DNA of 64,000 bases from a virus. Positions within the stretch are counted from its first letter, which is position 1. Every line of letters begins with the position of its first letter. The stretch is taken from the IMG/VR virus record IMGVR_UViG_3300027801_001565; one strand, 5' to 3'. Shown here piece after piece: positions 1-64,000 of the stretch. A program made the translations under genes and the position numbers. Under the pieces are notes generated by a model. It was not told the origin of the DNA. It made no database searches and saw only the letters and a program-made list of their open reading frames with translations.

Positions 1-271
1 GGTGGTCTAGTTCGAGGACTGCGGTAGAGCTGTCTACTTCGTCATAAAGTCTTTCTAGTTCACGTTTAAATTGTATGAACTCTACATCTCTGTCGTTATG
101 TTCTACACCGAGTGTTACATAGAAATGGAACATGTGTCTGTGAGGATATCCTAAAAAGCTAACATCGTCCCATTCACCTGTAGCATACTTAGGATTTGTA
201 TCTGCTCCTGGGAAAAAATGTACTCCCTCTTTTTGGAAGCTTACTTTTATGAAGCGGTTCTTATAAGCCAT
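1..271 (-). CDS. queD: QueD-like 6-carboxytetrahydropterin synthase (3' end runs off window)
   Basis: Not in the ORF track. Manual translation from ATG at 271: MAYKNRFIKVSFQKEGVHFFPG...GYPHRHMFHFYVTLGVEHNDRDVEFIQFKRELE. His-rich T-fold-type motifs; clustered with folE, queE and dpdA. Confidence 0.7.
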   Translation of the reverse strand, partial: MAYKNRFIKVSFQKEGVHFFPGADTNPKYATGEWDDVSFLGYPHRHMFHFYVTLGVEHNDRDVEFIQFKRELERLYDEVDSSTAVLELDH

Positions 272-804
272 GTTGGTTCCTCTCTGTTTGTATATTTAGC
301 AAAGTCAATTTTGTATTTGTTGTAATACCTGCGATAAGAGTTGACTACACTCTCACCTTTTACATCGTCTGGCATTGCCAACGGTAATCCTTTTACATCT
401 GCCTCACTAGCAAATGGAATATTTTTAGGTGCGTACTTCAAAAGATGTTCTAATTTTTCTTGTGTTAAGTGAGTACGCCCATACCTGTGAGTATATTCTT
501 TAGATAGTTTATACCATAGATCATATAGATAATTATAATTGGCAGAGCTACTTCTAACCCAGATACCATCTGGGTGGTTAACATGGCTTGCCTTATATAA
601 TGTAGATTCCATATTGTTATTACTATGTCTCCATCGCTTGATAGCTCTACCGTTTTTTGTTTTGTCTCCATATAAATCTCCGTCTAATACTCTATGTGCT
701 GTAGACATTAGTTGTGCGTATTCAATTACCATTTTAACAACATGCTTATCACAATGTTGTTCTGCACATAGTAGTGGGTTTTCATTAAGTAAAAATATGT
801 TCAT
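247..804 (-). CDS. Pyrimidine-dimer DNA glycosylase/endonuclease V-like protein
   Basis: MNIFxL...DKHVVKM..EYAQLMSTAH, HxNHP..W and YRRYY motifs of a common phage family usually given this annotation. Confidence 0.6.
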   Translation of the reverse strand: MNIFLLNENPLLCAEQHCDKHVVKMVIEYAQLMSTAHRVLDGDLYGDKTKNGRAIKRWRHSNNNMESTLYKASHVNHPDGIWVRSSSANYNYLYDLWYKLSKEYTHRYGRTHLTQEKLEHLLKYAPKNIPFASEADVKGLPLAMPDDVKGESVVNSYRRYYNKYKIDFAKYTNREEPTWLIRTAS

Positions 805-2075
805 TCAAATAAATCCTCTAAACTACTAGGTGCCTCCGTACCAACAGCCATGCTCTTCATACTGCCACCTAAATACTGGTTGTTTTCCCAGGCATCGTAT
901 TCTTCACGATTAGTTACATTGTACAAGTTTCTGAACTGTCCGTCAAGTTTTAACTTACCCGTAAACTTCAATAAGGTATCCTTGTCTAACATCATAGATT
1001 CTAAGTGTGCCATAAAGTTTCTAATGGACATTAGGATAAATGCTGTCCTAACATAGATCCAAGTGTTTAAGTTGCCATATTTCTCTTTAGCTTTTAAGGA
1101 AGGTGTGTTCATAAGCTCGTGAAATTCGTCTAGATCTACGCCCAATTGGACTGTTTCCTGCACGTTATTGTACATTTCACGATACAAATTAGACATTTTC
1201 CTATTGAACTTAGTTGTGCCTTTACCCATGTAATATAAACCCGTCTCAACCGCCCTGCTGTGTGTAGTAGAGTCATATGATATTTCTACATTGTCATACA
1301 AACCGTTCTGACAAAAGACTAAGTAAGGAAGCATACGTCTGATACTACCTACTCCCAAGACGTGTAAGTGCATGATCTCTTGTGGCCATATCTTAGCAAT
1401 CTCAGAGGCAATAAAGGCTCTTTTAACATCTTCTAATGGGCCGGTGCCTAGAGCCGCTGCTCCCATTGCAACACCACCAATTCTATCGTGCCATTCTGAT
1501 GGTACTTCTTCCATTAGAAGCTCATACCATCTAAGGTATGTATCAATACAGTTACCCTGTAGGATAATATAAGGTTTACATGTACTACCTGCTTTATCAA
1601 ATATTTCTAATTGTCTTTTAACATTTCTACCTGTCTTACGAGCCAGTTCTTCATAGTTCTCAAAGTCAAAGAACCTAGCCTTTGTATCGTTTCTATCTGA
1701 CTTACCGCCTGTAAGGATAACAGGTATCTCATCAAAGCACATGCCAACGTCTGCCCACTTGGCTTGGTTCTCATATACTTTATCTTTTAATTCATCTGTA
1801 ATTACCATACCTTGGGTAACAATCTGTAGTCCACCTGAGTCTGCGTGGATCTCATTTACATGAGGCTTATATACTGTGAACCTTTCACCAAAGCTTGACT
1901 CTGTATGTGCGTTGTAAAGCATAGAAAACTTGTGGCTATGTACATCAGTTACTAACTTGTCTATAAGCATGTTTATTATCTGGGAGTTTGTCTCGTCTTT
2001 TGCTACACTAGGATTACTAAATCTCATATAGCTAGTACCCGAAACAACATAGTCTAGTTTTCTATTTTTAATCAT
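801..2075 (-). CDS. dpdA: TGT-fold transglycosylase, DpdA-like 7-deazaguanine DNA insertion enzyme
   Basis: TGT motifs ADSGGLQ, FDEIP, ILQG, GGVAMG, HLHVLGVG and SYDSTT; lies within the folE/queD/queE cluster. Confidence 0.75.
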   Translation of the reverse strand: MIKNRKLDYVVSGTSYMRFSNPSVAKDETNSQIINMLIDKLVTDVHSHKFSMLYNAHTESSFGERFTVYKPHVNEIHADSGGLQIVTQGMVITDELKDKVYENQAKWADVGMCFDEIPVILTGGKSDRNDTKARFFDFENYEELARKTGRNVKRQLEIFDKAGSTCKPYIILQGNCIDTYLRWYELLMEEVPSEWHDRIGGVAMGAAALGTGPLEDVKRAFIASEIAKIWPQEIMHLHVLGVGSIRRMLPYLVFCQNGLYDNVEISYDSTTHSRAVETGLYYMGKGTTKFNRKMSNLYREMYNNVQETVQLGVDLDEFHELMNTPSLKAKEKYGNLNTWIYVRTAFILMSIRNFMAHLESMMLDKDTLLKFTGKLKLDGQFRNLYNVTNREEYDAWENNQYLGGSMKSMAVGTEAPSSLEDLFE

Positions 2076-2581
2076 GATCTAAGAATCTCAATTAACACCT
2101 TAGCTTCTGCTGTTGCATCGTCTAAAGCATTGTGGTTATTTGCCTTGGGCAATCTTTTATTCAATACATTCATAAGAGTTCGTAAACAAGATATGTCCCA
2201 GAACTTCCAGGGTATGTCTACGTTCACTGCTTTCATTGCACTCTCTAATATAACAATATCAAAGTTGGCACCGTAACCCCATGCTGGGAATGATTGTGTG
2301 CCGTACCAAGACACAAATTTGTCTAGTGCTTCTTGTAGATCAACAGGATCTTTTTGCCAAGCCTCTCTAGCCTCGACAGTTTGTTCTTGCCACCACTTAA
2401 TTGTACCAGGATCTATGTGTAGTCCTGCCTCTTTACATGACTTAGCATCTACATTAATATAAAACGTATCTACAATTTCCATGTTGTCAATTAGTACTGC
2501 CCCAATAGATACAATACATGCGTTAGGTTCTGTACTTAGAGTTTCTAAGTCAATTACTACATGTTTTTTAGATGTGTCCAT
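2072..2581 (-). CDS. DEDDh 3'-5' exonuclease (ExoVIII/DexA-like)
   Basis: IDLETL, WGYGANFD and HNALDDA motifs. Confidence 0.85.
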   Translation of the reverse strand: MDTSKKHVVIDLETLSTEPNACIVSIGAVLIDNMEIVDTFYINVDAKSCKEAGLHIDPGTIKWWQEQTVEAREAWQKDPVDLQEALDKFVSWYGTQSFPAWGYGANFDIVILESAMKAVNVDIPWKFWDISCLRTLMNVLNKRLPKANNHNALDDATAEAKVLIEILRS

Positions 2582-3260
2582 TGCCTATTTCCTGTAATTT
2601 AATATTGTCCATAAATTCTTGTTTAAGATGTATGTTAGTTTTTAACTCACCTTTAACAACCGTTGTTTGTGTAGAACTATTACTTGCCATTATGCCTCTG
2701 TTCTCACAGCAACCATGTCTCGCTCTAATGTAAACTGCTACACCCTTACTTTGTGTAAGTTTCTCAATACGTTCTGCTATCATTTCTGTTAGCTCTTCTT
2801 GTAAGTGTCCGCGATTTGATAAGTGCTGAGCAACTCTTGTGTACTTGGACAAACCAATAACAAAGTCACCTGGCAAACACCCTATGTAACATACACCACT
2901 CACTGGTTGGTGATGATGTGAACACATGGATTTAATATTCATTCGTACAACAATTAGTTGATCGTACTGGCCTTCGTTAGGGAAAGAAGCTATCCTAGGA
3001 TCTGGTAAATACCTACCACTCATTATCTCATTAATATACATCTTTGCCAAACGATTAGCTGTACCTTCTGAATTTGGATCATTGTCTGTGTCTATAATAA
3101 GACTACTTAATACTCCTTGAAACTTACTTGCCAACTCGTCTATAAGTTGTTGTCTCTCATAGTCATCTAATATATATTCTGAAATATTATCAGCGGCAAA
3201 GTAACGTTTACCGTCTGCCTTTAGTCTTGTCTTAATTATCTCGCTCATTAAATCTGTCAT
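2568..3260 (-). CDS. folE: GTP cyclohydrolase I
   Basis: SMCSHH, IGLSKYTR, RGHLQEELT and HGCCENRG motifs; ATG at 3260 abuts the upstream stop. Confidence 0.93.
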   Translation of the reverse strand: MTDLMSEIIKTRLKADGKRYFAADNISEYILDDYERQQLIDELASKFQGVLSSLIIDTDNDPNSEGTANRLAKMYINEIMSGRYLPDPRIASFPNEGQYDQLIVVRMNIKSMCSHHHQPVSGVCYIGCLPGDFVIGLSKYTRVAQHLSNRGHLQEELTEMIAERIEKLTQSKGVAVYIRARHGCCENRGIMASNSSTQTTVVKGELKTNIHLKQEFMDNIKLQEIGNGHI

Positions 3261-3682
3261 TATTTTTTCTCCCACGGAAATACTAACCATTGTGTGTTAT
3301 TATACAGAGTCTTACCTACAAAGTCAAGCTCCATTGTACCAATTTTATCATAAAGTACCGCCCATTGGCTAGTAGGCATGTACTCTTTTATCTGTTGTAT
3401 TGTTAACCCAGAGTCACATATATCATCTACAAATATCAGCTCGTCTACGTTCTCTTCTAAGTTAAGTAGAGTTGGTACATCTTTATCGCTACCATCTCTT
3501 GTCTGCCATTGTAGAGCTGTAAAAGGTATGTCTAACATCTGAGATATCATAACCCCTGGTATAAGTCCACCTCTACTAATGCCTATTACTCTTTTATATT
3601 CTCTCTCACCTATTCGTAATGCCAACAACTGGACAATCTTTTCCATCTGACTCCAGTTGATATACATTTTAGGCTCACTCAT
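3260..3682 (-). CDS. Type I purine phosphoribosyltransferase (gpt-like)
   Basis: IGISRGGLIP, PRPP loop FVDDICDSGLT and C-terminal WLVFPWE; likely start MSEPK at 3682. Confidence 0.85.
   Translation of the reverse strand: MSEPKMYINWSQMEKIVQLLALRIGEREYKRVIGISRGGLIPGVMISQMLDIPFTALQWQTRDGSDKDVPTLLNLEENVDELIFVDDICDSGLTIQQIKEYMPTSQWAVLYDKIGTMELDFVGKTLYNNTQWLVFPWEKK
3299..3327 (-). promoter_or_regulatory. sigma70-type promoter upstream of folE (inside the PRT gene)
   Basis: TTGACT-17 nt-TATAAT on the minus strand. Confidence 0.7.
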
Positions 3683-3891
3683 ATTTTTACCGCCAGTACA
3701 ACTAGGATACATAGCTGAATTATAATAACCAACAGTAACTCTAATGCTAAAATTGTGTGATACCATATCCATCTTGTTTTATATGCTGTATCTATTGATA
3801 CGTCTGCTGGATCTGGATCTAGCCATTGTTCCTTCGGTATCGCTATCGGTGAGGTGCCTCCCCACATTACTTCTTTAAATCGTTTCCACAT
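3679..3891 (-). CDS. Small membrane protein, unknown function
   Basis: 70 aa with a C-terminal hydrophobic helix; tightly packed between queE and the PRT gene. Confidence 0.65.
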   Translation of the reverse strand: MWKRFKEVMWGGTSPIAIPKEQWLDPDPADVSIDTAYKTRWIWYHTILALELLLVIIIQLCILVVLAVKI

Positions 3892-3892
3892 T

Positions 3893-4780
3893 TTATGTCC
3901 CCCATGCGTTGCCGAAGAGATCTATATGTAATCGAGGACTAAATTTATATCCAGTCTTCATACATGCCTCTGCTACGTCTTTTGCTGTTAGTGCTTGTTG
4001 TTCCATTGTTGCGCCTTCTGGCATACAATATACCGAATGTATCTGTACCCCACTTTTCTGATACTGTAGAACAAAATAGTCTACCTCAGTAAAGTCTTCT
4101 ATATCACGAACAACAAATTTGTTATATAGAAAGCTGTTATATACCTGATTCATTGTAACCAGTGCGTCTGGAATACATGCCTCGTCTTGCTTTTCACCAC
4201 TAAGGCTTAGCTTAGGAGATGTACTCCATGTTACATGTACTTTATCGTGGTTCGCATTAAAAAACTCTACTAGTGCTGGTGTAACCTTTTGTGTGCCATT
4301 AGTTTCAAACGTTACATTCTTTAATCCTATGTTCATACACATTTGTATGAGCTCAGGCCATACTCTCTGCCAGCCTAACAAAGGTTCACCACCTGTAATA
4401 ACTAAATGTATGTCTTCCTTCTCATCAAACTTCCCATTAGGTAGTAGGCTGACGATATGTTCAAATACCTCATCAGAAGTCTTTGTCATTTGTAGATGCT
4501 TATATTTCATAGCCCATGAAGCAGAACTATCACATCCAACAGGTGTAACTGGAAGTTCTGATATGTCTTTGTAAGCGTCTGGATGATTTTTATCGCCCTT
4601 AGGATCTAACATGTAGGGCATCTGATCTGTAGCAAGGTAGTTGCCACGTTCCTGTCCAAAGCCTGCACACTCAAAGTTGCAACCGAAAGTTCTCAAGAAT
4701 ACACTAGGGACTCCTACGAATCTGCCTTCGCCTTGGATGCTATAAAAAGCTTCGCTGTATCTAAGTTTTGATTGTTTCAT
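3893..4780 (-). CDS. queE: 7-carboxy-7-deazaguanine synthase (radical SAM)
   Basis: EAFYSIQGEG, VFLRTFGCNFEC...GCDS, ITGGEPLL, ETNGT, SPKL and SPRLH motifs. Confidence 0.92.
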   Translation of the reverse strand: MKQSKLRYSEAFYSIQGEGRFVGVPSVFLRTFGCNFECAGFGQERGNYLATDQMPYMLDPKGDKNHPDAYKDISELPVTPVGCDSSASWAMKYKHLQMTKTSDEVFEHIVSLLPNGKFDEKEDIHLVITGGEPLLGWQRVWPELIQMCMNIGLKNVTFETNGTQKVTPALVEFFNANHDKVHVTWSTSPKLSLSGEKQDEACIPDALVTMNQVYNSFLYNKFVVRDIEDFTEVDYFVLQYQKSGVQIHSVYCMPEGATMEQQALTAKDVAEACMKTGYKFSPRLHIDLFGNAWGT

Positions 4781-4788
4781 AATATGGT

Positions 4789-4817
4789 ATTATATATAAG
4801 TCCTAGGTAGAAGTCAA
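4789..4817 (-). promoter_or_regulatory. sigma70-type promoter of the deazaguanine operon
   Basis: TTGACT-17 nt-TATAAT ending 8 nt before the queE ATG. Confidence 0.75.
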
Positions 4818-5479
4818 GACATAAATTCGTCGTTTGGTTGACCGTTTTCTTCAATTACTTTCTCGGTGGGGTTAAGTGCCTCTGCTTCTGCCTCTGCTGC
4901 TGCCAAAGCCTCTGCTGCTTTAATTTTTTCGTCTAAGTATTTAGGTCTACGTTTAGGCATCTTCTTGCCTTCGTTCTGTTTGTCTGCTTTAATATTATCT
5001 GCTTCAGCTTGTTCAATAATATTTCTCATATAACCTAAGTAGTCGTTAGTGTGTTCAGTACCGTCTGCACTATTCTCTAGAATCTGTTCAATGTCTAACG
5101 ATTTAATGTACTTGAACTTTGTTTCCATCTGACGCTTCTCTTTCTGAATACGTCTAATGAATGCGTAGTATGTTATTTGTGTGAAGTAAGCAAAGGGATT
5201 AGATGATTTTGCTGGATCAAAGTTGTGCATATATGTAAGACAGTTTTCAATGCCGTCTAGGATCATTTCATCTCTGAATGTATAGTTTACAAAGTTTGCC
5301 TTGTAAGCTAAATGGTTTGCAATCTTAACAAAACATTCTCCGATGTAGTTTGTTACACGTGGTTTTTCTTCACCACTCTCTTCTGCTTCCAACCTGGAAG
5401 TACGGTACTCAGATATCCTTGCTAAGAATTCTTTGTTGTCAATGTAATGTGCCGAGTTTGGGTCACGTCTTTTAGCCAT
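4814..5479 (-). CDS. gp55: Late-transcription sigma factor
   Basis: HYIDNKEF, YIGECFVKIA, EMILDGIENC and NPFAYFTQITYYAFIRRIQKEK motifs. Confidence 0.95.
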   Translation of the reverse strand: MAKRRDPNSAHYIDNKEFLARISEYRTSRLEAEESGEEKPRVTNYIGECFVKIANHLAYKANFVNYTFRDEMILDGIENCLTYMHNFDPAKSSNPFAYFTQITYYAFIRRIQKEKRQMETKFKYIKSLDIEQILENSADGTEHTNDYLGYMRNIIEQAEADNIKADKQNEGKKMPKRRPKYLDEKIKAAEALAAAEAEAEALNPTEKVIEENGQPNDEFMS

Positions 5480-5491
5480 AATATATACTCC

Positions 5492-5899
5492 TTAATGTAT
5501 TTGTTTTTTATCTATTGCTTCTGCATAATCTAGTAATTCTTCTAGCTCCTCAAAACTATTTTCTTCTTGGGGAGCCTCTTCTTCTTCACCGATAAAACTA
5601 CCGGTCCAGTTTGTTGATTCAAGATAAATCTGATCAACCATTCTATGATAACCTTCATGGAAACTTAGTTGTAATTCTGCTGTTGTAATAACATGCTGAG
5701 AATCTATTGTAAATGTTTGTCCTTCGGCAATTGCTATCCAAGGCCTAAGATTAATCTGTTCACCTATTAGTCCAGGGATATTAGATACATGGCTTACTAA
5801 TTCTATTGGGTGTGTTATCTCTATAGAATCAGGGCCGAGCTCTACCTTACCTACTAGTGTGGTACCGTTTGCTAATTTAACTATGATAGGTTCAGACAT
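5492..5899 (-). CDS. Conserved hypothetical protein (Sm-like beta fold) between uvsW and gp55
   Basis: IIVKLANG..LVG and LRPWI pattern; conserved position in marine T4-like phages. Confidence 0.6.
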   Translation of the reverse strand: MSEPIIVKLANGTTLVGKVELGPDSIEITHPIELVSHVSNIPGLIGEQINLRPWIAIAEGQTFTIDSQHVITTAELQLSFHEGYHRMVDQIYLESTNWTGSFIGEEEEAPQEENSFEELEELLDYAEAIDKKQIH

Positions 5900-7358
5900 C
5901 TAATTTTACCAGTTTATAATCGAAACCTTCTTCGTTATAAATCTTGATCCTCTCAATTAAGTGATACAAAGTATAATTCTTTTTGGACTTCCATGATAAA
6001 TCATCACCAATATCAAACAAATTACATCTAGTCTTCTGTCCACCTCGTCTGAGTCCTCTACCTATACTCTGTAAATTTCTTATCCTGCTCTTACTAGGTG
6101 AAGCGAAAACAATATTATGTAAGTTCCTTATATTTATACCTGTAGAAAACGTTCCGTATGATGCAACTATTATAGCATCTTTTTCCTTCTCTGTCAATGC
6201 CCGAATTCCTTCTCTGGTTTCCGTGTCAGTACCACCATAGACAAAGAACACTTTCCTATCACCTTTAGCAGATTGTTTAATCATATCGTATATAACCTTT
6301 CCATGTTTTTCTACATACTGGAATAACACTAGAGTATTACCGTCTTGTGCCAAAGTAAGGTTCTTAATTATATTGTTCCTTGCCTCACATTTAACGATCC
6401 AATCTATCTCTTCCTGGTATGTTGACTTAGAGAGTATTTTCTTATCCTCATCCTTATGGTTTATTGTACAACATATAATCTTTAGCTCTGCTAGTTGTTT
6501 GTCGTCCATTAACTTTTTAGTTGTTGTAACTTTATGTGTCTGTCCAAACACACCTTCTAATACTAGTTTATGAGTCTTTGTGCCATCTAGAGTACCCGTA
6601 GTTCCTATTCTATAAGGTGTATTAACACACTTGTTCATAAGAGTTGTTAGGGATTTAGCCTTAAATAAATGTGCCTCGTCTCCATACATAACATCAAATT
6701 CTGCAAACCAACTCTTAGGATACTTGTAGATAGATTGCCATGTACTTATTGTAACAGGGAAGTCATTAGTCTTTTCTTTACCGCCATATATTTTATGGCA
6801 GTTGTCTTGTACCTTCCAGCCATTTGCTGTAGAATAGTCTGCAAAGTCACCGTACATTTGTTCTACCAGTGATGTAGTAGGTACAATAATTAATTGTTTC
6901 CTACCCTTTATCTGATGATAACGAATGAGGCTGTAAATGATAAGAGACTTACCACTAGCAGTAGGAGATAGTAGTAGAGTCCTTCCAGTTTTAATAGAGT
7001 GGGTGACTGCTTCTTTTTGATAGTCCCGAATCTCGATATCTTTTTCATCGCTTTGTAATTTAAGCTCCTTAGTAAATTTTTCTATGTCAAGTGTTTCGCC
7101 TATTTCAGGCATGTTAACTTCTATTGGGTACTCTAATGTTTGAGCAAACTCTTTCAAGTAAGGTAGTAATCCAATGTACAATTCTTTGGTGTACATACTA
7201 TATAATCTAGCCTTGCCGTCCCACATTCTGTTTCTATACATGGGCATAAACTTGGCACCCGGTACATCGAATGTAAAGAAGTCGTTTATCTCAGAGTCGG
7301 TACTTAAATCAGTATCAACATGTAGATAAACCTCATCTTTCTTGGTAACTGTTATCAT
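5892..7358 (-). CDS. uvsW: DNA helicase UvsW
   Basis: SPTASGKS, DEAH, TGTL and QSIGRGLR motifs; N-terminal WDGK. Confidence 0.95.
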   Translation of the reverse strand: MITVTKKDEVYLHVDTDLSTDSEINDFFTFDVPGAKFMPMYRNRMWDGKARLYSMYTKELYIGLLPYLKEFAQTLEYPIEVNMPEIGETLDIEKFTKELKLQSDEKDIEIRDYQKEAVTHSIKTGRTLLLSPTASGKSLIIYSLIRYHQIKGRKQLIIVPTTSLVEQMYGDFADYSTANGWKVQDNCHKIYGGKEKTNDFPVTISTWQSIYKYPKSWFAEFDVMYGDEAHLFKAKSLTTLMNKCVNTPYRIGTTGTLDGTKTHKLVLEGVFGQTHKVTTTKKLMDDKQLAELKIICCTINHKDEDKKILSKSTYQEEIDWIVKCEARNNIIKNLTLAQDGNTLVLFQYVEKHGKVIYDMIKQSAKGDRKVFFVYGGTDTETREGIRALTEKEKDAIIVASYGTFSTGINIRNLHNIVFASPSKSRIRNLQSIGRGLRRGGQKTRCNLFDIGDDLSWKSKKNYTLYHLIERIKIYNEEGFDYKLVKLDV

Positions 7359-7798
7359 ATAATTCCGTTAGTAAACTTGGTCCATTCAATGGCGTTTTTA
7401 ATATCGAATGATCTACTATTAATAGACTTCATTATATAATCGCATTGTGTAAGACATGTATTAATGTACTCAACTTTATCTGTTAGTCTAATTACATCTG
7501 CATCTGTATCTAGGTACTCATTCATCTGATTATTCAAAGGAGCGTTTCCTAAGTACTGATCCCAGCCTAAATTGTTAAGTTCTTTTTGGTCCAACTCACC
7601 GCGAAAGTACTTCCACTTCACACGCCTGAGACTTAATAGATCTGATTGAGACTTTCTAAGTTGTAATTTAAATGTTGTTAATTGGTTCAGGTATTTTGAG
7701 TGTAGTTCTGGTATTCGTGTAGATTCCTGTCCTAGGTTAAGTTCATTAACCTTACAGTCTATACTCCATTCATCTTGTATTTCGTTAAGCGTTTTCAC
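7355..7798 (-). CDS. uvsY: Recombination mediator UvsY
   Basis: IPELHSKYL and RSFDIKNAIEW motifs; adjacent to uvsW; GTG start. Confidence 0.9.
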   Translation of the reverse strand: MKTLNEIQDEWSIDCKVNELNLGQESTRIPELHSKYLNQLTTFKLQLRKSQSDLLSLRRVKWKYFRGELDQKELNNLGWDQYLGNAPLNNQMNEYLDTDADVIRLTDKVEYINTCLTQCDYIMKSINSRSFDIKNAIEWTKFTNGII

Positions 7799-7823
7799 AC
7801 ATCACCTTCTTTATAATATATAC

Positions 7824-7852
7824 ATTATACGACTATTGACTGCTTATGTCAA
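7824..7852 (-). promoter_or_regulatory. sigma70 consensus promoter for uvsY-uvsW-gp55
   Basis: Perfect TTGACA-17 nt-TATAAT. Confidence 0.85.
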
Positions 7853-7874
7853 CGTTTAATTGTACCGTTTGGTA

Positions 7875-8447
7875 CTAAGGAGTTTCAAGTGTGAAAGAGG
7901 TATATCTAAACATAGCCACTCCCACCATATACTCCGTGGAACCAGTTGATATCTCAAAATCTAGTCCCTGAATACTTACAGGAAACGCGTCCTTAAAGTT
8001 TATCTTTTGTATTGGGTTGTTGTTTGAATCTAAGATCATTAGTGTAGCATCACTATATGATGTAGAGCCTCCATCCGAGTCTGGGAATCTATATCCCTGT
8101 GATAGTCCGTAAGCTGCGTGTTGTTTAGAATCTTCTGGAAACCCCAACCCAACCATCCAATTGTATAGCTCTTTATAGTTAATCATGTCCTCTTGTATAA
8201 GGAATCTAATCATTAACTGTCCAAATTCTATCTTCTCGCCTGGGTGAGGTATGTCTACTAGTGGTGTTGATTGTACGGCAGGCATCATATTCATCTCTGG
8301 AATGTTAGCTGCTTGGCAAAAATATGAAACGTTTGGAATATTGTGGACTTGGAACTTAAAACCATTAGGTCGTAAGTAATCTAGCTCGTTAGGATTGTTT
8401 GAGGACCACGATGCTTCTGTTACATTTGTTATGTTGGTTGTTGTCAT
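7875..8447 (-). CDS. gp3: Tail tube terminator / tail completion protein
   Basis: FKF...P.VSYFCQ.ANIP, NYKELYNWM, SDATL.IL and FKDAFPVS motifs; synteny with uvsY. Confidence 0.85.
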   Translation of the reverse strand: MTTTNITNVTEASWSSNNPNELDYLRPNGFKFQVHNIPNVSYFCQAANIPEMNMMPAVQSTPLVDIPHPGEKIEFGQLMIRFLIQEDMINYKELYNWMVGLGFPEDSKQHAAYGLSQGYRFPDSDGGSTSYSDATLMILDSNNNPIQKINFKDAFPVSIQGLDFEISTGSTEYMVGVAMFRYTSFTLETP

Positions 8448-8456
8448 TTCTTATTC

Positions 8457-8831
8457 CTAGTTGAACCCTACACTAATACCACAACCACATGAGGATGACT
8501 GTTGAGGATTCCTATATTCAAATCCCTCATTAAGTCCTTCAACCTTCCAAGCAATAGTAGTGCCTTCTAAATACATTTCTGACATAGGATCAAGCCAAAG
8601 AGTAAAATCACCAAAGTCTATTGGTATATCTGCATCTTCACCTTTTTCTGCATAATTAAATTCGTATGCAAAACCAGCACAACCTCCACCTGTTAAACCA
8701 AATCTAACTCCTGCAACTCCTTTGTCCTTAATCTTCTTTACGACTTCTACTAATGCGTCTTCTGTAAAGTCAACAATAGGACCACGTGAAGTGGCTATCA
8801 TCATTGGGTCAAACGTTTTCGGTTGTGTCAA
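8457..8831 (-). CDS. iscA: A-type Fe-S cluster carrier (IscA/HesB family)
   Basis: GGGCAG and NP...CGCG.S motifs; TTG start preceded by GGAGG (alternative ATG at 8804). Confidence 0.9.
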   Translation of the reverse strand: MTQPKTFDPMMIATSRGPIVDFTEDALVEVVKKIKDKGVAGVRFGLTGGGCAGFAYEFNYAEKGEDADIPIDFGDFTLWLDPMSEMYLEGTTIAWKVEGLNEGFEYRNPQQSSSCGCGISVGFN

Positions 8832-9258
8832 GGTCCGGTCCTCCGTTGTGTAATCTATGGGCTTTCTTTTCGTCCCAATGTGTTAGTGCTTTTTTAATAC
8901 TATCTTCTGCTAATACAGAACAATGTAACTTAATAGGCGGTAACTCTAATGCGTCTGCTATATCTTTATCTTTAATTAATAGAGCCTCAGTCATTGTTAA
9001 GCCTTTAAGCATTTCAACAAACATTGTAGAACTAGCTATTGCTGAACCACAACCGTAAGTTTTAAATTTAACATCCTCTATGATGTCTGTATCAGGATTT
9101 ACTTTTAAATCTAGTTTCATAACGTCACCGCATGCTGGTGCTCCAGCCATGCCTGTAGCTACATTTGGGTCTTTAGGATCGAACCTACCTACGCCATGTG
9201 CCGCTGGATTATCTAAAACATCTTGAAATCTCTGTACTACTTTATCTGAATATGCCAT
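8809..9258 (-). CDS. iscU: Fe-S cluster scaffold protein
   Basis: GAPACGDVM, FKTYGCGSAIASS and LPPIKLHCSVLAED; all three Cys present. Confidence 0.95.
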   Translation of the reverse strand: MAYSDKVVQRFQDVLDNPAAHGVGRFDPKDPNVATGMAGAPACGDVMKLDLKVNPDTDIIEDVKFKTYGCGSAIASSTMFVEMLKGLTMTEALLIKDKDIADALELPPIKLHCSVLAEDSIKKALTHWDEKKAHRLHNGGPDLDTTENV

Positions 9259-9278
9259 TTTTACTTCCTCTTATACTG

Positions 9279-9312
9279 TATTTATAATACTTTATATGTA
9301 ACCAGATGTCAA
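9279..9312 (-). promoter_or_regulatory. Overlapping sigma70-type and T4 late promoters for iscU-iscA
   Basis: TTGACA-17 nt-TATTAT overlapping TATAAATA (9279-9286). Confidence 0.65.
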
Positions 9313-9331
9313 TAGGGATAAATACCTTTTG

Positions 9332-9339
9332 TATAAATA
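9332..9339 (+). promoter_or_regulatory. T4-type late promoter for the ORF at 9388
   Basis: TATAAATA. Confidence 0.7.
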
Positions 9340-9364
9340 ATAACGTACCATTAAGGTACGTCAT

Positions 9365-9377
9365 ACACACACACACA
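9365..9377 (+). repeat. (AC)6A tract in a 5' leader, directly before the AGGAG RBS
   Basis: acacacacacaca following the hairpin acgtacc-attaa-ggtacgt (9343-9361). Confidence 0.8.
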
Positions 9378-9387
9378 GGAGAACAAT

Positions 9388-9609
9388 ATGACAAACACAA
9401 CCAATAAATCAGGCTTTGAGATCAGAGCAGAATTACTTAATCAAGCACATCGCATGTTAAGTGAGAACAATCAAAGAGAAGCTGATGAAATATATGCTCA
9501 CAACGACAGTTATCCAAATGATAAAAAAGGGCTTAAAGTTAGCCCAATTTTAGCTAGAGATATAGTAGTTGTTGCTAAAGAGCTTAACGAGTTTGTTACC
9601 CAACAATAA
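9388..9609 (+). CDS. Small hypothetical protein, opposite strand to the structural operon
   Basis: 73 aa; own late promoter, AGGAG RBS and downstream terminator. Confidence 0.8.
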   Translation: MTNTTNKSGFEIRAELLNQAHRMLSENNQREADEIYAHNDSYPNDKKGLKVSPILARDIVVVAKELNEFVTQQ

Positions 9610-9625
9610 ACTCTGATAGTCAAAG

Positions 9626-9654
9626 AAAAGGGCTACTTTCGTAGCCCTTTTTTT
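9626..9654. terminator. Bidirectional rho-independent terminator
   Basis: AAAAGGGCTAC-TTTC-GTAGCCCTTTTTTT between convergent genes. Confidence 0.85.
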
Positions 9655-9656
9655 AT

Positions 9657-9932
9657 TCAGTCCTGTTTAGGATCTTGAAGTTCGTCGGTTTGTTCATCAA
9701 TCTCCGTGACTACTGTATCGACAACACCTTCAGCTGCGTCCGCTGCTGTAGATACAATGTCTGAAGCATCTCTAAGAACAGCACTACCAATGTTACCTGC
9801 TGTTTTGACAGATGTGTCTATAATGCTAGTAGTTACTTCCTTCCCACCTTCTATAACGGCTCCAATTGAAGCACATGATGGTAAGAATCCTACAAAACCG
9901 AGGACTGCAATAATAGTGAATAACTTATTCAT
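9657..9932 (-). CDS. Putative small lipoprotein
   Basis: Signal peptide MNKLFTIIAVLGFVGF with lipobox-like LPSC; late promoter TATAAATA at 9978-9985. Confidence 0.7.
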   Translation of the reverse strand: MNKLFTIIAVLGFVGFLPSCASIGAVIEGGKEVTTSIIDTSVKTAGNIGSAVLRDASDIVSTAADAAEGVVDTVVTEIDEQTDELQDPKQD

Positions 9933-9991
9933 ATATTATACCTCGTTAATGTCTAAACGTTGTTGTAAAGACGCTACTATTTATAAAAGTC

Positions 9992-10019
9992 AAAAAAACG
10001 GGCTACTTAGTAGCCCGTT
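9992..10019 (-). terminator. gp23 terminator
   Basis: CGGGCTAC-TAA-GTAGCCCG followed by T7 on the minus strand. Confidence 0.85.
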
Positions 10020-10044
10020 CTAATTCTATTCCTAGAAACCTAAA

Positions 10045-11310
10045 TTACATTAAGTTTGTAACTTTAACACTTCTGTAATACTGGTTACGGTCTGCGGTGA
10101 ATGTATCACCATCAGTTGTTCCGTCAGCCTGCATTACGAATGGGTTAGCTATCATACCATATCGAGTTTTAAATCCGATTTTTGGTTGGAATGTAGCAGG
10201 ATCGATTGCTCTTACCATCTGTAATGGAACGTAAGGGCAGTAGAAAAGACCTGCGTCATAAGGGCTTGTGCCTTTATAACCAGCTACATAGAACTGCGAT
10301 GCAGAACCACTGTTAGCTGAGTAAGGGTCAATATATACTTTATATCTACCGTTAAGTACACCAGCGAAAGTGTTGCCTGTGTCGTCAACATTTAGGTTAG
10401 TGTTCAAAGCTGGAGCGTAATCTAAAACACCGGCCATAGCCAAAGCACTAGCAACATCTGATGAACAGATGATGAAGTTACCTTTGCCACGTCTTGTGTC
10501 TTGAGCGATCACGTTAGCGTCACGTTCGATATTGAATAAAAGACCTTTAAATCTTTCTACAGACCATCTTCCGTTACTGTCGACATCTAAGTCGAATGTT
10601 CCGGCAGTTGCTGTGCTGGCAGAACCAGTTTTAGCTACTTTATAGATTGTTCTGATTACTTCTCTGTTGATTTCCGCTAGGATTTCTTGAGAGAGGATGT
10701 TTGAAAGTTCTGACTCTGCGTCTAGACCATGAACAGCTTTCAAATCTTGAGCTAGCTCTACGGTGTACTGAGCTTTTAACGCTCTGGACTTAGCCGTAAC
10801 TGTAGTCTTCTCGATTGAGAATGCCATTTCTTGTAGTGTAGTCGAATCGCCAAATCCTTCTGCTGTTGCCGTTGATACGCCATTTCCCGTGGTGTAAGTA
10901 CCGTCAACTGGATTAGATCCAGCGTGTGTACCTGCGCCTGAGAAGTCAGTGTCTGCTTCGTTGAATAAAGCTTCAGTTCCAGCTTGTGTGCTGTAATGAG
11001 ACTTCATTGCAAAAATAAGTCCTGTAGGACCAGACATTGGTTGTACGCCGCATACGTCATATGCCATCAAATTAGGTAGTGCACGTCTTACGAGCGATAT
11101 TAATATCGGATCGTAGTTGTCGACGCCTGAACCAGTTTGGTTAGCGTGTGTAGCCTCGAAAAGAGCTGCTTTTTCCTCGCGGAGTGCTTTCTCTTGGTTT
11201 TCTAGGACTACTGTGGTTACAGCTCTCTTATAAGGATCTGAAATTTCTTGTAATTCCGGATGCTCGAGTACTGGTTGCCACTTCTTTTGTAGTTCTTCTG
11301 AAAGATACAT
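10045..11310 (-). CDS. gp23: Major capsid protein
   Basis: LISLVRRA.PNL.AYD.CGVQPM.GPTGLIFAM, ELAQDLKAVHGLDAE and FQPKIGFKTRYG motifs. Confidence 0.98.
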   Translation of the reverse strand: MYLSEELQKKWQPVLEHPELQEISDPYKRAVTTVVLENQEKALREEKAALFEATHANQTGSGVDNYDPILISLVRRALPNLMAYDVCGVQPMSGPTGLIFAMKSHYSTQAGTEALFNEADTDFSGAGTHAGSNPVDGTYTTGNGVSTATAEGFGDSTTLQEMAFSIEKTTVTAKSRALKAQYTVELAQDLKAVHGLDAESELSNILSQEILAEINREVIRTIYKVAKTGSASTATAGTFDLDVDSNGRWSVERFKGLLFNIERDANVIAQDTRRGKGNFIICSSDVASALAMAGVLDYAPALNTNLNVDDTGNTFAGVLNGRYKVYIDPYSANSGSASQFYVAGYKGTSPYDAGLFYCPYVPLQMVRAIDPATFQPKIGFKTRYGMIANPFVMQADGTTDGDTFTADRNQYYRSVKVTNLM

Positions 11311-11359
11311 CAGTTTCTCCTTGTTTATACGTTTGTATTATGTTTTATAATAACTCTAT

Positions 11360-11367
11360 TATTTATA
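11360..11367 (-). promoter_or_regulatory. Late promoter of gp23
   Basis: TATAAATA. Confidence 0.8.
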
Positions 11368-11386
11368 AAATTGTTAATTTATAACC

Positions 11387-12640
11387 TTAACTTCCGAACT
11401 TTTTGCTTTGAGTAATGCCTTGTACATATCTACTCATTACAGTGTTCTCAGTTAATGTTCCCTGATCAACGCTATCTTCTAGCTTTTCACTATCATCTGC
11501 TTTCGCTTTAGGAAAGTAATTTTCCTTGATAACATTTAGTTTCCTTGTATACATTTCCTTACTGTCAAACGTAATGTCTTCAATAAGTGATGCAAACTTT
11601 TCCACCTCTGTTTCAGCTAGATCGTCAACCACAGAACTAAAAATAGTTTGTTTAAGTAGTTGTTCTCTGTCTTCGCTGATTGCGACTGATTTATTAATCT
11701 CTTCATCTAATTTAGATTTTAACTCTTCAATCTCTTGCTGTTGATTAGTCAACACATCGAGTTTGTCTTCAGGTACATCAATATAATGTTCCGTGAATAC
11801 TTGCTGAAGGCCTTGTATAAAGCTCTCAGTAATTTCGTTGCGTAGTCCGTTCTCAATAGCTAGCTCGTTTTCAGCCATCCACTGCTCAGTTACATAACTG
11901 AGGTATTTGTCGATGTTTTCAACAAGTTTTTCTTTTGCCTCGTCGAAAGCTTTATTAGCTTCCTCTACCAACTCTGCTTCAATTCCTGAAACTTGTTGGT
12001 TTACTCTGGCCACAACTGTAGCTTCAAATAATGATGCTGCTTGTGTTTTAAATTCTTCTGAAAGATGTTCTTCGTCTGCAAATAAGTTAGCAATGTCTTC
12101 CTCGAACAAAGTATCTACTTCTAACTCTTCGTCTGATTCGTCTGTAATAACATCTTCTGCTACTACTTCTTCATCGGACTCTTCGTCTTCTGTAATTACT
12201 TCGTCTTCACTCTCTTCACCGTCAACGATTTCTTCGCCATCTACATAAGTATCTTCTTCTAAAGCTTCATCTTCCGACTCTACTTCTTCTTGAGCTACAT
12301 TACCTTTAGACGATGCTTGTGCAACAACAGATTGTGTTGGTGTACTATCGTTATAGTTAGGTGCCTTACCGGCGCCTGAGTTTGAAGGACGAGGGGCACT
12401 ACCAGCTTTTGCTGATGCTTCTTTTCCTACCGCGCTAGTCAATCCGCCTTCAGGGTTCGCTGAACCGCTAAGGTCTTGCTGATCTGGATTTGGATTGGAG
12501 TTGCCTTGTAGGGGATTTGTAGCATCACCATTACTAGAATTATCTAGAGGACGATTTGCCGCTCCTTCTTCTAGTACTTCAACAGACTCGGATTTAACCT
12601 TGCCTTCTAGAAGTTCTCTGATTTTGGATTCTACTCCCAT
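11387..12640 (-). CDS. gp22: Prohead core scaffold protein
   Basis: LSEEFK..A..LFEA and DKYLSYV.EQW..EN.LAIE.G motifs; acidic; sits between gp21 and gp23. Confidence 0.93.
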   Translation of the reverse strand: MGVESKIRELLEGKVKSESVEVLEEGAANRPLDNSSNGDATNPLQGNSNPNPDQQDLSGSANPEGGLTSAVGKEASAKAGSAPRPSNSGAGKAPNYNDSTPTQSVVAQASSKGNVAQEEVESEDEALEEDTYVDGEEIVDGEESEDEVITEDEESDEEVVAEDVITDESDEELEVDTLFEEDIANLFADEEHLSEEFKTQAASLFEATVVARVNQQVSGIEAELVEEANKAFDEAKEKLVENIDKYLSYVTEQWMAENELAIENGLRNEITESFIQGLQQVFTEHYIDVPEDKLDVLTNQQQEIEELKSKLDEEINKSVAISEDREQLLKQTIFSSVVDDLAETEVEKFASLIEDITFDSKEMYTRKLNVIKENYFPKAKADDSEKLEDSVDQGTLTENTVMSRYVQGITQSKKFGS

Positions 12641-12688
12641 TTTACTTCTCCTTTTAGGATTATGTTTAATTAATATAATCTAATAAAC

Positions 12689-12702
12689 TATTTATATTTA
12701 TA
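12689..12702 (-). promoter_or_regulatory. Tandem overlapping late promoters of gp22
   Basis: TATAAATATAAATA (two TATAAATA copies). Confidence 0.75.
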
Positions 12703-12712
12703 CAGATTTCTA

Positions 12713-13372
12713 TTAGAATTTAGACAGTTTATCTAAAAAATTGCTAAATACTTGTAACTTAGCTTCCTCTAGATTAGCACTAGACGTTCTCTGAATCAAC
12801 CCTTTCGATTCTTCGATGTCTTGTTCTGTCCACTTATTATTAATGAAGATCCATTCCCTTCCTTCCATTATACCGGAAACAAAAGCGTCTGGAGCGCTAG
12901 GATCCGCAACAATATCTGCTGCTGTGGCAAGCATAAAGTCGTTCTGTACTTCATTAATGCCATTCCTCTCTTTCAAAGAGCCCAATCCTCTGGAGCTAAC
13001 TCCAAGCTGAGCGCCTTCGCTAATAAGTTCTTTTACAATACGACCCATAGGCGTGTCCATCACTTTTGCCTTACCGATCCAATTGTTGCCGTCTTCCCGA
13101 AGGGAGACAATCATGTGTGATACACGATCTAAATTAACTGTAGGTCCTTCTGGGTGTCCCAGTTCTCCATAAGCTCTTTTAGTATCTACGTTTTCTCTAA
13201 CGTAACGATTGACTTCAGTTCGCATAATATCCTTGGGATACATACGGCCGTTTTTGTTTGTTAAATCTGATTGTAAAAACACACCTTCTATAAAGACATT
13301 AGGTTTCTTAGGATCCTTAGTCTCTTCTGTGAGGTAGTTAATACTTTCGTTAAATTCTTTGATTAGTCTCAT
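12713..13372 (-). CDS. gp21: Prohead protease
   Basis: GELGHP, GVSSRGLGS and DIVADPSAPDAFV motifs. Confidence 0.96.
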   Translation of the reverse strand: MRLIKEFNESINYLTEETKDPKKPNVFIEGVFLQSDLTNKNGRMYPKDIMRTEVNRYVRENVDTKRAYGELGHPEGPTVNLDRVSHMIVSLREDGNNWIGKAKVMDTPMGRIVKELISEGAQLGVSSRGLGSLKERNGINEVQNDFMLATAADIVADPSAPDAFVSGIMEGREWIFINNKWTEQDIEESKGLIQRTSSANLEEAKLQVFSNFLDKLSKF

Positions 13373-13384
13373 TGTGACTCTCCG

Positions 13385-13810
13385 TTAACCTAGACTTCCA
13401 CCGTTATAAACACTACCTGAATCGTTGGTGTCTAATGGTGCGTCTTGGTGTTGTTGTGAACCATATCCAGAAACTTTAGCACAATCAACTATAACAGTAC
13501 CGCCAGCTCCGCCGGCTATAACTACTTCTATATCTGATGTTGCTTCTGAGTTGTCTGAAAATCCGTACATATCTATGTTACCGGACTCCGTAAGTTCGTA
13601 TAGTACGACGGAGTTACGTTGCACCTTAGCGGATGCCCCGGATGATAGTGTCCATTTAAGGCCTTTAATGTTAACTGCAGGGGAGTTCTGTGACTCTGAT
13701 GATTTCTTTAGTGTTGTTGCTAAAGCAATGGTACCGGTAGCTGCAGTCCCCCTTACAGATACTACACCCTGTACTTGGGTTAGTTTTAAATTATTTACTG
13801 TGACTGCCAT
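13385..13810 (-). CDS. Hypothetical head-region protein (beta-rich)
   Basis: 141 aa ORF with RBS in the head operon. Confidence 0.6.
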   Translation of the reverse strand: MAVTVNNLKLTQVQGVVSVRGTAATGTIALATTLKKSSESQNSPAVNIKGLKWTLSSGASAKVQRNSVVLYELTESGNIDMYGFSDNSEATSDIEVVIAGGAGGTVIVDCAKVSGYGSQQHQDAPLDTNDSGSVYNGGSLG

Positions 13811-13832
13811 GATTGTTTCCTATGTTAGTTGT

Positions 13833-14123
13833 TTAATATTTTTTCTTGTGGTTCATGTGTGGGCCTTCTTCTAAGATCTCCACATTGGAATCATTCACAT
13901 CAACTGTTTCTATACCGTGTTCAAACATTACTGAATAACTCGATACTCTACCAAATTCATCTGGTGCAGAATGTTCACCATGTATTGGTGTACCTTCTTT
14001 CCATTCTTTGTGCATTATTTTTGAAGCACAAAGATGTTTGTCTCCTTCTAAAGAGCCTGCTGCTACTCCATCTACTGGAGTCTCTACAATAACTCTTTCT
14101 CTATATTCTTTAAGTGTTTTCAT
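13833..14123 (-). CDS. Hypothetical prohead-core-region protein
   Basis: Likely start MKTLKEYRE at 14123; occupies the position of the small core genes. Confidence 0.55.
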   Translation of the reverse strand: MKTLKEYRERVIVETPVDGVAAGSLEGDKHLCASKIMHKEWKEGTPIHGEHSAPDEFGRVSSYSVMFEHGIETVDVNDSNVEILEEGPHMNHKKKY

Positions 14124-14391
14124 CTTCGACTGGTCTCCCTGTAGTTGTATCAATATCCACAAGCGCATCATCCAATGAGACTCCAGTAGGTTCCATATTA
14201 GGATCTACACTCTTGGAGAAAACAGCCTGTGCTTTCTCTTGTCTCAAAGTATCTAACGCATCAGTAGTTCTAGAGTGCATTAAATCAGCGAACTGACTCT
14301 GTGCATCTGCTGAATTACCTGAGATTATGTTGTTTAACATATCTGTTGTAGTTACCTCAACCTCTTGTTCTGTTGTTGTTTCTTCTGTCAT
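14110..14391 (-). CDS. gp67: Prohead core protein (gp67-like)
   Basis: Small acidic helical ORF directly after the portal gene; start MTEE at 14391 with GGAG RBS. Confidence 0.6.
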   Translation of the reverse strand: MTEETTTEQEVEVTTTDMLNNIISGNSADAQSQFADLMHSRTTDALDTLRQEKAQAVFSKSVDPNMEPTGVSLDDALVDIDTTTGRPVEDENT

Positions 14392-14392
14392 T

Positions 14393-15991
14393 TTATTCTC
14401 CATTATCTGGGCCTGGTGGAGGAGTATCTCCGCCTGGTACATCATTACTTATATCACCTTCAGGTGCCGGTTGATCCGTCGGCACTTGTTGTAAGGGACT
14501 CCATTGATACTGCCTACTGTACTGTGGCTCTGCCATAATCTCAGTTTCTATTGTATCAATCTCTTCATCTGTTAAGTTAAGCACATTCTTTTGAATGTAA
14601 CGCTTACTAAAAAATGTTCCTATATAAGCAGCTAGTCCGTTTAATACTTCTACTCTGCTTCTCAAAATCTCTTGTTCTTTAGACTCTGTGTAATAAGCAT
14701 CTGTGGCAAACTCAAATTCTATATCATCTTTGATGTCTGTCCAATCTTCTTCTGTAATAACACCTTTTAGTAAGAGCTGTGTATGCAAAAGATCGCTTAA
14801 CAATACTGAGAACTTTCTCCTTAACTTGATGATGAATTTTGTAAACTTCATCTCGTCTCGGTTTATCTCAGCAGCTCTACCAAAATTAAGTCCTGCTTGT
14901 TGTTCTAAACGTGATACAGGAATGTTTAATGACTGATACAATTTACGTTGAAAATATACTACGTCTTCAATCTGCCCTAGGTTTTGTCCTGCTGGCAATG
15001 TATCAATACTTGTTCCTGTTCCACCTTCTCTTCTGGGTAACCAAAAGTCTTCAAGCATGGACATAAACTTCTTATCATCTCGGATCTCGCCTGTGTTAGC
15101 ATCGTATACTAACTTGTTTCTATACCGATCCATGATGTCTTTCATGTACTGTTCAGCCTTCATCTTAGGAAGGTTACCAACATCTACATAAAATATTCTT
15201 CTTTCAGGAGCTCTTGTAATCCTATAAATTACAACTGCGTTCTCCATCATTCTTAACTGGTTTGCTGGCCTAATTGCCTTATGCAAATATGATAACGCTA
15301 TATTCTTATCGTGATCTACTAAACCACTTGGTGCGTATGCTATAGCGTCCTTCGTAATCTTCAGCCCTTGCTGATTTTCCGGTGCAACATATGCGCCTGG
15401 TTTTGAGGTAACCCCTTTATCATTATAGATAAAGAACTCCTCAATCTCTTTAATAAACAATATGCCTGAAGGATTCTTTTCCTTCTTAACTTCTCGTACC
15501 TTTCTAATCTTTCTAGGGTCAATGTATCTTACATCTTTAATCCCTGCCTTGGGATTCTCTAGATCGATTACTTTATGAAAGAATAACTTACCGTCTATAT
15601 ACCAACGTCTAAAATAATCTTGAGCTTTATCTTTAAAGTCCAACATCATTTTGATGTCATCAAATTCCTTCATAATAGACTTACGAACTGACGAAGACAA
15701 CTTGACGTTGTCTAGGTTAAGTTCCACTGGAGACTCGTTCTCCAACTGAGCAATGCTCTCATTAATAATATCTTCAATAGCTGTATCAACGTCTGCCATC
15801 CCGGCTATGTCACGATACCTCTTAATTAATTCAGACTCGGTTTGGGCAACGCCCTCCAAATCCATGTAGGTACCGTAGTAACCGCCTGCGCGTATACTCT
15901 CAATAGCACCGTCTTCGGAAGGGGCAACAAACGATTTCTCGTTTGAAGCCTTATCCTCTTTCCGCTTAATCTCAAATCCAAATAAATCCAT
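14393..15991 (-). CDS. gp20: Portal protein
   Basis: SYLHKAI.P.NQLRMME, RAPERRIFYVDVGNLPK and MLEDFWLPRREGG motifs. Confidence 0.97.
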   Translation of the reverse strand: MDLFGFEIKRKEDKASNEKSFVAPSEDGAIESIRAGGYYGTYMDLEGVAQTESELIKRYRDIAGMADVDTAIEDIINESIAQLENESPVELNLDNVKLSSSVRKSIMKEFDDIKMMLDFKDKAQDYFRRWYIDGKLFFHKVIDLENPKAGIKDVRYIDPRKIRKVREVKKEKNPSGILFIKEIEEFFIYNDKGVTSKPGAYVAPENQQGLKITKDAIAYAPSGLVDHDKNIALSYLHKAIRPANQLRMMENAVVIYRITRAPERRIFYVDVGNLPKMKAEQYMKDIMDRYRNKLVYDANTGEIRDDKKFMSMLEDFWLPRREGGTGTSIDTLPAGQNLGQIEDVVYFQRKLYQSLNIPVSRLEQQAGLNFGRAAEINRDEMKFTKFIIKLRRKFSVLLSDLLHTQLLLKGVITEEDWTDIKDDIEFEFATDAYYTESKEQEILRSRVEVLNGLAAYIGTFFSKRYIQKNVLNLTDEEIDTIETEIMAEPQYSRQYQWSPLQQVPTDQPAPEGDISNDVPGGDTPPPGPDNGE

Positions 15992-16026
15992 AATTTTATA
16001 TCCTGTTTCCCATTACTGGGGCCAAC

Positions 16027-16548
16027 CTATGTGTTTGTATAATGCTGGTACTGGAAAGTAACAGTAAATTCTTCAATTACATCGTTTTGTGCATATTGTA
16101 ATGCAATCTCAGACATGTTAATCGGAAATGCATCATGTAAAAGATACGTTCCTAATGGTAATGGTTTATCATTTCTGTCTAAATGTTCGACTGTTAAGTC
16201 CACTTGATATTCAGCTGGTGTCAATGCTTCAGCACCGTTGTCTACCTTGTCATTCATTATTTCCATCCATTTTTCAAAGGGCCCTCTCAAAGACTGATTA
16301 GTATCATTAATGATAGTAATTGTCCATGGATCAAAAATCCTTTCGCCTGCTAATTTAACTTCCCTACCTCGGTATTGTACAATAGCTGGGTTTACTGTAG
16401 AAGCTGGTATCGCTGCTCCAGAAACCAATACAGAGTAGTCGTTTTTAAGGCCCGCTGCTGCTAATGTAGGGAATACCAAAAGTACACGAAACTGATTGGG
16501 ACGTGCGCCGCCCTGTCCTAGTTTCGATTTAAAATCTGCTATGTTCAT
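16027..16548 (-). CDS. gp19: Tail tube protein
   Basis: GGARPNQF, GREVKLAGER.FD.WTIT and IEEFTVTF motifs; late promoter at 16567-16574. Confidence 0.95.
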   Translation of the reverse strand: MNIADFKSKLGQGGARPNQFRVLLVFPTLAAAGLKNDYSVLVSGAAIPASTVNPAIVQYRGREVKLAGERIFDPWTITIINDTNQSLRGPFEKWMEIMNDKVDNGAEALTPAEYQVDLTVEHLDRNDKPLPLGTYLLHDAFPINMSEIALQYAQNDVIEEFTVTFQYQHYTNT

Positions 16549-16576
16549 CTTTATCTCCTTTACTTATATTTATACG

Positions 16577-18490
16577 TTAGCCGCCGATCTCTTCGAAAGC
16601 TACGCCTGTTCTGGTTGCTATAAAATTCAAAGTGATAAAGTTAACTGACTTGGCAGGTTTGATGAAAATATCAGCTATAAAATTATTGCTGTCGATAACT
16701 TCAGCAGTATTATTAGATGTATTACATATTACCTTAAAGTCGTATATTCCTCTACGTCCTTGAACGTCCCTTAAGAATGGTGTTATAATAGATGTAAACT
16801 GTGCTCTTGTAAATGCATCATTGAATTCAAACAACTGATATTTAGCTGCTGTTGCAATGGCTTTTTCAAGTACAATAAACAATCTTCTGACATTAATTCT
16901 ATCAAAAGCACTAGGTGCTCCTAATAGTGTTTTGTCGCCGAACAATACAATCCCGTTTCCAGGGCTGTTAATTATTGGGTTAACTCCAATCTTATACAAA
17001 TTGTCTCTATTAGTCTTGTTGGGGTTCCAGGCTAGCTTTACTGCATTCCTGATCTGTCCACGATTAAAACCTGCTGGTGAATACCATGGATCACGTTCTT
17101 GGTCTGTTGTTACACATAGTCCTGCAACGTCTCCGTTTAATGGTACCCATCTATACGCATCGTTGTAGCGATCATACATGTATTTCCAGTTACTATCCAT
17201 TACACTATAACTAGTGGATGCTAATGCACCTTTGTCACCTGTTATAGATGTCTCTTCATTATTACTGTTATTAACAACAGAAGCTTGTAGAGGTGAATGG
17301 AATGAGATACAGTCTTTTCTGACTTTAGAAATATTGTCTTGTACATACTTTTGGTCTACTAAAGAGTGGCCTGCTGTAAGTACTAAAGCAATATCTGTTT
17401 GTTCTTTATCATTAAATAAAGCGTATCCAGTTTGGATATCACCTGAAGATGCTGCTGCTGTAATACCACCAGTTAAACTTACTGTAGCTTCTGCTGCTGT
17501 AAATTTACTAGTGAATGTTGTTCCAGATGCTGTTGATCCGAATGTTGCGTCGCCTGCTGGATGATCTGTCCAATAAATAAAGTCTGACTGTCTATTAACG
17601 ACATCTTTATAGTAAATTGAACCACCGTCTAATGCTTTAGCATCTGATGCTTTTGAAACGCCTTCAAATCTTTCTAGAACAGTATTAACTGTGCCTGAAA
17701 ACAAGCCGTCTTCGTCAATAACAACAATGTGGAATGCGTCATTTGAGCCGCCTTCTGTTGTTACTCTTTGGCTACTATAAGGTGCGCCGTCAAATTCATT
17801 TGCATAAGTCCAGCCTGCTGATAAGACTGCTGTAGCTGTTGCTCCAGACCCACCGCCACCACTAAAGGATATTGTAGGTGCTGATGTGTAGCCGTTGCCG
17901 TTATTAGTAACAACAATAGCTGTTACCGCTCCACCTGAAACAGTTGCTGTACCAGTAGCTGTAACTCCACCAGCCGGAGCTGCTGAAAATGTTACTGTTG
18001 GTGAACTAGTATAAGCAGATCCGCCTGCTGTTACTGTGCCGGATGCTATTGAGTTGGTATCGAAATTACTAGAATCTGCGAATGCAACTTTTAAGCTGTT
18101 TCCTATAGCGCCTGGGTACTTAGCGGCAAACATTCCGTTTGTGCCAGATCCTGTGCTATGATTATTTGTGTAGTCGTCTGCATTAGCAATAAGGACCGCT
18201 GATCCTGATGCTACTGCGTTACGGGCTGCTGTTCCTACAGCTCTAACTACTTTAAGGTTGTTACCATATGCCAAGAACGATGCTGCAGTAAAAAAGTCTA
18301 CTGCTGTAGCGTTATCGGGACGGTAAAAACGTTGTACGAGATTATTCTCTGAACTAATTGTTGTGATCTCTTGAGTTGGACCCCACTGGAAGTTACCTAC
18401 CATAGCACCTGTTGTGGTTGCTACGGCTGGGACTACACTAGTAAGATCTGTTTCTTTAACAAGAACACCTGGTGATAGCTGAAATGCCAT
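16577..18490 (-). CDS. gp18: Tail sheath protein
   Basis: [20 protein letters not shown] and GDKT...[12 protein letters not shown] motifs; late promoter at 18556-18563. Confidence 0.97.
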
Positions 18491-18621
18491 GTTTTTTCTC
18501 CTCGGTTTATATTATCTTATGAATGATACACAAGTTTTTTTTAATATCATCCAACTATTTATAAGATTTTTGTTTTATACTTCTCGGTAAGTGTAGACAC
18601 ATAATTAGCATTGTGTACACA

Positions 18622-20274
18622 CTACCTATTGATAAGATCCTTAAGTTTTTTCTGCAATGCTACTGGATTATATTCGTCTTCCAGTAACCATACATCGCCA
18701 CCTAATACCTCAAACTCTGGTTCTCCGCCATCATATCTTATGAAAGGAGTTAGATTAGATTCTATCTCTCCAATCTGTGTTCCATATAAACCTTCTCTTG
18801 TGTTGACATCTACCATGTCTTTAAAGAACGATTGTCCACTTAGCCACCCAAAAAGAACCATACACATAACTAAATCATCGTGATAACCTTCGTCTGCTTG
18901 ATACGATTGACTCTTCTCAACAAAGGTTGATATCTCTGATATTATATGCTCATCAAAGATCAATAATTTTTGTTCCTCAAGTAAAGATTTGAATGTAAAA
19001 CACCCCTGTCTTTTAACTTGTTTAGATGTATTGACACCTAATTTAGTACTCTTTCCGAAACCTGGACTAACATACTGCCTTTGATTCTCGGTTACAGTAC
19101 TAAGTATGTTATCGTATTCTACTTCTCCATGTAGAATCTCTACTACCTGTTGGCCAATGTCATTAGTTTCAACTAAGACAAACGCATCGTTGTAGTCTCT
19201 ACCCAACTTTCCTATTATATCTGGAAACAACATAGGGGCTATTTTATTATCTCTAAACTTAGCCACTACCTCATAAGGCATTGCTGTAATATCTACAACA
19301 ACACACGCTGAATAGTCTCCACCTATACCTCTAGCAGTATCTGCTACAATAGTATAGTAATGTTTTTCTTTTGGTTCTACATATATATCTAAACCATTCT
19401 TTTGATATATTGGTTCTTTTGAACTCAATCTACCAATTGTTGTAGCATTTATTAAAGTATTTGTAGACCCTAGAAACTCACATAAAACTTCTTGATTGAA
19501 TTTAACCTCACCCAAGAGGCCTTTCTGCTCTTCCAACCACTTCTCATCTCTTCCAGGAATCTCATAGTAAGGTATGAACATGTTTTTAAACCCGTTCGTA
19601 CCCTTCTCAGATTCGTTCCAAAATTTCCAAAAGTGATTATACCCTAGTGGTGTGGACGTTAATAGTATTTTTGTTGTCTCACCCGCTGAAATTGTAGGGT
19701 ATACAGATGTAAAGAACTCATCCGCTATGTTGTTAGGTATGATTGCTGCCTCATCAATGTACAACCAGTTAACTGATTTACCTCGAATTGCTGATGCTGT
19801 TGTAGCTGCTGATAATACTTTACTATTATTCTCTAACTCAACGTCACCCTTGTTCCATACCCTAACACCTTGTTGCATCCAAAGTGGTAGATTTTCGTAC
19901 ATTATCTGGTACCTGTTAAGTACCTCTCTAGCAGCTGATGCTTTGTTAGCCATGATGGCTACTGTTTTGTCTTCTTGAAATATTGTGTAATGTAATATAC
20001 ACGCAGCTGCTGTTACAGTTTTCCCTTGCTGTCTCCCTTCCATTAAAATTACTTTTCTCTCATCCATAATGAGATCCACTTTGCCTTTTTGGCACGGGAA
20101 TAATTTAAATGGTTGTAATCCTTTGTCTAGTGTAACGATCTTTACATAGTTTTCTATAAAGTATTTTGTATCGTTCTGACATTTAATATATTCTTCGATT
20201 TCATGTTGTGTGAAATCATGTTTGTAAGCTAATGGTTTAAGATTAGGATTGCCGTGATACGATGATGCTTCCAT
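18622..20274 (-). CDS. gp17: Terminase large subunit
   Basis: RQQGKT, YIDEAA, STPLG, ADTARG.GGDYS and HDDLVM motifs; uninterrupted. Confidence 0.97.
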   Translation of the reverse strand: MEASSYHGNPNLKPLAYKHDFTQHEIEEYIKCQNDTKYFIENYVKIVTLDKGLQPFKLFPCQKGKVDLIMDERKVILMEGRQQGKTVTAAACILHYTIFQEDKTVAIMANKASAAREVLNRYQIMYENLPLWMQQGVRVWNKGDVELENNSKVLSAATTASAIRGKSVNWLYIDEAAIIPNNIADEFFTSVYPTISAGETTKILLTSTPLGYNHFWKFWNESEKGTNGFKNMFIPYYEIPGRDEKWLEEQKGLLGEVKFNQEVLCEFLGSTNTLINATTIGRLSSKEPIYQKNGLDIYVEPKEKHYYTIVADTARGIGGDYSACVVVDITAMPYEVVAKFRDNKIAPMLFPDIIGKLGRDYNDAFVLVETNDIGQQVVEILHGEVEYDNILSTVTENQRQYVSPGFGKSTKLGVNTSKQVKRQGCFTFKSLLEEQKLLIFDEHIISEISTFVEKSQSYQADEGYHDDLVMCMVLFGWLSGQSFFKDMVDVNTREGLYGTQIGEIESNLTPFIRYDGGEPEFEVLGGDVWLLEDEYNPVALQKKLKDLINR

Positions 20275-20771
20275 TATTCAACTTCACCTTCTATTGTCTT
20301 AAGGTTTTCATCCTTAAGAGCTCTTAGTAACTCCTTAGTACTGCCTACGAATAAATTGTTTGTGGTGCCTGTAGCGCCTAATTGTTTGGCCCTAGGATCT
20401 GATGCTGAGATACGTTTACTTTTCTCTTGTATCTCTAACATGTCCTTAGCTGTGTCCTGTAAGTTTTTAATTAACCCACCTGCTACTTCAAATGCACGTG
20501 GTTGATCTGAGTTTCTGGCAATGTGTAGTATGCCTTCAATAGCCTCAGCGTTATATGCCTCTGCCTGTTTTAAAATAGACCTAGCATATTGCAAATCTTC
20601 TTCTTGTTGTTGTTGGTGTAACGCTGCCTTATCCTCTTCTGTCATTACAACAGCAGGAACAGGGCGTTCTGTTTGTATTTTTCTTAGGTTCTCTTCTAAA
20701 GCTTTGGTTACTTTCTTAGTGTCAAAAGTTTCATCCAAGTCTTTAAACGTATTAGGTTTCGAAGGTTTCAT
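20274..20771 (-). CDS. gp16: Terminase small subunit
   Basis: D.QYAR, PRAFEVAG.LIK and NNLFVGSTKEL motifs. Confidence 0.92.
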   Translation of the reverse strand: MKPSKPNTFKDLDETFDTKKVTKALEENLRKIQTERPVPAVVMTEEDKAALHQQQQEEDLQYARSILKQAEAYNAEAIEGILHIARNSDQPRAFEVAGGLIKNLQDTAKDMLEIQEKSKRISASDPRAKQLGATGTTNNLFVGSTKELLRALKDENLKTIEGEVE

Positions 20772-21540
20772 CAAAAGTCTCCATAAATGTATAGTCGTCC
20801 AAAGGCGTAGCAGTTAAAGGATTAACGGAAGTTGTAAGTGTTCCTTTATCGTTTAATGTAGTGCTAAATAGTCCTTGTGGATCATTATAAACACGGGCAA
20901 TGGCAGTTTTAATAACTTCATCACTACCAACGTGGCTGTAAAAATTCAATCTCATTGTAAAATTCAATGTCCATACTACACTTAGTCTGTTTTCAAAGGC
21001 TCCCTCATACTCGTCCTCATATCCAACATTGTCTAGTGTAATTTTAATATCTCGTTTGATTCCCATTTCAGGTAAATCGTTTATTGTAACGTTAAAGTCT
21101 GGGTTGAAGTATGGAAGTACTTGTTCCAATGCTTGTAACCCATCATCTTGGTTCTTCGCAAATATATATAAAGATAAATTCATGTTAAACGGAGTGGAAT
21201 TAAATGCTACTCTTACAGTATTAACATCGTCTCCTACACCAACTGATTTGTTCTTTTGTATTACTGCTGTCTTTCTTGCTGGATCGTATTGTAATCCTTG
21301 TATTTCAAACCCCATACGAGGTAATGTAATAGCCACTTCGCCTGCTGTACTTGTATCTGTTACCCTTGCTATCCTTGTCATAAACTTTTGTTTAGTAGAA
21401 TATGCTAATGGTATGCGTAATGTCTGAGCTACTTCGCCAGCTGCGTTCTTTCTTTCAATATTTATATTATTAAATATAGTACCAAAAGCAATGATAGCCT
21501 TTCTTATGTGACTATGGTAAAATTGTTGTCCCTTAAACAT
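20752..21540 (-). CDS. gp15: Tail sheath stabilizer / tail terminator
   Basis: FYH..IRK.I.AFGT.FN, LPRMGFE and EQVLPYFNP motifs. Confidence 0.93.
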   Translation of the reverse strand: MFKGQQFYHSHIRKAIIAFGTIFNNINIERKNAAGEVAQTLRIPLAYSTKQKFMTRIARVTDTSTAGEVAITLPRMGFEIQGLQYDPARKTAVIQKNKSVGVGDDVNTVRVAFNSTPFNMNLSLYIFAKNQDDGLQALEQVLPYFNPDFNVTINDLPEMGIKRDIKITLDNVGYEDEYEGAFENRLSVVWTLNFTMRLNFYSHVGSDEVIKTAIARVYNDPQGLFSTTLNDKGTLTTSVNPLTATPLDDYTFMETFDETFET

Positions 21541-21614
21541 CTAAAAAGCTCCGTAGGTCTTATAAATTACTGTGTAATGGATATTAAGGCATACTGTATT
21601 AGCACTATTACTCA

Positions 21615-22358
21615 TTAGTTAATCTCTCCAAACGGGTTCTTCTCACTAAAGTCTAATATACCTTCAAGTGTTAATAGCCTATCAAAGTCTGCGTTGTCTA
21701 TAGGTTCAGACGTTGATGCTGAGAATGCTTCATTAAGTAATGATCCACTATCTTCCAAAGTAAATAACCCACCATCTTCTAAAAATATCTGATACTCTAA
21801 CATGTCCTGAGAGTACTTCGTTTCTATAGCATCTATTGCTGCTATACCAGTATCTAAATCTTCTGAGCTGTACTCGAATAGTTCAACTGTTATTTTAAAT
21901 ACATAAATGTTACCTGCCTGGTAAAAGGGATTTTGGAATTCAACATGCTTAATCTCAAAAAGGGATTTTGTTTTGTCAAAGTATATTAAATCGCCTTCAG
22001 AAGGTCTGGCTGTTTGTGTAAATGCGCCGCCAGTAACTTGGACCATGTCTTCCCATCGTCTCTTAGCTAGTATAAAGGTAGCTTGATCTCGGACTTCCAT
22101 TCCGAAACGTGTAAATATGTCGCCCTGTCCCTCGTACCCATTTACGTTGTCGAGATACATTTCCAAAGGATAGGCTGATGTGAATCTAGATAAGGTATCC
22201 TCATCAAAGATTGTGTTTTTGTTTACTATAGTTCTTGGTAGGTAGAATGTATCGTGGCCGTATATTTTAAGGCTCTCGATAATAAGATCTTCAATAAGAC
22301 GCTGTTCGCCTGTATTGCCTATCCCACCACCATTTTGAAAAAAGAAATTTGTAGGCAT
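21615..22358 (-). CDS. gp14: Neck protein
   Basis: EQRLIEDLIIES.KIYG, YLPR, RP.EGDLIYF and FSEKNPFG motifs. Confidence 0.93.
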   Translation of the reverse strand: MPTNFFFQNGGGIGNTGEQRLIEDLIIESLKIYGHDTFYLPRTIVNKNTIFDEDTLSRFTSAYPLEMYLDNVNGYEGQGDIFTRFGMEVRDQATFILAKRRWEDMVQVTGGAFTQTARPSEGDLIYFDKTKSLFEIKHVEFQNPFYQAGNIYVFKITVELFEYSSEDLDTGIAAIDAIETKYSQDMLEYQIFLEDGGLFTLEDSGSLLNEAFSASTSEPIDNADFDRLLTLEGILDFSEKNPFGEIN

Positions 22359-22362
22359 GTTT

Positions 22363-23340
22363 TTACCCTATCATAAACGAAGGAGGTAGCTCGTACTTTT
22401 TCTGCATCTCTAACTCTATCTGCTCTATCTCTCTAATAGCTTCGTTATAAATTGTCTCACCGTTTAATGTAACTCCGCCAGGCATTTGTACGCCAGCGAA
22501 CTTCTTGAGGTTCTCACCCCATTGTCTTTTAATTAGTGCTGTTGAATATTTCTTAAGAAACATATCATCATACACTTCATTGTATGTCGCAGGATCTACA
22601 ATAGCATATGCTTCTGCTACAATAAAGTCCCCGATGTTATATGTTTTGTCCCAATCGGTATCTACATATAGTCTGTTGGTTTTTCTGTTCCAACGTATTT
22701 GTCTTTGACTTACTAGTAACTGCTCTAATGTTGACAGATGAGATCTTACCATTGTATAGTAGATCATGTCCGCGCCCATTAAGTTATATAAGTCATTCAT
22801 TCTAAACTGATACATAAGATCAAACAGTTGTCCGTCTTTAGTAGCATTTGTAGCTGCTCCACCGAAATTAAATACTTTTGTTATTCCGATAATACCGTTA
22901 CCTATAGGTAGATATCCGTTTTCAATATCCCCTTTCTGATAAAAGTCATTAGCTGCTATAGTAGCAGTGGCACCTGATAGATGCCCTGTTACCGTCTCAC
23001 TTGCAACATAGGTGCCAGTCTGGGCGTTCTCAAAGTAAAGGAATTGTCCAGTAACATCAGTAGAATCAAACTTGGACAATGCCCCGCTTGTTCCACCTGT
23101 TAGTATGTCTCCCCTTACGAAGTTCCCGCCCAGATTAGCTGATAATTTAAGACTCGATCCAGTGACTTGATGTTTAACGTATGTTCTTTCCACACCATCG
23201 AAATGATACTCTTGGAAGAACTGAAGGGCATCATCAACTCTATCTGATACTTGGCCCTCTTCTACGTTAATCTCAATAACAGGATGCCCTAGTCTCCTAA
23301 GGCAATACTCTGTTAATTCTGTCCTACTTGATAAAGCCAT
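22363..23340 (-). CDS. gp13: Neck protein
   Basis: YCLRRLG.PVIEINV, YHFDG and KRQWG.NL.KF.GVQMPGGVTLNG motifs. Confidence 0.93.
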   Translation of the reverse strand: MALSSRTELTEYCLRRLGHPVIEINVEEGQVSDRVDDALQFFQEYHFDGVERTYVKHQVTGSSLKLSANLGGNFVRGDILTGGTSGALSKFDSTDVTGQFLYFENAQTGTYVASETVTGHLSGATATIAANDFYQKGDIENGYLPIGNGIIGITKVFNFGGAATNATKDGQLFDLMYQFRMNDLYNLMGADMIYYTMVRSHLSTLEQLLVSQRQIRWNRKTNRLYVDTDWDKTYNIGDFIVAEAYAIVDPATYNEVYDDMFLKKYSTALIKRQWGENLKKFAGVQMPGGVTLNGETIYNEAIREIEQIELEMQKKYELPPSFMIG

Positions 23341-23349
23341 TGCTTATTC

Positions 23350-25281
23350 CTAGTTTAATAATGTTCCAGCTGCATTGTATATCGAAGTACCTGTAAGTGT
23401 GGCTGTTGAGCCTTCACCTGGTGTATGTGAAACAGTAATACCGTTTCCACCTGATACTTGCGTCATAAAGTTACCTGTTGTATCCGTACCTAATGCAACA
23501 CTATTGGCTGCTATAGTTGTACTTATACTTATATTACCTGTACCATCAAAGTTTGCAGTACCTGTTACATCGCCGCTTACTGCTATTGCTCTAGCTGTTG
23601 CCAGTGCCGTAGCTGTTGCTGCTAATCCAGATGTTGACTGGTTACCGGCTGCGTTAACACCTGGCAAGTTGATCGCTGCAGTACCATCAAATGATACCCC
23701 ACCAATTGTTCTTGCTGTTGCTAATGCCGTAGCACCTGCTGCTAATGTTGAAGTTGCTGCGTTACCACTTGTTGCTTGGTTACCGGTTGCGTTAACACCT
23801 GGCAAGTTAATATTTGCAGAACCATTAAATGATACCCCGCCTATTGTTCTTGCTGTTGCTAGTGTTGTTGCTGTGCCTGCGTTACCAGTAGCTGTCCCAG
23901 CTGAACCACTTACATTACCTGTAACATCACCTGTTACGTCACCAACTAAGGTAGCGTTAAGGGTTTTGTTAAAGTTCCATCTATCGTCGGCTGAGGTATA
24001 AGTTAATGTTGCTGCTGCTCCATCGACTGTTAGTCCTCCACCGTTAGCTGCTGCTGCGTTTGCCGCACCTTGAGCTACTGTGATGTTTAGATCTGCAACT
24101 GTTAAAGTTGAAGAGCTAACTGTTGTTGTAGTTCCGGAAACTGTAAAGTCTCCTGTTACTGTTAAGTTATCTGATACTTGTACATTACCACTTCCATTAC
24201 CTGCTAATACTAAATTAGTATCTGTAGATTTTGATGTAAGTGAATCTGCCGCTAAGCCTGAACCAAATGTAATTGCATTACCTGCTGAGTTTGTGATATT
24301 GCTACCGTCCTCAATTTGTAATGTGCTTTTAACAGAAACAAGCCCTGAACCAGTAGCGTCTAATTCGACATTACCTGATCCTGATGTTTGTACTGATACG
24401 TTTTGGTTAGCATCAGCTGAGATACTAATTGTACCTGAGTTATCTTCAATAACCTTTTGTCCATTAACATACAATGAACCAGGACCTACGAATACGTCCT
24501 TCCATTGAAGTGATGAACTACCAAGACTAAATGTATCATCAGTGCTTGGGAATAGGCCTGTTGAAGTCATACTCATAACTTCTGTTCCGGCTGCGTCGAA
24601 TCTAATAGTATCTTCGTCTGCTGACTCTTCTACCTGTATTTTCGTATCGCCGTCTGCATCTTTTAAACCCTTCGCTATGATTGTGTCAAAGGTTGGTGTT
24701 GCAGTTGTTACTAAACTTTGATCTATTGCCTTCACCGCTGCTAAATCAGATAACTCGCTATCCATAAGAGCGCCTGCTGCTGTAACATTTGTTGTATCTG
24801 TTACGTCTGCTGCTGCTTCAATGGCATCTAGTTTGCTATGATCTGCTGCTGTAAAGTCATTAGTTGTTAATCCCCCATCACCTACGGTGTATGTGGTGTT
24901 AGTATCTGTTGCGTTAAGTGTTGTCCCAGTTATAGACAGGTTGCTGCCTAAATCTAAGAACGCTGTAGCGCCAGCGCTATCGTCCCAGAAGACAATTTGA
25001 TCGTCGTCTGGATCTGATAAGGATTCTAATCCTAAGTGGGATAGGTTAACCGTAACTGCTCCGCCTGTTCCTCCACCTGAAAGTCCTGTGCCTGCAGTAA
25101 CACCCGTAATATCTCCAGCTTGTATCTCTGAAAATTTTGCGAGTCTATGTCCGCCTGCTGTTGAACCGTCATGTACGAGGACTGTATCTAGCGTAGTATC
25201 TACGGAAAGCTCACCCACGGCACCTGTAAACGAACCGTTTTGACTCGTTGTGCCTCTTCTAAATTGTACCTGTGTTGGCAT
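23350..25281 (-). CDS. Fibre protein with Mtd-N-like N-terminal domain
   Basis: N-terminus QVQFRRGT...FTGA.GE..VDT...VHDG.TAGG; G/T/A/S-rich; TARTIGGVSF.G repeats. Confidence 0.75.
   Translation of the reverse strand: MPTQVQFRRGTTSQNGSFTGAVGELSVDTTLDTVLVHDGSTAGGHRLAKFSEIQAGDITGVTAGTGLSGGGTGGAVTVNLSHLGLESLSDPDDDQIVFWDDSAGATAFLDLGSNLSITGTTLNATDTNTTYTVGDGGLTTNDFTAADHSKLDAIEAAADVTDTTNVTAAGALMDSELSDLAAVKAIDQSLVTTATPTFDTIIAKGLKDADGDTKIQVEESADEDTIRFDAAGTEVMSMTSTGLFPSTDDTFSLGSSSLQWKDVFVGPGSLYVNGQKVIEDNSGTISISADANQNVSVQTSGSGNVELDATGSGLVSVKSTLQIEDGSNITNSAGNAITFGSGLAADSLTSKSTDTNLVLAGNGSGNVQVSDNLTVTGDFTVSGTTTTVSSSTLTVADLNITVAQGAANAAAANGGGLTVDGAAATLTYTSADDRWNFNKTLNATLVGDVTGDVTGNVSGSAGTATGNAGTATTLATARTIGGVSFNGSANINLPGVNATGNQATSGNAATSTLAAGATALATARTIGGVSFDGTAAINLPGVNAAGNQSTSGLAATATALATARAIAVSGDVTGTANFDGTGNISISTTIAANSVALGTDTTGNFMTQVSGGNGITVSHTPGEGSTATLTGTSIYNAAGTLLN
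23520..23885 (-). repeat. Intragenic repeat of about 41 codons (ATxLATARTIGGVSFxGxAxINLPGVNAxGNQ), two full copies plus a partial one
   Basis: gcgttaacacctggcaagtt occurs near 23650 and again near 23790. Confidence 0.8.
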
Positions 25282-25298
25282 GATTTTCTCCTAATATT

Positions 25299-25553
25299 TT
25301 AATATGTTCCGCCGTCTATGCTAGATCCATCGTCTAACGCAGAAGCTGATATTGTACCTGAAATATTCCCTACTGGAATATCCCCTGAAATGTTACCAGC
25401 TGTTGCTAGCATGAGTTCTGTACCGCCTGCGGTACTTCCATCGTGGACCCTAATAGAATTGTTTGTAGTGTTAATAGAAAGTTCCCCAACTGCACCGGTG
25501 AACGAATTGTTCTGGGTGCTGGTTCCTCTTCTAAACTGTACTGTAACTGCCAT
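25299..25553 (-). CDS. Small fibre/adaptor protein (stand-alone Mtd-N-like domain)
   Basis: Paralog of the N-terminus of 23350..25281; ends IDGGTY. Confidence 0.75.
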   Translation of the reverse strand: MAVTVQFRRGTSTQNNSFTGAVGELSINTTNNSIRVHDGSTAGGTELMLATAGNISGDIPVGNISGTISASALDDGSSIDGGTY

Positions 25554-25576
25554 AAGTTTCTCCTAGTAGTATGTTA

Positions 25577-25885
25577 TTATACGCTGCCAAGATCTTCAGT
25601 TGCCAGTCTATACTTTATGTTCGTTGATAGATCGTAAATTAAGTCTAGGTACTCGCCAAACGCATCAGTACTTAAAGCCGAAGCCACGCTTCCATAATCC
25701 CCTGTAGGGAATGTGAGAGCAAGATCTTGTTCGCCGAAGTTAGCAACTTTGATTATTGCATCATTGCTGTCTCTTGCATAAAGTGTTTTATCTACGGTGT
25801 TGATCGCTACTTCACCTACGACTAGATCACTAGTTGTTGGTACTGAACCGCTCGTTTCCGATCTTTTTAATTTAATTACTGCCAT
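25577..25885 (-). CDS. Small fibre/adaptor protein
   Basis: IKLKRS...P...L..GE.A.N..D..LY fibre N-terminal motif. Confidence 0.7.
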   Translation of the reverse strand: MAVIKLKRSETSGSVPTTSDLVVGEVAINTVDKTLYARDSNDAIIKVANFGEQDLALTFPTGDYGSVASALSTDAFGEYLDLIYDLSTNIKYRLATEDLGSV

Positions 25886-25910
25886 TTGTCTTTTCCTATT
25901 TACTTAATGT

Positions 25911-26270
25911 TTACTTTGTGTCTTTAAGTTTAGGATTAGGAATCATCGGTAACGGTCCGTCTACTTTAGGGTTGTAACCATTGGGCCTTGGAGCCCTTAC
26001 CGTTTCCGGTATTCTTGGTTTATCTACAACCTTTGCCTTCTCATCATATGAGAAGTTAGTTTCCTTTACGTTAGCCTCCGGAGCTTTTGGCTCCGGGACT
26101 TCCCTCAATTCCTGTAGTTCCTTTGTCTGTATCTGTATTGATTCAGTTAAAGCAACTACTTCCTGCTCTTTTAGACTTAATCTAGTTTTGAATAATAAGT
26201 TTTCTTGGGTCAACTCGTTAATCTTGTTCGCTAAGTTATTAATATATTCATTGACTAATTTTTCATCCAT
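25911..26270 (-). CDS. Hypothetical coiled-coil protein (possible fibre chaperone)
   Basis: Heptad-rich N-terminal half, Pro-rich C-terminal half. Confidence 0.6.
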   Translation of the reverse strand: MDEKLVNEYINNLANKINELTQENLLFKTRLSLKEQEVVALTESIQIQTKELQELREVPEPKAPEANVKETNFSYDEKAKVVDKPRIPETVRAPRPNGYNPKVDGPLPMIPNPKLKDTK

Positions 26271-26306
26271 TTCAATTACCTTAGTATTGTTTGTTAATAA
26301 TAATTA

Positions 26307-27716
26307 CTAGTAAGTACCGCCGTCAAGAGCACCAAATGCTGGTGTTCCGTCTGCGCCAGCTATCATTACTTGACCTGCTGAACCTGCTGCTGTTACTTGT
26401 AAAGCTCCTGAACCATTACCATACATAACACCTTTAGATGTAAATGTACTAGCTCCAGTACCACCGTCTGCTACTAACAAGTCTGTAATTCCTGTAATAG
26501 TACCACCTGTGATAGTAGTGTTACTATCCTCAAGGTGAGCTACAAGTGTTGCCACTGCATAGCCTGTACCACTAGTGTTAACAGTAGTTGTTGGTGCTTC
26601 TTGTAGGTCTTTAAATATTTTCCATTTACCACTATCGTTAGCATCTCTGAATAAACCACCGTGTATATCTTGCGATCCACTAGTGTCCATCAAACCATAC
26701 AAACCAATGTCGACGACATCGCTTGCACCGTTACCTGTAGCAAGAGAGATCAATGGATCTGCTACTGCTAAAGTTGTAGAGTTTACTGTTGTAGTTGTAC
26801 CTGAAACTGTTAGGTTACCTGAAACAGTAGCGTTTCCGCCAATTGTTACATCGTCTGGTAATCCAATAGTGATTGTGTTGTTTGAAACTGTTGTTTCAAT
26901 TTCGTTTGCTGTACCCACGAAGTTAAGTGTGTCAGTACCTACTGTTACAACATCATCTGAACCAGTGTCGCCACCGATTGTTAATGATGAACTTGTAGAT
27001 GCTGTCGAAACACTTGTAATACGTCCTTGTGCGTCAACTGCGATAACAGGAATAAGTGAAGCTGAACCATATGATCCTGCTGACACTGCTGTGTTATCCA
27101 AGCTGTGTGTTACTGCGTTTCCGGAAACTACTGATGTAATACCAGTTCCACCTGAAAGGGTGAATGTTTCTGAGTCTGTAATTGCACCAGTTCCAGAATC
27201 ACCGGCAATGCCGACGTCTGTCATGTGAGCTTGTGCGTCTACATAATCCTTAACAGCACCTGAGGTAGGGATAATTGTATCACTATCTGTAAGTGTTGTT
27301 TGGAATTCTGTAGCTGTAATCGTACCGTCTGAAAGTGATCCGAACGTGACTTGACCTGTCATGTTAGCTGTTGCGCCTGCAATGCTGCCAGTTACGTCGC
27401 CAGTTATGTCGCCAGTTACATTACCTGTTAAGGCTGCTGTTACTGTGCCAGCTGCTATGTTACCACTGCCGTCTCTTTTTACAAGAGTTGAAGCTGTGTT
27501 AGCATTTGTTGCTGCGTCTACGATGTCTGTGTAAAACTTACCACCGAGCTTTTGAATAACAGCGTTACCGCCACTATCAATCGACTCAGTATAAAGTATA
27601 GCACCTGCACCGGAGTTCGATCTATCTTCTGCGTAGGCCAATTCCCCTTCGAGTAGGTCTGAAGTAGCTGGAGCTGTTGAACCAGTACTTCTCTTAATCT
27701 GAATTGTTGTTGCCAT
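26307..27716 (-). CDS. Fibre protein
   Basis: IQIKRS...GELAY N-terminus; GNLTVSGTTTTVNS and AGSYGSA..IP..VDAQGRIT motifs; ends LDGGTY. Confidence 0.75.
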   Translation of the reverse strand: MATTIQIKRSTGSTAPATSDLLEGELAYAEDRSNSGAGAILYTESIDSGGNAVIQKLGGKFYTDIVDAATNANTASTLVKRDGSGNIAAGTVTAALTGNVTGDITGDVTGSIAGATANMTGQVTFGSLSDGTITATEFQTTLTDSDTIIPTSGAVKDYVDAQAHMTDVGIAGDSGTGAITDSETFTLSGGTGITSVVSGNAVTHSLDNTAVSAGSYGSASLIPVIAVDAQGRITSVSTASTSSSLTIGGDTGSDDVVTVGTDTLNFVGTANEIETTVSNNTITIGLPDDVTIGGNATVSGNLTVSGTTTTVNSTTLAVADPLISLATGNGASDVVDIGLYGLMDTSGSQDIHGGLFRDANDSGKWKIFKDLQEAPTTTVNTSGTGYAVATLVAHLEDSNTTITGGTITGITDLLVADGGTGASTFTSKGVMYGNGSGALQVTAAGSAGQVMIAGADGTPAFGALDGGTY

Positions 27717-27790
27717 TTGTCTATTCTCCTAGTTAAATGTCTAATTAATTTTGCATGTTATAATATAAAGCTTTATAATATATACGTTAA

Positions 27791-28048
27791 TTAAAACGTT
27801 CCACCATCAATAGCTGCAATGGATGCTGCAACAGCGCTTGCTGGTGATGCCTCCCAATTACCGCTTGTTGAATCGTATACCAAAGTATAACCATTCTGTA
27901 CGTCCGTCGTGTCTACTCCCTGCAAGTTATCAATCTTTTGTGCCGTAGCAACTTGAGATTGGCTTGTAGATGTAGTTATAACTCTGGTAGATCCAGTACC
28001 TACTGAAACTTTTACATTGTTACTTCCTACGCTTACATTAACTGCCAT
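27791..28048 (-). CDS. Small fibre-associated protein
   Basis: L..VD......G.TLVYD...G.W motif; ends IDGGTF. Confidence 0.65.
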   Translation of the reverse strand: MAVNVSVGSNNVKVSVGTGSTRVITTSTSQSQVATAQKIDNLQGVDTTDVQNGYTLVYDSTSGNWEASPASAVAASIAAIDGGTF

Positions 28049-28060
28049 TTGTATTCTCCT

Positions 28061-28390
28061 TTAAGCTCTGGTAACATTTGGTGTTACTGTAACCAGGCCT
28101 TCCAAAACTCTTAAAGTCTCTGTCGAACTTGCTATCTCGACATCGTAAACGTATCGGCCTGCTTTAACTGCTGCCGTTTCCGTCGCCGTGAGTGATAAAG
28201 TAACTACGCCAGTCGCATCTACTTTTGCTGTAGTAAAACTAGTAGCAGTTGTAGCATCGTATGACTTTCTCATTTGACTTGTTACTGTGTAGTAAGTCAG
28301 GTCTTTGGCTGATAAATCGTCGTTAGTAAGGTTAACAGTCATATTGAATGTTGTACCTTGGTCTAAAACAATGTTTGTCATTACTGCCAT
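28061..28390 (-). CDS. Virion structural/adaptor protein (BppU-N-like Ig fold)
   Basis: DQGTTF, QMRKSY, LSLTA.ET...KAGRYVYDVEI and RVLEG.VTV.P motifs. Confidence 0.7.
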   Translation of the reverse strand: MAVMTNIVLDQGTTFNMTVNLTNDDLSAKDLTYYTVTSQMRKSYDATTATSFTTAKVDATGVVTLSLTATETAAVKAGRYVYDVEIASSTETLRVLEGLVTVTPNVTRA

Positions 28391-28422
28391 TGGTGAGTTC
28401 TCTTTAAATTACTTGTTCTTCT

Positions 28423-28434
28423 TATTTATAAATA
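28423..28434. promoter_or_regulatory. Palindromic bidirectional late promoter
   Basis: TATTTATAAATA gives TATAAATA on both strands, between the divergent fibre and glycosyltransferase operons. Confidence 0.8.
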
Positions 28435-28437
28435 ATA

Positions 28438-29115
28438 ATGATTACAATGAAAACTATTTTAACTTTAAAATATGGCACCAAATATAGTGCTGAAGACGTG
28501 AATTCGATATACGAACATACCGATGGTGTGTACGATTACATCTGTGTAACCGATGATCCCTCAGGGCTTAACCCTAACATTAAAGTTATTTATATAGAAC
28601 ACGAACCCGAAGGTAATATGGAGAAGCTTAAACTTTTTCAGATTAAGGCTGATGAGGGGGAGACTATATTATATTTAGATCTTGATGTACGAATACAAAA
28701 GAATATAGATCATCTATTCGACTACTGCCAGCACTATCCAGTAATCGCATACACTTGGTGGAAGGATAAGGGTATTGATGAAATGCCAATAGATGAGTTT
28801 CCATACCACGCCAGCGAACCTTTAAGCAATTTTAACTCTAGTATTATGTTGTGGAAAGATGCAACGCATATTTGGAATCATTATTGTGAGAAACAAGACG
28901 AATATATAGTTAAGTATCCTCACGGAGATGATACATTTTTATACCATGAGGGATTTACCTTTGAACACTTACCCGATAAAGAGGTGTATTCATACATGTT
29001 CTCAGGTAGAAAATACAGACCTGAATATACAATATGTCTACTAAATGGGCAAGACAGATACCCGGAGATTGAGAAAGAATATGATGAACTTTGTTTGCAT
29101 AAAATGGGGCGATAA
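28438..29115 (+). CDS. GT-A fold glycosyltransferase (GT8-like)
   Basis: LKYGTKY, CVTDD, YLDLD (DxD), FNSSIM and GDD motifs; start may be at 28447. Confidence 0.75.
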   Translation: MITMKTILTLKYGTKYSAEDVNSIYEHTDGVYDYICVTDDPSGLNPNIKVIYIEHEPEGNMEKLKLFQIKADEGETILYLDLDVRIQKNIDHLFDYCQHYPVIAYTWWKDKGIDEMPIDEFPYHASEPLSNFNSSIMLWKDATHIWNHYCEKQDEYIVKYPHGDDTFLYHEGFTFEHLPDKEVYSYMFSGRKYRPEYTICLLNGQDRYPEIEKEYDELCLHKMGR

Positions 29116-29842
29116 ATACGAGCCTGCATATGTAAATAACCTGTATCGTATGGTACAGAACAATTACAAGCATGACTTTACATTTACCTGCTTCACCGAC
29201 GATCCCGTTGGATTGGATTGCGACACAAAACCTATACCCGATATAGATCCTCTTCACCCTAAGTACTGGTTTGGAATAGAGAACTACTGCTGGGATAGAT
29301 CCAAGTTCCTTGTATTCAACTCGCATAACTGGTTGGGGTATAATGGAAAGTGGTGTTATATGGATCTTGATATAATAATTCATAATGATATATCAGATCT
29401 AAACGAACTAGCATTGAAACCTAGAATAGCACACTCCAATTGGCAGGATCCTAAACAGTTACATGATAGGAAATTCATAGACATCAGAGGGACTTATCAT
29501 AATTCTAGTCTCATGTGCTGGAACAGAGATCAATGTGAACACATATTCTGGGACGTAATTCAAGAAGAGCAACAAATATTCAGAACGTTCTTTAAGGGTA
29601 CAGACAATTATCATTTCTGGAGACAGAGAGAGTTTTGGAATAACATACCTCACGATTGGTTGTACAGTTATAACCATGGTCTTAAATATCCAGATGATTT
29701 AGAGCGTTATAAATATAGAGAAGACTGTAAGATATGTATCTTTAATGTAAATAAGATTAAAGGCCAGACTCCACAGTATGAGATAAATGAAATAGATGAT
29801 GAACAACTTTTGAGACATTGGCATGGTAACACTAATAGCTAA
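29081..29842 (+). CDS. GT-A fold glycosyltransferase (GT8-like)
   Basis: CIKWGDKY, CFTDD, YMDLD, NSSLM and GTDNY motifs. Confidence 0.8.
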   Translation: MMNFVCIKWGDKYEPAYVNNLYRMVQNNYKHDFTFTCFTDDPVGLDCDTKPIPDIDPLHPKYWFGIENYCWDRSKFLVFNSHNWLGYNGKWCYMDLDIIIHNDISDLNELALKPRIAHSNWQDPKQLHDRKFIDIRGTYHNSSLMCWNRDQCEHIFWDVIQEEQQIFRTFFKGTDNYHFWRQREFWNNIPHDWLYSYNHGLKYPDDLERYKYREDCKICIFNVNKIKGQTPQYEINEIDDEQLLRHWHGNTNS

Positions 29843-31334
29843 TCAGCTAGACGCTAAATATAGTCAATCACATATAAATGCTTTTTATACACAAGCAAAA
29901 AAACTGATTGCTGATCCTTTTGACTTTGTTGTCTTTGTAAACCAAACAGAAATGAGTCTGCTAAACACAACCAAAAAGAAAGACGGGTACCTACAAGGGA
30001 TTACATTCCATGTACCTAAGTACGGTAAAGACTGGATTGAAATTGATATTATCCAGCATACCAAACCAGGCGAGCGTAGTCTACTTGTAACACCAAACGT
30101 TATATTAAACAATCCTGAATCGTTCTTTAGTTATAAGTCAAAGGGTATTGACAAACTATATCTTGAAGACGGAAATCTGTGTTACTTCTGCCACCGTAAT
30201 GAAAAGGTTGAAGGCATATTATCTAAGTGGAATGAGATGGAAGACTCAATGACGTTTGACAACCACTCCTTTGAAGATGCGTTCTTTAGTAACATTGTAC
30301 CAGACTTTTCGTTTATACAAAATACAAATCACAACTACCCAGAAAAGACTGAGGGCGACATAGTTGTATTGCCTTATTGGTATTCAGATTTCTCTAAAGA
30401 ACAATTAGAATTAAATTACAACAGAGAGGCAGATCTATATCCTTGGCTACCCGAAAGAGTAGAGATTGAAGCAATAGGACCTACTGGACATTTAACTACT
30501 GATATTGTTGAAGATGCTTTTACTGTAGACTTTTGTGAGAAGGCAAGACTAAAAAGAATTAAAATGGTAGGACTTACACAAGATCCTACTGATAACCCAG
30601 AGTTGTTTGACATAATACAATACCTAATGGGTAACTGGGGCGTTGCAGTTGACCTTGAAACTGATGGTATTAATAACGACATGGGATGGTGGCGTACATT
30701 GGGTATGTTATACTTTACAATAACAAATAATATAGCTAACATTACATTTAATATTAACACCTCACACCCAGACGAAAAGATACTACGACATGCAGACGAG
30801 TTACTTAAGCAGGGTTGCAGAGTCTTTTGGAGTTACACACAAACATCGTTGACGCAAGAGAATGATGTTGTAAGAGCTAAAGAGTTATCTAAAAGACATC
30901 TTTTTACAGGTTTCATATATAATGATAAAATCGAACCAGAGAAAGTGGTTATAGAACCGAAGGAAACCAGTGAAATGCCAGACTATAATCTCATTACACT
31001 TGACACTCTACAGACAGTTAAACAAGACGACATATATAAAGAGAGAAAGATAAAATTTGCTCCACATGTTAAATGTGAAGGTAAGATTAATAATCAATTT
31101 TATTTAAGTGCTAAAGGAAATGTATTTCCGTGTAAGCATGTAGCAAACAATATTATCTCAGCAGACAGATCTCCAGAACATAGGACGGAGTTAATGTATA
31201 GTTGGGACAAGAACAATATTTGTAATTATACATTAGAAGATATTTTTACTAATGATTTTTACAAAGGGTATTTTAATAATTTATTAAAGTTGAACCCGAT
31301 AGTTATTCATAATGAACAGGAAGGCATATGTTAA
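29823..31334 (+). CDS. Degenerate glycosyltransferase domain fused to a radical-SAM/SPASM-like domain
   Basis: N-terminus resembles the neighbouring GTs but has no DxD. C-terminal half has DPTDNPELFDII, LETDG and C...YLSAKGNVFPC, but no CxxxCxxC. Confidence 0.5.
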   Translation: MVTLIANQLDAKYSQSHINAFYTQAKKLIADPFDFVVFVNQTEMSLLNTTKKKDGYLQGITFHVPKYGKDWIEIDIIQHTKPGERSLLVTPNVILNNPESFFSYKSKGIDKLYLEDGNLCYFCHRNEKVEGILSKWNEMEDSMTFDNHSFEDAFFSNIVPDFSFIQNTNHNYPEKTEGDIVVLPYWYSDFSKEQLELNYNREADLYPWLPERVEIEAIGPTGHLTTDIVEDAFTVDFCEKARLKRIKMVGLTQDPTDNPELFDIIQYLMGNWGVAVDLETDGINNDMGWWRTLGMLYFTITNNIANITFNINTSHPDEKILRHADELLKQGCRVFWSYTQTSLTQENDVVRAKELSKRHLFTGFIYNDKIEPEKVVIEPKETSEMPDYNLITLDTLQTVKQDDIYKERKIKFAPHVKCEGKINNQFYLSAKGNVFPCKHVANNIISADRSPEHRTELMYSWDKNNICNYTLEDIFTNDFYKGYFNNLLKLNPIVIHNEQEGIC

Positions 31335-31546
31335 AAGTTAAAGATGGTACGGTGATTGAAGGTAGTTTTAATGATGAGGAATTCATTCCTATTGTAGTCA
31401 ACTCAGAATTCTCCACACTATTAGTTCAAATAGATTTAGAAAATTTCGAACCAAAGTGTGTTGAAATTACAATGTTGCTTGCAGGTGAAGGCAAACAATA
31501 CGGTACAGATTATGTTATTGTTAGGAGAGCAGTAAGTGAGAGTTAA
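31328..31546 (+). CDS. Hypothetical protein
   Basis: 72 aa, overlapping both neighbours. Confidence 0.55.
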   Translation: MLKVKDGTVIEGSFNDEEFIPIVVNSEFSTLLVQIDLENFEPKCVEITMLLAGEGKQYGTDYVIVRRAVSES

Positions 31547-32348
31547 TATTGTATGTGCCAAGTGGGGGACAAAATATGGTCCTCACTTTGTAAACAAATT
31601 AAAGAATATGGCAAAAAGAAACTGTGATCCAAAACACGATTTCCATTTCTATTGTTATACTGATGACTCCGAAGGCTTTGATGATGACATTAAGGTTATA
31701 GACTTCCCAGATATTCCAAACATACACCCGAAGTATTGGTTCCAAAAAGACGAATTTAAATATGGCATGGCACGATGTTGGGATAGACCTAAAACATTTG
31801 TATTCAATACGCACAACTTTGCTGAAGATAAACCTACAGGACGTTTTGTTTTCTTTGACTTAGATGTAATCATACAGAATGACATAGAGCCTTTACTTAC
31901 ATACAACATGGAACGGCCTACTAAGTTAAGATCTTGGTGGCAAGATCCTCGTCCAATGAAGACTCGTAGATTTAAATTGGCACATGGTGCATACACAAAT
32001 GGCAGTTGTCAAGTATGGAGCGACGATCAGGCAGAATGTATATGGGACGATGTATTAAAACACCAGGAACAGATATGGTTTACATATACAGACGGTACAG
32101 ACAATTATCACTCTTGGAGATGGGGAGACTGGGGTAAGAAACTATGGGATCACTTCCCGGCAGACTATGCTTACTCGTATAACCGAGGCCGTAGTTGGGA
32201 CGATGACGATTTAGAAGTTGACATTTACAGAGAGACTCCAATTGTATGTGTATTTAATATTGATCTACTACCGTTTGAGGATGCTAGTAGAGGACACACA
32301 AAACAAGATGAGTTAGCAGACCCTGCGTTATTGAGGCATTGGGTATAA
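31536..32348 (+). CDS. GT-A fold glycosyltransferase (GT8-like)
   Basis: CAKWGTKY, CYTDD, FFDLD and GTDNY motifs; GTG start. Confidence 0.8.
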   Translation: MRVNIVCAKWGTKYGPHFVNKLKNMAKRNCDPKHDFHFYCYTDDSEGFDDDIKVIDFPDIPNIHPKYWFQKDEFKYGMARCWDRPKTFVFNTHNFAEDKPTGRFVFFDLDVIIQNDIEPLLTYNMERPTKLRSWWQDPRPMKTRRFKLAHGAYTNGSCQVWSDDQAECIWDDVLKHQEQIWFTYTDGTDNYHSWRWGDWGKKLWDHFPADYAYSYNRGRSWDDDDLEVDIYRETPIVCVFNIDLLPFEDASRGHTKQDELADPALLRHWV

Positions 32349-33037
32349 TGCACATAGAGTATTTAAATATCTATACGGTTAAACATGGTACCAAATACGG
32401 CTCCGCGCATGTTAACAAGATATTAGAATCCTGTAAGCAGAATTTGTCTTACAAGTTTACGTTTCATTGTTTAACTGAAAGTCCTAAAGGATTAGATGAA
32501 GACATAGTAGTCATTCCTCTTCCTAAAGATAACAAGTTAGAAAAATGGTGGAATAAGATGTACTTGTTTGATAGCAACGTTGTAAGACAGAAGGGTGAGA
32601 ATCTTTTCTTTGACTTAGATGTTATCATACAAAAAGACATAGATGATATAGCTAATTTCGATCCTGAGGATTGCTTAGCTTTTGGCCAAACACATTGGCA
32701 TGATTTAGAAACTATGGCAAAGAACACAGAGCATGTTCCTCATAGATTCACAGATTTAAATAGTAGTGTATTAAGATGGAACGATAACCTGGATACAGAA
32801 AATATATCGTTATATTTTAAAGCACATTTGGAAAAGGTCCTATGGTACTATAGGGGGATAGATAACTTCTTCATGCACAAGGGTGTAGCAAGAATTAAAT
32901 ATTTTCCAATAGGGTGGTTTTATAGTTACAATCACGGGTACATATATCCGCATGATGTAGAAAAACAAGTGTACAGACAGATACCATATGTTTGTTTATT
33001 TGATTCAATGGGAAGAAAAGAAGATGTTAAATTTTAA
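32348..33037 (+). CDS. GT-A fold glycosyltransferase (GT8-like)
   Basis: VKHGTKY, WWNKM.LF, FFDLD, NSSVL and GID motifs; TAATG coupling to the previous gene. Confidence 0.8.
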   Translation: MHIEYLNIYTVKHGTKYGSAHVNKILESCKQNLSYKFTFHCLTESPKGLDEDIVVIPLPKDNKLEKWWNKMYLFDSNVVRQKGENLFFDLDVIIQKDIDDIANFDPEDCLAFGQTHWHDLETMAKNTEHVPHRFTDLNSSVLRWNDNLDTENISLYFKAHLEKVLWYYRGIDNFFMHKGVARIKYFPIGWFYSYNHGYIYPHDVEKQVYRQIPYVCLFDSMGRKEDVKF

Positions 33038-33692
33038 TTTTTTAAACAGTATGCAATATTGGGGAGAGGGTTTAGCCAAAGTCGAGCATGAAATGAAACA
33101 CAAGCACGATGACTTTAGGCAGGCGCTTAATCCGAATACTATGGAAGGGGCTATTTGGTTAGTTGAAGAGCTAAAGAAAAGCCTAGACAATTACATGAAA
33201 GACGAGCAGTTTAATATTCTTATATTAAATAGCTGGTTAGGAGTTCCTTTAGTTCCACTGCTGTGTGAGAACTTGTCCGTAGGAGAAATGCACCTAGTTG
33301 ACATCGATAAAGAAGCTTTAGAGCTCTCTAAGGTCTTTAACAAGCATTATAGCACTGAAGAATACATAAAATTAAATCATTGGAACTTAGATGTTCCCTT
33401 CGCTTTTGATGAACTTAATCAATTGAATGTTGATATTGTAATTACAATGGGAGCAGAACAGATGTTTCCATTACAGGATTTAAAAACAGCAAACAAACAT
33501 GCAGTATTTGCTTGTCAATCATCTAATGTTATTGAAGAGATGTATGGTATCAACTGTGTGGATAGTGAGAAGGCTCTTATTGAGAACGTGGGTCTTAAAG
33601 ATACCATGTACTCAGGTAAAACAAAACAATTTTACTATGATTGGAATGGTAAAGTATACTTCGATAGGTTTATGGCAATTGGCACAAAATAA
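33024..33692 (+). CDS. Class I SAM-dependent methyltransferase-like protein (divergent)
   Basis: ILILNSWLG / LVDID / DIVIT pattern and C-terminal RFMAIG; glycine-rich motif I is degenerate. Confidence 0.55.
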   Translation: MLNFNFLNSMQYWGEGLAKVEHEMKHKHDDFRQALNPNTMEGAIWLVEELKKSLDNYMKDEQFNILILNSWLGVPLVPLLCENLSVGEMHLVDIDKEALELSKVFNKHYSTEEYIKLNHWNLDVPFAFDELNQLNVDIVITMGAEQMFPLQDLKTANKHAVFACQSSNVIEEMYGINCVDSEKALIENVGLKDTMYSGKTKQFYYDWNGKVYFDRFMAIGTK

Positions 33693-33912
33693 AAAACTGA
33701 ACGCAGCTTTAAAAGAAGCATCCTTCGATACTTTTATAGGAGCAATAATAATGTTCCCTTTAAGTGTATTCATAATAAAAGTTTGTATAGAGTACGCTGA
33801 AACCACAGCATTTATGGCTGCGTTAATTAACTTTATATCTTTAACTGGAGTAGCCATCGTGAGGAAAACCCTAGTGAGGCTAAGGTTCTCCAAGTACGAT
33901 GTGTTTGATTAG
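33679..33912 (+). CDS. Small membrane protein (two helices)
   Basis: TTG start overlapping the previous stop; two hydrophobic segments. Confidence 0.55.
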   Translation: MAQNKKLNAALKEASFDTFIGAIIMFPLSVFIIKVCIEYAETTAFMAALINFISLTGVAIVRKTLVRLRFSKYDVFD

Positions 33913-34088
33913 TCTCGTTCGCCGATCTTTTTAAACTTACGTCTAGATTTACTAAACTGTTTTAAAGGACTCTTAAAGACTTTGTCATTGTATTGAACCA
34001 AGTGTCCAGTCTTTTTGTTAACGTGATATATTCCATTTGTTATATTCACGCCATCCCAGTCAGTTACTTCTTGTAATATCTCAATCAT
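33909..34088 (-). CDS. Small hypothetical protein (59 aa)
   Basis: Not in the ORF track: MIEILQEVTDWDG...FSKSRRKFKKIGERD; start overlaps the ligase stop. Confidence 0.65.
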   Translation of the reverse strand: MIEILQEVTDWDGVNITNGIYHVNKKTGHLVQYNDKVFKSPLKQFSKSRRKFKKIGERD

Positions 34089-35193
34089 TTCTATCTCCTA
34101 TACCCCAGTCAATTACTACTGGGAAACGTGGAACACCATCTGGTGTCTTCTCAAAATATCTAACAGTAACCCAAGTAGGTTTTACTTCCTGTTCAAGTAA
34201 TGCTTTTAATACAGCCTGTTGTCCTCTAACTCCACTACCGAAAGTTCTACCATCGCCTAACTCTAGTTCAAAGTGTTTGGCATATCCCGCCCAGTTACCT
34301 GAACCCTCTAGTACTTTAACAACATTAAACTCTTCGGTAACAAACTCTTTTCGTTTAAGTAGATTCTTACTTCTTTTATTCTCATAAGGTGTGTCGTTAC
34401 GAACCATTTGTCCTTCGTATCCTTGCTCTGTGTATTCTGAATATAAAGTATCTAGTTCGTCTTGGCTATCACACCATGTTGTTGTAACTAATTTAATACA
34501 ATCACTGCTACGCCAAGCCATAAAGTCTTCATTAAGAAAGGCATCTCTATCTGAAAATGATTCGTTGTCTAAATCTACCATATCATATACATGATACTGA
34601 ACAAGTTTTTCTGCCATTTCTTGTTCTTCCTGTGAAGGTTTTATTTTACGAACTAGACTTGTAATCTTGTTGAAGTCTGATTTTAGTGCGTGATTATAAA
34701 GTTCACCATCTAATATAACATCAGGCCACTCTTCAAAGAAAGCTTTTAGATCATTGTATATGTGATTACAAGTTGTAATCTCTTTTCCTGCTCTTGTATA
34801 AAGGCCGTCTTTTCTTGCAATACATCTAATACCATCTAACTTAGGTTGACTGAAACCATTAGACTGAGGTCTTTTAGTGTAGTCATGTGCTAGTTGGGGT
34901 TTAAACTTATCGTAAGAATCAACAAGTGAGATGTCTTCAAAGTATTCTTTTTCTACTTTCTTATCCCACATTGCTTGAGCTTCTTTTTGTGCTTGTTCAG
35001 CATCTGTAGTAGCATTTGCTTTACCTTCGTTCTTGCCGTAAGCATCTTTCCAACCACTAGTAACTAGTTTGCCGTCTTTAATGCCTGCAATAGTTCTAGT
35101 AGCATTCATCACACCATTAGAATATTCGACTGTTAGTTCACGAATGTTTCCGTTCGTGTCTCTTTTGTATAGTTTGTTTAAAGGAAATATCAT
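34081..35193 (-). CDS. ATP-dependent DNA ligase
   Basis: QPKLDGIRC (motif I), LDGELY, YHVYD, GYEGQMVR, LLKRK and C-terminal OB-fold PRFP motifs. Confidence 0.93.
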   Translation of the reverse strand: MIFPLNKLYKRDTNGNIRELTVEYSNGVMNATRTIAGIKDGKLVTSGWKDAYGKNEGKANATTDAEQAQKEAQAMWDKKVEKEYFEDISLVDSYDKFKPQLAHDYTKRPQSNGFSQPKLDGIRCIARKDGLYTRAGKEITTCNHIYNDLKAFFEEWPDVILDGELYNHALKSDFNKITSLVRKIKPSQEEQEMAEKLVQYHVYDMVDLDNESFSDRDAFLNEDFMAWRSSDCIKLVTTTWCDSQDELDTLYSEYTEQGYEGQMVRNDTPYENKRSKNLLKRKEFVTEEFNVVKVLEGSGNWAGYAKHFELELGDGRTFGSGVRGQQAVLKALLEQEVKPTWVTVRYFEKTPDGVPRFPVVIDWGIGDRND

Positions 35194-35351
35194 AGTATGT
35201 AGACTCCATTTGAAAATACTGTCTGCCAAACAGCTAGGGCTAGTAGTACTAGGATTCCTGCTGCAAGTAATTTAACTAAAAACATTAACATTCCTGGTAA
35301 AAATTTAAATGCCAAAAAGCCTATTGCTAACAATCCGATTAGTTCTAACAT
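35190..35351 (-). CDS. Small hydrophobic membrane protein (53 aa)
   Basis: Not in the ORF track: MLELIGLLAIGFLAFKFLPGMLMFLVKLLAAGILVLLALAVWQTVFSNGVYIL; coupled at both ends (TAATG, ATGA). Confidence 0.65.
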   Translation of the reverse strand: MLELIGLLAIGFLAFKFLPGMLMFLVKLLAAGILVLLALAVWQTVFSNGVYIL

Positions 35352-35629
35352 TAAGCCACCTCTAACATTGAGTAAGGAACATTGACTTTTGAAAGTCCTC
35401 TTCCTTGCCAGTTCATTTCAACAACACATTTCTTAGGGTTCATCTTAACAATCACCGCAGAAGTAGATTTAGTCTTTTGAACTACATTTACTTTCTGTCC
35501 AACTGAAAATTGATGACACTTGTTCCATGTCGTTGAGCCGCTTTTCAACTGATTTGCAAAGTTCACAATCTGAGTCAATTCATCTTGATTCATTGTTGAC
35601 ATTTCTATTTTTAAAGTTTGAATATTCAT
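35351..35629 (-). CDS. Early hypothetical protein (KOW/SH3-like)
   Basis: F.VGQKV.V...V.KMNPK...V pattern; own promoter and GAGG RBS. Confidence 0.7.
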   Translation of the reverse strand: MNIQTLKIEMSTMNQDELTQIVNFANQLKSGSTTWNKCHQFSVGQKVNVVQKTKSTSAVIVKMNPKKCVVEMNWQGRGLSKVNVPYSMLEVA

Positions 35630-35675
35630 TATTTAGTCCTCACTATTTTTGTTTGTTTCTTCATTTTATACCGTT

Positions 35676-35704
35676 ATTATAGCACCCTAGGGACCATAAG
35701 TCAA
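35676..35704 (-). promoter_or_regulatory. sigma70-type early promoter
   Basis: TTGACT-17 nt-TATAAT. Confidence 0.85.
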
Positions 35705-35712
35705 GCATTATT

Positions 35713-35961
35713 TTAAAAGAGTTCCAATTGAGTTGAAGTAACTTCTACCTTTAATTGGTTCATTGCGTTACTGTTTAGGTAAGCAGTTTTCCATCCACCT
35801 GACGGCCATTTAGCATAACCAATCAAGTAGTAATCTGCCTTAATAGTAGGGTGAGCGGTTGCTTTCCCAGCATCTATTTGTAACACTTCACCTGTTAAAA
35901 CACCAGCTCCTGATGTCCATGTTATAGTTTGCCCTACATTCGCCCAATTACTTACTCTCAT
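35713..35961 (-). CDS. Early hypothetical protein
   Basis: Start MRVSNW at 35961, after a promoter and AGGTG RBS. Confidence 0.7.
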   Translation of the reverse strand: MRVSNWANVGQTITWTSGAGVLTGEVLQIDAGKATAHPTIKADYYLIGYAKWPSGGWKTAYLNSNAMNQLKVEVTSTQLELF

Positions 35962-36000
35962 ATTCTCACCTTTTATTGTTTGTTTCTTCATTATACCGTT

Positions 36001-36029
36001 AGTATAGCAAGCATAGGACCAAAAGTCAA
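36001..36029 (-). promoter_or_regulatory. sigma70-type early promoter (near-duplicate of 35676-35704)
   Basis: TTGACT-17 nt-TATACT. Confidence 0.8.
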
Positions 36030-36077
36030 GCACTTTATGAAAAGATTTCAACTCTTTTTAGGTGTTAAATCAGTAAC

Positions 36078-36737
36078 TTAGGAGAGATGATCTGCGGATT
36101 CGCCCGAGATATCCTCAATCATGTTGCGCCACATGTCGATTTGAGGGATAACATAGGCTAATGTGATGCGTGGTTCGTGTGTTCCAGCACAATGATAGTA
36201 CACTTTCTCGGGTTCTCTGCCCTTGCCGTAGTATCCTACCTTACAAGACCAACCACCAGGATCATCCATAGTGACTATCTCATGTGTTTTGGCGTCCCTG
36301 TACTTAAAGAAGCCGCCTCCCTTCTCTGTATATGATAGAAGGATATTATAACCAGAGGCGTTCCAGTTATTGTGCCACCCCATATAACCATCAACTGGAT
36401 AGTATACATGAACTGCCTCATTTCTAGCTCCTAGAAACTCCAATAGTGTAGATGACATTTGTTCGTGTTTAACTCTAAAGTTGTCAGGGCATAGGTGTTT
36501 TAGTCCCATTAGATCAAAGCTTCTAGAGATTTCGGGATAGCCTACATGTGCGCCATCCTTTTGTAATATCTTAGCTAAATACTCAGGTCCACAACAATAC
36601 TCCATATCAACTTTAGTGTCGTTCTTTTCGTTTTCGTCTGATAACTTATTCAATGGTTCCAAGTCTTGACTAAAAAACCAATCGCTGTAGGGCGTAAGAA
36701 TATCTAAGAGTTCATCACTTATATCGGTAAATATCAT
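36078..36737 (-). CDS. Cupin / 2OG-Fe(II) oxygenase-like protein
   Basis: YYP..GYMGWHNN...YYHCA....PRITL double-stranded beta-helix pattern (HxN...H...R). Confidence 0.55.
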   Translation of the reverse strand: MIFTDISDELLDILTPYSDWFFSQDLEPLNKLSDENEKNDTKVDMEYCCGPEYLAKILQKDGAHVGYPEISRSFDLMGLKHLCPDNFRVKHEQMSSTLLEFLGARNEAVHVYYPVDGYMGWHNNWNASGYNILLSYTEKGGGFFKYRDAKTHEIVTMDDPGGWSCKVGYYGKGREPEKVYYHCAGTHEPRITLAYVIPQIDMWRNMIEDISGESADHLS

Positions 36738-37867
36738 AGTGGTGCACTCCTTGAATTGTGATCTTTACTAAACATTAATTTTTCTGCCGTATATTGTTCT
36801 TGCCATGTGTAATCATATCGTGTAGATTTGTTCTCTATTATATTAAGATCGTTGTCAACAAAGCCTACTGCTGTTATGTTATCACACTCTTTAATTATTA
36901 TATCTAATGATTGCCAAGAGTCGTCTGGAAACAATTCAAAAGCTGGCATACCCATGACTGCATCTCCTACACCTGTTTTAGGATCATTGTAATCATAACC
37001 TTTATCTTCTAGCCACTTAATAAAACCTGATTCTTCATCCATCCTATATAAATCTAATTCATTGCCAGGACCTGTAAGACATATTTGTACTTCGCCTACC
37101 ATAATACAATGTTGAGATATGCCGGTCTCATCTATGTATTCGTCTCCATCTTCAAACACCTCTCTAAGTGTTTTTCCTGTTTGTGCATAGTATGGAACGA
37201 GTGCGCCCCATAGTATTCCTGACTTTCCCCAGTCATTACTATGTTTGTCTTCATAATAATATTTTATTCTCTCCTTGCGTTTAACTCCATCCCAACAGAA
37301 ACTGTTGTAGCTTATTCCTGTCCAACCATATGATTCAAAATCTCCATGCCCAGGTGATATGGCGTGTACATAATTTTCTATTTCATGGCAGGCATTATTA
37401 AGGCAATGTGTAGCCCAACGAGTATGGTTATCCATAATCTCATACCACTTACTTACACTCCATGTTTGTCCTATAAGTACCTCGAAGTGATGATGTAGTT
37501 GATTAAAATCATCACGAAATAAATCGGGAGTCCAACAACGCTCAGGTGTAAAGTGTTGTGTTATAGTAGGAAAGTCTGTTAGTCGGGTATTAATAACTTC
37601 AATAGCATCATTAAGTTCATCACATATCTGTTGTACGTTACGACTCCATGGCTGATCTTTTGTTTTAGGAAAGCCTTTATTCATAAAACGTTTATCTAGA
37701 AGTGCGTATGATGTTTGATTATCTATACCTATATAGTTGGATATAAGTGTTTTCTTCCAAAACTGAGATATATGCTTATCATTAATATTCCAATACATGG
37801 TGAAAGCACTCTCACCATTAGAATACTCTACAAAGAATCGTTCATTATCAAGTGTCTGTCCAATCAT
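36734..37867 (-). CDS. Hypothetical protein, possibly metal-binding
   Basis: 377 aa; helical His/Glu motifs NQLHHHFE and LNNACHEIE. Confidence 0.6.
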   Translation of the reverse strand: MIGQTLDNERFFVEYSNGESAFTMYWNINDKHISQFWKKTLISNYIGIDNQTSYALLDKRFMNKGFPKTKDQPWSRNVQQICDELNDAIEVINTRLTDFPTITQHFTPERCWTPDLFRDDFNQLHHHFEVLIGQTWSVSKWYEIMDNHTRWATHCLNNACHEIENYVHAISPGHGDFESYGWTGISYNSFCWDGVKRKERIKYYYEDKHSNDWGKSGILWGALVPYYAQTGKTLREVFEDGDEYIDETGISQHCIMVGEVQICLTGPGNELDLYRMDEESGFIKWLEDKGYDYNDPKTGVGDAVMGMPAFELFPDDSWQSLDIIIKECDNITAVGFVDNDLNIIENKSTRYDYTWQEQYTAEKLMFSKDHNSRSAPL

Positions 37868-38610
37868 AGACGACCCTTTCTATTCCCAGCAGTTACTTCA
37901 TGTTGAGGTATAGTGTAGTGATAGAAAACTATATCTTCGTCTTCTAACTCTTCCGGGTTGTGTCCGTTGATAAAGTTCCATTTAACATGTAAGTCTTCTC
38001 CCCATCTCACACCATGATCGCTATAAGTTAAAAGCTTCCACATGGTGAAGGTGTCCCACTTACGAGCTGCCTTAGGATAGTCTCCAATTGGAATTGTCTC
38101 GTCCTGCTGTTTAACATACTCTCCCCACCAAGAATCCATTAGTCTAATTGTCTTTGGATTATTTCTGTATATAAACATGCCACAGTGCATTGTCATCTCT
38201 TCCGTATTAGAGAGTTTCGTTAGCGCTGCGTTGTATGGTCTAATCTTTGTGAACAACAAATCTAAATCATCTGGGAGTTGATCAAACACATCTGCAACTG
38301 CCTCATCCTGACATACCATATCGGCATCCAAGTAACAAGTCTTACCCTTGTATGGTGTTTGTCCTAACGCCCATAGTTTAGCTCTTATATGTTTAGGAAC
38401 TTCCCAATGTACAATATAGTCTGCGTGGTTCCAATCGCTTGGTTGTATCCAAGATTCATCATCTGTATAGACTGTAATGTGTGCTTCAGGCCAAAACAAT
38501 TTAACTGACTCTGCACATTCAATAGCTGCTTTATAAAATCTAATAGACTTAGATGCTACTATAATAAATCCATTATCAGGGAAGTCCTCAGGCTTTCTTA
38601 GCATCTTCAC
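37864..38610 (-). CDS. GT-A glycosyltransferase (nucleotide-diphospho-sugar transferase)
   Basis: RAKL.AL..TPY..TCYLDAD, HCG.F.Y, WDTF, WNF and FYHYT motifs. Confidence 0.8.
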   Translation of the reverse strand: MKMLRKPEDFPDNGFIIVASKSIRFYKAAIECAESVKLFWPEAHITVYTDDESWIQPSDWNHADYIVHWEVPKHIRAKLWALGQTPYKGKTCYLDADMVCQDEAVADVFDQLPDDLDLLFTKIRPYNAALTKLSNTEEMTMHCGMFIYRNNPKTIRLMDSWWGEYVKQQDETIPIGDYPKAARKWDTFTMWKLLTYSDHGVRWGEDLHVKWNFINGHNPEELEDEDIVFYHYTIPQHEVTAGNRKGRL

Positions 38611-39130
38611 CAATAACTCCTATCAGCTTAAGTTCTTCGGCTAGTAGTATGCTAGTTAACGCTTGCACTTCTAAAGGCGTTTTAGCTTTACGAACTAGTT
38701 TCTTGAGGGTATTGTTTTTAGAGCTTTTAAGCATTGGTATTTCAAATGCTTCAAGCTTTACATTGAATAGTTGTTCTTGTTTGGCTCTTACAATTTCAGC
38801 TTCGCGTCTTTGTAAGCGTTTCTTGATGTGTTCATCTCTACGCCTGACACCTTCTGCTGTATTAGCATCAATGACGTCTTCGCCATATTCTTCTAGTACT
38901 GCTGAGTAGTCTGGGTTTGTTCCATCTTTATCTTGTATTGATGCGGTAGCTTTTCTACCGTCTGGATACTCAATAGTAACGATGAGATGTTTGTGTTCCT
39001 TACTAGACCAGTAAGGATCTATAAATTTGTATTTACGTTCTTTTGGTGCTTCGGGTTCAGACTCAATAAACTTCTTGTCGGTCTTAATAACCTTAGCTTC
39101 TAAAGGAATGCTCTTCTTCGGCTTTGCCAT
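38588..39130 (-). CDS. Hypothetical protein
   Basis: 180 aa, charged; GGAG RBS. Confidence 0.65.
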   Translation of the reverse strand: MAKPKKSIPLEAKVIKTDKKFIESEPEAPKERKYKFIDPYWSSKEHKHLIVTIEYPDGRKATASIQDKDGTNPDYSAVLEEYGEDVIDANTAEGVRRRDEHIKKRLQRREAEIVRAKQEQLFNVKLEAFEIPMLKSSKNNTLKKLVRKAKTPLEVQALTSILLAEELKLIGVIGEDAKKA

Positions 39131-39151
39131 AATATCTCCATAATGTAAACT

Positions 39152-39159
39152 TATTTATA
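39152..39159 (-). promoter_or_regulatory. Late promoter of the 39130-36078 cluster
   Basis: TATAAATA. Confidence 0.75.
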
Positions 39160-39166
39160 CTGCTAG

Positions 39167-40489
39167 TTAAGCAGTTCTCAACCACAGCCTTACCGTTCCT
39201 ACCGTTGAACTAGAGCTTTGTATTGTATCGCCTGCGTATGTGCCTGCGTATGCTCCAGTATAGTTACCTGCGTATGTACCTGAATAGTAACCTGTATATG
39301 TTCCGGCGTATGTACCTGCATAAGCAGATGTTCCTACATATGCTCCAGAATATGAACCTGAGTAAGCTCCTGCGTATGTTCCGGAATAACTCTTAGCACC
39401 TGTGTAATACCCTGTGTAATAACCTGTGTAATAACCTGTGTAAGAAGTACCTGCATAACCTGAGTAATCATGAGCATAAGAGCCTGCGTAAGCTCCCGCG
39501 TAAGCTCCTGCGTATGCTGAGGTTCCTACATATGCTCCAGTATAGTTACCAGTATAGCTGCCTGCGTATGCTCCTGAATAACTCTTAGCACCTGTATATG
39601 CTCCTGCATAGCTACCTGAGTATGTGCCTGCGTATGCTCCAGTATAGTTACCGGTATATGTACCTGAATAACTACCTGTGTAATTTTGTGATGTTACGTT
39701 TTTAGATGTATCTGTGAAACCACCTGCGTCTCCCATCTGTACCCATGTGCCTGAGCCAGGAGCAGATGATTGTAAAGTGTAAGTCCCTTTACCTTGTCCA
39801 TCCATTATTCTGTTTCTAAAATTTGGAACTAGTTGTTCCATTTCGGCAACGGACATTTCTTTAATTCCGTTTGAACCTTCTACTTTAACTGGTTTGAAAT
39901 TTGAAACTGCTGCTGTTGTAGCTGCTGTTTTCTGCCAAATATACATTGTTGCTGTTGTGCCGTCTACCTGAGTATCGTCTAATTGATATCTAGATGTCCA
40001 CGTACCACCTGATGGTGTAGATGAATTTAATGAATACTGTCCAACTGTATAGTCACTACCTGAAACCATTGAAGCTACAGTTTTGTCTATAATATCTGTA
40101 TCTAGTTGTCCGTCTGTAAACTCGTTTAATCCCGTTGTACCTGATGTTAAGTAACCTATAGGCCTGTTGGTAACACTCTCTGATGCTGTTGCACTAACTT
40201 GTTTAGCTGTGTAAGTAGTTACAGTAGAAGATGCACCGTCTGTTGGATGTGTTCCAACTGCGTCATCTCTTTTAGTATCTGTAATTGAACCAATGGTTGT
40301 ACCGGAGCCTGAGCCGTCTGTTGTTACATTAAGTTCCCCTGTACCTGTTCCATTACTATTATCAGCAAAGTCCTTTGTCAGAATTGCTGAGAAATATTGT
40401 TCTATTTCATTATCTGACATTTCTTGCAGACCCTGGAAGTTTGAACTACTAACTGGATATGAAGATGCTTTGACTTTTAATGGGATCAT
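39167..40489 (-). CDS. Putative virion protein: three repeated domains plus an xYxG tetrapeptide array
   Basis: Three PxK/G...G(L/I)xE(M/F) domains and a 152-aa xYxG array; last gene of the baseplate run. Confidence 0.7.
   Translation of the reverse strand: MIPLKVKASSYPVSSSNFQGLQEMSDNEIEQYFSAILTKDFADNSNGTGTGELNVTTDGSGSGTTIGSITDTKRDDAVGTHPTDGASSTVTTYTAKQVSATASESVTNRPIGYLTSGTTGLNEFTDGQLDTDIIDKTVASMVSGSDYTVGQYSLNSSTPSGGTWTSRYQLDDTQVDGTTATMYIWQKTAATTAAVSNFKPVKVEGSNGIKEMSVAEMEQLVPNFRNRIMDGQGKGTYTLQSSAPGSGTWVQMGDAGGFTDTSKNVTSQNYTGSYSGTYTGNYTGAYAGTYSGSYAGAYTGAKSYSGAYAGSYTGNYTGAYVGTSAYAGAYAGAYAGSYAHDYSGYAGTSYTGYYTGYYTGYYTGAKSYSGTYAGAYSGSYSGAYVGTSAYAGTYAGTYTGYYSGTYAGNYTGAYAGTYAGDTIQSSSSTVGTVRLWLRTA
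39230..39685 (-). repeat. 12-bp-period coding repeat, about 36 x (x-Y-[TASV]-G)
   Basis: NYTG SYSG TYTG ... AYAG TYAG. Confidence 0.95.
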
Positions 40490-40499
40490 TGTTGTTTCC

Positions 40500-41033
40500 T
40501 TAGTTTACTCTGGTGCCTGATGCGTCATATACTACCACTGGAACTAATCTATTCCATTTGGTAGCAGCCACACCGACTAGTTTTAATGAGTGGCCTGATG
40601 CTAAATCAACGGAAGCGTTTGTTGCTCCTGCGTCAATAGATTCGCCAGTTGTTGGGTATATCTTAATAGTGTTTGCTGAGTCATTAAGTATTGTTATTTC
40701 TAACCCTGCTGCTGTATCAGGTAGTTTAACACCTTGATTTGCTGTTGCAGTGGTTACAATATTGTATGTTGATGTAAGGCCTGTGGCTGCTGCCTGATCT
40801 GTTCCAGCTGCTGAAACAGTGGCAGAAGTACTTAGAGTACTTGAACCCGCTACCGAAATATTCGAAGACAGTGCTGCTGTAGTGCCAGTAAAGGCGCCAG
40901 AAGCGGCTAACGTTCCTGCTGCTATGTTAGAGCCTGACTCGTATTTATCGGTATTAAGATTTGTAAAGTTACCGTCTACTTCGTTGTTGGTAAGTGGACT
41001 ACCCTTTGCTGCTCTTAATGTTATAGTTGCCAT
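40500..41033 (-). CDS. Small fibre/adaptor virion protein
   Basis: ITLR..KGSPLT.NEVD.NF.NLN N-terminus; V.LP...G..I.I.N C-terminal domain. Confidence 0.65.
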   Translation of the reverse strand: MATITLRAAKGSPLTNNEVDGNFTNLNTDKYESGSNIAAGTLAASGAFTGTTAALSSNISVAGSSTLSTSATVSAAGTDQAAATGLTSTYNIVTTATANQGVKLPDTAAGLEITILNDSANTIKIYPTTGESIDAGATNASVDLASGHSLKLVGVAATKWNRLVPVVVYDASGTRVN

Positions 41034-41282
41034 TTATGTTTCCTGCCTATTTGTTTTATTAACTAGAATATTAAGCATTTGCCTTATTTCAGTTATTTCT
41101 TTCTTTAAAGTATTTATATCATTCTCATACTCTAGAATTTTATTATTTCGACTTCTTTGCATCTTGTATGCCTCCAAGCCTGTATAATTTCTACTAAGTA
41201 TAGCCTTTGATTCCTTATCCCTTACGAGATCTCTTTCTCCGCTAATATTTATAACGTCTTTCTTAGGTTGTTCTTTTATCAT
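41034..41282 (-). CDS. Conserved small coiled-coil protein
   Basis: LVRD..SKAIL and I..LK.EI.EIRQML motifs. Confidence 0.65.
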   Translation of the reverse strand: MIKEQPKKDVINISGERDLVRDKESKAILSRNYTGLEAYKMQRSRNNKILEYENDINTLKKEITEIRQMLNILVNKTNRQET

Positions 41283-41287
41283 GTGTA

Positions 41288-44200
41288 TTATGCCTGAAGA
41301 GCTATAGCCCTTAAGTCTTTAAACTTAGGTACTTGTGCTGTATTGGATGATAATGGTACAATTTTAACTGCAAAGGTTTTAAAGCCTGAGTGTGTAACAG
41401 TAGCAGTTGCTCCTGTTGCCGTCGCTCCACTACCACCACCGCCTGTAATTGTTATAGTAGGTGTACTTGTATAACCTCTTCCAGGGTTTGTAATAGTAAT
41501 TGAACTAACTGTTGTACCGCCGTTTAAATTTGCCTTTGCCGTCGCTCCAAAACCATTGCCGCCAGTTATAGAAACAGTTGGTACCGAGGAGTAACCAGAG
41601 CCTGCTGCTGTAACTGTTATTGCTGAAACAGTTTCTAAGTCGTATTCAAATTCTCCACTATTTAAACCATATGTACCGGAGCTTTTGATTGGTAAAGTGT
41701 ACAAATATTCTGCAAAACCATCTGTTCTTTCGTATGGTGCTGTAGTTGATGATAGTTCTAACCAACTTAAATCTTCCTGGAAGTCTCCCTCATCTGCTGA
41801 GTTCATTAACTTACCATATACTTTAATGCTTCCTTCACTTGGAATTGAGGCATCAATATATACATTAAGATCTTCTGCGTCCATTCCGTCTTCTAGTATT
41901 ACACGTCTTGAAATGTACTTGGATTTAGCACTACCACCGGTCCTGCCGTCTTCACCTGTTGATACATTGTTAACATCATTTGCTACTAGTAGCATGTTTA
42001 ACATATCCAAAGGAATCATTGGTGAGATGTTTCTTTGAGGTGTACTCATTATTAACTTCAACATTGCTGAAGCTTTAGATGCGTATGTTGTTACTTCGTT
42101 TGAATAACTGTAAATAGTTTTTTCATTTAATAGATTAAGTGTACTGTTAAATGTTAACGGTTCATACACTGGAGCTTGTTCTGCGTTACTAACAGCACCT
42201 GTTTTTGTTAGGGCTATGGATGCAATACATTGTGTTTCTGCGCCTGGCATTAATAGTGATGCGTTTAGCGCAATGTCATTAACTACCTTGTCTGTGAATT
42301 TTTCGATTGAAGTATATCCTCTAGCTGAGCCTATCTTCATACCTGTTGTAAACTGTCCTGATCTCCAACTAACCTCGGCATACTTATGTAGGCTATTCCA
42401 GCCTTGTACAACACCTTGGTTAAGAGATACAGTTCCTGTTGCTTGTGTAGCTGAACCTGCTGAAATTGTTATAGTAGGTGCACTTAAATAACCTGATCCT
42501 GGATTAGTTACTGTTAATGCTGTTATAACATCTCCTGTAACAGTTGCTGTCATTGCTAATCCTGTTCCGTTTGTGCCTGTGTTTGTTACTGTAACAGTAG
42601 GTGTAAGTCCGCTATAACCTGTGCCTGCGTTTGTAATTGCTGGAGTAAAGCCAACAACCATATCGCCTGGTGTTAGTTGAACCATTGATGTAGGAACATA
42701 TGTTCCAACTTCAGGTGTAATCCAATCAACTTTGGCATTTCTCACATACCCTGTTACTTTAGTATCTGTTTTAAAGTCTGCAACCTTAAGATTAAACATC
42801 ATGTCTTTTGATTGCTCAGGACTCCATGTTCTATCATTAGCCGAGCTAAACATCATACCAGCGTGTGGTTGTTTAGTTATTCTTTCTGATGTTCCGTATT
42901 GGTTTTCACCCAACTCTGAGATCCACAATGTGTAATCTAGATTATCGTTCTCTGGTTTTGGAACAAAACAGTACTCTGTATCGTTTTGTAAATACACCAT
43001 GTCTCGGAATTTAAATGTTGTTGGTGTAAATGTTGTAACACCATCTGTTTCAGATGAAATATTAATCGATGTTCTTTCTAAATATCTAGATCCGTTTGGA
43101 ACTACTTTAGGTCCAGGGACTCCATTAATTACTTCTCTTAATTCTACTGTTACTCCATCAGTTCCTGATGTAGGTCTTCCCTTGAAGAACAAATCAATTT
43201 CAGTTACAAACAATCCTCCGGCCATTCCGCCTACTGAAAATGTTTGTGCTAACGGATCGCCTCCCATATTAAATCCCCAGAAGTCGAAGCCCCAATCAAA
43301 GTTCTCTCCAAAATCGAATTGGAAGTCGTCAATAACAGGTTCTGGATCTGGAATTGGATCTGGAACTGGAATGAATATTGGCCAATCTATAATTGGCCAG
43401 CCGAATAGAGCAGGCGTGAAGAATAGCGGTGGATCGGGAGGAGCTGTGAATGTTTCAGGTGGCGCCGTGAATGTTACTGGCGTTATAATCTGTGTAAAGG
43501 TTACAACTTCAGTAAATGAAGCTACATTAGTAAACGTTACTACCGGTGCTGGTACAGGTGTTACTGGTGCCGGTACTTCAACAAATACCGTCTCTGTTAC
43601 TGTGTTGTCTATTATAGTAACAATAGGTGGGTTGTTTATAATAACCGGTGCCGGTGCTGGTGGGAGGGGTGACCCTGCTCCAATAGAAACACCTAAAGAC
43701 ACATCTGTTGTTACTCTATCATCTGAAAATTGAGATGTATTAACGTTAGCAGTTTTCATTGCAACAATAGTGTCTTGCTTTGTCTGTGTTAGTCCTGATG
43801 ACTCATATATTGCTGTTGCTGATGTTACCGAAATCTTATCGTTATTTGTGGGACTGTCTGTTAGTTTAAATACTCTAGCACCTGTTCTAAATACCCCTTG
43901 AGGTATTAGGAAGTTAACTGCTACAACTCCAGCTGCGTCTGTCATAAGCACTTGGTTGCCAGTTGATAGTGTACAATTTGTCGTTACACTTTCACCATCG
44001 AAGAATGGATAAACTCTAGTATTAGGTTTTAATCTTCTTGCTTGAACTACAACCAATCTAGAACGCATAAATGGTGCAATGGCTGTATCAACTACCTTCT
44101 CTCCTAGGTTTTGTGTCTCAGTTGATGCCGAAATGTCTAATGCAATACCCTGTCTAACTTGGGTTTGTTGTGTTGTAGTGGTGGTAAATAGTGAAGAACT

Positions 44201-47200
44201 TCCGTCTCCCCCGCCTGTTGAAAATGTATCTAAGGCCTGGGTTGTTGATGTAACATTTGCTACACCGGTGTCTTCCCAATCGCCCCATTGTGTGCCCCAA
44301 GCGTCTGCCATGTTTTCCCAAGCATCGTAGTTACCATCAAAGTTTACATTGACTGCTGGCCTAATAGCTGTGTCTACATAGTTGTCTACGTTAGGATTGA
44401 GTGTTATATCTCCGAAATAGTTAAATTGTAACTCTTTAGCTAAGTTCTCAAATTGACTTGCTTTGTTTTGTTCTATATACATTCTTTGAGAATACGGGAG
44501 TGATAATGAACTACCAGTTCTAACTAGAGTTGATACTGTGTTACTAGTGGGATTAGTGATACCTGAATGTACAAGAGTCTCAATGTTTTCTGTAACAAAG
44601 AACGGCCTCGCATGTTTGGCTTTACCATCAACTGCTATGTGGTAATCAGGATCTAATACTGCCCCTACGTTGTGGCCTGTGAAAGGATCCACTAATATGC
44701 CATTTTTAAATCTATCTGTTCCACTAGCATTAATAATTGTTTGATCTTTAGCATATGTCTCTAATAAGTTTAAAGATGCATAATACTCTAAGTTTTTAAT
44801 CCTAGATTCTAATCCACCAATGTCTTGCATTGTGAATCTTTTATTAGCTGCTTGTTTTACTACTACACCATAATCAGGCCTGTTTACTGTCTTGGCTAAT
44901 TGAGGTGAAACACATGGATATGGTGGCAATTTAATATTTGCCAAAGTCATTGATTGAGCAGGTTCAGGTGGTAACTTAGGCGTATTTGAATTTGCCCCTT
45001 CTACTATTCTGAAATTGCCGTCAAAGTCTAATACTACTCTAATATGTTTTCCAATGTAGTATTGTAAGTCTGTTGTAAATGTGCCTGTAGGTACTGGATT
45101 TGTTAATCCTGAACCGGGTCTGTTAATTGTTTCAGATGCATCAGGGTTAACAGTAGCACCAGCTAACGTTGCTGAGGTTGCTGCTGTATTAATTGTTTTA
45201 GGTCTAAAGTCGATTGAATCTCTAAGATCTATATCGCCATATTTATTTGATCTATAAAGTGGAATGTCCTCTGTTCTGATTGTGCCGGATGCTGGTGTTG
45301 CAGTATCATCTACAGGGTAACTATCTACACTTGAGAACGTTGCTGTTGAAACTGTGTCCGTAAAGAACGACATCTTAACAACGATATATCTGTTTGTTGA
45401 TAAATTAATAGTACTTGTTGAATGTTTAAATAGTTTAGCTTGGCCAAAGTAGTTGTCTTGTTGACCTGTTATAAATCTAAACTGATCTGTTACATCTACT
45501 TGTCCTGTTACATAGTCTGAATTGCTACCAATTGTAATAGATGATATTTTATATCCATCACAAACACCTAGGTTATATTCACCTGATGTTGAATTTACAT
45601 GTGTACCAGTATCAAGTTTAATGTATTTGTCTACTTGTAAAGCTTTAGCAATTGGTTGTGCGTTTGCTATTTGAGTATTAACATATACTCTTACATCTGC
45701 CGAACCCGCTCCTACTGTAATTGCTCCGCCTAGATCTATTGTTATAGATGTTGAACTGTTAACAGTAACCGAAGCATTTGTATTTGTTGATGTTAAGTCT
45801 ATATAATCGCCGGCCGCGATTGTTGCTACATTTTGTACGAATCCGTCTTTACTAACAACAATAAAGTTGCTAACAATTTGAGAATCTGTTAATGTCCCAG
45901 AGTATGGGAATGTCTCACTTCCGGAAGTTGTTATTGTAACGTTACCACCAGATGTATCTAGTGTTACATCATACTCTTTCATGTATGTGTATGTGTAGTC
46001 TAATGAGCCAGCATCGGCTTCTAATGTTTTAATATTTTTATATGGAAGTTTGTAAACTAATTTGTTTACTTTTGTTTCGCTTAGTACAGCTTTACTACTT
46101 ACTAATACAGCATTTGCTATACCTGGGTTTGCTGTTTCTGATCTAAGGCCTCTGACTGCTGTAAAATCACCTGAAGACATTTTAACATCATATAAGTAAA
46201 TTCTATATACTGCTGATGTTGCTCCGGCTGTTCCGCTAGTCCAACATATGTGTCTTGCTTTTGCTGTACCAACTTTTGTTCCTGCTGCTGAAGCAGCGCC
46301 GTCTTGTACTGCATTGTATAAGTCTACAACTGTTCCACCATCTACATCAAATACACCGTGTGTATGATTTACGCTTATATAATTACCATAAGCAGTAGAC
46401 AATGTTCTTGATTCTTCAGTCTCAAATGCTAATGATTTGTATATTGGAATTCTTTTTGTGCTTGATAGTTCTCTTTTAAAACCACCAACATATGAAATAC
46501 CTGGATCTATTCCAATAACAAGTGCTTTGTTTGTTCCGTTATTAGCAGCTGTATATAGGCCGCCATTTGTACCGTTATTAAGATGCTCTCTTATTGAAAC
46601 AGTATTACCCTTAACTAAGTAGTTGCCTGATTCGTCATAAGTCCTTCCAGCTAGGATTTTACCTACGCCTGATAGTGGATTGTCTTTAAGATTAATCCTT
46701 TGAATTTCTCCGCCAGTCCAATTAACATATGTGTAAAAGTTTTCTGGTTTTGTAGCTGTATCATCATATGATGCTAGAGTAACTGTATACTCTAAACGAT
46801 CTGCTCCAGGAGCATTAAAGTTAAACGATCCCTGTGCCGGATCTAATAAGCTATTATCTGTTGATGATTGTTTTACTGCCTCGCCTATTAGGAAGCCAAC
46901 ATTTTTGGATTTCATTCCGTAGTATTTGTCGACTAAACAACTAATTTTATTTGTTTTAATAAATGCGCCACGTGCGTATATAACACCGGGTTCAAGTATA
47001 ACTCTACTTGTTTGTCCTGAATAGCCTGTAGCTGAATTTACAACTAGCGTATCGCCGTTGTATAAAGCGTAACCATATCCTGTAGTTGTTCCGTCTGATG
47101 GAATGAGTGTTAGTGTTTCACTTGCCTGAAAAGTAGTCTTAGTAGATGTTATACTGCTTGTATTATATACTAAATACAAAGTTTTCATGTTAGGTGCGCC

Positions 47201-47557
47201 AGCAACAGTTCCTGTTTCAACTGCTGTTATCGTAGCTCGCAAGCCTGTCGTTCCACCCTGGACATCCATACCAACATAACCTTTTAAAGCTGTGTCAGTA
47301 ATTGCAGCTGAAGCTGCGTCGGTATCTTGTATTTTAATATATGATACTCTTTGTACTGTCTCAGCACAACCTGTTACAACTGCTCCCTCTTGTAACAAGA
47401 ACCCAAATCCCTTAGAGAATTGATCCTGTAGAATAGTTTGTAGTTGTGTTAGTTCCCTTGCCTGTACAGCGACGCCGGGTTTAAAAAGAATCCTATGAAA
47501 CTTTTTATCTTGACTAAAATCGTCGTAGTATGGTGATGCGTTTAAATTGAGTGCCAT
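41288..47557 (-). CDS. Large baseplate/virion structural protein (DUF4815/VrlC-like)
   Basis: LN.SPYYDDF, QARELTQLQ, APGADR, RTYDESGNY, DRFKNG..VD.F, DPLAQTF and FAVKIV...P...DLRAIAL motifs. Confidence 0.85.
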   Translation of the reverse strand: MALNLNASPYYDDFSQDKKFHRILFKPGVAVQARELTQLQTILQDQFSKGFGFLLQEGAVVTGCAETVQRVSYIKIQDTDAASAAITDTALKGYVGMDVQGGTTGLRATITAVETGTVAGAPNMKTLYLVYNTSSITSTKTTFQASETLTLIPSDGTTTGYGYALYNGDTLVVNSATGYSGQTSRVILEPGVIYARGAFIKTNKISCLVDKYYGMKSKNVGFLIGEAVKQSSTDNSLLDPAQGSFNFNAPGADRLEYTVTLASYDDTATKPENFYTYVNWTGGEIQRINLKDNPLSGVGKILAGRTYDESGNYLVKGNTVSIREHLNNGTNGGLYTAANNGTNKALVIGIDPGISYVGGFKRELSSTKRIPIYKSLAFETEESRTLSTAYGNYISVNHTHGVFDVDGGTVVDLYNAVQDGAASAAGTKVGTAKARHICWTSGTAGATSAVYRIYLYDVKMSSGDFTAVRGLRSETANPGIANAVLVSSKAVLSETKVNKLVYKLPYKNIKTLEADAGSLDYTYTYMKEYDVTLDTSGGNVTITTSGSETFPYSGTLTDSQIVSNFIVVSKDGFVQNVATIAAGDYIDLTSTNTNASVTVNSSTSITIDLGGAITVGAGSADVRVYVNTQIANAQPIAKALQVDKYIKLDTGTHVNSTSGEYNLGVCDGYKISSITIGSNSDYVTGQVDVTDQFRFITGQQDNYFGQAKLFKHSTSTINLSTNRYIVVKMSFFTDTVSTATFSSVDSYPVDDTATPASGTIRTEDIPLYRSNKYGDIDLRDSIDFRPKTINTAATSATLAGATVNPDASETINRPGSGLTNPVPTGTFTTDLQYYIGKHIRVVLDFDGNFRIVEGANSNTPKLPPEPAQSMTLANIKLPPYPCVSPQLAKTVNRPDYGVVVKQAANKRFTMQDIGGLESRIKNLEYYASLNLLETYAKDQTIINASGTDRFKNGILVDPFTGHNVGAVLDPDYHIAVDGKAKHARPFFVTENIETLVHSGITNPTSNTVSTLVRTGSSLSLPYSQRMYIEQNKASQFENLAKELQFNYFGDITLNPNVDNYVDTAIRPAVNVNFDGNYDAWENMADAWGTQWGDWEDTGVANVTSTTQALDTFSTGGGDGSSSLFTTTTTQQTQVRQGIALDISASTETQNLGEKVVDTAIAPFMRSRLVVVQARRLKPNTRVYPFFDGESVTTNCTLSTGNQVLMTDAAGVVAVNFLIPQGVFRTGARVFKLTDSPTNNDKISVTSATAIYESSGLTQTKQDTIVAMKTANVNTSQFSDDRVTTDVSLGVSIGAGSPLPPAPAPVIINNPPIVTIIDNTVTETVFVEVPAPVTPVPAPVVTFTNVASFTEVVTFTQIITPVTFTAPPETFTAPPDPPLFFTPALFGWPIIDWPIFIPVPDPIPDPEPVIDDFQFDFGENFDWGFDFWGFNMGGDPLAQTFSVGGMAGGLFVTEIDLFFKGRPTSGTDGVTVELREVINGVPGPKVVPNGSRYLERTSINISSETDGVTTFTPTTFKFRDMVYLQNDTEYCFVPKPENDNLDYTLWISELGENQYGTSERITKQPHAGMMFSSANDRTWSPEQSKDMMFNLKVADFKTDTKVTGYVRNAKVDWITPEVGTYVPTSMVQLTPGDMVVGFTPAITNAGTGYSGLTPTVTVTNTGTNGTGLAMTATVTGDVITALTVTNPGSGYLSAPTITISAGSATQATGTVSLNQGVVQGWNSLHKYAEVSWRSGQFTTGMKIGSARGYTSIEKFTDKVVNDIALNASLLMPGAETQCIASIALTKTGAVSNAEQAPVYEPLTFNSTLNLLNEKTIYSYSNEVTTYASKASAMLKLIMSTPQRNISPMIPLDMLNMLLVANDVNNVSTGEDGRTGGSAKSKYISRRVILEDGMDAEDLNVYIDASIPSEGSIKVYGKLMNSADEGDFQEDLSWLELSSTTAPYERTDGFAEYLYTLPIKSSGTYGLNSGEFEYDLETVSAITVTAAGSGYSSVPTVSITGGNGFGATAKANLNGGTTVSSITITNPGRGYTSTPTITITGGGGSGATATGATATVTHSGFKTFAVKIVPLSSNTAQVPKFKDLRAIALQA

Positions 47558-47560
47558 GTG

Positions 47561-49147
47561 TTAAAACCTAATCAGTGCCTTTATTTGTTCCACTTGTTCC
47601 GCAGATCTTAAAATTGGTGATCTGTTGTCTAAGTATATTACTTCGCCGGTTGCATTATCTACTTCCGGTGCTGTTAATGTATTTATACTCAGATCAGCCA
47701 AGTTCTGTGTAGTATTTGTTAATACTGAATTGACTGTTATTACGGGGTTTGTGGAGGTTAAATATATGTTTGTTCCTACTATTTGAATGACTTGAAAATT
47801 ACCGCCATCATCACTAGTCAACAAATCATCTATTGCATAACTTGAAGCACTAGGTACTCCAATAATATGGCATGTTGTTGCTGTGTTTGTTATATATGTA
47901 ACTCCTGCTGGAGTTTTCATATTCTTAATTAATGCTATTTGTCTGAAGTCATTACCTAAAACTAAATCGTTGTTTGTATTGTCATCAAAAGATACTGTAA
48001 TACCTATACTACTAGCAAATAATTCTCTTACTGGATTAGAACCATGTCCACCTTGAGGTGATACTATAGCTCTTGCAGCTCCAAGTTGTCCAGGTGAATC
48101 TGGTGCTGTGTTTGTAATAGTTATCGTAGCGTATGAGTATCCCGAACCAGGATTAGTAACTCTAATACCTGTAAGTGCTCCTGTTGCTGCGTTAACATAT
48201 GATGAACACTCTGCGCCGGTGCCATCTCCTGACACGCTAATTTGAACATCGTTAGCTGCGTAATCTTTACCAGGTGCTGTAATTACAACTCTATCTAATG
48301 TGCCTTTAACTGAAGCACCCTCGACTGCACTCTGTAGTGCTGGAAGTGCGTCTGCATCTCCTAAGTTAACTGTGCCTGTTCCGCCGGCACCACCGCCACC
48401 TGTAAATGCTACAAAGGCAAAACTATAACCACTACCTGAAGAGTTTACTGTAACTCCTGTAATGGCGCCGCCTGTTAGCGTTGCTGTGCCTGAGAAAGTA
48501 CCATCACCATCTCCTGATACAACTACTGTTGGCGAGCTTGTATAACCCGAGCCGCCGGCTGTAATTGAGATGCTATCTATTTCCCCGTTAACATCATGGG
48601 TTGGACTGCCTGTTAATTTTCTAACAGGTATGTAGTCTGCGTCTAAAAACTTTGTTTGATCTGAAGCAGATATCTGAAACATAAATTTCCAGTTATAATT
48701 ATCTGCGAGTTCAAATACCGATGTACCAGTACTAGATGGTTTTACCGTTGAAGGACCATTACTGTTGTTACTAATACATTTATAAACTTTATATTCATCT
48801 GTCATAATGAAAAATTTTGCATCTGCTAAACTAGAGGCCCCGGTATATGATTGAGATGAAGAAGTATAATTATCATCATACTCATCATATACCGTGCCTG
48901 AAGTCCAGTCATATCGTTTTGCCAATAGGCAAACGTCTGCTGAGTCAATTCTTTGGGTGAACATCATACCACGACGATATGTTGATATATATTTATCTGA
49001 ATCAATAGGAGTTTCAGGTGACGTTTCATCGTCCCAAGAATTTGTCCTACCTACTGCAAAATGGAAATAGTCATTGTTGTTTCTTATATCTCTATAAAAA
49101 GAACGTGCTAGTTCTACTCTACCTAATCGTCGTAATACAAGTGCCAT
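47561..49147 (-). CDS. gp8: Baseplate wedge subunit
   Basis: RYDWTSGTVYD.Y, YKVYKCI.N, WKFM, GGHG.NP.REL, NDFRQI and Y.DNR motifs. Confidence 0.88.
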   Translation of the reverse strand: MALVLRRLGRVELARSFYRDIRNNNDYFHFAVGRTNSWDDETSPETPIDSDKYISTYRRGMMFTQRIDSADVCLLAKRYDWTSGTVYDEYDDNYTSSSQSYTGASSLADAKFFIMTDEYKVYKCISNNSNGPSTVKPSSTGTSVFELADNYNWKFMFQISASDQTKFLDADYIPVRKLTGSPTHDVNGEIDSISITAGGSGYTSSPTVVVSGDGDGTFSGTATLTGGAITGVTVNSSGSGYSFAFVAFTGGGGAGGTGTVNLGDADALPALQSAVEGASVKGTLDRVVITAPGKDYAANDVQISVSGDGTGAECSSYVNAATGALTGIRVTNPGSGYSYATITITNTAPDSPGQLGAARAIVSPQGGHGSNPVRELFASSIGITVSFDDNTNNDLVLGNDFRQIALIKNMKTPAGVTYITNTATTCHIIGVPSASSYAIDDLLTSDDGGNFQVIQIVGTNIYLTSTNPVITVNSVLTNTTQNLADLSINTLTAPEVDNATGEVIYLDNRSPILRSAEQVEQIKALIRF

Positions 49148-49158
49148 TTATATCCCTA

Positions 49159-49602
49159 TTAAGATATTGTTACTGTCCAAGTAATTGTCATTGAATCCGT
49201 TACTGCTTTGTTAACAACGGAAAAAACGGTTCTACATAACAACACACCACTAGAAGAGGCATTCAAAATACCTGCTTCTGTAACTGCGCCAGTGCCTGTG
49301 CCTGCTGCAAAACTAGCAACATAAGCAACTGCGTTAGCTGTAACTGTTGTTGATGTTAATGCAACTCTTGCTGCTTCTGTTCCTAATGTAGTGTCGCCAG
49401 CTGCTGCTGCTACTGCACCAGTACCAATGCCCATATGGCTCATTGCTGTTGCTGTTGCGTCTTTCATTCTTCCCGCTATATATGCTAGTCCAGTATCAAC
49501 CACTAAGTTATTAACTTCTCTGTGATCGATTACTTTACCTGCTTCGTTTTTAATTTCAATAGTAAGCTTACCTGTAGCTTTACTTACGTCTTCTTTAAAC
49601 AT
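49159..49602 (-). CDS. Virion structural protein (baseplate/fibre attachment-like)
   Basis: NLVV.TG, GIGTG, TEAG..N and TITWT motifs. Confidence 0.6.
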   Translation of the reverse strand: MFKEDVSKATGKLTIEIKNEAGKVIDHREVNNLVVDTGLAYIAGRMKDATATAMSHMGIGTGAVAAAAGDTTLGTEAARVALTSTTVTANAVAYVASFAAGTGTGAVTEAGILNASSSGVLLCRTVFSVVNKAVTDSMTITWTVTIS

Positions 49603-49632
49603 GTTAATCTCCTAAATCTATTATGTTTTTAT

Positions 49633-52176
49633 TTATGTAAACGTCCAACTAGTTCCAACAAGGTCCCCCGCTATATACGATGGATCCAAGTAGTCTTGGC
49701 TTACACCAAGTCCTGCGTCTGAAGTTGTTCCACTATCTACCACTGAGGGTAGGGTTAGTGCTTTAACAAAATGCTCTGTTGTCGCCGGTGTTTCTGTTAT
49801 TCCTTTACTTGTATTTATACTACCAAGAGTATCAGTTGCTCCCAGTGCTTCATTTATATTCTTACCAAAAGATATAATTTCTGAAGTTGTCGCTGTAGCT
49901 GTGGTATCAAATGCACCACTGTCAAATAGGCCTGATAGTATGATTGTTTTGGTGTAAGTTAAAGCATCGCTTACACTTACTCCGTCTTCTATTATCGGCC
50001 AGTACCCGAAGGCCATGCTGTCCGATGTAGTTGCTATGCTAGATAATACCTTACTATATTGTAACGTAAAGTTGTTATCTGTTGTAGCTGCTGTTTCTGA
50101 TAGAGCTTTAGCCATGCTCCAGAAAAATGCTGGGTTACCTCTATTATAATCATCTTCAAAATTACTATCTGATGAATCGTTCCAATAGCCTGTTAAGACA
50201 TATGGTGAGGAGTCTGTATCAGCGGCTACTGCCACTGAGGTGAACGCTCCAGGTGCAACGTGTTTTGCTATCGTTTCACTTGATGTTGCTGCGTCTGTAT
50301 ATGATGATGTAAATATAAACCCAAGAACGTCTGATGTTGTTGCTTGGTCTGTAGACTTGAATACATAATACAATGTGCCTGCCGTCGTAACAGTAAATTC
50401 TACATTAAAATCAACATAACTTTTTACTATTAAATCACCAAACACCTGCATCCCAGCTGGGTGAACGGCATTTTTAAGTGGTCGTTCCCAGGTTGTTTTT
50501 TCAATTCCTGATTTAATAACATAAGAAAATGGTTGGTATCTTTTATTATCTTGTAATACATTTACATCTGATAATTTACCTTGATCGTTTTTCCACTTAC
50601 CCTCATACTCGAATAGATATCCTGTAGTAAGTGTTATGGTTGCTACTTCACCTGCAGGAGATGTTATATTAATATCTACTGATGCTTTGGTGAATGTTGA
50701 ACCTGGGTTAATAACTGCAAAAGTACTCGGTAGTCCTGCTGTAGTTATTGATGTTACTCGTATATAGGCATCATTAGATCCGCCTATGAAGGTGTAATCA
50801 TCATCAAAATATCCATTAACAGCATATGATTTACCGTCATCGCCTGCTTCGTTAATTGCAAATATTTGTCCTATCTTAAATCCTGCGTTAATTTCTGAGC
50901 CTGAATAACTTTTATATGCTACACCTGTAAGTACTCTAACAACATAACCATATATGTCTGATTCGTTATTTGCCGCTCCGTCATCTACAACATATGTTTT
51001 TACGTCATCAATATCAAATTCAATGTTTGGGGCTGCTGAGTAACCAGTTCCTGCATTATCTATTACAATGCTTGTAAGTTTGCCACCTGAAACTAGAGCG
51101 TGTGCTGTAGCTCCTGTGCCTGCGTCGCCGGCTGCTGGAAAAATTTCTATTACCGGGGCACTATTATATCCACCGCCTTGATTGGTTACGGTTATAGCTG
51201 TTAAACTACCACTCGAAACTGTTGATGTTGCAACTGCTCCTGCACCTGGGCCCTCGACTTCTAGTGTACTAGGATCATCGAACGCACATATTAACTCGTA
51301 ACGTTGTAACGTTAGGCCGTTTGTTTGGTATGTATTCTTTTCAACTCTGGTTACACTAGCGTTTAGAGTTTTAGTTACTGTAACAGTACCTGTGGTTTCC
51401 TTAAATCTAATGTCAATCTTTTTACCTTCCAAGTCCAAAGGTTCTAAACTGCCACCGCCGTGTTCTGATTCTTGTATCTTAATTGCTCGTTCAACACTAT
51501 AGATACCGTCTGATGGTTTTAATGTATACTGATATGGATATATAATATCCACGTTCTCATCATACATAACTCTAAAGAATGTTTCTATTGATCGTTTACT
51601 ACCTTTAGACTCATAAAAATCTTTGGCTCTTTTATAAAATAAAGATCTATCTACTTTTAAAAGCTTAGGAAAGTCTGATGTTAGTGCTCCCCTCCATTTA
51701 TCTAAAAACTCTTCTGAAGCTAAATCTATGTCTTGTGTATGATTGTGTATTTTACTTGATGGACTGGTTACTTCGTCCATAAACTGATAATATTTTTCTA
51801 TGAACGTAGCAAATAACGGGTACTCATTTTGTACAATTTCAGGTAGTTGGTCTTTCTTAAGATAAAATGTATTGTTATCTTCTACTGCCACCGAGTCGTT
51901 TGCTGCGTCTAATATAGCCGATGCTGTTGCACCTGTTGCTGTAGTGTCTAAAGCATTAGGAGTTATTACAATAGTCGGAGTGGAAGTAAATCCAGTACCT
52001 TTATTTGTTATAACATAACTTGTTACCGCACCACTAAATGTAGTAGCCGTTGCTGTAGCACCTGTACCACCGCCGCCAGTTATTGAAATTGTTGGGGTGT
52101 TATTATATCCAGTTCCACCTGCGGTAACTGTTATAGACTTAACGAATCTATAAAATGAAGGGATATAATCTGCCAT
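49633..52176 (-). CDS. gp7: Baseplate wedge initiator (gp7-like)
   Basis: F..FIE.YY.FM, KDFY.SKGS..S...FFR, QD..YQ.FSYVIKS and HPAG..VFG motifs; follows gp6. Confidence 0.75.
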   Translation of the reverse strand: MADYIPSFYRFVKSITVTAGGTGYNNTPTISITGGGGTGATATATTFSGAVTSYVITNKGTGFTSTPTIVITPNALDTTATGATASAILDAANDSVAVEDNNTFYLKKDQLPEIVQNEYPLFATFIEKYYQFMDEVTSPSSKIHNHTQDIDLASEEFLDKWRGALTSDFPKLLKVDRSLFYKRAKDFYESKGSKRSIETFFRVMYDENVDIIYPYQYTLKPSDGIYSVERAIKIQESEHGGGSLEPLDLEGKKIDIRFKETTGTVTVTKTLNASVTRVEKNTYQTNGLTLQRYELICAFDDPSTLEVEGPGAGAVATSTVSSGSLTAITVTNQGGGYNSAPVIEIFPAAGDAGTGATAHALVSGGKLTSIVIDNAGTGYSAAPNIEFDIDDVKTYVVDDGAANNESDIYGYVVRVLTGVAYKSYSGSEINAGFKIGQIFAINEAGDDGKSYAVNGYFDDDYTFIGGSNDAYIRVTSITTAGLPSTFAVINPGSTFTKASVDINITSPAGEVATITLTTGYLFEYEGKWKNDQGKLSDVNVLQDNKRYQPFSYVIKSGIEKTTWERPLKNAVHPAGMQVFGDLIVKSYVDFNVEFTVTTAGTLYYVFKSTDQATTSDVLGFIFTSSYTDAATSSETIAKHVAPGAFTSVAVAADTDSSPYVLTGYWNDSSDSNFEDDYNRGNPAFFWSMAKALSETAATTDNNFTLQYSKVLSSIATTSDSMAFGYWPIIEDGVSVSDALTYTKTIILSGLFDSGAFDTTATATTSEIISFGKNINEALGATDTLGSINTSKGITETPATTEHFVKALTLPSVVDSGTTSDAGLGVSQDYLDPSYIAGDLVGTSWTFT

Positions 52177-54080
52177 TAGATTTCTTCAACATCCTGAGTT
52201 GCTGTTATTGCCACACCTATGTCTGTATTAATAAGTGATGAAGTCTTACTATCATCTAATATAAGAACTGTATTTCTAGATGGTTTTGCTACAACTGCTG
52301 CTGTAGATGTATCCGATGTTCTTATTAGAGCTTGTGTTGTTATATCCTTAATTGAATCATGAGGAGTAACGGTTATTCTTAAATGTGTTTCTGTTCCGTA
52401 AAGACTTGCCATTGTCATAGACGGTAAGGTTACTGTACCTGAATCGTAATCAATTGTTCCTATAGCTGATACAATATTACCCTCTGTATTAATTGCGTTT
52501 ACTATACCTGTACCGGAATAAGTTGGAGCAATAACTGTTGCTGCTGGTGTATCAGATAAGTATACTTTGTGTATAACGTTGTTAACTGTTATATTAAAGT
52601 AGCTACTCTTAAGTTCCCTTGGTTGTAATTTCTGATTAAACTTTGCTTCGTATAAGTAAGGGCTATTTAATTTCGGCTTGATTCTTTTTTGTAATCCTAA
52701 TTGTATATTAATTGAAATTATAGAATCTGATACAGCTTTTATTCCATCGTGGAGTTTAGTGTAATAGAAACTCTTATTTAATTTGTTTAGACTTGTATTA
52801 AAATAATTGTTTACTGATGTTTTAGCAGCTACTTCCATTTCACCTTTTGTGAGTACGGTAATTTTAGGATCGTATGTAACGCCAATTCCAAGTTTAATAT
52901 ATGTGTACTCAGGATCAACGAACGTTGGCATAATTGCTATCGGTGTTTTAGGATCGATAATGGTAGATTTTATATTCTCTTTATCTTGCTCTGTAATAAT
53001 TTGTCCTGCCACAGGATTTAACGAGATGAAAACTCTACCATACATTGGGGGATCGTTCTTTTCGCCACCCCATACTGCACATGATTGTATGTTTGAGTTA
53101 CTTGATAAGATTAGTGTTTTATAATCTTGCTCTGTTACTGCCCTGTCTCTTGTAGCATTAAACCTTGGCGCGTTGTGTCTGATCTCATCAATTTTTTCTG
53201 ATGTGTTACCACCCGATGAGTTACTAACTGTTGTTATGGATACGGTTTCACCGGCAACTGCTATTCTACTATTTGCTGAAAACGTCTTAGCGTTATTAGC
53301 CCCTGGGCCGGATGCTACAATATAATCTATAAGTATTAAATTTCCTGCGTCTAGTTTTTTACCTATAACACCGTCGCCGAATCTTAATTGAGATAGTGCG
53401 TCTATTCCTTCCTCTACCCAATATATTTTAGAATCATTTTTAACATCTAATATCTTGTCAGATTTTAACCATGTGGAAACTGTAAGATCTGATAATGACT
53501 CTTGTACCATTGCTCGTATAGTAGTCGTGTCTACTTTTGAGTTAGGAATAACATATGGTCCTTGAGGTTTTGCTGATGATACTGAAAACTTATTAGATAC
53601 CCTCGTCCCTTCTCGTATAAGTAGGTTATTCCAAACGAATTGTGTGTTACTACCTGACACCGATGCGTTAACTGTAACGTCTTCAACTGGTTGGAACGAA
53701 TAAGATTTACCATCTACTGATGCTCCAAAAGATGCGTTTCTAGATAGTGTAACTGATGTGCCATTGAATGATGCAGGAACTGTAACAACTAAATTAATTG
53801 TTGCTGTTGATCCTAAATAAGATCTAGGTGTGTATCCTAATGACTTAGCAATTGATACAACAGACTCTCTTTTAATAGCCGTGTCAATAAAACTTTCGTT
53901 TGTTAACATGTGCGCCAACATACCATTGTAATGGGTGTTGTACGCTAACAAATCTATAAGCACTGACATGCCAGACCCTTCAAAATTATAATCTTGAAAC
54001 TCTGTTTGAGCGCTTAGAAATGTTTTTAAATTTGTTTTTATTTGATCAAAATCTAATTCTGATACGTTTAATTGTGCCAT
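52176..54080 (-). CDS. gp6: Baseplate wedge subunit
   Basis: LDFDQIK.NLK.FL, DYNFEGS, LAYNTHY, RAVT..DY and WGGE.N.PP.YG motifs. Confidence 0.95.
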   Translation of the reverse strand: MAQLNVSELDFDQIKTNLKTFLSAQTEFQDYNFEGSGMSVLIDLLAYNTHYNGMLAHMLTNESFIDTAIKRESVVSIAKSLGYTPRSYLGSTATINLVVTVPASFNGTSVTLSRNASFGASVDGKSYSFQPVEDVTVNASVSGSNTQFVWNNLLIREGTRVSNKFSVSSAKPQGPYVIPNSKVDTTTIRAMVQESLSDLTVSTWLKSDKILDVKNDSKIYWVEEGIDALSQLRFGDGVIGKKLDAGNLILIDYIVASGPGANNAKTFSANSRIAVAGETVSITTVSNSSGGNTSEKIDEIRHNAPRFNATRDRAVTEQDYKTLILSSNSNIQSCAVWGGEKNDPPMYGRVFISLNPVAGQIITEQDKENIKSTIIDPKTPIAIMPTFVDPEYTYIKLGIGVTYDPKITVLTKGEMEVAAKTSVNNYFNTSLNKLNKSFYYTKLHDGIKAVSDSIISINIQLGLQKRIKPKLNSPYLYEAKFNQKLQPRELKSSYFNITVNNVIHKVYLSDTPAATVIAPTYSGTGIVNAINTEGNIVSAIGTIDYDSGTVTLPSMTMASLYGTETHLRITVTPHDSIKDITTQALIRTSDTSTAAVVAKPSRNTVLILDDSKTSSLINTDIGVAITATQDVEEI

Positions 54081-54087
54081 AGTTCCT

Positions 54088-54492
54088 TTACCTTAACCTA
54101 GATAATGTTAGTGTTAGTATTGCTGGTTCAGGTACACCGACAATTTTAAAATAGATACTTACTTCATAAACCTGTAAATCATAATTTGATGTAACAACTA
54201 CGTCTTCAAGTTCTACTCTAGGTTCAAAGTTTTCTATTGTGTTATATATTCTTTTCTTAATAAGACCCGGTGTAAAAGCATCCATTGGTTCAAACAATGA
54301 CTTATGAATATCAGAGCCTATCTCTGGGTGAAACGGCCTTTCATAAGGCATAGTAGACAACAATATTTTTATTGATTGCTTTACTGAATTGACGTCTATC
54401 TTTTTATCTATATCATCCGAGAAGAAGTTCTTGCCAAATGCAAGGTCTAAATCTGTGTATAGTCTCGATACTTTTCTTTTAACTAGTGCCAT
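54088..54492 (-). CDS. gp25: Baseplate wedge subunit
   Basis: Y.DLDL.F, ERPF.P..GS and FEPRV motifs; late promoter at 54498-54505. Confidence 0.93.
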   Translation of the reverse strand: MALVKRKVSRLYTDLDLAFGKNFFSDDIDKKIDVNSVKQSIKILLSTMPYERPFHPEIGSDIHKSLFEPMDAFTPGLIKKRIYNTIENFEPRVELEDVVVTSNYDLQVYEVSIYFKIVGVPEPAILTLTLSRLR

Positions 54493-54506
54493 ATTAGTAT
54501 TTATAC

Positions 54507-55109
54507 TTAGAAATCAAAGGTTGGTAGCTCGACGTCTAAAAAATCTGCTCCTTGTTTTTTGGCGCCGGCAGCAATGTCTATAGTTATCTTTGGTTTAGAC
54601 ATAGGTGGTAACGGTACACCCTTTAAAAGTGATACAGGGTCTATGTCTGGAAACGAAGTTGGTGTTCCTTTAACAGTAACATTTATGCCATCAGTATCTA
54701 AATTTGGAACTAGTTTACATATATCATCTAAGTCCATTGCTCCCATTCTAAGTTTGTCTGCCAGGTTATCTATGTTTATATTTGAACCTAACCCTCCCCA
54801 CTTCTTTTTCATTTGATCTATTTTAATTTTCATAAGGGGTGCTGCTAAAGCACCTAGAGCTACGAACGCTGCTACTTCTTTCATCTCATCTTGTAATGTT
54901 TTTAAATGATCTGGGATCTCAGGTAACTTAATACTAGGCACCATTGCTTCTAACTTACCCATTACGCCGTTGGCTGCGTCAGCTGCCATTGATTCTAGAT
55001 CGCCTAGTTTACCTAGTGGTGATTCGTTAACTAAAGACTCAGCCTTTTCGGTGAGCGCGTCTACTGAATCTGCTAATCCTTTTAATGCTTCACTTGGTCC
55101 ACAACTCAT
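54507..55109 (-). CDS. Hypothetical protein downstream of gp5
   Basis: 200 aa helical ORF with AGGAG RBS. Confidence 0.65.
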   Translation of the reverse strand: MSCGPSEALKGLADSVDALTEKAESLVNESPLGKLGDLESMAADAANGVMGKLEAMVPSIKLPEIPDHLKTLQDEMKEVAAFVALGALAAPLMKIKIDQMKKKWGGLGSNINIDNLADKLRMGAMDLDDICKLVPNLDTDGINVTVKGTPTSFPDIDPVSLLKGVPLPPMSKPKITIDIAAGAKKQGADFLDVELPTFDF

Positions 55110-55118
55110 TTCTTACTC

Positions 55119-56678
55119 CTAGTTAGGTGCACTTGTAGTGCCTGCTGATGTACCTGCTGTATCAGTATGTGTATGTCCTTTGCCGGATATACCTGCTGAA
55201 TCATGATCTACATCTGCGGTACTTGTTCCTGTTATATTAACATCGCCTGTTACATCTACTGTATTGTTTATGTCAGTATTAGCGGCTGTTGTTGATTGTT
55301 GTCCTGTTATAGTCTCAGTCATGTCTGCTTCTGTTGTAATAAGCATATTTCCTTTAGAACCAATTTCCATTATCTTACCTGTAGCAATAGCCATATTGCC
55401 GCCAGATACAGATTGAAGTGCGCCGCCTGTCATCTGTAAACGGTTCTTTGTAATAGTAGTGTTATGGCTTGCACCAAATGTCTCAACCACGTTGCCACTA
55501 ACCACTTCTGTTTTTTGTTTAGCGACTGTTTCTGATTGTTTACCTACTATGTCCTGCGTATCATCCAGGGCTACACGGACAGTTCTGTTCCCTTTAATAG
55601 TCTCAGTGACGTCACTAACGACTGATTTGATGTCATTGCCGTTGATTTTTGTAACTCTGTCACCTAGTATAGATAAAAAGTAATCGCCCTCTACTTCCTC
55701 ATATTTATCGCCTTGGACCAAAACTTTAGCATCTCCTACTATTGTTATGTTACATGAACCTCTTATAAGAACGTCTTTGTCGCCTGCTATAATTTCATAG
55801 TCAGATCCTTTAATTTTATTGACCCGGGTTCCATCAGATTGTATTTCGGTATAGTTTCCAATTGGGTGATATTCTGATATTCTTTCGTTACCACTTGTGC
55901 TGTCAACCTCAAATACGTGGCCTGCTTCTGTTTCTTTAACTTGATTAAAAGGATATTGAGATGTATATGTACCTGGTTCGGGTGGCTGTCCTGTCCCGCC
56001 TGCTTTTAAATCTGTTAATGGGTTGAAGTACTTTGGTGTTTCGTGTCCTCTCGCATGAGGTTCGTCCCAAGTTTTACCTTCATAATCCTTACCTTCTTTG
56101 TCATCTAGTACACCATCACCTGTTGCTGCTGATACTGATGGTGCTTTAGCTGTTCTAACTTCTGTTGTTCTTTCTTCTCTTTTGTTAAGTAACGAATAGT
56201 GTGTCTCTGCTGATTCGTTCCTAGCTAAACGAGATAAATCAGATTCGCCAACTCCACTGAACCCTTCAGGTATATCAGAGCCATCCATTCCTCTAGGCCA
56301 ATTTTTTCCTGGATCGTTAAACCCATCCTCTCCTGGCATTTCATCGGTTGGGGCAGAAGGTTTTCCTGCAATTGATCCTATGATTACTGGCATCTGGCCT
56401 TCTTCGCCGTCTGCGAAAAATCCAACTACTGTTGACCCTGGTAATAAATTAGGAGTTTCCATAACACCAGATGTACTAGCGCTTGTAGGAGAGTTTATAA
56501 CTGTTGCAAATGGTAGATCTTTTGTTGGTAGTGTATTTGTATTACCTGAGTGGTAGCCCATTATCCGTACTCTATATCTACCTGCCTCTGCTACATCTAG
56601 CCTTGATTCAATAACTCCTATCCACCAAATCCAATCAGGTAGGTCTAGTTTTTTATTATTTTTTAATTTATTTGCCAT
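55119..56678 (-). CDS. gp5: Baseplate central spike (OB-fold plus beta-helix, no lysozyme domain)
   Basis: WWIGV.E, GR.RVR..GYH, VGFF.DG, YPFN.V.ET..GH..E.D motifs; beta-helix repeats; C-terminal HTH. Confidence 0.88.
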   Translation of the reverse strand: MANKLKNNKKLDLPDWIWWIGVIESRLDVAEAGRYRVRIMGYHSGNTNTLPTKDLPFATVINSPTSASTSGVMETPNLLPGSTVVGFFADGEEGQMPVIIGSIAGKPSAPTDEMPGEDGFNDPGKNWPRGMDGSDIPEGFSGVGESDLSRLARNESAETHYSLLNKREERTTEVRTAKAPSVSAATGDGVLDDKEGKDYEGKTWDEPHARGHETPKYFNPLTDLKAGGTGQPPEPGTYTSQYPFNQVKETEAGHVFEVDSTSGNERISEYHPIGNYTEIQSDGTRVNKIKGSDYEIIAGDKDVLIRGSCNITIVGDAKVLVQGDKYEEVEGDYFLSILGDRVTKINGNDIKSVVSDVTETIKGNRTVRVALDDTQDIVGKQSETVAKQKTEVVSGNVVETFGASHNTTITKNRLQMTGGALQSVSGGNMAIATGKIMEIGSKGNMLITTEADMTETITGQQSTTAANTDINNTVDVTGDVNITGTSTADVDHDSAGISGKGHTHTDTAGTSAGTTSAPN

Positions 56679-58069
56679 TATATATCCTCTAAGACTCCAT
56701 CATCTGCTGGGCCGGCATGTATAGCCAGTCCGTTTTTAACTACTTCCATTATCATTACATGGGTTTCCAAAGTAATTACATGCTTAATAGCTGTTATTAG
56801 AAACTTACCTGAAATTAATTTATCGTGTATTTCGTCTGCCGTAGTATCTGCAGACTTATCTCCTGTAGCCGGAAACTTAATAACTATTAAGTTGCCAACA
56901 GCTATATCTGTTCTACCTGGCACCGTTATTTCAAACGTGTAATCTTTGAATGAATTTAAATAATTGTCTCTGTACAAGGTATTATATACCACTGCTTCGT
57001 TTGTAGACTTTGCTTTACCACCTGGTATAGACATTGGCTTTACATAAGCAAAACTGTTTAATATCTTCACTGATGTCCTTGACATAGGGTGACGTTGTAT
57101 GCCTGCTGGTATTGGAATTCCAGGATCGGTGTGGACAAAGTCTCCAAAAGAGTCTCTTATATCTATATACGCTTCAACTCTTTCTTTTGTAAATAAATCA
57201 TATGCTCTTGCCGCTTGTGAATAATAACCTGATTGTTGGCCGTCTAAAATATCTATTGTTCTAGGCAGCTTAATGTCTGAAATCTGTGTAAACTTTGGAT
57301 CTAAATCAGCGCCTGCAAAATTATATTCTACCGATCGAGTTGTTGGTGATGTTATACCAGGAGCATCGTATCTGTATTGATCGAATATAGCGTCTTCCTG
57401 TTTCTTAATAAGGTTTTGTATTGATGTAAAGAAAAAGTTTTTATTACTTTCAAAAAATACATAATCAGAACCTCGAAACTCTGCCCCGTTGCAATACTTT
57501 GCAATGTAGTTTAGATTTTGAATAGGTGTCCAAAAATTAGATATGTAGTTTATCTCAGATGAGTGTGGTGTGTCGCCGATAATTAAATCTGAAAACTTTT
57601 TCCCAGTAAGGACACGTTTCTCTTTCATGTAGTCGATATATATGTCGTTAACCATATCGTGTGTGTAACCAGTAAATCTTTGAGATAAAGGTTTAGAAGC
57701 ATCTGTTGTTCCTTCTAGCGACATAAAGTGAAGTACATACCTTTGCTCTCTGTCATTGAGAACTGATCTATCTGTTATAGCATATACTTGGAAACATTTT
57801 TCAATTATATTATCTGGATCGTCATCAAATATAGGTGAGCGAAATTTTATTGTTATTACTTCACCACCGATAATTGGAAAATTACCTATTGCGTTTGTGG
57901 CGTCTGCCATAAATATATCACCCGACATTACCTGCCCAAACATATCTTCCACTAAACGAAACTCAATCATATATGATTGTAGGTCGTAAGTCACATTATC
58001 ATTACTAGTAATATCAATACGTTCTATTACTATATCGCCTGCTTTATTAGATTCACTAACCTCAGTCAT
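56678..58069 (-). CDS. Baseplate hub protein (gp27-like)
   Basis: ED.F...SG....DA....PI.G.E, FFE...F.F.S, VPG...VG and SGK.LITAI.H motifs; lies between gp53 and gp5. Confidence 0.65.
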   Translation of the reverse strand: MTEVSESNKAGDIVIERIDITSNDNVTYDLQSYMIEFRLVEDMFGQVMSGDIFMADATNAIGNFPIIGGEVITIKFRSPIFDDDPDNIIEKCFQVYAITDRSVLNDREQRYVLHFMSLEGTTDASKPLSQRFTGYTHDMVNDIYIDYMKEKRVLTGKKFSDLIIGDTPHSSEINYISNFWTPIQNLNYIAKYCNGAEFRGSDYVFFESNKNFFFTSIQNLIKKQEDAIFDQYRYDAPGITSPTTRSVEYNFAGADLDPKFTQISDIKLPRTIDILDGQQSGYYSQAARAYDLFTKERVEAYIDIRDSFGDFVHTDPGIPIPAGIQRHPMSRTSVKILNSFAYVKPMSIPGGKAKSTNEAVVYNTLYRDNYLNSFKDYTFEITVPGRTDIAVGNLIVIKFPATGDKSADTTADEIHDKLISGKFLITAIKHVITLETHVMIMEVVKNGLAIHAGPADDGVLEDI

Positions 58070-58078
58070 ATTTTAAAC

Positions 58079-58594
58079 TCATTTTACCAAGGACTTATAT
58101 TGTAGTACTATCTCACCTAAGTATTTAGGATCAAGTAAAAATATTTGTCGCTTGTTATTATTTATTTCTTCTTCGTATTCTCTGTGTGTAACTGCTTGTA
58201 TTTCACTAGCTGCTAATCTAGTAGCATCCCAGTCGCATATTATATCGTTATCATCTGTTAATACATAGTGATGAACTGAGCCTGAGTTATTAACTCCATA
58301 TTTGTCATCGCAATATAACGATAGTTGCTCATTAGACAATGGCCATTCTCTTGACACATCAATAATATCGTTTGCAATTAAAACTATCCAATGATATGTT
58401 GTATTGCCATAAATTTTATGTGCAACCATTTCTGGTGCTTCACCGTCTCCAATATAGTACGATAAAAGACTTTGTTTAAATTTAAAAAATCTATCTAGTT
58501 GAACTCTACGAAATATATCTGGAACAACTGTTCGTGTAACTTTACCGTTGCGGGTGTATGGATAAAACATTTTTGGGAGTGCTTTAAAATACAT
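58079..58594 (-). CDS. gp53: Baseplate wedge protein (LysM-like)
   Basis: YF...P, PE.VA..IYG...YHWIVL..N.I and WPL motifs. Confidence 0.9.
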   Translation of the reverse strand: MYFKALPKMFYPYTRNGKVTRTVVPDIFRRVQLDRFFKFKQSLLSYYIGDGEAPEMVAHKIYGNTTYHWIVLIANDIIDVSREWPLSNEQLSLYCDDKYGVNNSGSVHHYVLTDDNDIICDWDATRLAASEIQAVTHREYEEEINNNKRQIFLLDPKYLGEIVLQYKSLVK

Positions 58595-58595
58595 A

Positions 58596-59672
58596 TTATA
58601 ATCCATCCTCTATTCTATTTGCTGTTAATGTTTCTAGTTCTGTAAACTGTAGTTCCAAACCATATTCTGTTGCAGCGCCTGTATCTATGAATGTATTAAA
58701 ATTTCCGTCTGGGCCATAAGTAACTTTAGCACTAGTAAGAACACAAGATGATACTTTTGGTAATTCTGGATTAATTGCCATAATACCATCAATAAGTGAA
58801 TGAAACTCTATACTAAATTCTGATGGGTACACTAAAAACAATTCGCCTTTTGATGCCTCTGGGTGCATATGATATTTAAACAATGAAATTATTGCTTGTA
58901 CCTCTGCTAACTCATTTTTATTTCTCGGTGCAAAGGCGTAGTTAAAGGAAAACTTTCTGAAACCCATTGATTTAAATAACTGTTCTTTGTATGGGTTGTT
59001 TACTTTCTTACTTGTAGATTCAATTAGAGATGCAAAGTCTCCACTACCTCCAAGCTCTTTAGGTAAATTGGCAGCTGCTCCGATCATGCCTCTTCCTATA
59101 TACTCAGGAAGTTCTGCTGCATCTGTCATGTTAAGTCTACCTGAACCAAGCGTTCCTGCAATACCTAACTGTGCCTCTTCCCAATTTGCTGAGTATGATG
59201 TCATAATTGATGCTGGAACATATAGTTGTATGCTTGCTAATAATCTCACCAAGCTAGTATTCGTTGTAAGCAAAGCCTGAGCTCCGCCTGCTGCTATTGC
59301 TATACCTGCACTGATCCCAGCCTGCCCCAACGCTGATGCATCTTTAGAAAATATTTTTGTCGATGCTGCTGCAACACCTATCGCGCCTGCCAATGTTCCT
59401 GCCCCCAATGCTGCTGCTTTTGCTTCTTCGCCCTTTGCTCTATTTTCTTTTGTGTAGTCTTTGTCGAAGTTGTCTTGCTGTTCTTGCATCCTGGTGCTGC
59501 CGGCATTTGCACTTCTAGATTCTGTTGCTGCCTTACTTGTGCTCCTGGCTTGGATAAAAAACTGGACAGCATGAGGTTGAGACATTGATCCTAACTCTTG
59601 CGGGTATTGGTGCCTGTCAGAGCCTGCTGATAAGGTTTTTGGTGATGTTAATTTATTGGCTTGTCCCGCCAT
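58596..59672 (-). CDS. gp48: Baseplate tail tube cap
   Basis: IQLY.P, NP..EQLF...FR.FSF...FAP.N..E and L.LQF.E.E motifs. Confidence 0.85.
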   Translation of the reverse strand: MAGQANKLTSPKTLSAGSDRHQYPQELGSMSQPHAVQFFIQARSTSKAATESRSANAGSTRMQEQQDNFDKDYTKENRAKGEEAKAAALGAGTLAGAIGVAAASTKIFSKDASALGQAGISAGIAIAAGGAQALLTTNTSLVRLLASIQLYVPASIMTSYSANWEEAQLGIAGTLGSGRLNMTDAAELPEYIGRGMIGAAANLPKELGGSGDFASLIESTSKKVNNPYKEQLFKSMGFRKFSFNYAFAPRNKNELAEVQAIISLFKYHMHPEASKGELFLVYPSEFSIEFHSLIDGIMAINPELPKVSSCVLTSAKVTYGPDGNFNTFIDTGAATEYGLELQFTELETLTANRIEDGL

Positions 59673-59683
59673 GTTGTTTGTCC

Positions 59684-59720
59684 TATAAATAGTTATTTAA
59701 CAGTTATAGTCTTATTTATA
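59684..59720. promoter_or_regulatory. Face-to-face late promoters for gp4 (+, 59684-59691) and gp48 (-, 59713-59720)
   Basis: TATAAATA on each strand. Confidence 0.75.
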
Positions 59721-60166
59721 TGGTTTATGCCAAGGAAATTTACAAAGGAAGATTTATTCCTAAAAACCGCCAGAAGTACTTAGGCGATTTTAACAAGATC
59801 ATCTATCGTTCTAGTTATGAATTAAAGTTTATGAACTGGTGTGATCGTAACGAATCAATTATTGGTTGGGCATCGGAGGAGTTAGCTATACCCTATAGAA
59901 GTCCTATGGACAATAGAGTACATAGATACTTCCCTGATTTTTATATAGAAGTTAAACAGTCTGACGGCATACAGAAGTTTTTGATTGAGGTTAAGCCTGA
60001 TAGATTCACTCGTCCACCCAAGGCTGGTAAGAGAAAGACTAGAAGATACTTACAAGAGATAGCAAATTACGCAGTTAATGAGGCAAAGTGGCTAGCAGCT
60101 AAAGACTTTAGTAGCAAACAAAATATGGTATTTAAACTAGTAACTGAAAAAGAACTCGGCATCTAG
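59720..60166 (+). CDS. gp4: Head completion nuclease
   Basis: YKG.F.P.N..KY.G, YRSS.E..FM.WCD, HRYFPDF, EVKP and N.AKW.AA motifs. Confidence 0.92.
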   Translation: MVYAKEIYKGRFIPKNRQKYLGDFNKIIYRSSYELKFMNWCDRNESIIGWASEELAIPYRSPMDNRVHRYFPDFYIEVKQSDGIQKFLIEVKPDRFTRPPKAGKRKTRRYLQEIANYAVNEAKWLAAKDFSSKQNMVFKLVTEKELGI

Positions 60167-60179
60167 TATAAATACTGGT

Positions 60180-60746
60180 ATGGACAAGAAACCTTTTAGT
60201 AATATACAACACGAGGCTGGTGGCACAGAGCAAACAGCTAGGTGGTATCAGAAAACAGTACGAGCATTTGCTAGTGCTATAAACTCACCTAACGAAGTAT
60301 TTGGCTCAGACCTAGGAGAGTTTGCTACTCAACTAGATGTAGGCTCCATGTACATGTATACTTACAATCCAAAGACAAAACAAACATTACCTTATTGGGA
60401 TACCTTCCCTTTAGTAATGATAACAGAACCACTACCCAACGGGTTTAGTGGACTGAACTTACATTATTTAAGCCCACTTCTAAGAGCTACTCTTTTAGAT
60501 AAGGTTATACCAACAGGTGAGATAACAAGTAAGAGTAAGCTAGGAACACAATGGCATCAATTAAGTAATTTTAGTAAGTTCCCAGAAGCACGAAGAAGTA
60601 CAAAACGTTATCTATCAAATCAAATAACAAGTAGAATGTTTAAAGTAGATCCGAAGCATTGGAAGTCTGCAATATTTTTACCAGTACAGCGATTTCAAGG
60701 AGCTAGTGATGCTCTTGTTTATCGTGAAACAATGGAGAACAACTAA
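60180..60746 (+). CDS. gp2: DNA end protector protein
   Basis: Y.PK.K..LPYWD.FPLV and GLNLHYL motifs; late promoter at 60167-60174. Confidence 0.9.
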   Translation: MDKKPFSNIQHEAGGTEQTARWYQKTVRAFASAINSPNEVFGSDLGEFATQLDVGSMYMYTYNPKTKQTLPYWDTFPLVMITEPLPNGFSGLNLHYLSPLLRATLLDKVIPTGEITSKSKLGTQWHQLSNFSKFPEARRSTKRYLSNQITSRMFKVDPKHWKSAIFLPVQRFQGASDALVYRETMENN

Positions 60747-61345
60747 TGGCATTAAGAAACTTAGACCAGTTTAGATCAAAGATTAGAAAAACACAATTAG
60801 CTCGTACTGAAAGGTTTGAAGTTACTTTTAACTTCAACCAAGTTAGGGGCCTATCTATTCCTGGAGTTGACAATGATGCCTTAAATGAAGAAGTTATTCT
60901 GATGTGTGAAGAAGTACAGATACCAGGTATGGTAGTAGCTAACAAGGAAGTAAACTTAGGCAACTGGACACATTACAGAAACGCTAATGTCGGGTTCTTA
61001 GGTAATGAAATTAACTTTACATTCATTACAGGAACAGATTGGAATTTAAGAAGAGCATTTGAGGAATGGATAAACAAATGTGTAGATACAACATCAAAAC
61101 AAATTGGGTTTCCAGACGATGTCCATATGGACATTACAGTAAAGTCATTAGACATACAAGATGGTGAGTCTGCATATTGGACATTAAAAGAATGCACACC
61201 AAAGGTTTTAAACTTGATACCGTTAAGCCAAGGCACGGTTTCAATAGTAAGAAATACATTAATTATATCAGCAGCCTATTGGGAATCTGATACTATTAAA
61301 GTTGGACTTGGAAGACAAACACCAGTAGAAACAATACTGGTATAA
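60746..61345 (+). CDS. gp54: Baseplate tail tube initiator (gp54/gp19-like)
   Basis: LAR..RF.V, C..V.IPG and R..FE.W tube-fold pattern; synteny. Confidence 0.65.
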   Translation: MALRNLDQFRSKIRKTQLARTERFEVTFNFNQVRGLSIPGVDNDALNEEVILMCEEVQIPGMVVANKEVNLGNWTHYRNANVGFLGNEINFTFITGTDWNLRRAFEEWINKCVDTTSKQIGFPDDVHMDITVKSLDIQDGESAYWTLKECTPKVLNLIPLSQGTVSIVRNTLIISAAYWESDTIKVGLGRQTPVETILV

Positions 61346-61364
61346 TTATTATAGGAGAAAAATT

Positions 61365-62057
61365 ATGTTACCAAAAATTGATATACCAACATTTAAAGGG
61401 AAGGTTCCCTCTACAGGAGAGTCTTACACGTTTAGACCTTTTCTTGTTAAGGAAGAAAAAATCTTAATGTTGGTTACAGAAAGTGAAGACTACAAAGAGA
61501 TGGTAGAAGCATGCCAAAAGGTTGTTGAGAATTGTACCTTTGGCAAAGTTAAAGGAGATGACATTACAATGTTTGATCTACAAGATGTGTTCATTAGAAT
61601 ACGAGAAAAATCTGTAGGTGAGACACAAGAGTTTATTCTTACATGTGGAAACTGTAAAGGCAGATCTCCATGGGAGTTAGCACTAAGTGAATTGACTGTA
61701 CAAGATTTAGACACTGCTAAAAGTACAACCGTAATACAGATTGATGAGAATATAGCTATTAAACTTAAATGGCCTTCTAGTAGTATAATTAAAGATGCAG
61801 GCGATACAAGCGATACTGAGATATTAGCTAAATGTATTGACGGCGTTGTTGAAGGTGAAGAAACAATTAATATGAGCGATGAGACTCCAGAAGACATTGA
61901 AGTGTTTTTAGACAGTCTCCCTTTAGATGTAATGGCAGATATGAGAGCTTTCTTTGATAGCATGCCTTATGTATCGCATACTATTAATTATACATGTAAG
62001 CATTGTGATACAAAACAAAAAGTAGAGATTACAGGTGACGATCATTTTTTCGCATAG
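61365..62057 (+). CDS. gp26: Baseplate hub assembly chaperone
   Basis: LPKI..P, FRPFLVKEEK.L and IR.KSVGE motifs, two CxxC; ends HFFA. Confidence 0.9.
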   Translation: MLPKIDIPTFKGKVPSTGESYTFRPFLVKEEKILMLVTESEDYKEMVEACQKVVENCTFGKVKGDDITMFDLQDVFIRIREKSVGETQEFILTCGNCKGRSPWELALSELTVQDLDTAKSTTVIQIDENIAIKLKWPSSSIIKDAGDTSDTEILAKCIDGVVEGEETINMSDETPEDIEVFLDSLPLDVMADMRAFFDSMPYVSHTINYTCKHCDTKQKVEITGDDHFFA

Positions 62058-62107
62058 CTCTTTCCCAGGAACGTCTTGAAAACTTTTACAAGACGAATTT
62101 TCTGTTA

Positions 62108-62245
62108 ATGCAAGAACATCATTATAGTTTAACGGAACTTGATAATATGATGCCATGGGAAAGAGAGGTTTACGTTAGTATGTTGGTGTCTCACCTTCAA
62201 AAGAAGGCAGACAAAGAAAAAGAACGGCAAAAAATTAGGGGATAA
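62108..62245 (+). CDS. gp51: Baseplate hub assembly protein (gp51-like); reading frame open from 62039
   Basis: Not in the ORF track: (LENFYKTNFLL)MQEHHYSLTELDNMMPWEREVYVSML; in the -1 frame relative to gp26. Confidence 0.8.
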   Translation: MQEHHYSLTELDNMMPWEREVYVSMLVSHLQKKADKEKERQKIRG

Positions 62246-62248
62246 TTA

Positions 62249-64000
62249 ATGGCCAAGGAAAAAGGAACAGAAGATCTAAGAAGACTACTTAGCGAGGAGC
62301 TTGGTAAGTCAAGTCCGAGTGAAGAACGAATTGGTGATCTTAGACAAGAGTTTAAACAAAGCCAAGAAGAAATGGAGACTCACTTCGATTTCCTTAAAGA
62401 GCATGCCGGCAAAAACAAACTATTAAACATCGCCCAGGGTATTGATGCACTTCAACAAAGAAAAATTAATAAAGCTAACCTGAACTTTGGGAAGGTAGTA
62501 AGTGAGGGGAATACAGCATCAACAGAAAGAGATAAAAAGAGACAACAAAGTAATAAACGTATAGAAACAGCGATAGCAGATATTGGCGCTAAAGTAACTG
62601 ACATGCACAACAACATGGGTGGCGTGGTTAGCGGTGGCGGACAAAAAATATCGACAGGCAATGAAAACGATGTAGAAGTTAAAAGAACTGGCGCTAAGCC
62701 AAGCGCAGGAAAACGAAAACAGAACACGCCTAGCAAACTTGCCATGTTGGCAGTAAACATGCAGGCAGAGAAAGAAGGTAAAGTATTTAATGGTGCCTCA
62801 AATAGATGGCATGAGAATTATGAAGAGGGAGAGAAGGCCGGTAAGTTTGTTAAAGCTCCAGTTGGAGTTATCGGAGATGTTATTAGAGATAAGGGTGGGT
62901 TCAAAGACAACCAATATAGACAGGGTAGTGGCGCAAGTATGGCCATGCAAACTATTGGTGATGGTTTAGGTAAAGAGGGATCCATGGAAGCTCTTAGCAA
63001 AGCTTTTGAATCAGGTTCAGAGGGTGAAGATCTAAGTAAATCTTTCAAGGCCATTGTAGAAGGATTACAAAAACAAACAAATTCTAAATCTAGAGATCCT
63101 AAAGAGGCAAAAGCGTTAACTGAACAGATAGCCAAATACCAAGTAGATGCAAAAGCTATGGGTGTAGGTGATGCTATAGATCTTGATGCGGTAATGAAAC
63201 AGCAGTCAGGTGGTAGTAAATTTAAAGAACTTATGGGCATGGATCAACAGGGAGGACTTGCCTCAGCATTTTCCCCGGATCACTTGTTTGGTAACAAGGA
63301 TAGTGGCGGCCTAATTAATAATGTTAGAGGCATGTTTGGTGGTAAAGCAAAAGCAGCAGTAGAGTCTGCCAAAGAACACGCAGACAGAGCGTCTCAAGGA
63401 AACATACTACTAACAGCAAGAGATGATATTCGTCCAGCTACCGTAAAGTCTACAGACTTTATGGATGGTGAAGGCTTTGGAGAAGGTGACTATCCTATTG
63501 TTGAAGGTAAAATGCACGATCGTACTAAAGCGATACATGATAGGCAGGTTAGCGAAGATCCTAGAACAGCAAGGCTGGCCGGTAGAGGATCTATAGATTT
63601 AAATCCTCAGGGTAGTCCATTAACTATGCAGCTTAATGAGAACCTAGTTAATGAGAAAATAGGAACAGCAACAGCAGAACCTGTTGCAGCAGGTACAATA
63701 GCAGCTCAACCAACAATGGTAAGTCGCCCAGGTAAAGTAGACAAAAGAACAGGTATTGATAAAGAACCTCTCGCTGAAAAACAACTAAATGTCTTGGAAG
63801 AGATCAGAGACATATTAAGAGACGGTGGTGGTGCAGGTGGCGGTAGTGAAAGCGGTGGTGGTATGTTTGATGGCCTTAATCCGTTTAAGAAAAAAGGGCC
63901 TAAAAAGGCTGGTAGATTCGGGAGATTTTTGAAAAGTCCCAAAGCTAAATTGGCAGGTAAAGCTCTAGGAGCTGTTGCAGCGGTTGGTATGGGTGTTTAT
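62249..64000 (+). CDS. Tape-measure-like / hub protein (partial, runs off window)
   Basis: ATG at 62249 (MAKEKGTEDLRRLL...). The last codons of the window are in the same frame (...GKALGAVAAVGMGVY). Helical, G/A/K-rich; follows gp26-gp51. Confidence 0.55.
   Translation, partial: MAKEKGTEDLRRLLSEELGKSSPSEERIGDLRQEFKQSQEEMETHFDFLKEHAGKNKLLNIAQGIDALQQRKINKANLNFGKVVSEGNTASTERDKKRQQSNKRIETAIADIGAKVTDMHNNMGGVVSGGGQKISTGNENDVEVKRTGAKPSAGKRKQNTPSKLAMLAVNMQAEKEGKVFNGASNRWHENYEEGEKAGKFVKAPVGVIGDVIRDKGGFKDNQYRQGSGASMAMQTIGDGLGKEGSMEALSKAFESGSEGEDLSKSFKAIVEGLQKQTNSKSRDPKEAKALTEQIAKYQVDAKAMGVGDAIDLDAVMKQQSGGSKFKELMGMDQQGGLASAFSPDHLFGNKDSGGLINNVRGMFGGKAKAAVESAKEHADRASQGNILLTARDDIRPATVKSTDFMDGEGFGEGDYPIVEGKMHDRTKAIHDRQVSEDPRTARLAGRGSIDLNPQGSPLTMQLNENLVNEKIGTATAEPVAAGTIAAQPTMVSRPGKVDKRTGIDKEPLAEKQLNVLEEIRDILRDGGGAGGGSESGGGMFDGLNPFKKKGPKKAGRFGRFLKSPKAKLAGKALGAVAAVGMGVY

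Follow-up and report, generated by a model that had tools for sequence, protein, structure and literature searches.

A conserved glycosyltransferase cassette sharing a palindromic late box with fibre genes in T4-like phages: a candidate virion glycosylation system

Introduction

Phage glycosyltransferases (GTs) are familiar from T4-like genomes in the form of the T-even DNA glucosyltransferases, GT-B-fold enzymes that appear before replication and depend on hydroxymethylcytosine. Stepwise addition of sugars to DNA bases is the work of these enzymes and of the arabinosyl transferases of RB69-like phages. Proteins, too, can be built up with sugars by several GTs acting in series, as in the GlyE-type pathway for serine-rich-repeat proteins (pneumococcal PsrP), and in mycobacteriophages glycans are reportedly attached to capsid and tail proteins. 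Closest to the locus described here are the pelagimyophages and cyanomyophages, whose tail-fibre genes are interspersed with GTs, for the most part GT8, in a ‘host recognition cluster’ and the GT8 genes were read as modifiers of the host O-chain (Zaragoza-Solas et al. 2020, PMC7029224). The accessible part of that paper makes no mention of a palindromic late box, four fixed paralogues, a pseudo GT/radical-SAM fusion or a methyltransferase-like partner. The original prediction for this DNA, that T4-like phages hold no characterised equivalent, needs qualifying, fibre-cluster GT8 genes having been on record since 2020.

The present locus resembles that of the mycobacteriophages in having phage GTs beside structural genes, but the lineage, host and GT families are different, and mycobacteriophage virion glycosylation is reported to have been shown by experiment (Freeman et al. 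2023, Cell Host Microbe, cited in PMC12801897) whereas here it is a prediction. Like the T-even phages, it places GTs in a T4-like genome; its enzymes are, however, of GT-A fold, and a relative with an orthologous cassette (G001) has no hydroxymethylase. Our preferred reading, to which we give a probability of about 0.4, is that a short glycan is assembled in the infected cell’s cytoplasm by the products of the cassette, a conserved operon with translational coupling; fibre proteins as the acceptor are the least certain part.

Results

Layout and conservation of the cassette. The cassette comprises eight overlapping + strand open reading frames, P1 to P8, between positions 28438 and 33912 of the window (the whole 64-kb stretch of viral DNA analysed), which is the arrangement originally described. 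Its position beside fibre genes is kept in about 30 loci (at least 30 metagenomic T4-like phages), and P1, P2, P5, P6 and P7 are intact and in the same order in every locus of the conservation survey that spans the whole cassette. The dN/dS values show purifying selection on every cassette gene, even P3. At the same junction, a T4-like phage that is more distant has a single + strand GT. The junction itself is plastic, with thyX, DUF2061, GNAT, ligase and extra ORFs gained or lost across relatives; about 17 of 80 loci, and one distant relative, have thyX inside the operon, and the cassette repeatedly includes small membrane ORFs (P8, DUF2061). Distant homologues are found in mixed contexts, for example in locus L095 with PTPS, DAO and UvdE. 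The cassette encodes no flippase, polymerase, ligase or lipid-carrier enzyme.

Four GT-A paralogues. P1 (28447..29115, +), P2 (29045..29842, +), P5 (31536..32348, +, GTG start) and P6 (32339..33037, +) are GT8-like paralogues. The P1 reading frame opens at 28438, which had been taken as its start, but the conserved start codon is the ATG at 28447; the probable starts of P2 and P6 are ATG codons at 29084 and 32348, the latter overlapping the P5 stop. Mutual identity ranges from 28% (P6 and P1, E 2e-16) to 43% (P2 and P5, E 2e-63), and the four have in common K(W/Y)G-x-KY, TDD and an invariant D-L-D. This DxD motif, D108-L109-D110, is invariant in 19 sequences including all four paralogues. P1 and P6 match PHROG 1962 ‘glycosyltransferase’ (E 6e-13 and 1e-8, respectively). 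Against Pfam Glyco_transf_8 (PF01501), P1 scores 15.4 bits, below the cut-off of 24.3, and P2, P5 and P6 have no match. LgtC-type enzymes carry a C-terminal metal/phosphate motif, HxxGxxKPW; in the GT alignment, none of the columns that are invariant or nearly so is a histidine, and the GT8 C-terminal histidine motif is therefore absent from them.

A structure model of the P5 family (pLDDT 85, pTM 0.88) is matched by Foldseek to the retaining GT-A enzymes LgtC (E 2e-7), GT6, UGGT, glycogenin and GlyE. At E ≤ 0.001 the model has 234 matches in the PDB, and the best 50 of the 234 are all GT-A enzymes, in line with a single Rossmann-like alpha/beta/alpha fold that binds nucleotide sugars. LgtC, glycogenin, GlyE, LARGE1 and the catalytic domain of UGGT share the GT-A fold and the DxD motif (probability 1.0, E 2e-7 to 1e-5, TM 0.5–0.59), with the limit that identity between GT8-fold enzymes and the cassette GTs is only about 11–15%. 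Structural neighbours that glycosylate proteins include GlyE, glycogenin, UGGT and Skp1 Gat1. The cassette GTs have no hydrophobic segment. Motifs, identity and fold matches all agree with the earlier description of four paralogous DxD enzymes, and fold and DxD together support the assignment of P1, P2, P5 and P6 as GT-A glycosyltransferases with predicted sugar-transfer activity.

Phylogeny shows that the GT duplication is older than the divergence of the phage clade and that each copy has been kept since: over 11 phages the orthologue groups of the four paralogues are each monophyletic, with clade supports of 100/99 for P1 and 100/96 for P6. P5 is the best conserved member (dN/dS 0.018) and has 183 related loci in IMG/VR. 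The family is confined to viral and metagenomic sequences, and with its four fixed paralogues it stands as a GT-A family of its own that neither Pfam nor NCBIfam covers.

A doubly inactivated fusion and its small partner. P3 (29823..31334, +; 503 aa) joins a GT8-like domain without DxD to a radical-SAM/SPASM-like domain without CxxxCxxC, a degenerate fusion just as had been proposed. The N-domain has GT8 structure matches, but reads TPN instead of DLD. The C-domain is matched by Foldseek to the rSAM-SPASM proteins SuiB, SkfB, anSME, PqqE and BlsE (E 3e-6 to 1e-4), in line with a partial TIM barrel carrying a SPASM/twitch extension, and P3 falls below the cut-offs of Pfam Radical_SAM and SPASM. 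Although SuiB, SkfB, anSME and PqqE have the fold in common with the C-domain, P3 differs from them in lacking CxxxCxxC and in being fused to a DxD-less GT-like domain. Loss of the cluster cysteines is known in another family, the ‘pseudo-SAM/SPASM’ of NCBIfam TIGR04347. In the P3 of the window, as in P0046 and P0047, the motif is missing or deleted; the more distant P0055, P0056 and P0059, which have the same architecture, retain it, as do stand-alone homologues. The relatives of the C-domain mostly mature peptides or proteins. Compared with L004, the N-domain has a dN/dS of 0.05 and the C-domain one of 0.24, so P3 is under purifying selection, and this conserved fusion, inactivated twice over, is a clear example of a pseudoenzyme that selection has retained. 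P4 (31328..31546, +), the small ORF of the original prediction, is indeed a conserved protein of 72 aa (dN/dS 0.24) of no known family. It accompanies P3 in most P3-bearing relatives and is missing where full-length P3 is missing.

P7 and P8. P7 (32988..33692, +; probable start ATG 33024) is present in every relative cassette with a dN/dS of 0.04. Its likeness to methyltransferases, claimed earlier, is a weak one to Rossmann/class-I methyltransferases made up of sub-threshold matches: 14.7 bits against Spermine_synth (cut-off 22.9), E 0.11 against a PDB spermidine synthase, and Atlas leads to Methyltransf_31. Motif I reads N-S-W-L-G, and D105 and D107 are invariant. P8 (33679..33912, +) is a protein of 77 aa with two hydrophobic helices and no family match in profile searches, optional in relatives (dN/dS 0.11). 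It begins at a TTG overlapping the end of P7, so that the membrane protein that had been proposed is present but starts at 33679 rather than being the 137-aa product of an ORF from 33499.

A palindromic late box. Between the leftward fibre-type genes and the rightward cassette lies the single palindrome originally noted, TATTTATAAATA (28423..28434, assigned to neither strand), which reads as the T4-type late box TATAAATA in either direction, at 28427-28434 on + and 28430-28423 on −. The palindrome occurs once in 64 kb, where 0.02 occurrences are expected by chance; the box occurs 23 times in the 64-kb window against 8.4 expected, mostly upstream of structural genes. The late box is the only conserved element in the spacers of relatives: its leftward half is kept in 35 of 35 distinct spacers and the full palindrome in 30 of 35, five divergent relatives having the leftward box and no rightward one. 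Because the full palindrome persists while its flanks drift, and because its TATT extension is absent from other late boxes, we argue that both box orientations are under selection. A second divergent junction, at 59684/59720 before baseplate genes, also has boxes in both directions. Relative G001 encodes gp33 (PF16805), which is absent from the window.

The late co-regulation with fibre genes that had been predicted would fit the palindrome’s conservation, but only 12 nt separate the end of the rightward box from the conserved P1 start codon, five relatives do without that box, and in some relatives AAGGAG stands directly 3′ of it, where it would lie upstream of a start site at T4 spacing. 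The rightward late box is probably functional, though not necessarily as the operon’s only promoter.

RNA-library contigs offer a view of the two arms at transcript level. Those of the fibre arm are 72–175x deep and kilobases long, whereas those of the cassette are short and 3–18x deep (four runs, three studies), a low depth similar to that of the non-structural ligase gene; contig depth being a poor measure, the gap is a weak hint only, and contigs cannot show transcript starts or timing. Fibre-arm contigs of three studies end at 28212–28409, adapter following one of them at 28409, and no RNA-library contig begins near 28440 in the rightward direction. Late timing of the cassette is a prediction from the box motif. 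The embedding of thyX fits an operon that is also read before the late phase.

Neighbouring genes. The leftward arm (26307..28390, −) holds three S/T-rich fibre-type genes, L1 (28061-28390), L2 (27791-28048) and L3 (26307-27716), with PHROG matches to tail-fibre assembly, baseplate or structural families. Their products have the highest S+T content of the window (26–28%), and every relative having enough flank shows synteny between the arm and the cassette. A second, plainly late operon (36078..39159, −) stands behind a TATAAATA at 39152-39159. It contains another DxD protein (YLDAD, 37864-38613) and R4 (36078-36737), which abuts the cassette in all relatives, has invariant H64, H122, N124, H182 and R190, and draws Atlas leads to 2OG-oxygenase families, all below 0.9. 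The window also holds part of a separate deazaguanine pathway, with folE/PRTase genes at its left end, and a DNA ligase gene lies in or beside the cassette.

Relative G001 (99% complete) has genes for a sugar epimerase/dehydratase and for a GT of PF11397, the Skp1 hydroxyproline GlcNAc-transferase family. Its only thymidylate synthase gene is a single thyX (Thy1), embedded in the operon, and it has no PF00303 Thymidylat_synt-family (ThyA-type) hydroxymethylase, PF12851 Tet_JBP or PF00145 C5 DNA methylase.

Discussion

In the mechanism that we favour, each GT would transfer one sugar, taken from a nucleotide sugar of the host, the four working one after another or on separate acceptors. P7 may tailor the product, and P3 together with P4 could hold the substrate or serve as an adaptor without catalytic activity. 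The acceptor, about which we are least certain, would be the S/T-rich fibre proteins encoded on the other arm of the palindrome and in the neighbouring late operon. Were this so, the glycan made by the phage would end up on its progeny. The full proposal, that uncultured T4-like myoviruses across the ocean make a methylated fibre oligosaccharide with four GT8-like enzymes recruited by a dead adaptor (P3), and express them from a bidirectional late promoter shared with the fibre genes, is put forward tentatively.

Consistent with a fibre glycan are the GT fold and motifs, the monophyletic paralogue groups and the purifying selection; the fixed place beside fibre genes, the conservation of the palindrome and the second bidirectional junction; the maturase relatives of the P3 C-domain and the protein-glycosylating GT8-fold neighbours; gp33, the sugar epimerase/dehydratase and the PF11397 GT of G001; and the flanking fibre proteins, the S/T-richest of the window, together with the lack of a hydroxymethyl-pyrimidine route in G001. 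Weighing against it, GT8-fold enzymes mostly act on LPS/LOS and fibre proteins are commonly S/T-rich anyway, to which are added the 12-nt gap, the AAGGAG placement and the five relatives without a rightward box, the low RNA contig depth of the cassette (a weak hint) and the thyX in the operon.

It is possible, if on balance unlikely, that the glycan belongs to the host envelope instead. The GTs would then act at the inner membrane face on LPS core, O-chain or capsule intermediates, P7 would methylate a sugar and P8 would anchor the complex, the altered surface excluding superinfecting phages or preventing the loss of progeny on debris. Indeed, the best structural match, LgtC, is a LOS galactosyltransferase, and the GT8 genes of the pelagimyophage host recognition cluster are interpreted in this way in PMC7029224. 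Small membrane ORFs recur in the cassette, its RNA contig depth is low, much like that of the ligase gene, and thyX in the same operon fits pre-late expression. A surface change made late would bring little exclusion benefit, however, and the sole conserved spacer element is a late box. Moreover, the cassette lacks the flippase, polymerase, ligase and lipid-carrier enzyme, its GTs lack a hydrophobic segment, it is fixed beside fibre genes and not among other auxiliary genes, and the rSAM-SPASM relatives of P3 mostly act on peptides.

We consider it improbable that the target is something else, such as a soluble host protein (in takeover or anti-defence) or a small molecule, with the fibre-side location being an insertion hotspot. 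The plasticity of the junction and the mixed contexts of distant homologues would suit such a target, but the core of P1, P2, P5, P6 and P7 is intact, ordered and under strong purifying selection. Stepwise glycosylation of a modified base of the phage DNA, evading restriction, is very improbable: paralogous GTs working in steps have a T4-like precedent in the arabinosyl-hydroxymethylcytosine work, the cassette has thyX and a DNA ligase gene within or next to it, and the folE/PRTase genes show other DNA modification by the phage, but G001 has no hydroxymethyl-pyrimidine route, its single Thy1 is its only (ordinary) thymidylate synthase candidate, and the cassette GTs are GT-A where the T4 alpha- and beta-glucosyltransferases are GT-B. 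The original choice of virion or host surface over DNA is supported as regards DNA; between virion and envelope, the data fit either.

A glycan on fibre proteins, if true, would make this the first virion glycosylation system of T4-like phages, one abundant in the ocean, and would extend virion glycosylation to them from actinobacteriophages, changing views on how some of the most abundant large marine phages recognise their hosts and keep their particles stable, and on their exposure to grazing or immune-like recognition. An envelope glycan, if true, would be a conserved device for superinfection exclusion or surface remodelling in a lytic phage. The palindromic TATAAATA is in itself a compact, testable candidate for a bidirectional late promoter. 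The TerL of the phage shares ~50% identity with that of cyanophages and with that of pelagiphages alike.

Genomic setting of the cassette

The window derives from a T4-like marine myovirus that has not been cultured. Matches to PHROG place the large terminase (TerL, 18622-20274), gp15 (20752-21540), gp14 (21615-22358), gp13 (22363-23340) and a run of fibre-type genes (23350-28390) on the minus strand, which to the right of the cassette also encodes the DNA ligase (34081-35229) and a 2089-aa structural protein. The window has just two plus-strand blocks, and the cassette (28438-33912) is one of them. TerL is ~50% identical to cyanophage TerL and to pelagiphage TerL alike. Against 50,697 phage records, megablast found no DNA-level match to 27000-35500 and tblastn no match to P1, the first cassette gene; P5 had marginal matches only (Tetraselmis viridis virus S20 'glycosyltransferase', E 3e-3) and P7 a single one, Ralstonia phage RsoM2USA, at 30% identity. 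These searches thus revealed no cultured relative with the cassette, and genome-wide absences are read from G001, a 99%-complete relative with an orthologous cassette, not from the window's own genome. At the left end of the window, minus-strand genes for an Rv2179c-like exonuclease, GTP cyclohydrolase I (folE) and a phosphoribosyltransferase (within 2072-3772) are compatible with a 7-deazaguanine DNA-modification operon.

Four glycosyltransferase paralogues and an inactivated fusion

Eight plus-strand ORFs (P1-P8), every one overlapping its successor, lie to the right of the palindrome. P1, P2, P5 and P6 form a paralogous set in which DLD is invariant, and an AlphaFold model of P5 (19 family members, pLDDT 85) resembles the retaining GT-A enzymes LgtC, GT6 enzymes, UGGT, glycogenin, GlyE and LARGE1, as well as phage and giant-virus 'GT8' proteins; the four paralogous DxD GT-A glycosyltransferases (GTs) of the original prediction are therefore borne out. 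The structural match did not extend to family level: the Pfam GT8 model scores below its cut-off for the cassette GTs and no histidine is found among the invariant columns of the family, so we call these proteins 'GT8-like' and not GT8 members. A PDB sequence search with the P5-family profile returned nothing usable, and NCBIfam matched none of the cassette proteins. In a tree over 11 phages each of the four GT groups is monophyletic, an indication that the duplications are old and that every copy has been retained.

The model of P3 (pLDDT 80) comprises two domains. The N-terminal domain resembles GT8 structures, has TPN at the site of the DLD in the other GTs and gave a weak match to the paralogue profile (E 0.006 in G001). 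The C-terminal domain resembles radical SAM/SPASM (rSAM-SPASM) maturases in structure and shares homology with true rSAM proteins, for which NCBIfam gave generic models only, far under cut-offs; the CxxxCxxC stretch, retained in three homologues of the same two-domain build (P0055, P0056 and P0059), is absent from P3 of the window. P3 had been proposed as a degenerate GT/radical-SAM fusion, and the loss of both motifs agrees with this. A membrane protein was likewise expected and corresponds to P8, the last gene, whose 77-aa product has two hydrophobic helices and is conserved in relatives from its TTG start at 33679; P8 is not a DUF2061 protein. The methyltransferase-like character proposed for P7 is seen as a weak resemblance only; a PDB sequence search with the P7-family profile returned nothing usable, and NCBIfam gave no match.

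Conservation and plasticity of the junction

We found 183 IMG/VR loci related to P5. In ~30 loci with enough flank the gene order is L3-L2-L1 (fibre-type genes, minus strand), P1 P2 [P3 P4] P5 P6 P7 [P8] (plus strand, optional genes in brackets), variable genes and the minus-strand gene R4. Relative to a close relative, dN/dS is 0.02-0.24 across all cassette genes, both dead P3 domains included. A more distant T4-like phage has one lone plus-strand GT at the equivalent junction. The junction is plastic by lineage, accommodating thyX, a DUF2061 ORF, a P2-like GT/SPASM-like fusion, a GNAT or a form of P3 with an intact rSAM domain. Variant architectures are seen at L082 7798-10011 and L091 1892-3906; in one variant an intact P2-like GT is fused to a SPASM-like C-terminus (737 aa in all), and in another a P3-type fusion retaining CxxxCxxC comes after a GNAT acetyltransferase.

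In ~17 of 80 loci, as well as in a distant relative, thyX lies between P4 and P5 and overlaps both neighbours (for example L009 9334-10004, L092 9357-10046 and G001:C1:67847-68440). In G001 it is the sole Thy1 gene and, with no ThyA-family gene there, the sole thymidylate synthase gene; the window has no thyX within its 64 kb. A sole thymidylate synthase gene inside the operon fits transcription beyond the late phase, an argument that is not decisive because T4-type late transcription overlaps replication.

Marine T4-like phages with GT8 genes among their fibre genes have already been described (PMC7029224), and the claim that T4-like phages have no equivalent must be qualified. Apparently new, as far as could be seen, are the fixed set of four paralogues, from a family that neither Pfam nor NCBIfam covers; the GT/rSAM fusion, inactivated in both domains yet conserved, together with its small partner; the bidirectional late box and its conservation; and the evidence against DNA as target.

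A bidirectional late box

The palindrome TATTTATAAATA, which carries a late box on both strands, occurs once in the window (28423-28434), in agreement with the single palindrome predicted between the fibre genes and the cassette. There are 23 copies of the T4-type late box TATAAATA where 8.4 are expected, most of them shortly upstream of structural genes. The full palindrome is present in 30 of 35 distinct L1-P1 spacers, amid adjoining sequence that varies in length and content; the remaining five, all of divergent phages, have the leftward box only. The TATT extension is absent from the other late boxes of the window, and a second divergent junction (59684/59720) has boxes in both directions before baseplate genes. 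Taken together, these sequence patterns argue that the rightward box is under selection.

The distance from the end of the rightward box to the conserved P1 ATG (28447) is 12 nt. In T4 late promoters transcription starts ~6 nt after the box, a spacing that would leave the cassette mRNA almost leaderless and so counts against a simple late-operon reading. Some relatives have AAGGAG immediately after the box, which a T4-spaced start would cut off. A scan for sigma-70-type promoters of early cassette expression gave 26 sites, fewer than the 32.7 in shuffles; relatives do not conserve the best plus-strand site (27750-27779), and they retain internal plus-strand TATAAATA boxes (at 29708 in the window) inconsistently.

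Other boxes were also noted. Two window genes (54492-54505, minus; 60167-60182, plus) have TATAAATA exactly 5 nt before the ATG, as does the L1 orthologue of two relatives (L083 and L076 spacers); these could be leaderless late mRNAs, starting at or next to the start codon under T4 spacing. An antisense TATAAATA inside P1 (28587-28594, minus) occupies the same codon position (P1 +140/149) in ~30 relatives; it may represent an additional leftward late promoter serving the fibre genes, or no more than a by-product of conserved V-I-Y-I codons. The palindrome ATATAAAGCTTTATAT in the L3-L2 spacer (~27762-27782), conserved in many relatives, might form a hairpin or mark a site of processing between these fibre genes.

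RNA from marine metatranscriptomes

Four marine metatranscriptome runs, drawn from three studies, cover the fibre arm with long contigs of 72-175x depth that end at 28212-28409. In one of these contigs adapter sequence directly follows 28409, a position 14 nt past the leftward box in the minus-strand direction. These ends are a weak hint in favour of a leftward promoter, although contigs cannot show transcript starts or timing. The cassette yielded short contigs only, at 3-18x, similar to the ligase region, contig depth being a poor measure that cannot rank genes. The contigs lend no support to equal expression of the cassette and the fibre genes or to their predicted co-regulation. Most pieces of these long, deep fibre-arm contigs (26000-28409) are at least 99% identical to the window, so either this phage or a very close relative of it is active in present-day seawater.

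The acceptor

We favour virion proteins as the acceptor, with a probability of roughly 0.4. In support of this we count the fixed position next to fibre genes, the late box common to both, the peptide maturases related to the P3 rSAM domain, the protein-glycosylating enzymes among the structural neighbours of the GTs, the 26-28% S+T content of the flanking fibre-type proteins, the further DxD protein encoded in an adjoining, plainly late operon, and the gp33, sugar epimerase/dehydratase and PF11397 GT encoded elsewhere in G001. LPS/LOS is the usual substrate of GT8-fold enzymes, and a host envelope glycan, the published reading of pelagimyophage GT8 genes (PMC7029224), would suit the small membrane ORFs, the thyX within the operon and cassette RNA contigs as shallow as those on the non-structural ligase gene; we consider it a possible but somewhat less likely acceptor. 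Another target is improbable. DNA is disfavoured on gene content and would be a very unlikely acceptor, since G001 encodes no ThyA-type hydroxymethylase, Tet_JBP or C5 DNA methylase. In pointing away from DNA and towards virion proteins or the host surface, the original prediction thus agrees with these data, but its argument from late timing is weaker, thyX in the operon being compatible with transcription beyond the late phase.

Beyond the cassette, G001 encodes consecutively (G001:C1:27582-31217, locus L084) a cell-wall hydrolase, an NAD-dependent sugar epimerase/dehydratase, the late-transcription coactivator gp33 and a PF11397 'GlcNAc' GT (E 2e-33), a family that includes the cytoplasmic Skp1 hydroxyproline GlcNAc-transferase; the equivalent stretch would fall just past the window's right end. 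Within the window, a second late operon (36078-39159, minus) lies behind TATAAATA at 39152-39159 and encodes a DxD protein with YLDAD (37864-38613) and R4 (36078-36737). A PDB sequence search with the R4-family profile gave nothing usable; R4 has invariant H64, H122, N124, H182 and R190, with weak 2OG-oxygenase leads only, and abuts the cassette in every relative.

Follow-up and report, generated by a model that had tools for sequence, protein, structure and literature searches.

The xYxG-array gene of the window, a 64,000-nt stretch of viral DNA (39167..40489, minus strand; 440 codons plus stop), encodes three tandem repeats of ~100 aa with an array of xYxG units lying within the third. The two halves of this array remain matched in length throughout hundreds of relatives, which makes it very probable that the array doubles back and pairs with itself as a two-stranded rod of ~25 nm. 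Our preferred explanation, which we consider probable as a whole, is that the product (P0001, 440 aa) serves as a late structural component in the baseplate/tail-fibre module of a marine T4-like myovirus, uncultured so far; in this protein a tail-module prism would carry a fold-back xYxG hairpin whose arms are kept in register by selection and which would project as a rod. A protein of this kind has not yet been described.

The gene lies in the order gp6, wedge, gp8, DUF4815 giant, small virion protein, 177-aa fibre-like protein and xYxG-array gene, which is kept in other phages, and the 177-aa gene precedes it by 10 nt. The window is enriched in T4-type late promoter words (TATAAATA), containing 23 where 8.4 would be expected, and one of them lies 78 nt upstream of the 177-aa gene. 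None of the solved structures or sequence families matched the xYxG-array protein: Pfam, PHROGs and NCBIfam gave no family for P0001 or its core, a profile of 60 relatives found no match at E≤1 among PDB sequences, and Foldseek of the P0001 model returned nothing at E≤0.001 against either the PDB or viral predicted structures. When P0001, P0172 and P0140 were compared by tblastn with 50,697 phage records, no cultured-phage or annotated homolog was found, the sole match being the N-terminus of a giant hypothetical protein of the uncultured Phage C48C1 (28-29% identity). The glycine zipper families PF13441 and PF13488 both fell short of their Pfam gathering thresholds (27.4 bits where 28.9 is needed, and 17.4 where 25 is), no single stretch reached the threshold, and both were set aside as compositional matches. 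The family, which has no annotation, is abundant in ocean metagenomes and belongs to the host-recognition module of uncultured T4-like phages; we collected 509 near homologs of P0001 and 605 cluster representatives at 50% identity. An exact family protein recurs across many Tara, ENA and JGI samples, and an exact 427-aa member was assembled in 54 blocks of the collection, from ENA and JGI samples.

The three repeats are predicted to form one pseudo-threefold beta-prism of the MABP type. Repeat 1 (40154..40489, ~residues 1-112, AlphaFold2 pLDDT >90) contains a hairpin (E64-74/E88-97) with a 13-aa loop, repeat 2 (39878..40153, ~residues 113-204) a hairpin (E163-173/E179-189) with a 5-aa loop, and the part of repeat 3 that precedes the array (39686..39877, residues 205-268) ends in FTDTSKNVTSQ, its last strand continuing into the array; the last strand of repeat 3 (39170..39229, residues 421-440, DTIQ...LWLRTA) closes the predicted prism after the array, all of these being on the minus strand. 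Repeats 2 and 3 align (E = 2e-4), residues T422, L435 and T439 are invariant in alignment A1, and the AlphaFold2 model of P0001 presents the order strand-helix-strand three times. The hairpin loops equivalent to the array comprise residues 75-87 (13 aa) in repeat 1 and 174-178 (5 aa) in repeat 2, and the repeat alignment and the model thus both agree with the sequence-only reading, which had placed the array in the third of three repeats, with short loops in the other two.

The AlphaFold2 cores of P0001 and P0172 (core pLDDT >90) gave the same four MABP-type beta-prisms as top solved-structure matches, namely the C-terminal prisms of Mpf2Ba1 (8b6v) and Plu-MACPF (2qp2), the MVB12B MABP (3tow) and the P2 domain of perforin-2/MPEG1 (6sb1, 6u23). 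Z scores in the two models were 7.5/7.7, 7.3/7.5, 6.1/6.1 and 6.0/5.8, with an rmsd of 3.2-5.4 Å over 110-125 aligned residues, values that come from predicted structures and lie below 8, a range that, as the tool warns, can reflect a common arrangement. These matches stood well above the next unrelated rows, and the P0172 model matched only seven chains at Z≥2; T4 gp11, of the gp10/gp11/gp12-type collar, reached Z 2.4 over 47 residues with this model, which matched the MABP prisms instead. The likeness to these proteins would reside in the pseudo-threefold prism of three repeats, and MABP proteins present no detectable sequence similarity to P0001 (no Pfam match, no PDB sequence match).

The array comprises residues 269-420 (152 aa, 39230..39685) and consists mainly of Y (26%), G (23%), A (18%), T (14%) and S (12%), with just two K, one D and one H. 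Tandem Repeats Finder gave a period of 12 nt, equal to four residues; a collagen-like or polyglycine-II fibre repeat, with Gly at every third residue, was ruled out by this four-residue period. Tyr and Gly are each encoded by a mixture of codons, and copies one unit apart share only 58% DNA identity, so the periodicity is maintained at the level of the protein. No DNA-level inverted repeats were found, and the symmetry of the array is one of protein architecture only. The script parsed the array as 8 units, AK, 5 units, TS, 3 units followed by SYAH and DYSG, then YAGT, 4 units, AK, 5 units, TS and 8 units. The earlier parse, 8-AK-5-TS-4-[DYSGYAGT]-4-AK-5-TS-8, holds only if SYAH, with His in the place of Gly, counts among the units and the turn takes DYSG, which on its own fits the unit perfectly. 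Geometrically, the centre of the array lies exactly at the G344-Y345 junction, within the central DYSGYAGT (39446..39469, minus strand, residues 341-348), where the only one-residue slip of the four-residue phase occurs and a turn is predicted at G344/Y345. On the same strand, the ascending arm (39458..39685, residues 269-344, 76 aa) contains 8 units, AK, 5 units, TS and 5 units, and the descending arm (39230..39457, residues 345-420, 76 aa) contains YAGT, 4 units, AK, 5 units, TS and 8 units. In the hairpin model, AK break 1 (39584..39589, minus strand, residues 301-302) would lie opposite TS break 2 (39326..39331, minus strand, residues 387-388), and TS break 1 (39518..39523, minus strand, residues 323-324) opposite AK break 2 (39392..39397, minus strand, residues 365-366).

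The exact symmetry of counts and breaks on which the sequence-only reading relied is present in P0001, but it proved to be much weaker evidence than claimed, as it derives mostly from a 64-aa direct repeat. The strongest self-similarity of the array is at a direct lag of 64 aa (192 nt), with a DNA identity of 62% overall and 78% for the AK..TS blocks, and the order of the interruptions (AK,TS|AK,TS) is direct, not palindromic. Because two direct copies of a block with two landmarks mirror each other automatically, much of the AK/TS symmetry is trivial, and what is informative in P0001 reduces to two features, the identical unit count of the outer flanks (8 and 8) and the break of phase, which falls exactly at the centre. 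When the blocks of the array were shuffled, the observed mirror coherence was reached in 1 of 1000 trials, and in 9 of 2000 in another run.

The relatives carry the evidence for arm matching. Mirror tests were performed with unit parsing and a Viterbi parser, raw aromatic spacing being unsuitable owing to YY units. More than 12 distinct repeat architectures have equal arms, from ~16 to ~150 residues each, and the near relatives present at least 11 symmetric architectures with differing unit counts, among them 4-5-4|4-5-4, 5-5-5|5-5-5, 8-5-4|4-5-8, 8-5-5|5-5-8, 4-5-5|5-5-4, 5-2-4|4-2-5, 5-2-2-2-4|4-2-2-2-5 in two break orders, 4-TS-5-AK-3|3-TS-5-AK-4 and 6-5-5-5|5-5-5-6. In most near-relative architectures the outer flanks equal each other (4/4, 5/5, 6/6, 8/8), unlike their inner counterparts in the direct-repeat frame, so that duplication or gene conversion between the arms cannot explain the match. 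A turn motif homologous to the central DYSGYAGT of P0001 lies at the midpoint of the array in relatives, with the N and C arms within 6 residues of equal in most classes over a range of 16 to ~150 residues per arm, and in all symmetric relatives an AK-type break is opposite a TS-type break on the other arm. The earlier expectation that homologs with other repeat numbers would keep equal arms through compensated indels was therefore borne out, including in architectures that are mirrored without being direct repeats.

Several relatives are of this latter type (P0111, P0122, P0123, P0219, P0145 and P0125). The breaks of P0111 read ak,ts,ak,ts,nk | ts,ak,ts,ak,ts, with 1-unit spacing mirrored, those of P0122 ak,ak,ts | ak,tg,ts and those of P0123 sr,pa,sr,sr | sr,sr,ta,sr; the spacings of P0219 are 17,1,3,5,6,5,3,1,17, P0145 has eight single-Pro breaks per arm, and in P0125 the breaks form 13 matched pairs, with a constant offset of one unit for xR breaks and none for the rest. 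As parsed, the architectures of P0111, P0122, P0123, P0125 and P0219 are not producible by direct duplication, in agreement with the earlier argument that arm equality goes beyond tandem slippage. In a block shuffle of 52 informative architectures, 27 were significant at p≤0.05, where ~2.6 would be expected, and 17 at p≤0.01; about half of the informative divergent architectures fail this test, partly through parser or anchor failure on degenerate units.

Asymmetric homologs, which the earlier reading had named as grounds for refutation, do exist, but they are few and rare. The complete ones are a 409-aa class (P0069 and P0075, arms of 72 and 52 residues; ENA and JGI), P0019 (62/80) and P0038; these are singletons with one contig each. 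The symmetric forms are the abundant ones in the family. Given P0019, P0038, P0069 and P0075, arm equality as read from the sequences is a strong tendency that admits exceptions. Mutual information between the arms was computed by anti-diagonal on only 16 distinct arrays in the 405-aa class and 7 in the 427-aa class; in the former, four of the eight top covarying pairs lay on anti-diagonals near the centre, which is suggestive, although the arrays are too few for this to count.

Since the array extends the beta-hairpin of repeat 3, its ends must meet, and this topology, together with the compensated indels, argues for the single long hairpin with matched breaks that had been proposed, whereas the AlphaFold2 hairpin is not a confident one. 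In the model of P0001 the array appears as an extension of the repeat 3 hairpin, with strands E258-277/E410-438 and E329-340/E350-363 symmetric about the midpoint, and in that of P0172 the strands are E274-295/E345-374 and E306-314/E326-334, about residue 320.5. Prediction of the monomer thus provided the symmetric strands, but array pLDDT was low in both proteins (30-50), only the base and tip were paired, and the middle of the arms was left unpaired.

According to our preferred explanation, the beta-hairpin of the third repeat would be lengthened by the 152-aa xYxG array, which would fold back at the DYSG|YAGT midpoint into a two-stranded antiparallel ribbon with ~76 residues per arm, ~25 nm long if straight. 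Selection would hold the arms in register, each gain or loss of a unit or of a two-residue break in one arm being matched in the other, and an AK-type break would be placed across from a TS-type break. In the likely register each Tyr would be opposite a Gly of the other strand, giving one face with a Tyr/Gly checkerboard and another with the small residues Ala, Ser, Thr and Asn; a register scan by avoidance of Tyr-Tyr clashes did not distinguish the candidate registers, so that this one stays inferred. An isolated two-stranded ribbon of such length would have no hydrophobic core, and the monomer may not be the real form.

Instead of forming a free monomeric hairpin, the arms might be interwoven between several subunits, as a multi-stranded needle, a barrel or a stack of cross-beta type; the strands could number six, from three chains, as they do in the T4 gp37 needle, or the pairing could be face to face through the small-residue face. 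We regard such an arrangement as possible but rather doubtful. Equal arms would still be required, because each chain goes out and returns to its own prism, and all the comparative evidence fits as well as it does the monomeric reading; a two-stranded 25-nm ribbon without a core speaks for intertwining, as does the low AlphaFold2 confidence for the monomeric array, which is frequent in obligate oligomers. The gp37 needle (2XGF) offers a precedent, being a trimeric out-and-back insertion within the D10 collar domain (flanked by residues 811-881 and 1010-1026) with six intertwined strands and seven iron ions on His-x-His motifs, whose formation needs the chaperones gp38 and gp57A (PMC6957217). 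It resembles the array as a long thin out-and-back excursion in a small globular domain of a T4-type tail-fibre-module protein, in which the arms must match and the tip is distal. However, the core of P0001 is predicted to be a single-chain pseudo-threefold prism and not a trimerising collar, and the array differs from the needle in its strict four-residue Tyr/Gly period, its other base domain and its lack of HxH metal sites, with one His in 152 residues. A homotrimer prediction (three copies of residues 205-440, alignment A1) gave a score of 0.00 and a mark of 0.42 with the partner fold uncertain, which speaks neither for nor against oligomerisation.

We consider it improbable that the array is intrinsically disordered, a sticky loop of low complexity whose composition would resemble that of [G/S]Y[G/S] tracts in FUS-type proteins or of an adhesive loop nested within a domain, with its symmetry arising from a tandem 64-aa duplication and chance. 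Such a loop would be consistent with a pLDDT <50 across the array and with the direct 192-nt lag as the strongest self-similarity, since duplication alone gives the AK/TS landmark symmetry in P0001, but it predicts neither the equal outer flanks in the 4-, 5-, 6- and 8-unit classes nor the mirror-but-not-direct P0111, P0122, P0123, P0125 and P0219, nor the midpoint turn motif over a tenfold length range and the AK-faces-TS rule, and a sequence in which Tyr and Gly take turns at every second position has the pattern of a strand. In phage fibres, short repeats that contain Gly frequently adopt solenoid folds, and the 64-aa direct period of P0001 would suit a beta-solenoid or beta-helix in which each 64-aa super-repeat or inter-break segment makes one or more coils; this is very unlikely, as the relatives have no fixed direct period (segments of 1, 2, 3, 5 and 6 or more units are mirrored, not repeated), a solenoid has no need of equal halves or of a turn motif at its centre, and the AlphaFold2 models present no coil stacking.

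Among known proteins, the elongated hairpin of perforin-2 is the closest analogue of the xYxG array: in MPEG1, one prism hairpin is greatly elongated and its tip touches the target surface (PMC6753088). That hairpin is far shorter, has no tetrapeptide repeat and is part of an immune protein that forms pores, not of a virion, and the likeness does not imply equivalence of the sheets. A system with a WFFG core arose by duplication of short units around a central core motif, which binds its target as a beta-hairpin; both its prism type and its host differ from those of P0001, its pseudo-repeats number only four, most of it is flexible, it binds through the WFFG core and basic residues, and no matching of arm lengths is reported for it, unlike the P0001 family. 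Aromatic cross-strand ladders occur in flat single-layer beta-sheets, such as the OspA-derived peptide self-assembly mimics, and glycine in sheets is subject to 'aromatic rescue'. These provide a physical rationale for Tyr rows beside Gly stabilising a sheet without a conventional core, although such sheets are engineered or short natural ones and not a natural hairpin of 76 residues per arm, for which we infer their relevance. A literature search for 'tyrosine ladder' hairpins in phages found only unrelated work, e.g. on tentaclins (PMC10743442).

The rod, alone or bundled with copies from neighbouring subunits, would most likely stand out from the virion and make the first contact with the host surface, as a probe or adhesive bristle clad in tyrosine, a function suggested by gene position and analogues only. 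Going further, and with the expectation that this bolder proposal will rather fail than hold, the family might represent a phage surface organelle of a new class, a beta-ribbon bristle of tunable length (~5 to >50 nm), clad in tyrosine and emerging from a single-chain beta-prism, its length set by compensated gain and loss of repeats as in an RNA stem, which might bundle with neighbouring baseplate copies, might be hydroxylated or glycosylated by the three genes of 180, 249 and 219 aa that accompany it downstream, and would act for abundant oceanic T4-like phages as their adhesin of first contact. Should the hairpin prove real, it would rank among the longest self-paired beta-hairpins in nature and a rare protein case of stem-like compensatory evolution, with paired indels and AK-type breaks paired with TS-type ones; it would also offer a sequence-only route to long-range strand pairing where structure predictors fail, and a natural scaffold adjustable in length in four-residue steps. 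The carrier phages are uncultured T4-like phages related to pelagiphages and cyanophages, and the xYxG-array protein is a concrete candidate for the first host touch by these oceanic phages.

The 440-aa protein P0001 is encoded on the minus strand at 39167..40489, and its xYxG array, 152 aa of four-residue x-Tyr-x-Gly units, occupies residues 269-420 (window 39230..39685, minus strand). A script parse gave the order 8 units, AK, 5 units, TS, 3 units, SYAH, DYSG, YAGT, 4 units, AK, 5 units, TS and 8 units, with the midpoint falling exactly between G344 and Y345. The symmetric unit formula proposed in the sequence-only reading was recovered by this parse provided that SYAH is taken as a unit and that DYSG, a perfect unit by itself, is assigned to the centre. 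The array is rich in Tyr (26%), Gly (23%), Ala (18%), Thr (14%) and Ser (12%), with almost no charge. Its DNA has a period of 12 nt, and no inverted repeats were found in it at the DNA level. Tyr and Gly are each encoded by a mixture of codons, and DNA identity at the unit lag is just 58%, indicating that the periodicity is kept in the protein and is no product of fresh slippage.

The strongest self-similarity of the array was a direct one, at a lag of 64 aa (192 nt) with 62% identity overall, at which the two AK..TS blocks are 78% identical to each other, and the first and last 24 residues, 128 aa apart, share 85% DNA identity. When a block bearing two equal-size landmarks is directly duplicated, the landmarks fall in mirror-symmetric positions by arithmetic, and the break order in P0001 (AK,TS|AK,TS) is direct, not palindromic. 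Because of this 64-aa duplication, the AK/TS share of the noted symmetry carries no information, and the non-trivial part that stands is the equality of the outer flanks (8 and 8 units) together with the one phase slip, which falls exactly at the centre. Block shuffling equalled the mirror coherence of P0001 in 1/1000 trials, and in 9/2000 in another run, a result that is suggestive and, for P0001 alone, not decisive.

A word-seeded search recovered 509 relatives, and an exhaustive search 605 representatives of 50%-identity clusters, with lengths of about 300 to 2503 aa. Among near relatives (68-75% identity in the core of three tandem repeats), the two arms on either side of the midpoint were arranged as 4-AK-5-TS-4|4-AK-5-TS-4 (about 33 clusters), 5-5-5|5-5-5 (about 48 clusters), 8-5-5|5-5-8, 4-5-5|5-5-4, 5-2-4|4-2-5, 5-2-2-2-4|4-2-2-2-5 (break order AK,TS,AK,TS or AK,AK,TS,TS), 4-TS-5-AK-3|3-TS-5-AK-4 and 6-5-5-5|5-5-5-6. 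In a direct-repeat frame, the counterpart of the outer N-terminal flank is the second arm's inner segment, whereas the pair that matches is that of the two outer flanks (4/4, 5/5, 6/6 or 8/8), the inner segments being unlike them in most classes; since the outer flanks match each other and not their direct-repeat counterparts, neither duplication nor gene conversion from arm to arm can account for the match. Several architectures were mirror images without direct repetition, namely P0111 (ak,ts,ak,ts,nk against ts,ak,ts,ak,ts, the breaks nearest the tip being spaced by one unit in each arm), P0122 (ak,ak,ts against ak,tg,ts), P0123 (sr,pa,sr,sr against sr,sr,ta,sr), P0219 (spacings 17,1,3,5,6,5,3,1,17), P0145 (eight single-proline breaks per arm) and P0125 (708 aa, with close to 200 residues per arm and 13 matched break pairs). 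A block-shuffle test gave p<=0.01 for 17 of the 52 informative architectures and p<=0.05 for 27. In most classes the N and C arms, of 16 to about 150 residues each, were within 6 residues of each other, and a midpoint turn motif was recognisable in the relatives as a unit lacking Gly, a normal unit and an out-of-phase four-residue piece. The two halves of the array change in concert, in length as well as in the placement and type of their breaks, which bears out the expectation of equal arms in homologs with other repeat numbers, asymmetric exceptions aside.

The breaks also followed pairing rules. A Lys-type break (AK, PK, NK or GK) stood opposite a Ser/Thr-type break (TS, SS or TG) in every symmetric near relative. 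In subfamilies with Arg-ending breaks (SR, DR or TR), read from P0123, P0133, P0125, P0162 and P0190, the partner break was always one unit (4 residues) farther from the base, whereas non-Arg breaks (PA/TA, TG/PA, AG/GA and AK/TS) were exactly opposite; likewise, all Arg-containing breaks of P0125 were shifted one unit between arms, and all its others were not. The offset is a motif-specific geometry.

Complete asymmetric forms were a 409-aa class in ENA and JGI data (P0069 and P0075, arms 72 and 52), P0019 (62/80) and P0038, so that equality of the arms is strongly favoured, not absolute. Each of the four is a singleton on one contig, perhaps a transient intermediate, perhaps an assembly chimera. 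The main architecture classes are unlikely to be assembly artefacts; the exact 427-aa protein occurred in 54 collection blocks from different projects, on contigs of up to 159 kb, and a 429-aa form was present on 165-kb Tara scaffolds. P0002, P0009, P0021, P0052 and P0084 were rejected as asymmetric forms, being frameshifted, cut at a contig end or adapter-terminated. P0002 (340 aa, ENA contig of 170 kb) was 100% identical to P0001 over the searched residues 1-268, and its array was readable through 8-AK-4 units before a frame shift into an unrelated Arg/Leu-rich tail; it represents either an array-repeat indel in another assembly of the same phage or a circulating frameshifted variant. Within P0001, the array ends (39230-39298 and 39615-39682) share 85-88% direct DNA identity, far above the remaining array, which suggests that the extra outer units on both arms of the 8/8 form were copied from one another; such copying could be one way in which both arms lengthen in compensation.

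An AlphaFold2 model of P0001, built with 60 relatives, had pLDDT values above 90 in the three-repeat core and of 30-50 in the array. In this model the array extends the hairpin of repeat 3 (E258-277 with E410-438), whose equivalents have loops of 13 residues in repeat 1 and 5 in repeat 2, and a second strand pair (329-340 and 350-363) flanks the midpoint. The model of P0172, a relative with a 72-residue array, was alike, with strands 274-295/345-374 and 306-314/326-334 symmetric about residue 320.5, its array midpoint. At low confidence, the models agree with a hairpin. The single antiparallel hairpin of the sequence-only reading is well supported by the comparison of relatives, while the monomer prediction backs it weakly.

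For the P0001 model, Foldseek returned no match at E<=0.001 in the PDB or among viral predicted structures. When both models were fully aligned to 48,161 solved chains, the top group was the same four chains, the C-terminal prism of Mpf2Ba1 (8b6v, Z 7.3 and 7.7), Plu-MACPF (2qp2, Z 7.5), the MABP domain of MVB12B (3tow, Z 6.1) and the P2 domain of perforin-2 (6sb1, Z 6.0 and 5.8). Each is a MABP-type beta-prism whose three-fold pseudo-symmetry is in keeping with the three tandem repeats, and since just 7 chains reached Z>=2 with the second model, the group stands clear of background. Family and PDB-sequence searches found no sequence signal linking the core to MABP-type proteins, and with Z below 8 we take the match as a predicted resemblance in fold, not as family membership. 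The prism domain of MPEG1/perforin-2 carries an extraordinarily elongated beta-hairpin with a membrane-binding tip (PMC6753088), which makes it the nearest known counterpart to the architecture proposed for P0001.

We strongly infer that the arms pair antiparallel and turn at G344/Y345, extending the prism hairpin by roughly 25 nm. In the register p+q=690, which a register scan does not separate from its neighbours, every Tyr would lie across from a Gly-position residue, and K302 across from S388, giving one face with a Tyr/Gly checkerboard and another of small residues. More speculatively, the rod could serve as a bristle for adhesion or sensing, its small-residue face might let it bundle, and it might be modified by the downstream genes.

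The window derives from a T4-like myovirus. Just upstream of the array gene lie gp6, wedge and gp8 homologs, a 2089-aa DUF4815 protein and a small virion protein (phrog_473); the nearest cultured gp6 relatives, at about 35% identity, are from pelagiphage HTVC008M, Melnitz methylophages and cyanomyoviruses. The order gp8, DUF4815, 77-82 aa, 166-177 aa, xYxG protein, ~180 aa, ~250 aa and ~220 aa was conserved in phages whose arrays have other architectures. The T4-type late promoter word TATAAATA occurred 23 times in the whole window against 8.4 expected, a count reached by no shuffle, with most copies preceding structural genes on the minus strand; the 177-aa gene has one copy 78 nt upstream, and another lies directly past the stop of the array gene (39152-39159, minus strand). 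This T4-like module context and the enrichment of TATAAATA make a late virion role of the array protein likely. The sole GenBank phage match was to the N-terminus of a giant protein of uncultured Phage C48C1, the start of a protein of >3300 aa (L001 9007-18987) whose gene comes after tail fibre and chaperone genes.

The 177-aa protein (40500-41033, minus strand), 10 nt upstream of the array gene, starts MATITLRAAKGSPLTNNEVDGNF, is rich in Ala, Thr and Ser and is syntenic at 60-68% identity; no family match was found for it, and it may partner the array protein or serve to attach it. Three genes just downstream (36078-39130, minus strand) encode proteins of 180, 249 (glycosyltransferase-like) and 219 aa, conserved at 61-67% identity after the homologs of two other phages whose arrays differ in architecture (L002 9321-11386 and L005 9327-11579); a 377-aa gene at 36734-37867 is missing from L002. 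P0124, P0134, P0140, P0170, P0183, P0210 and other relatives are of 1100-2503 aa with several separate aromatic-period arrays, and in some large members array position 4 is Arg, Lys, Gln or Glu, not Gly; the family may include multi-hairpin or multi-prism giants.
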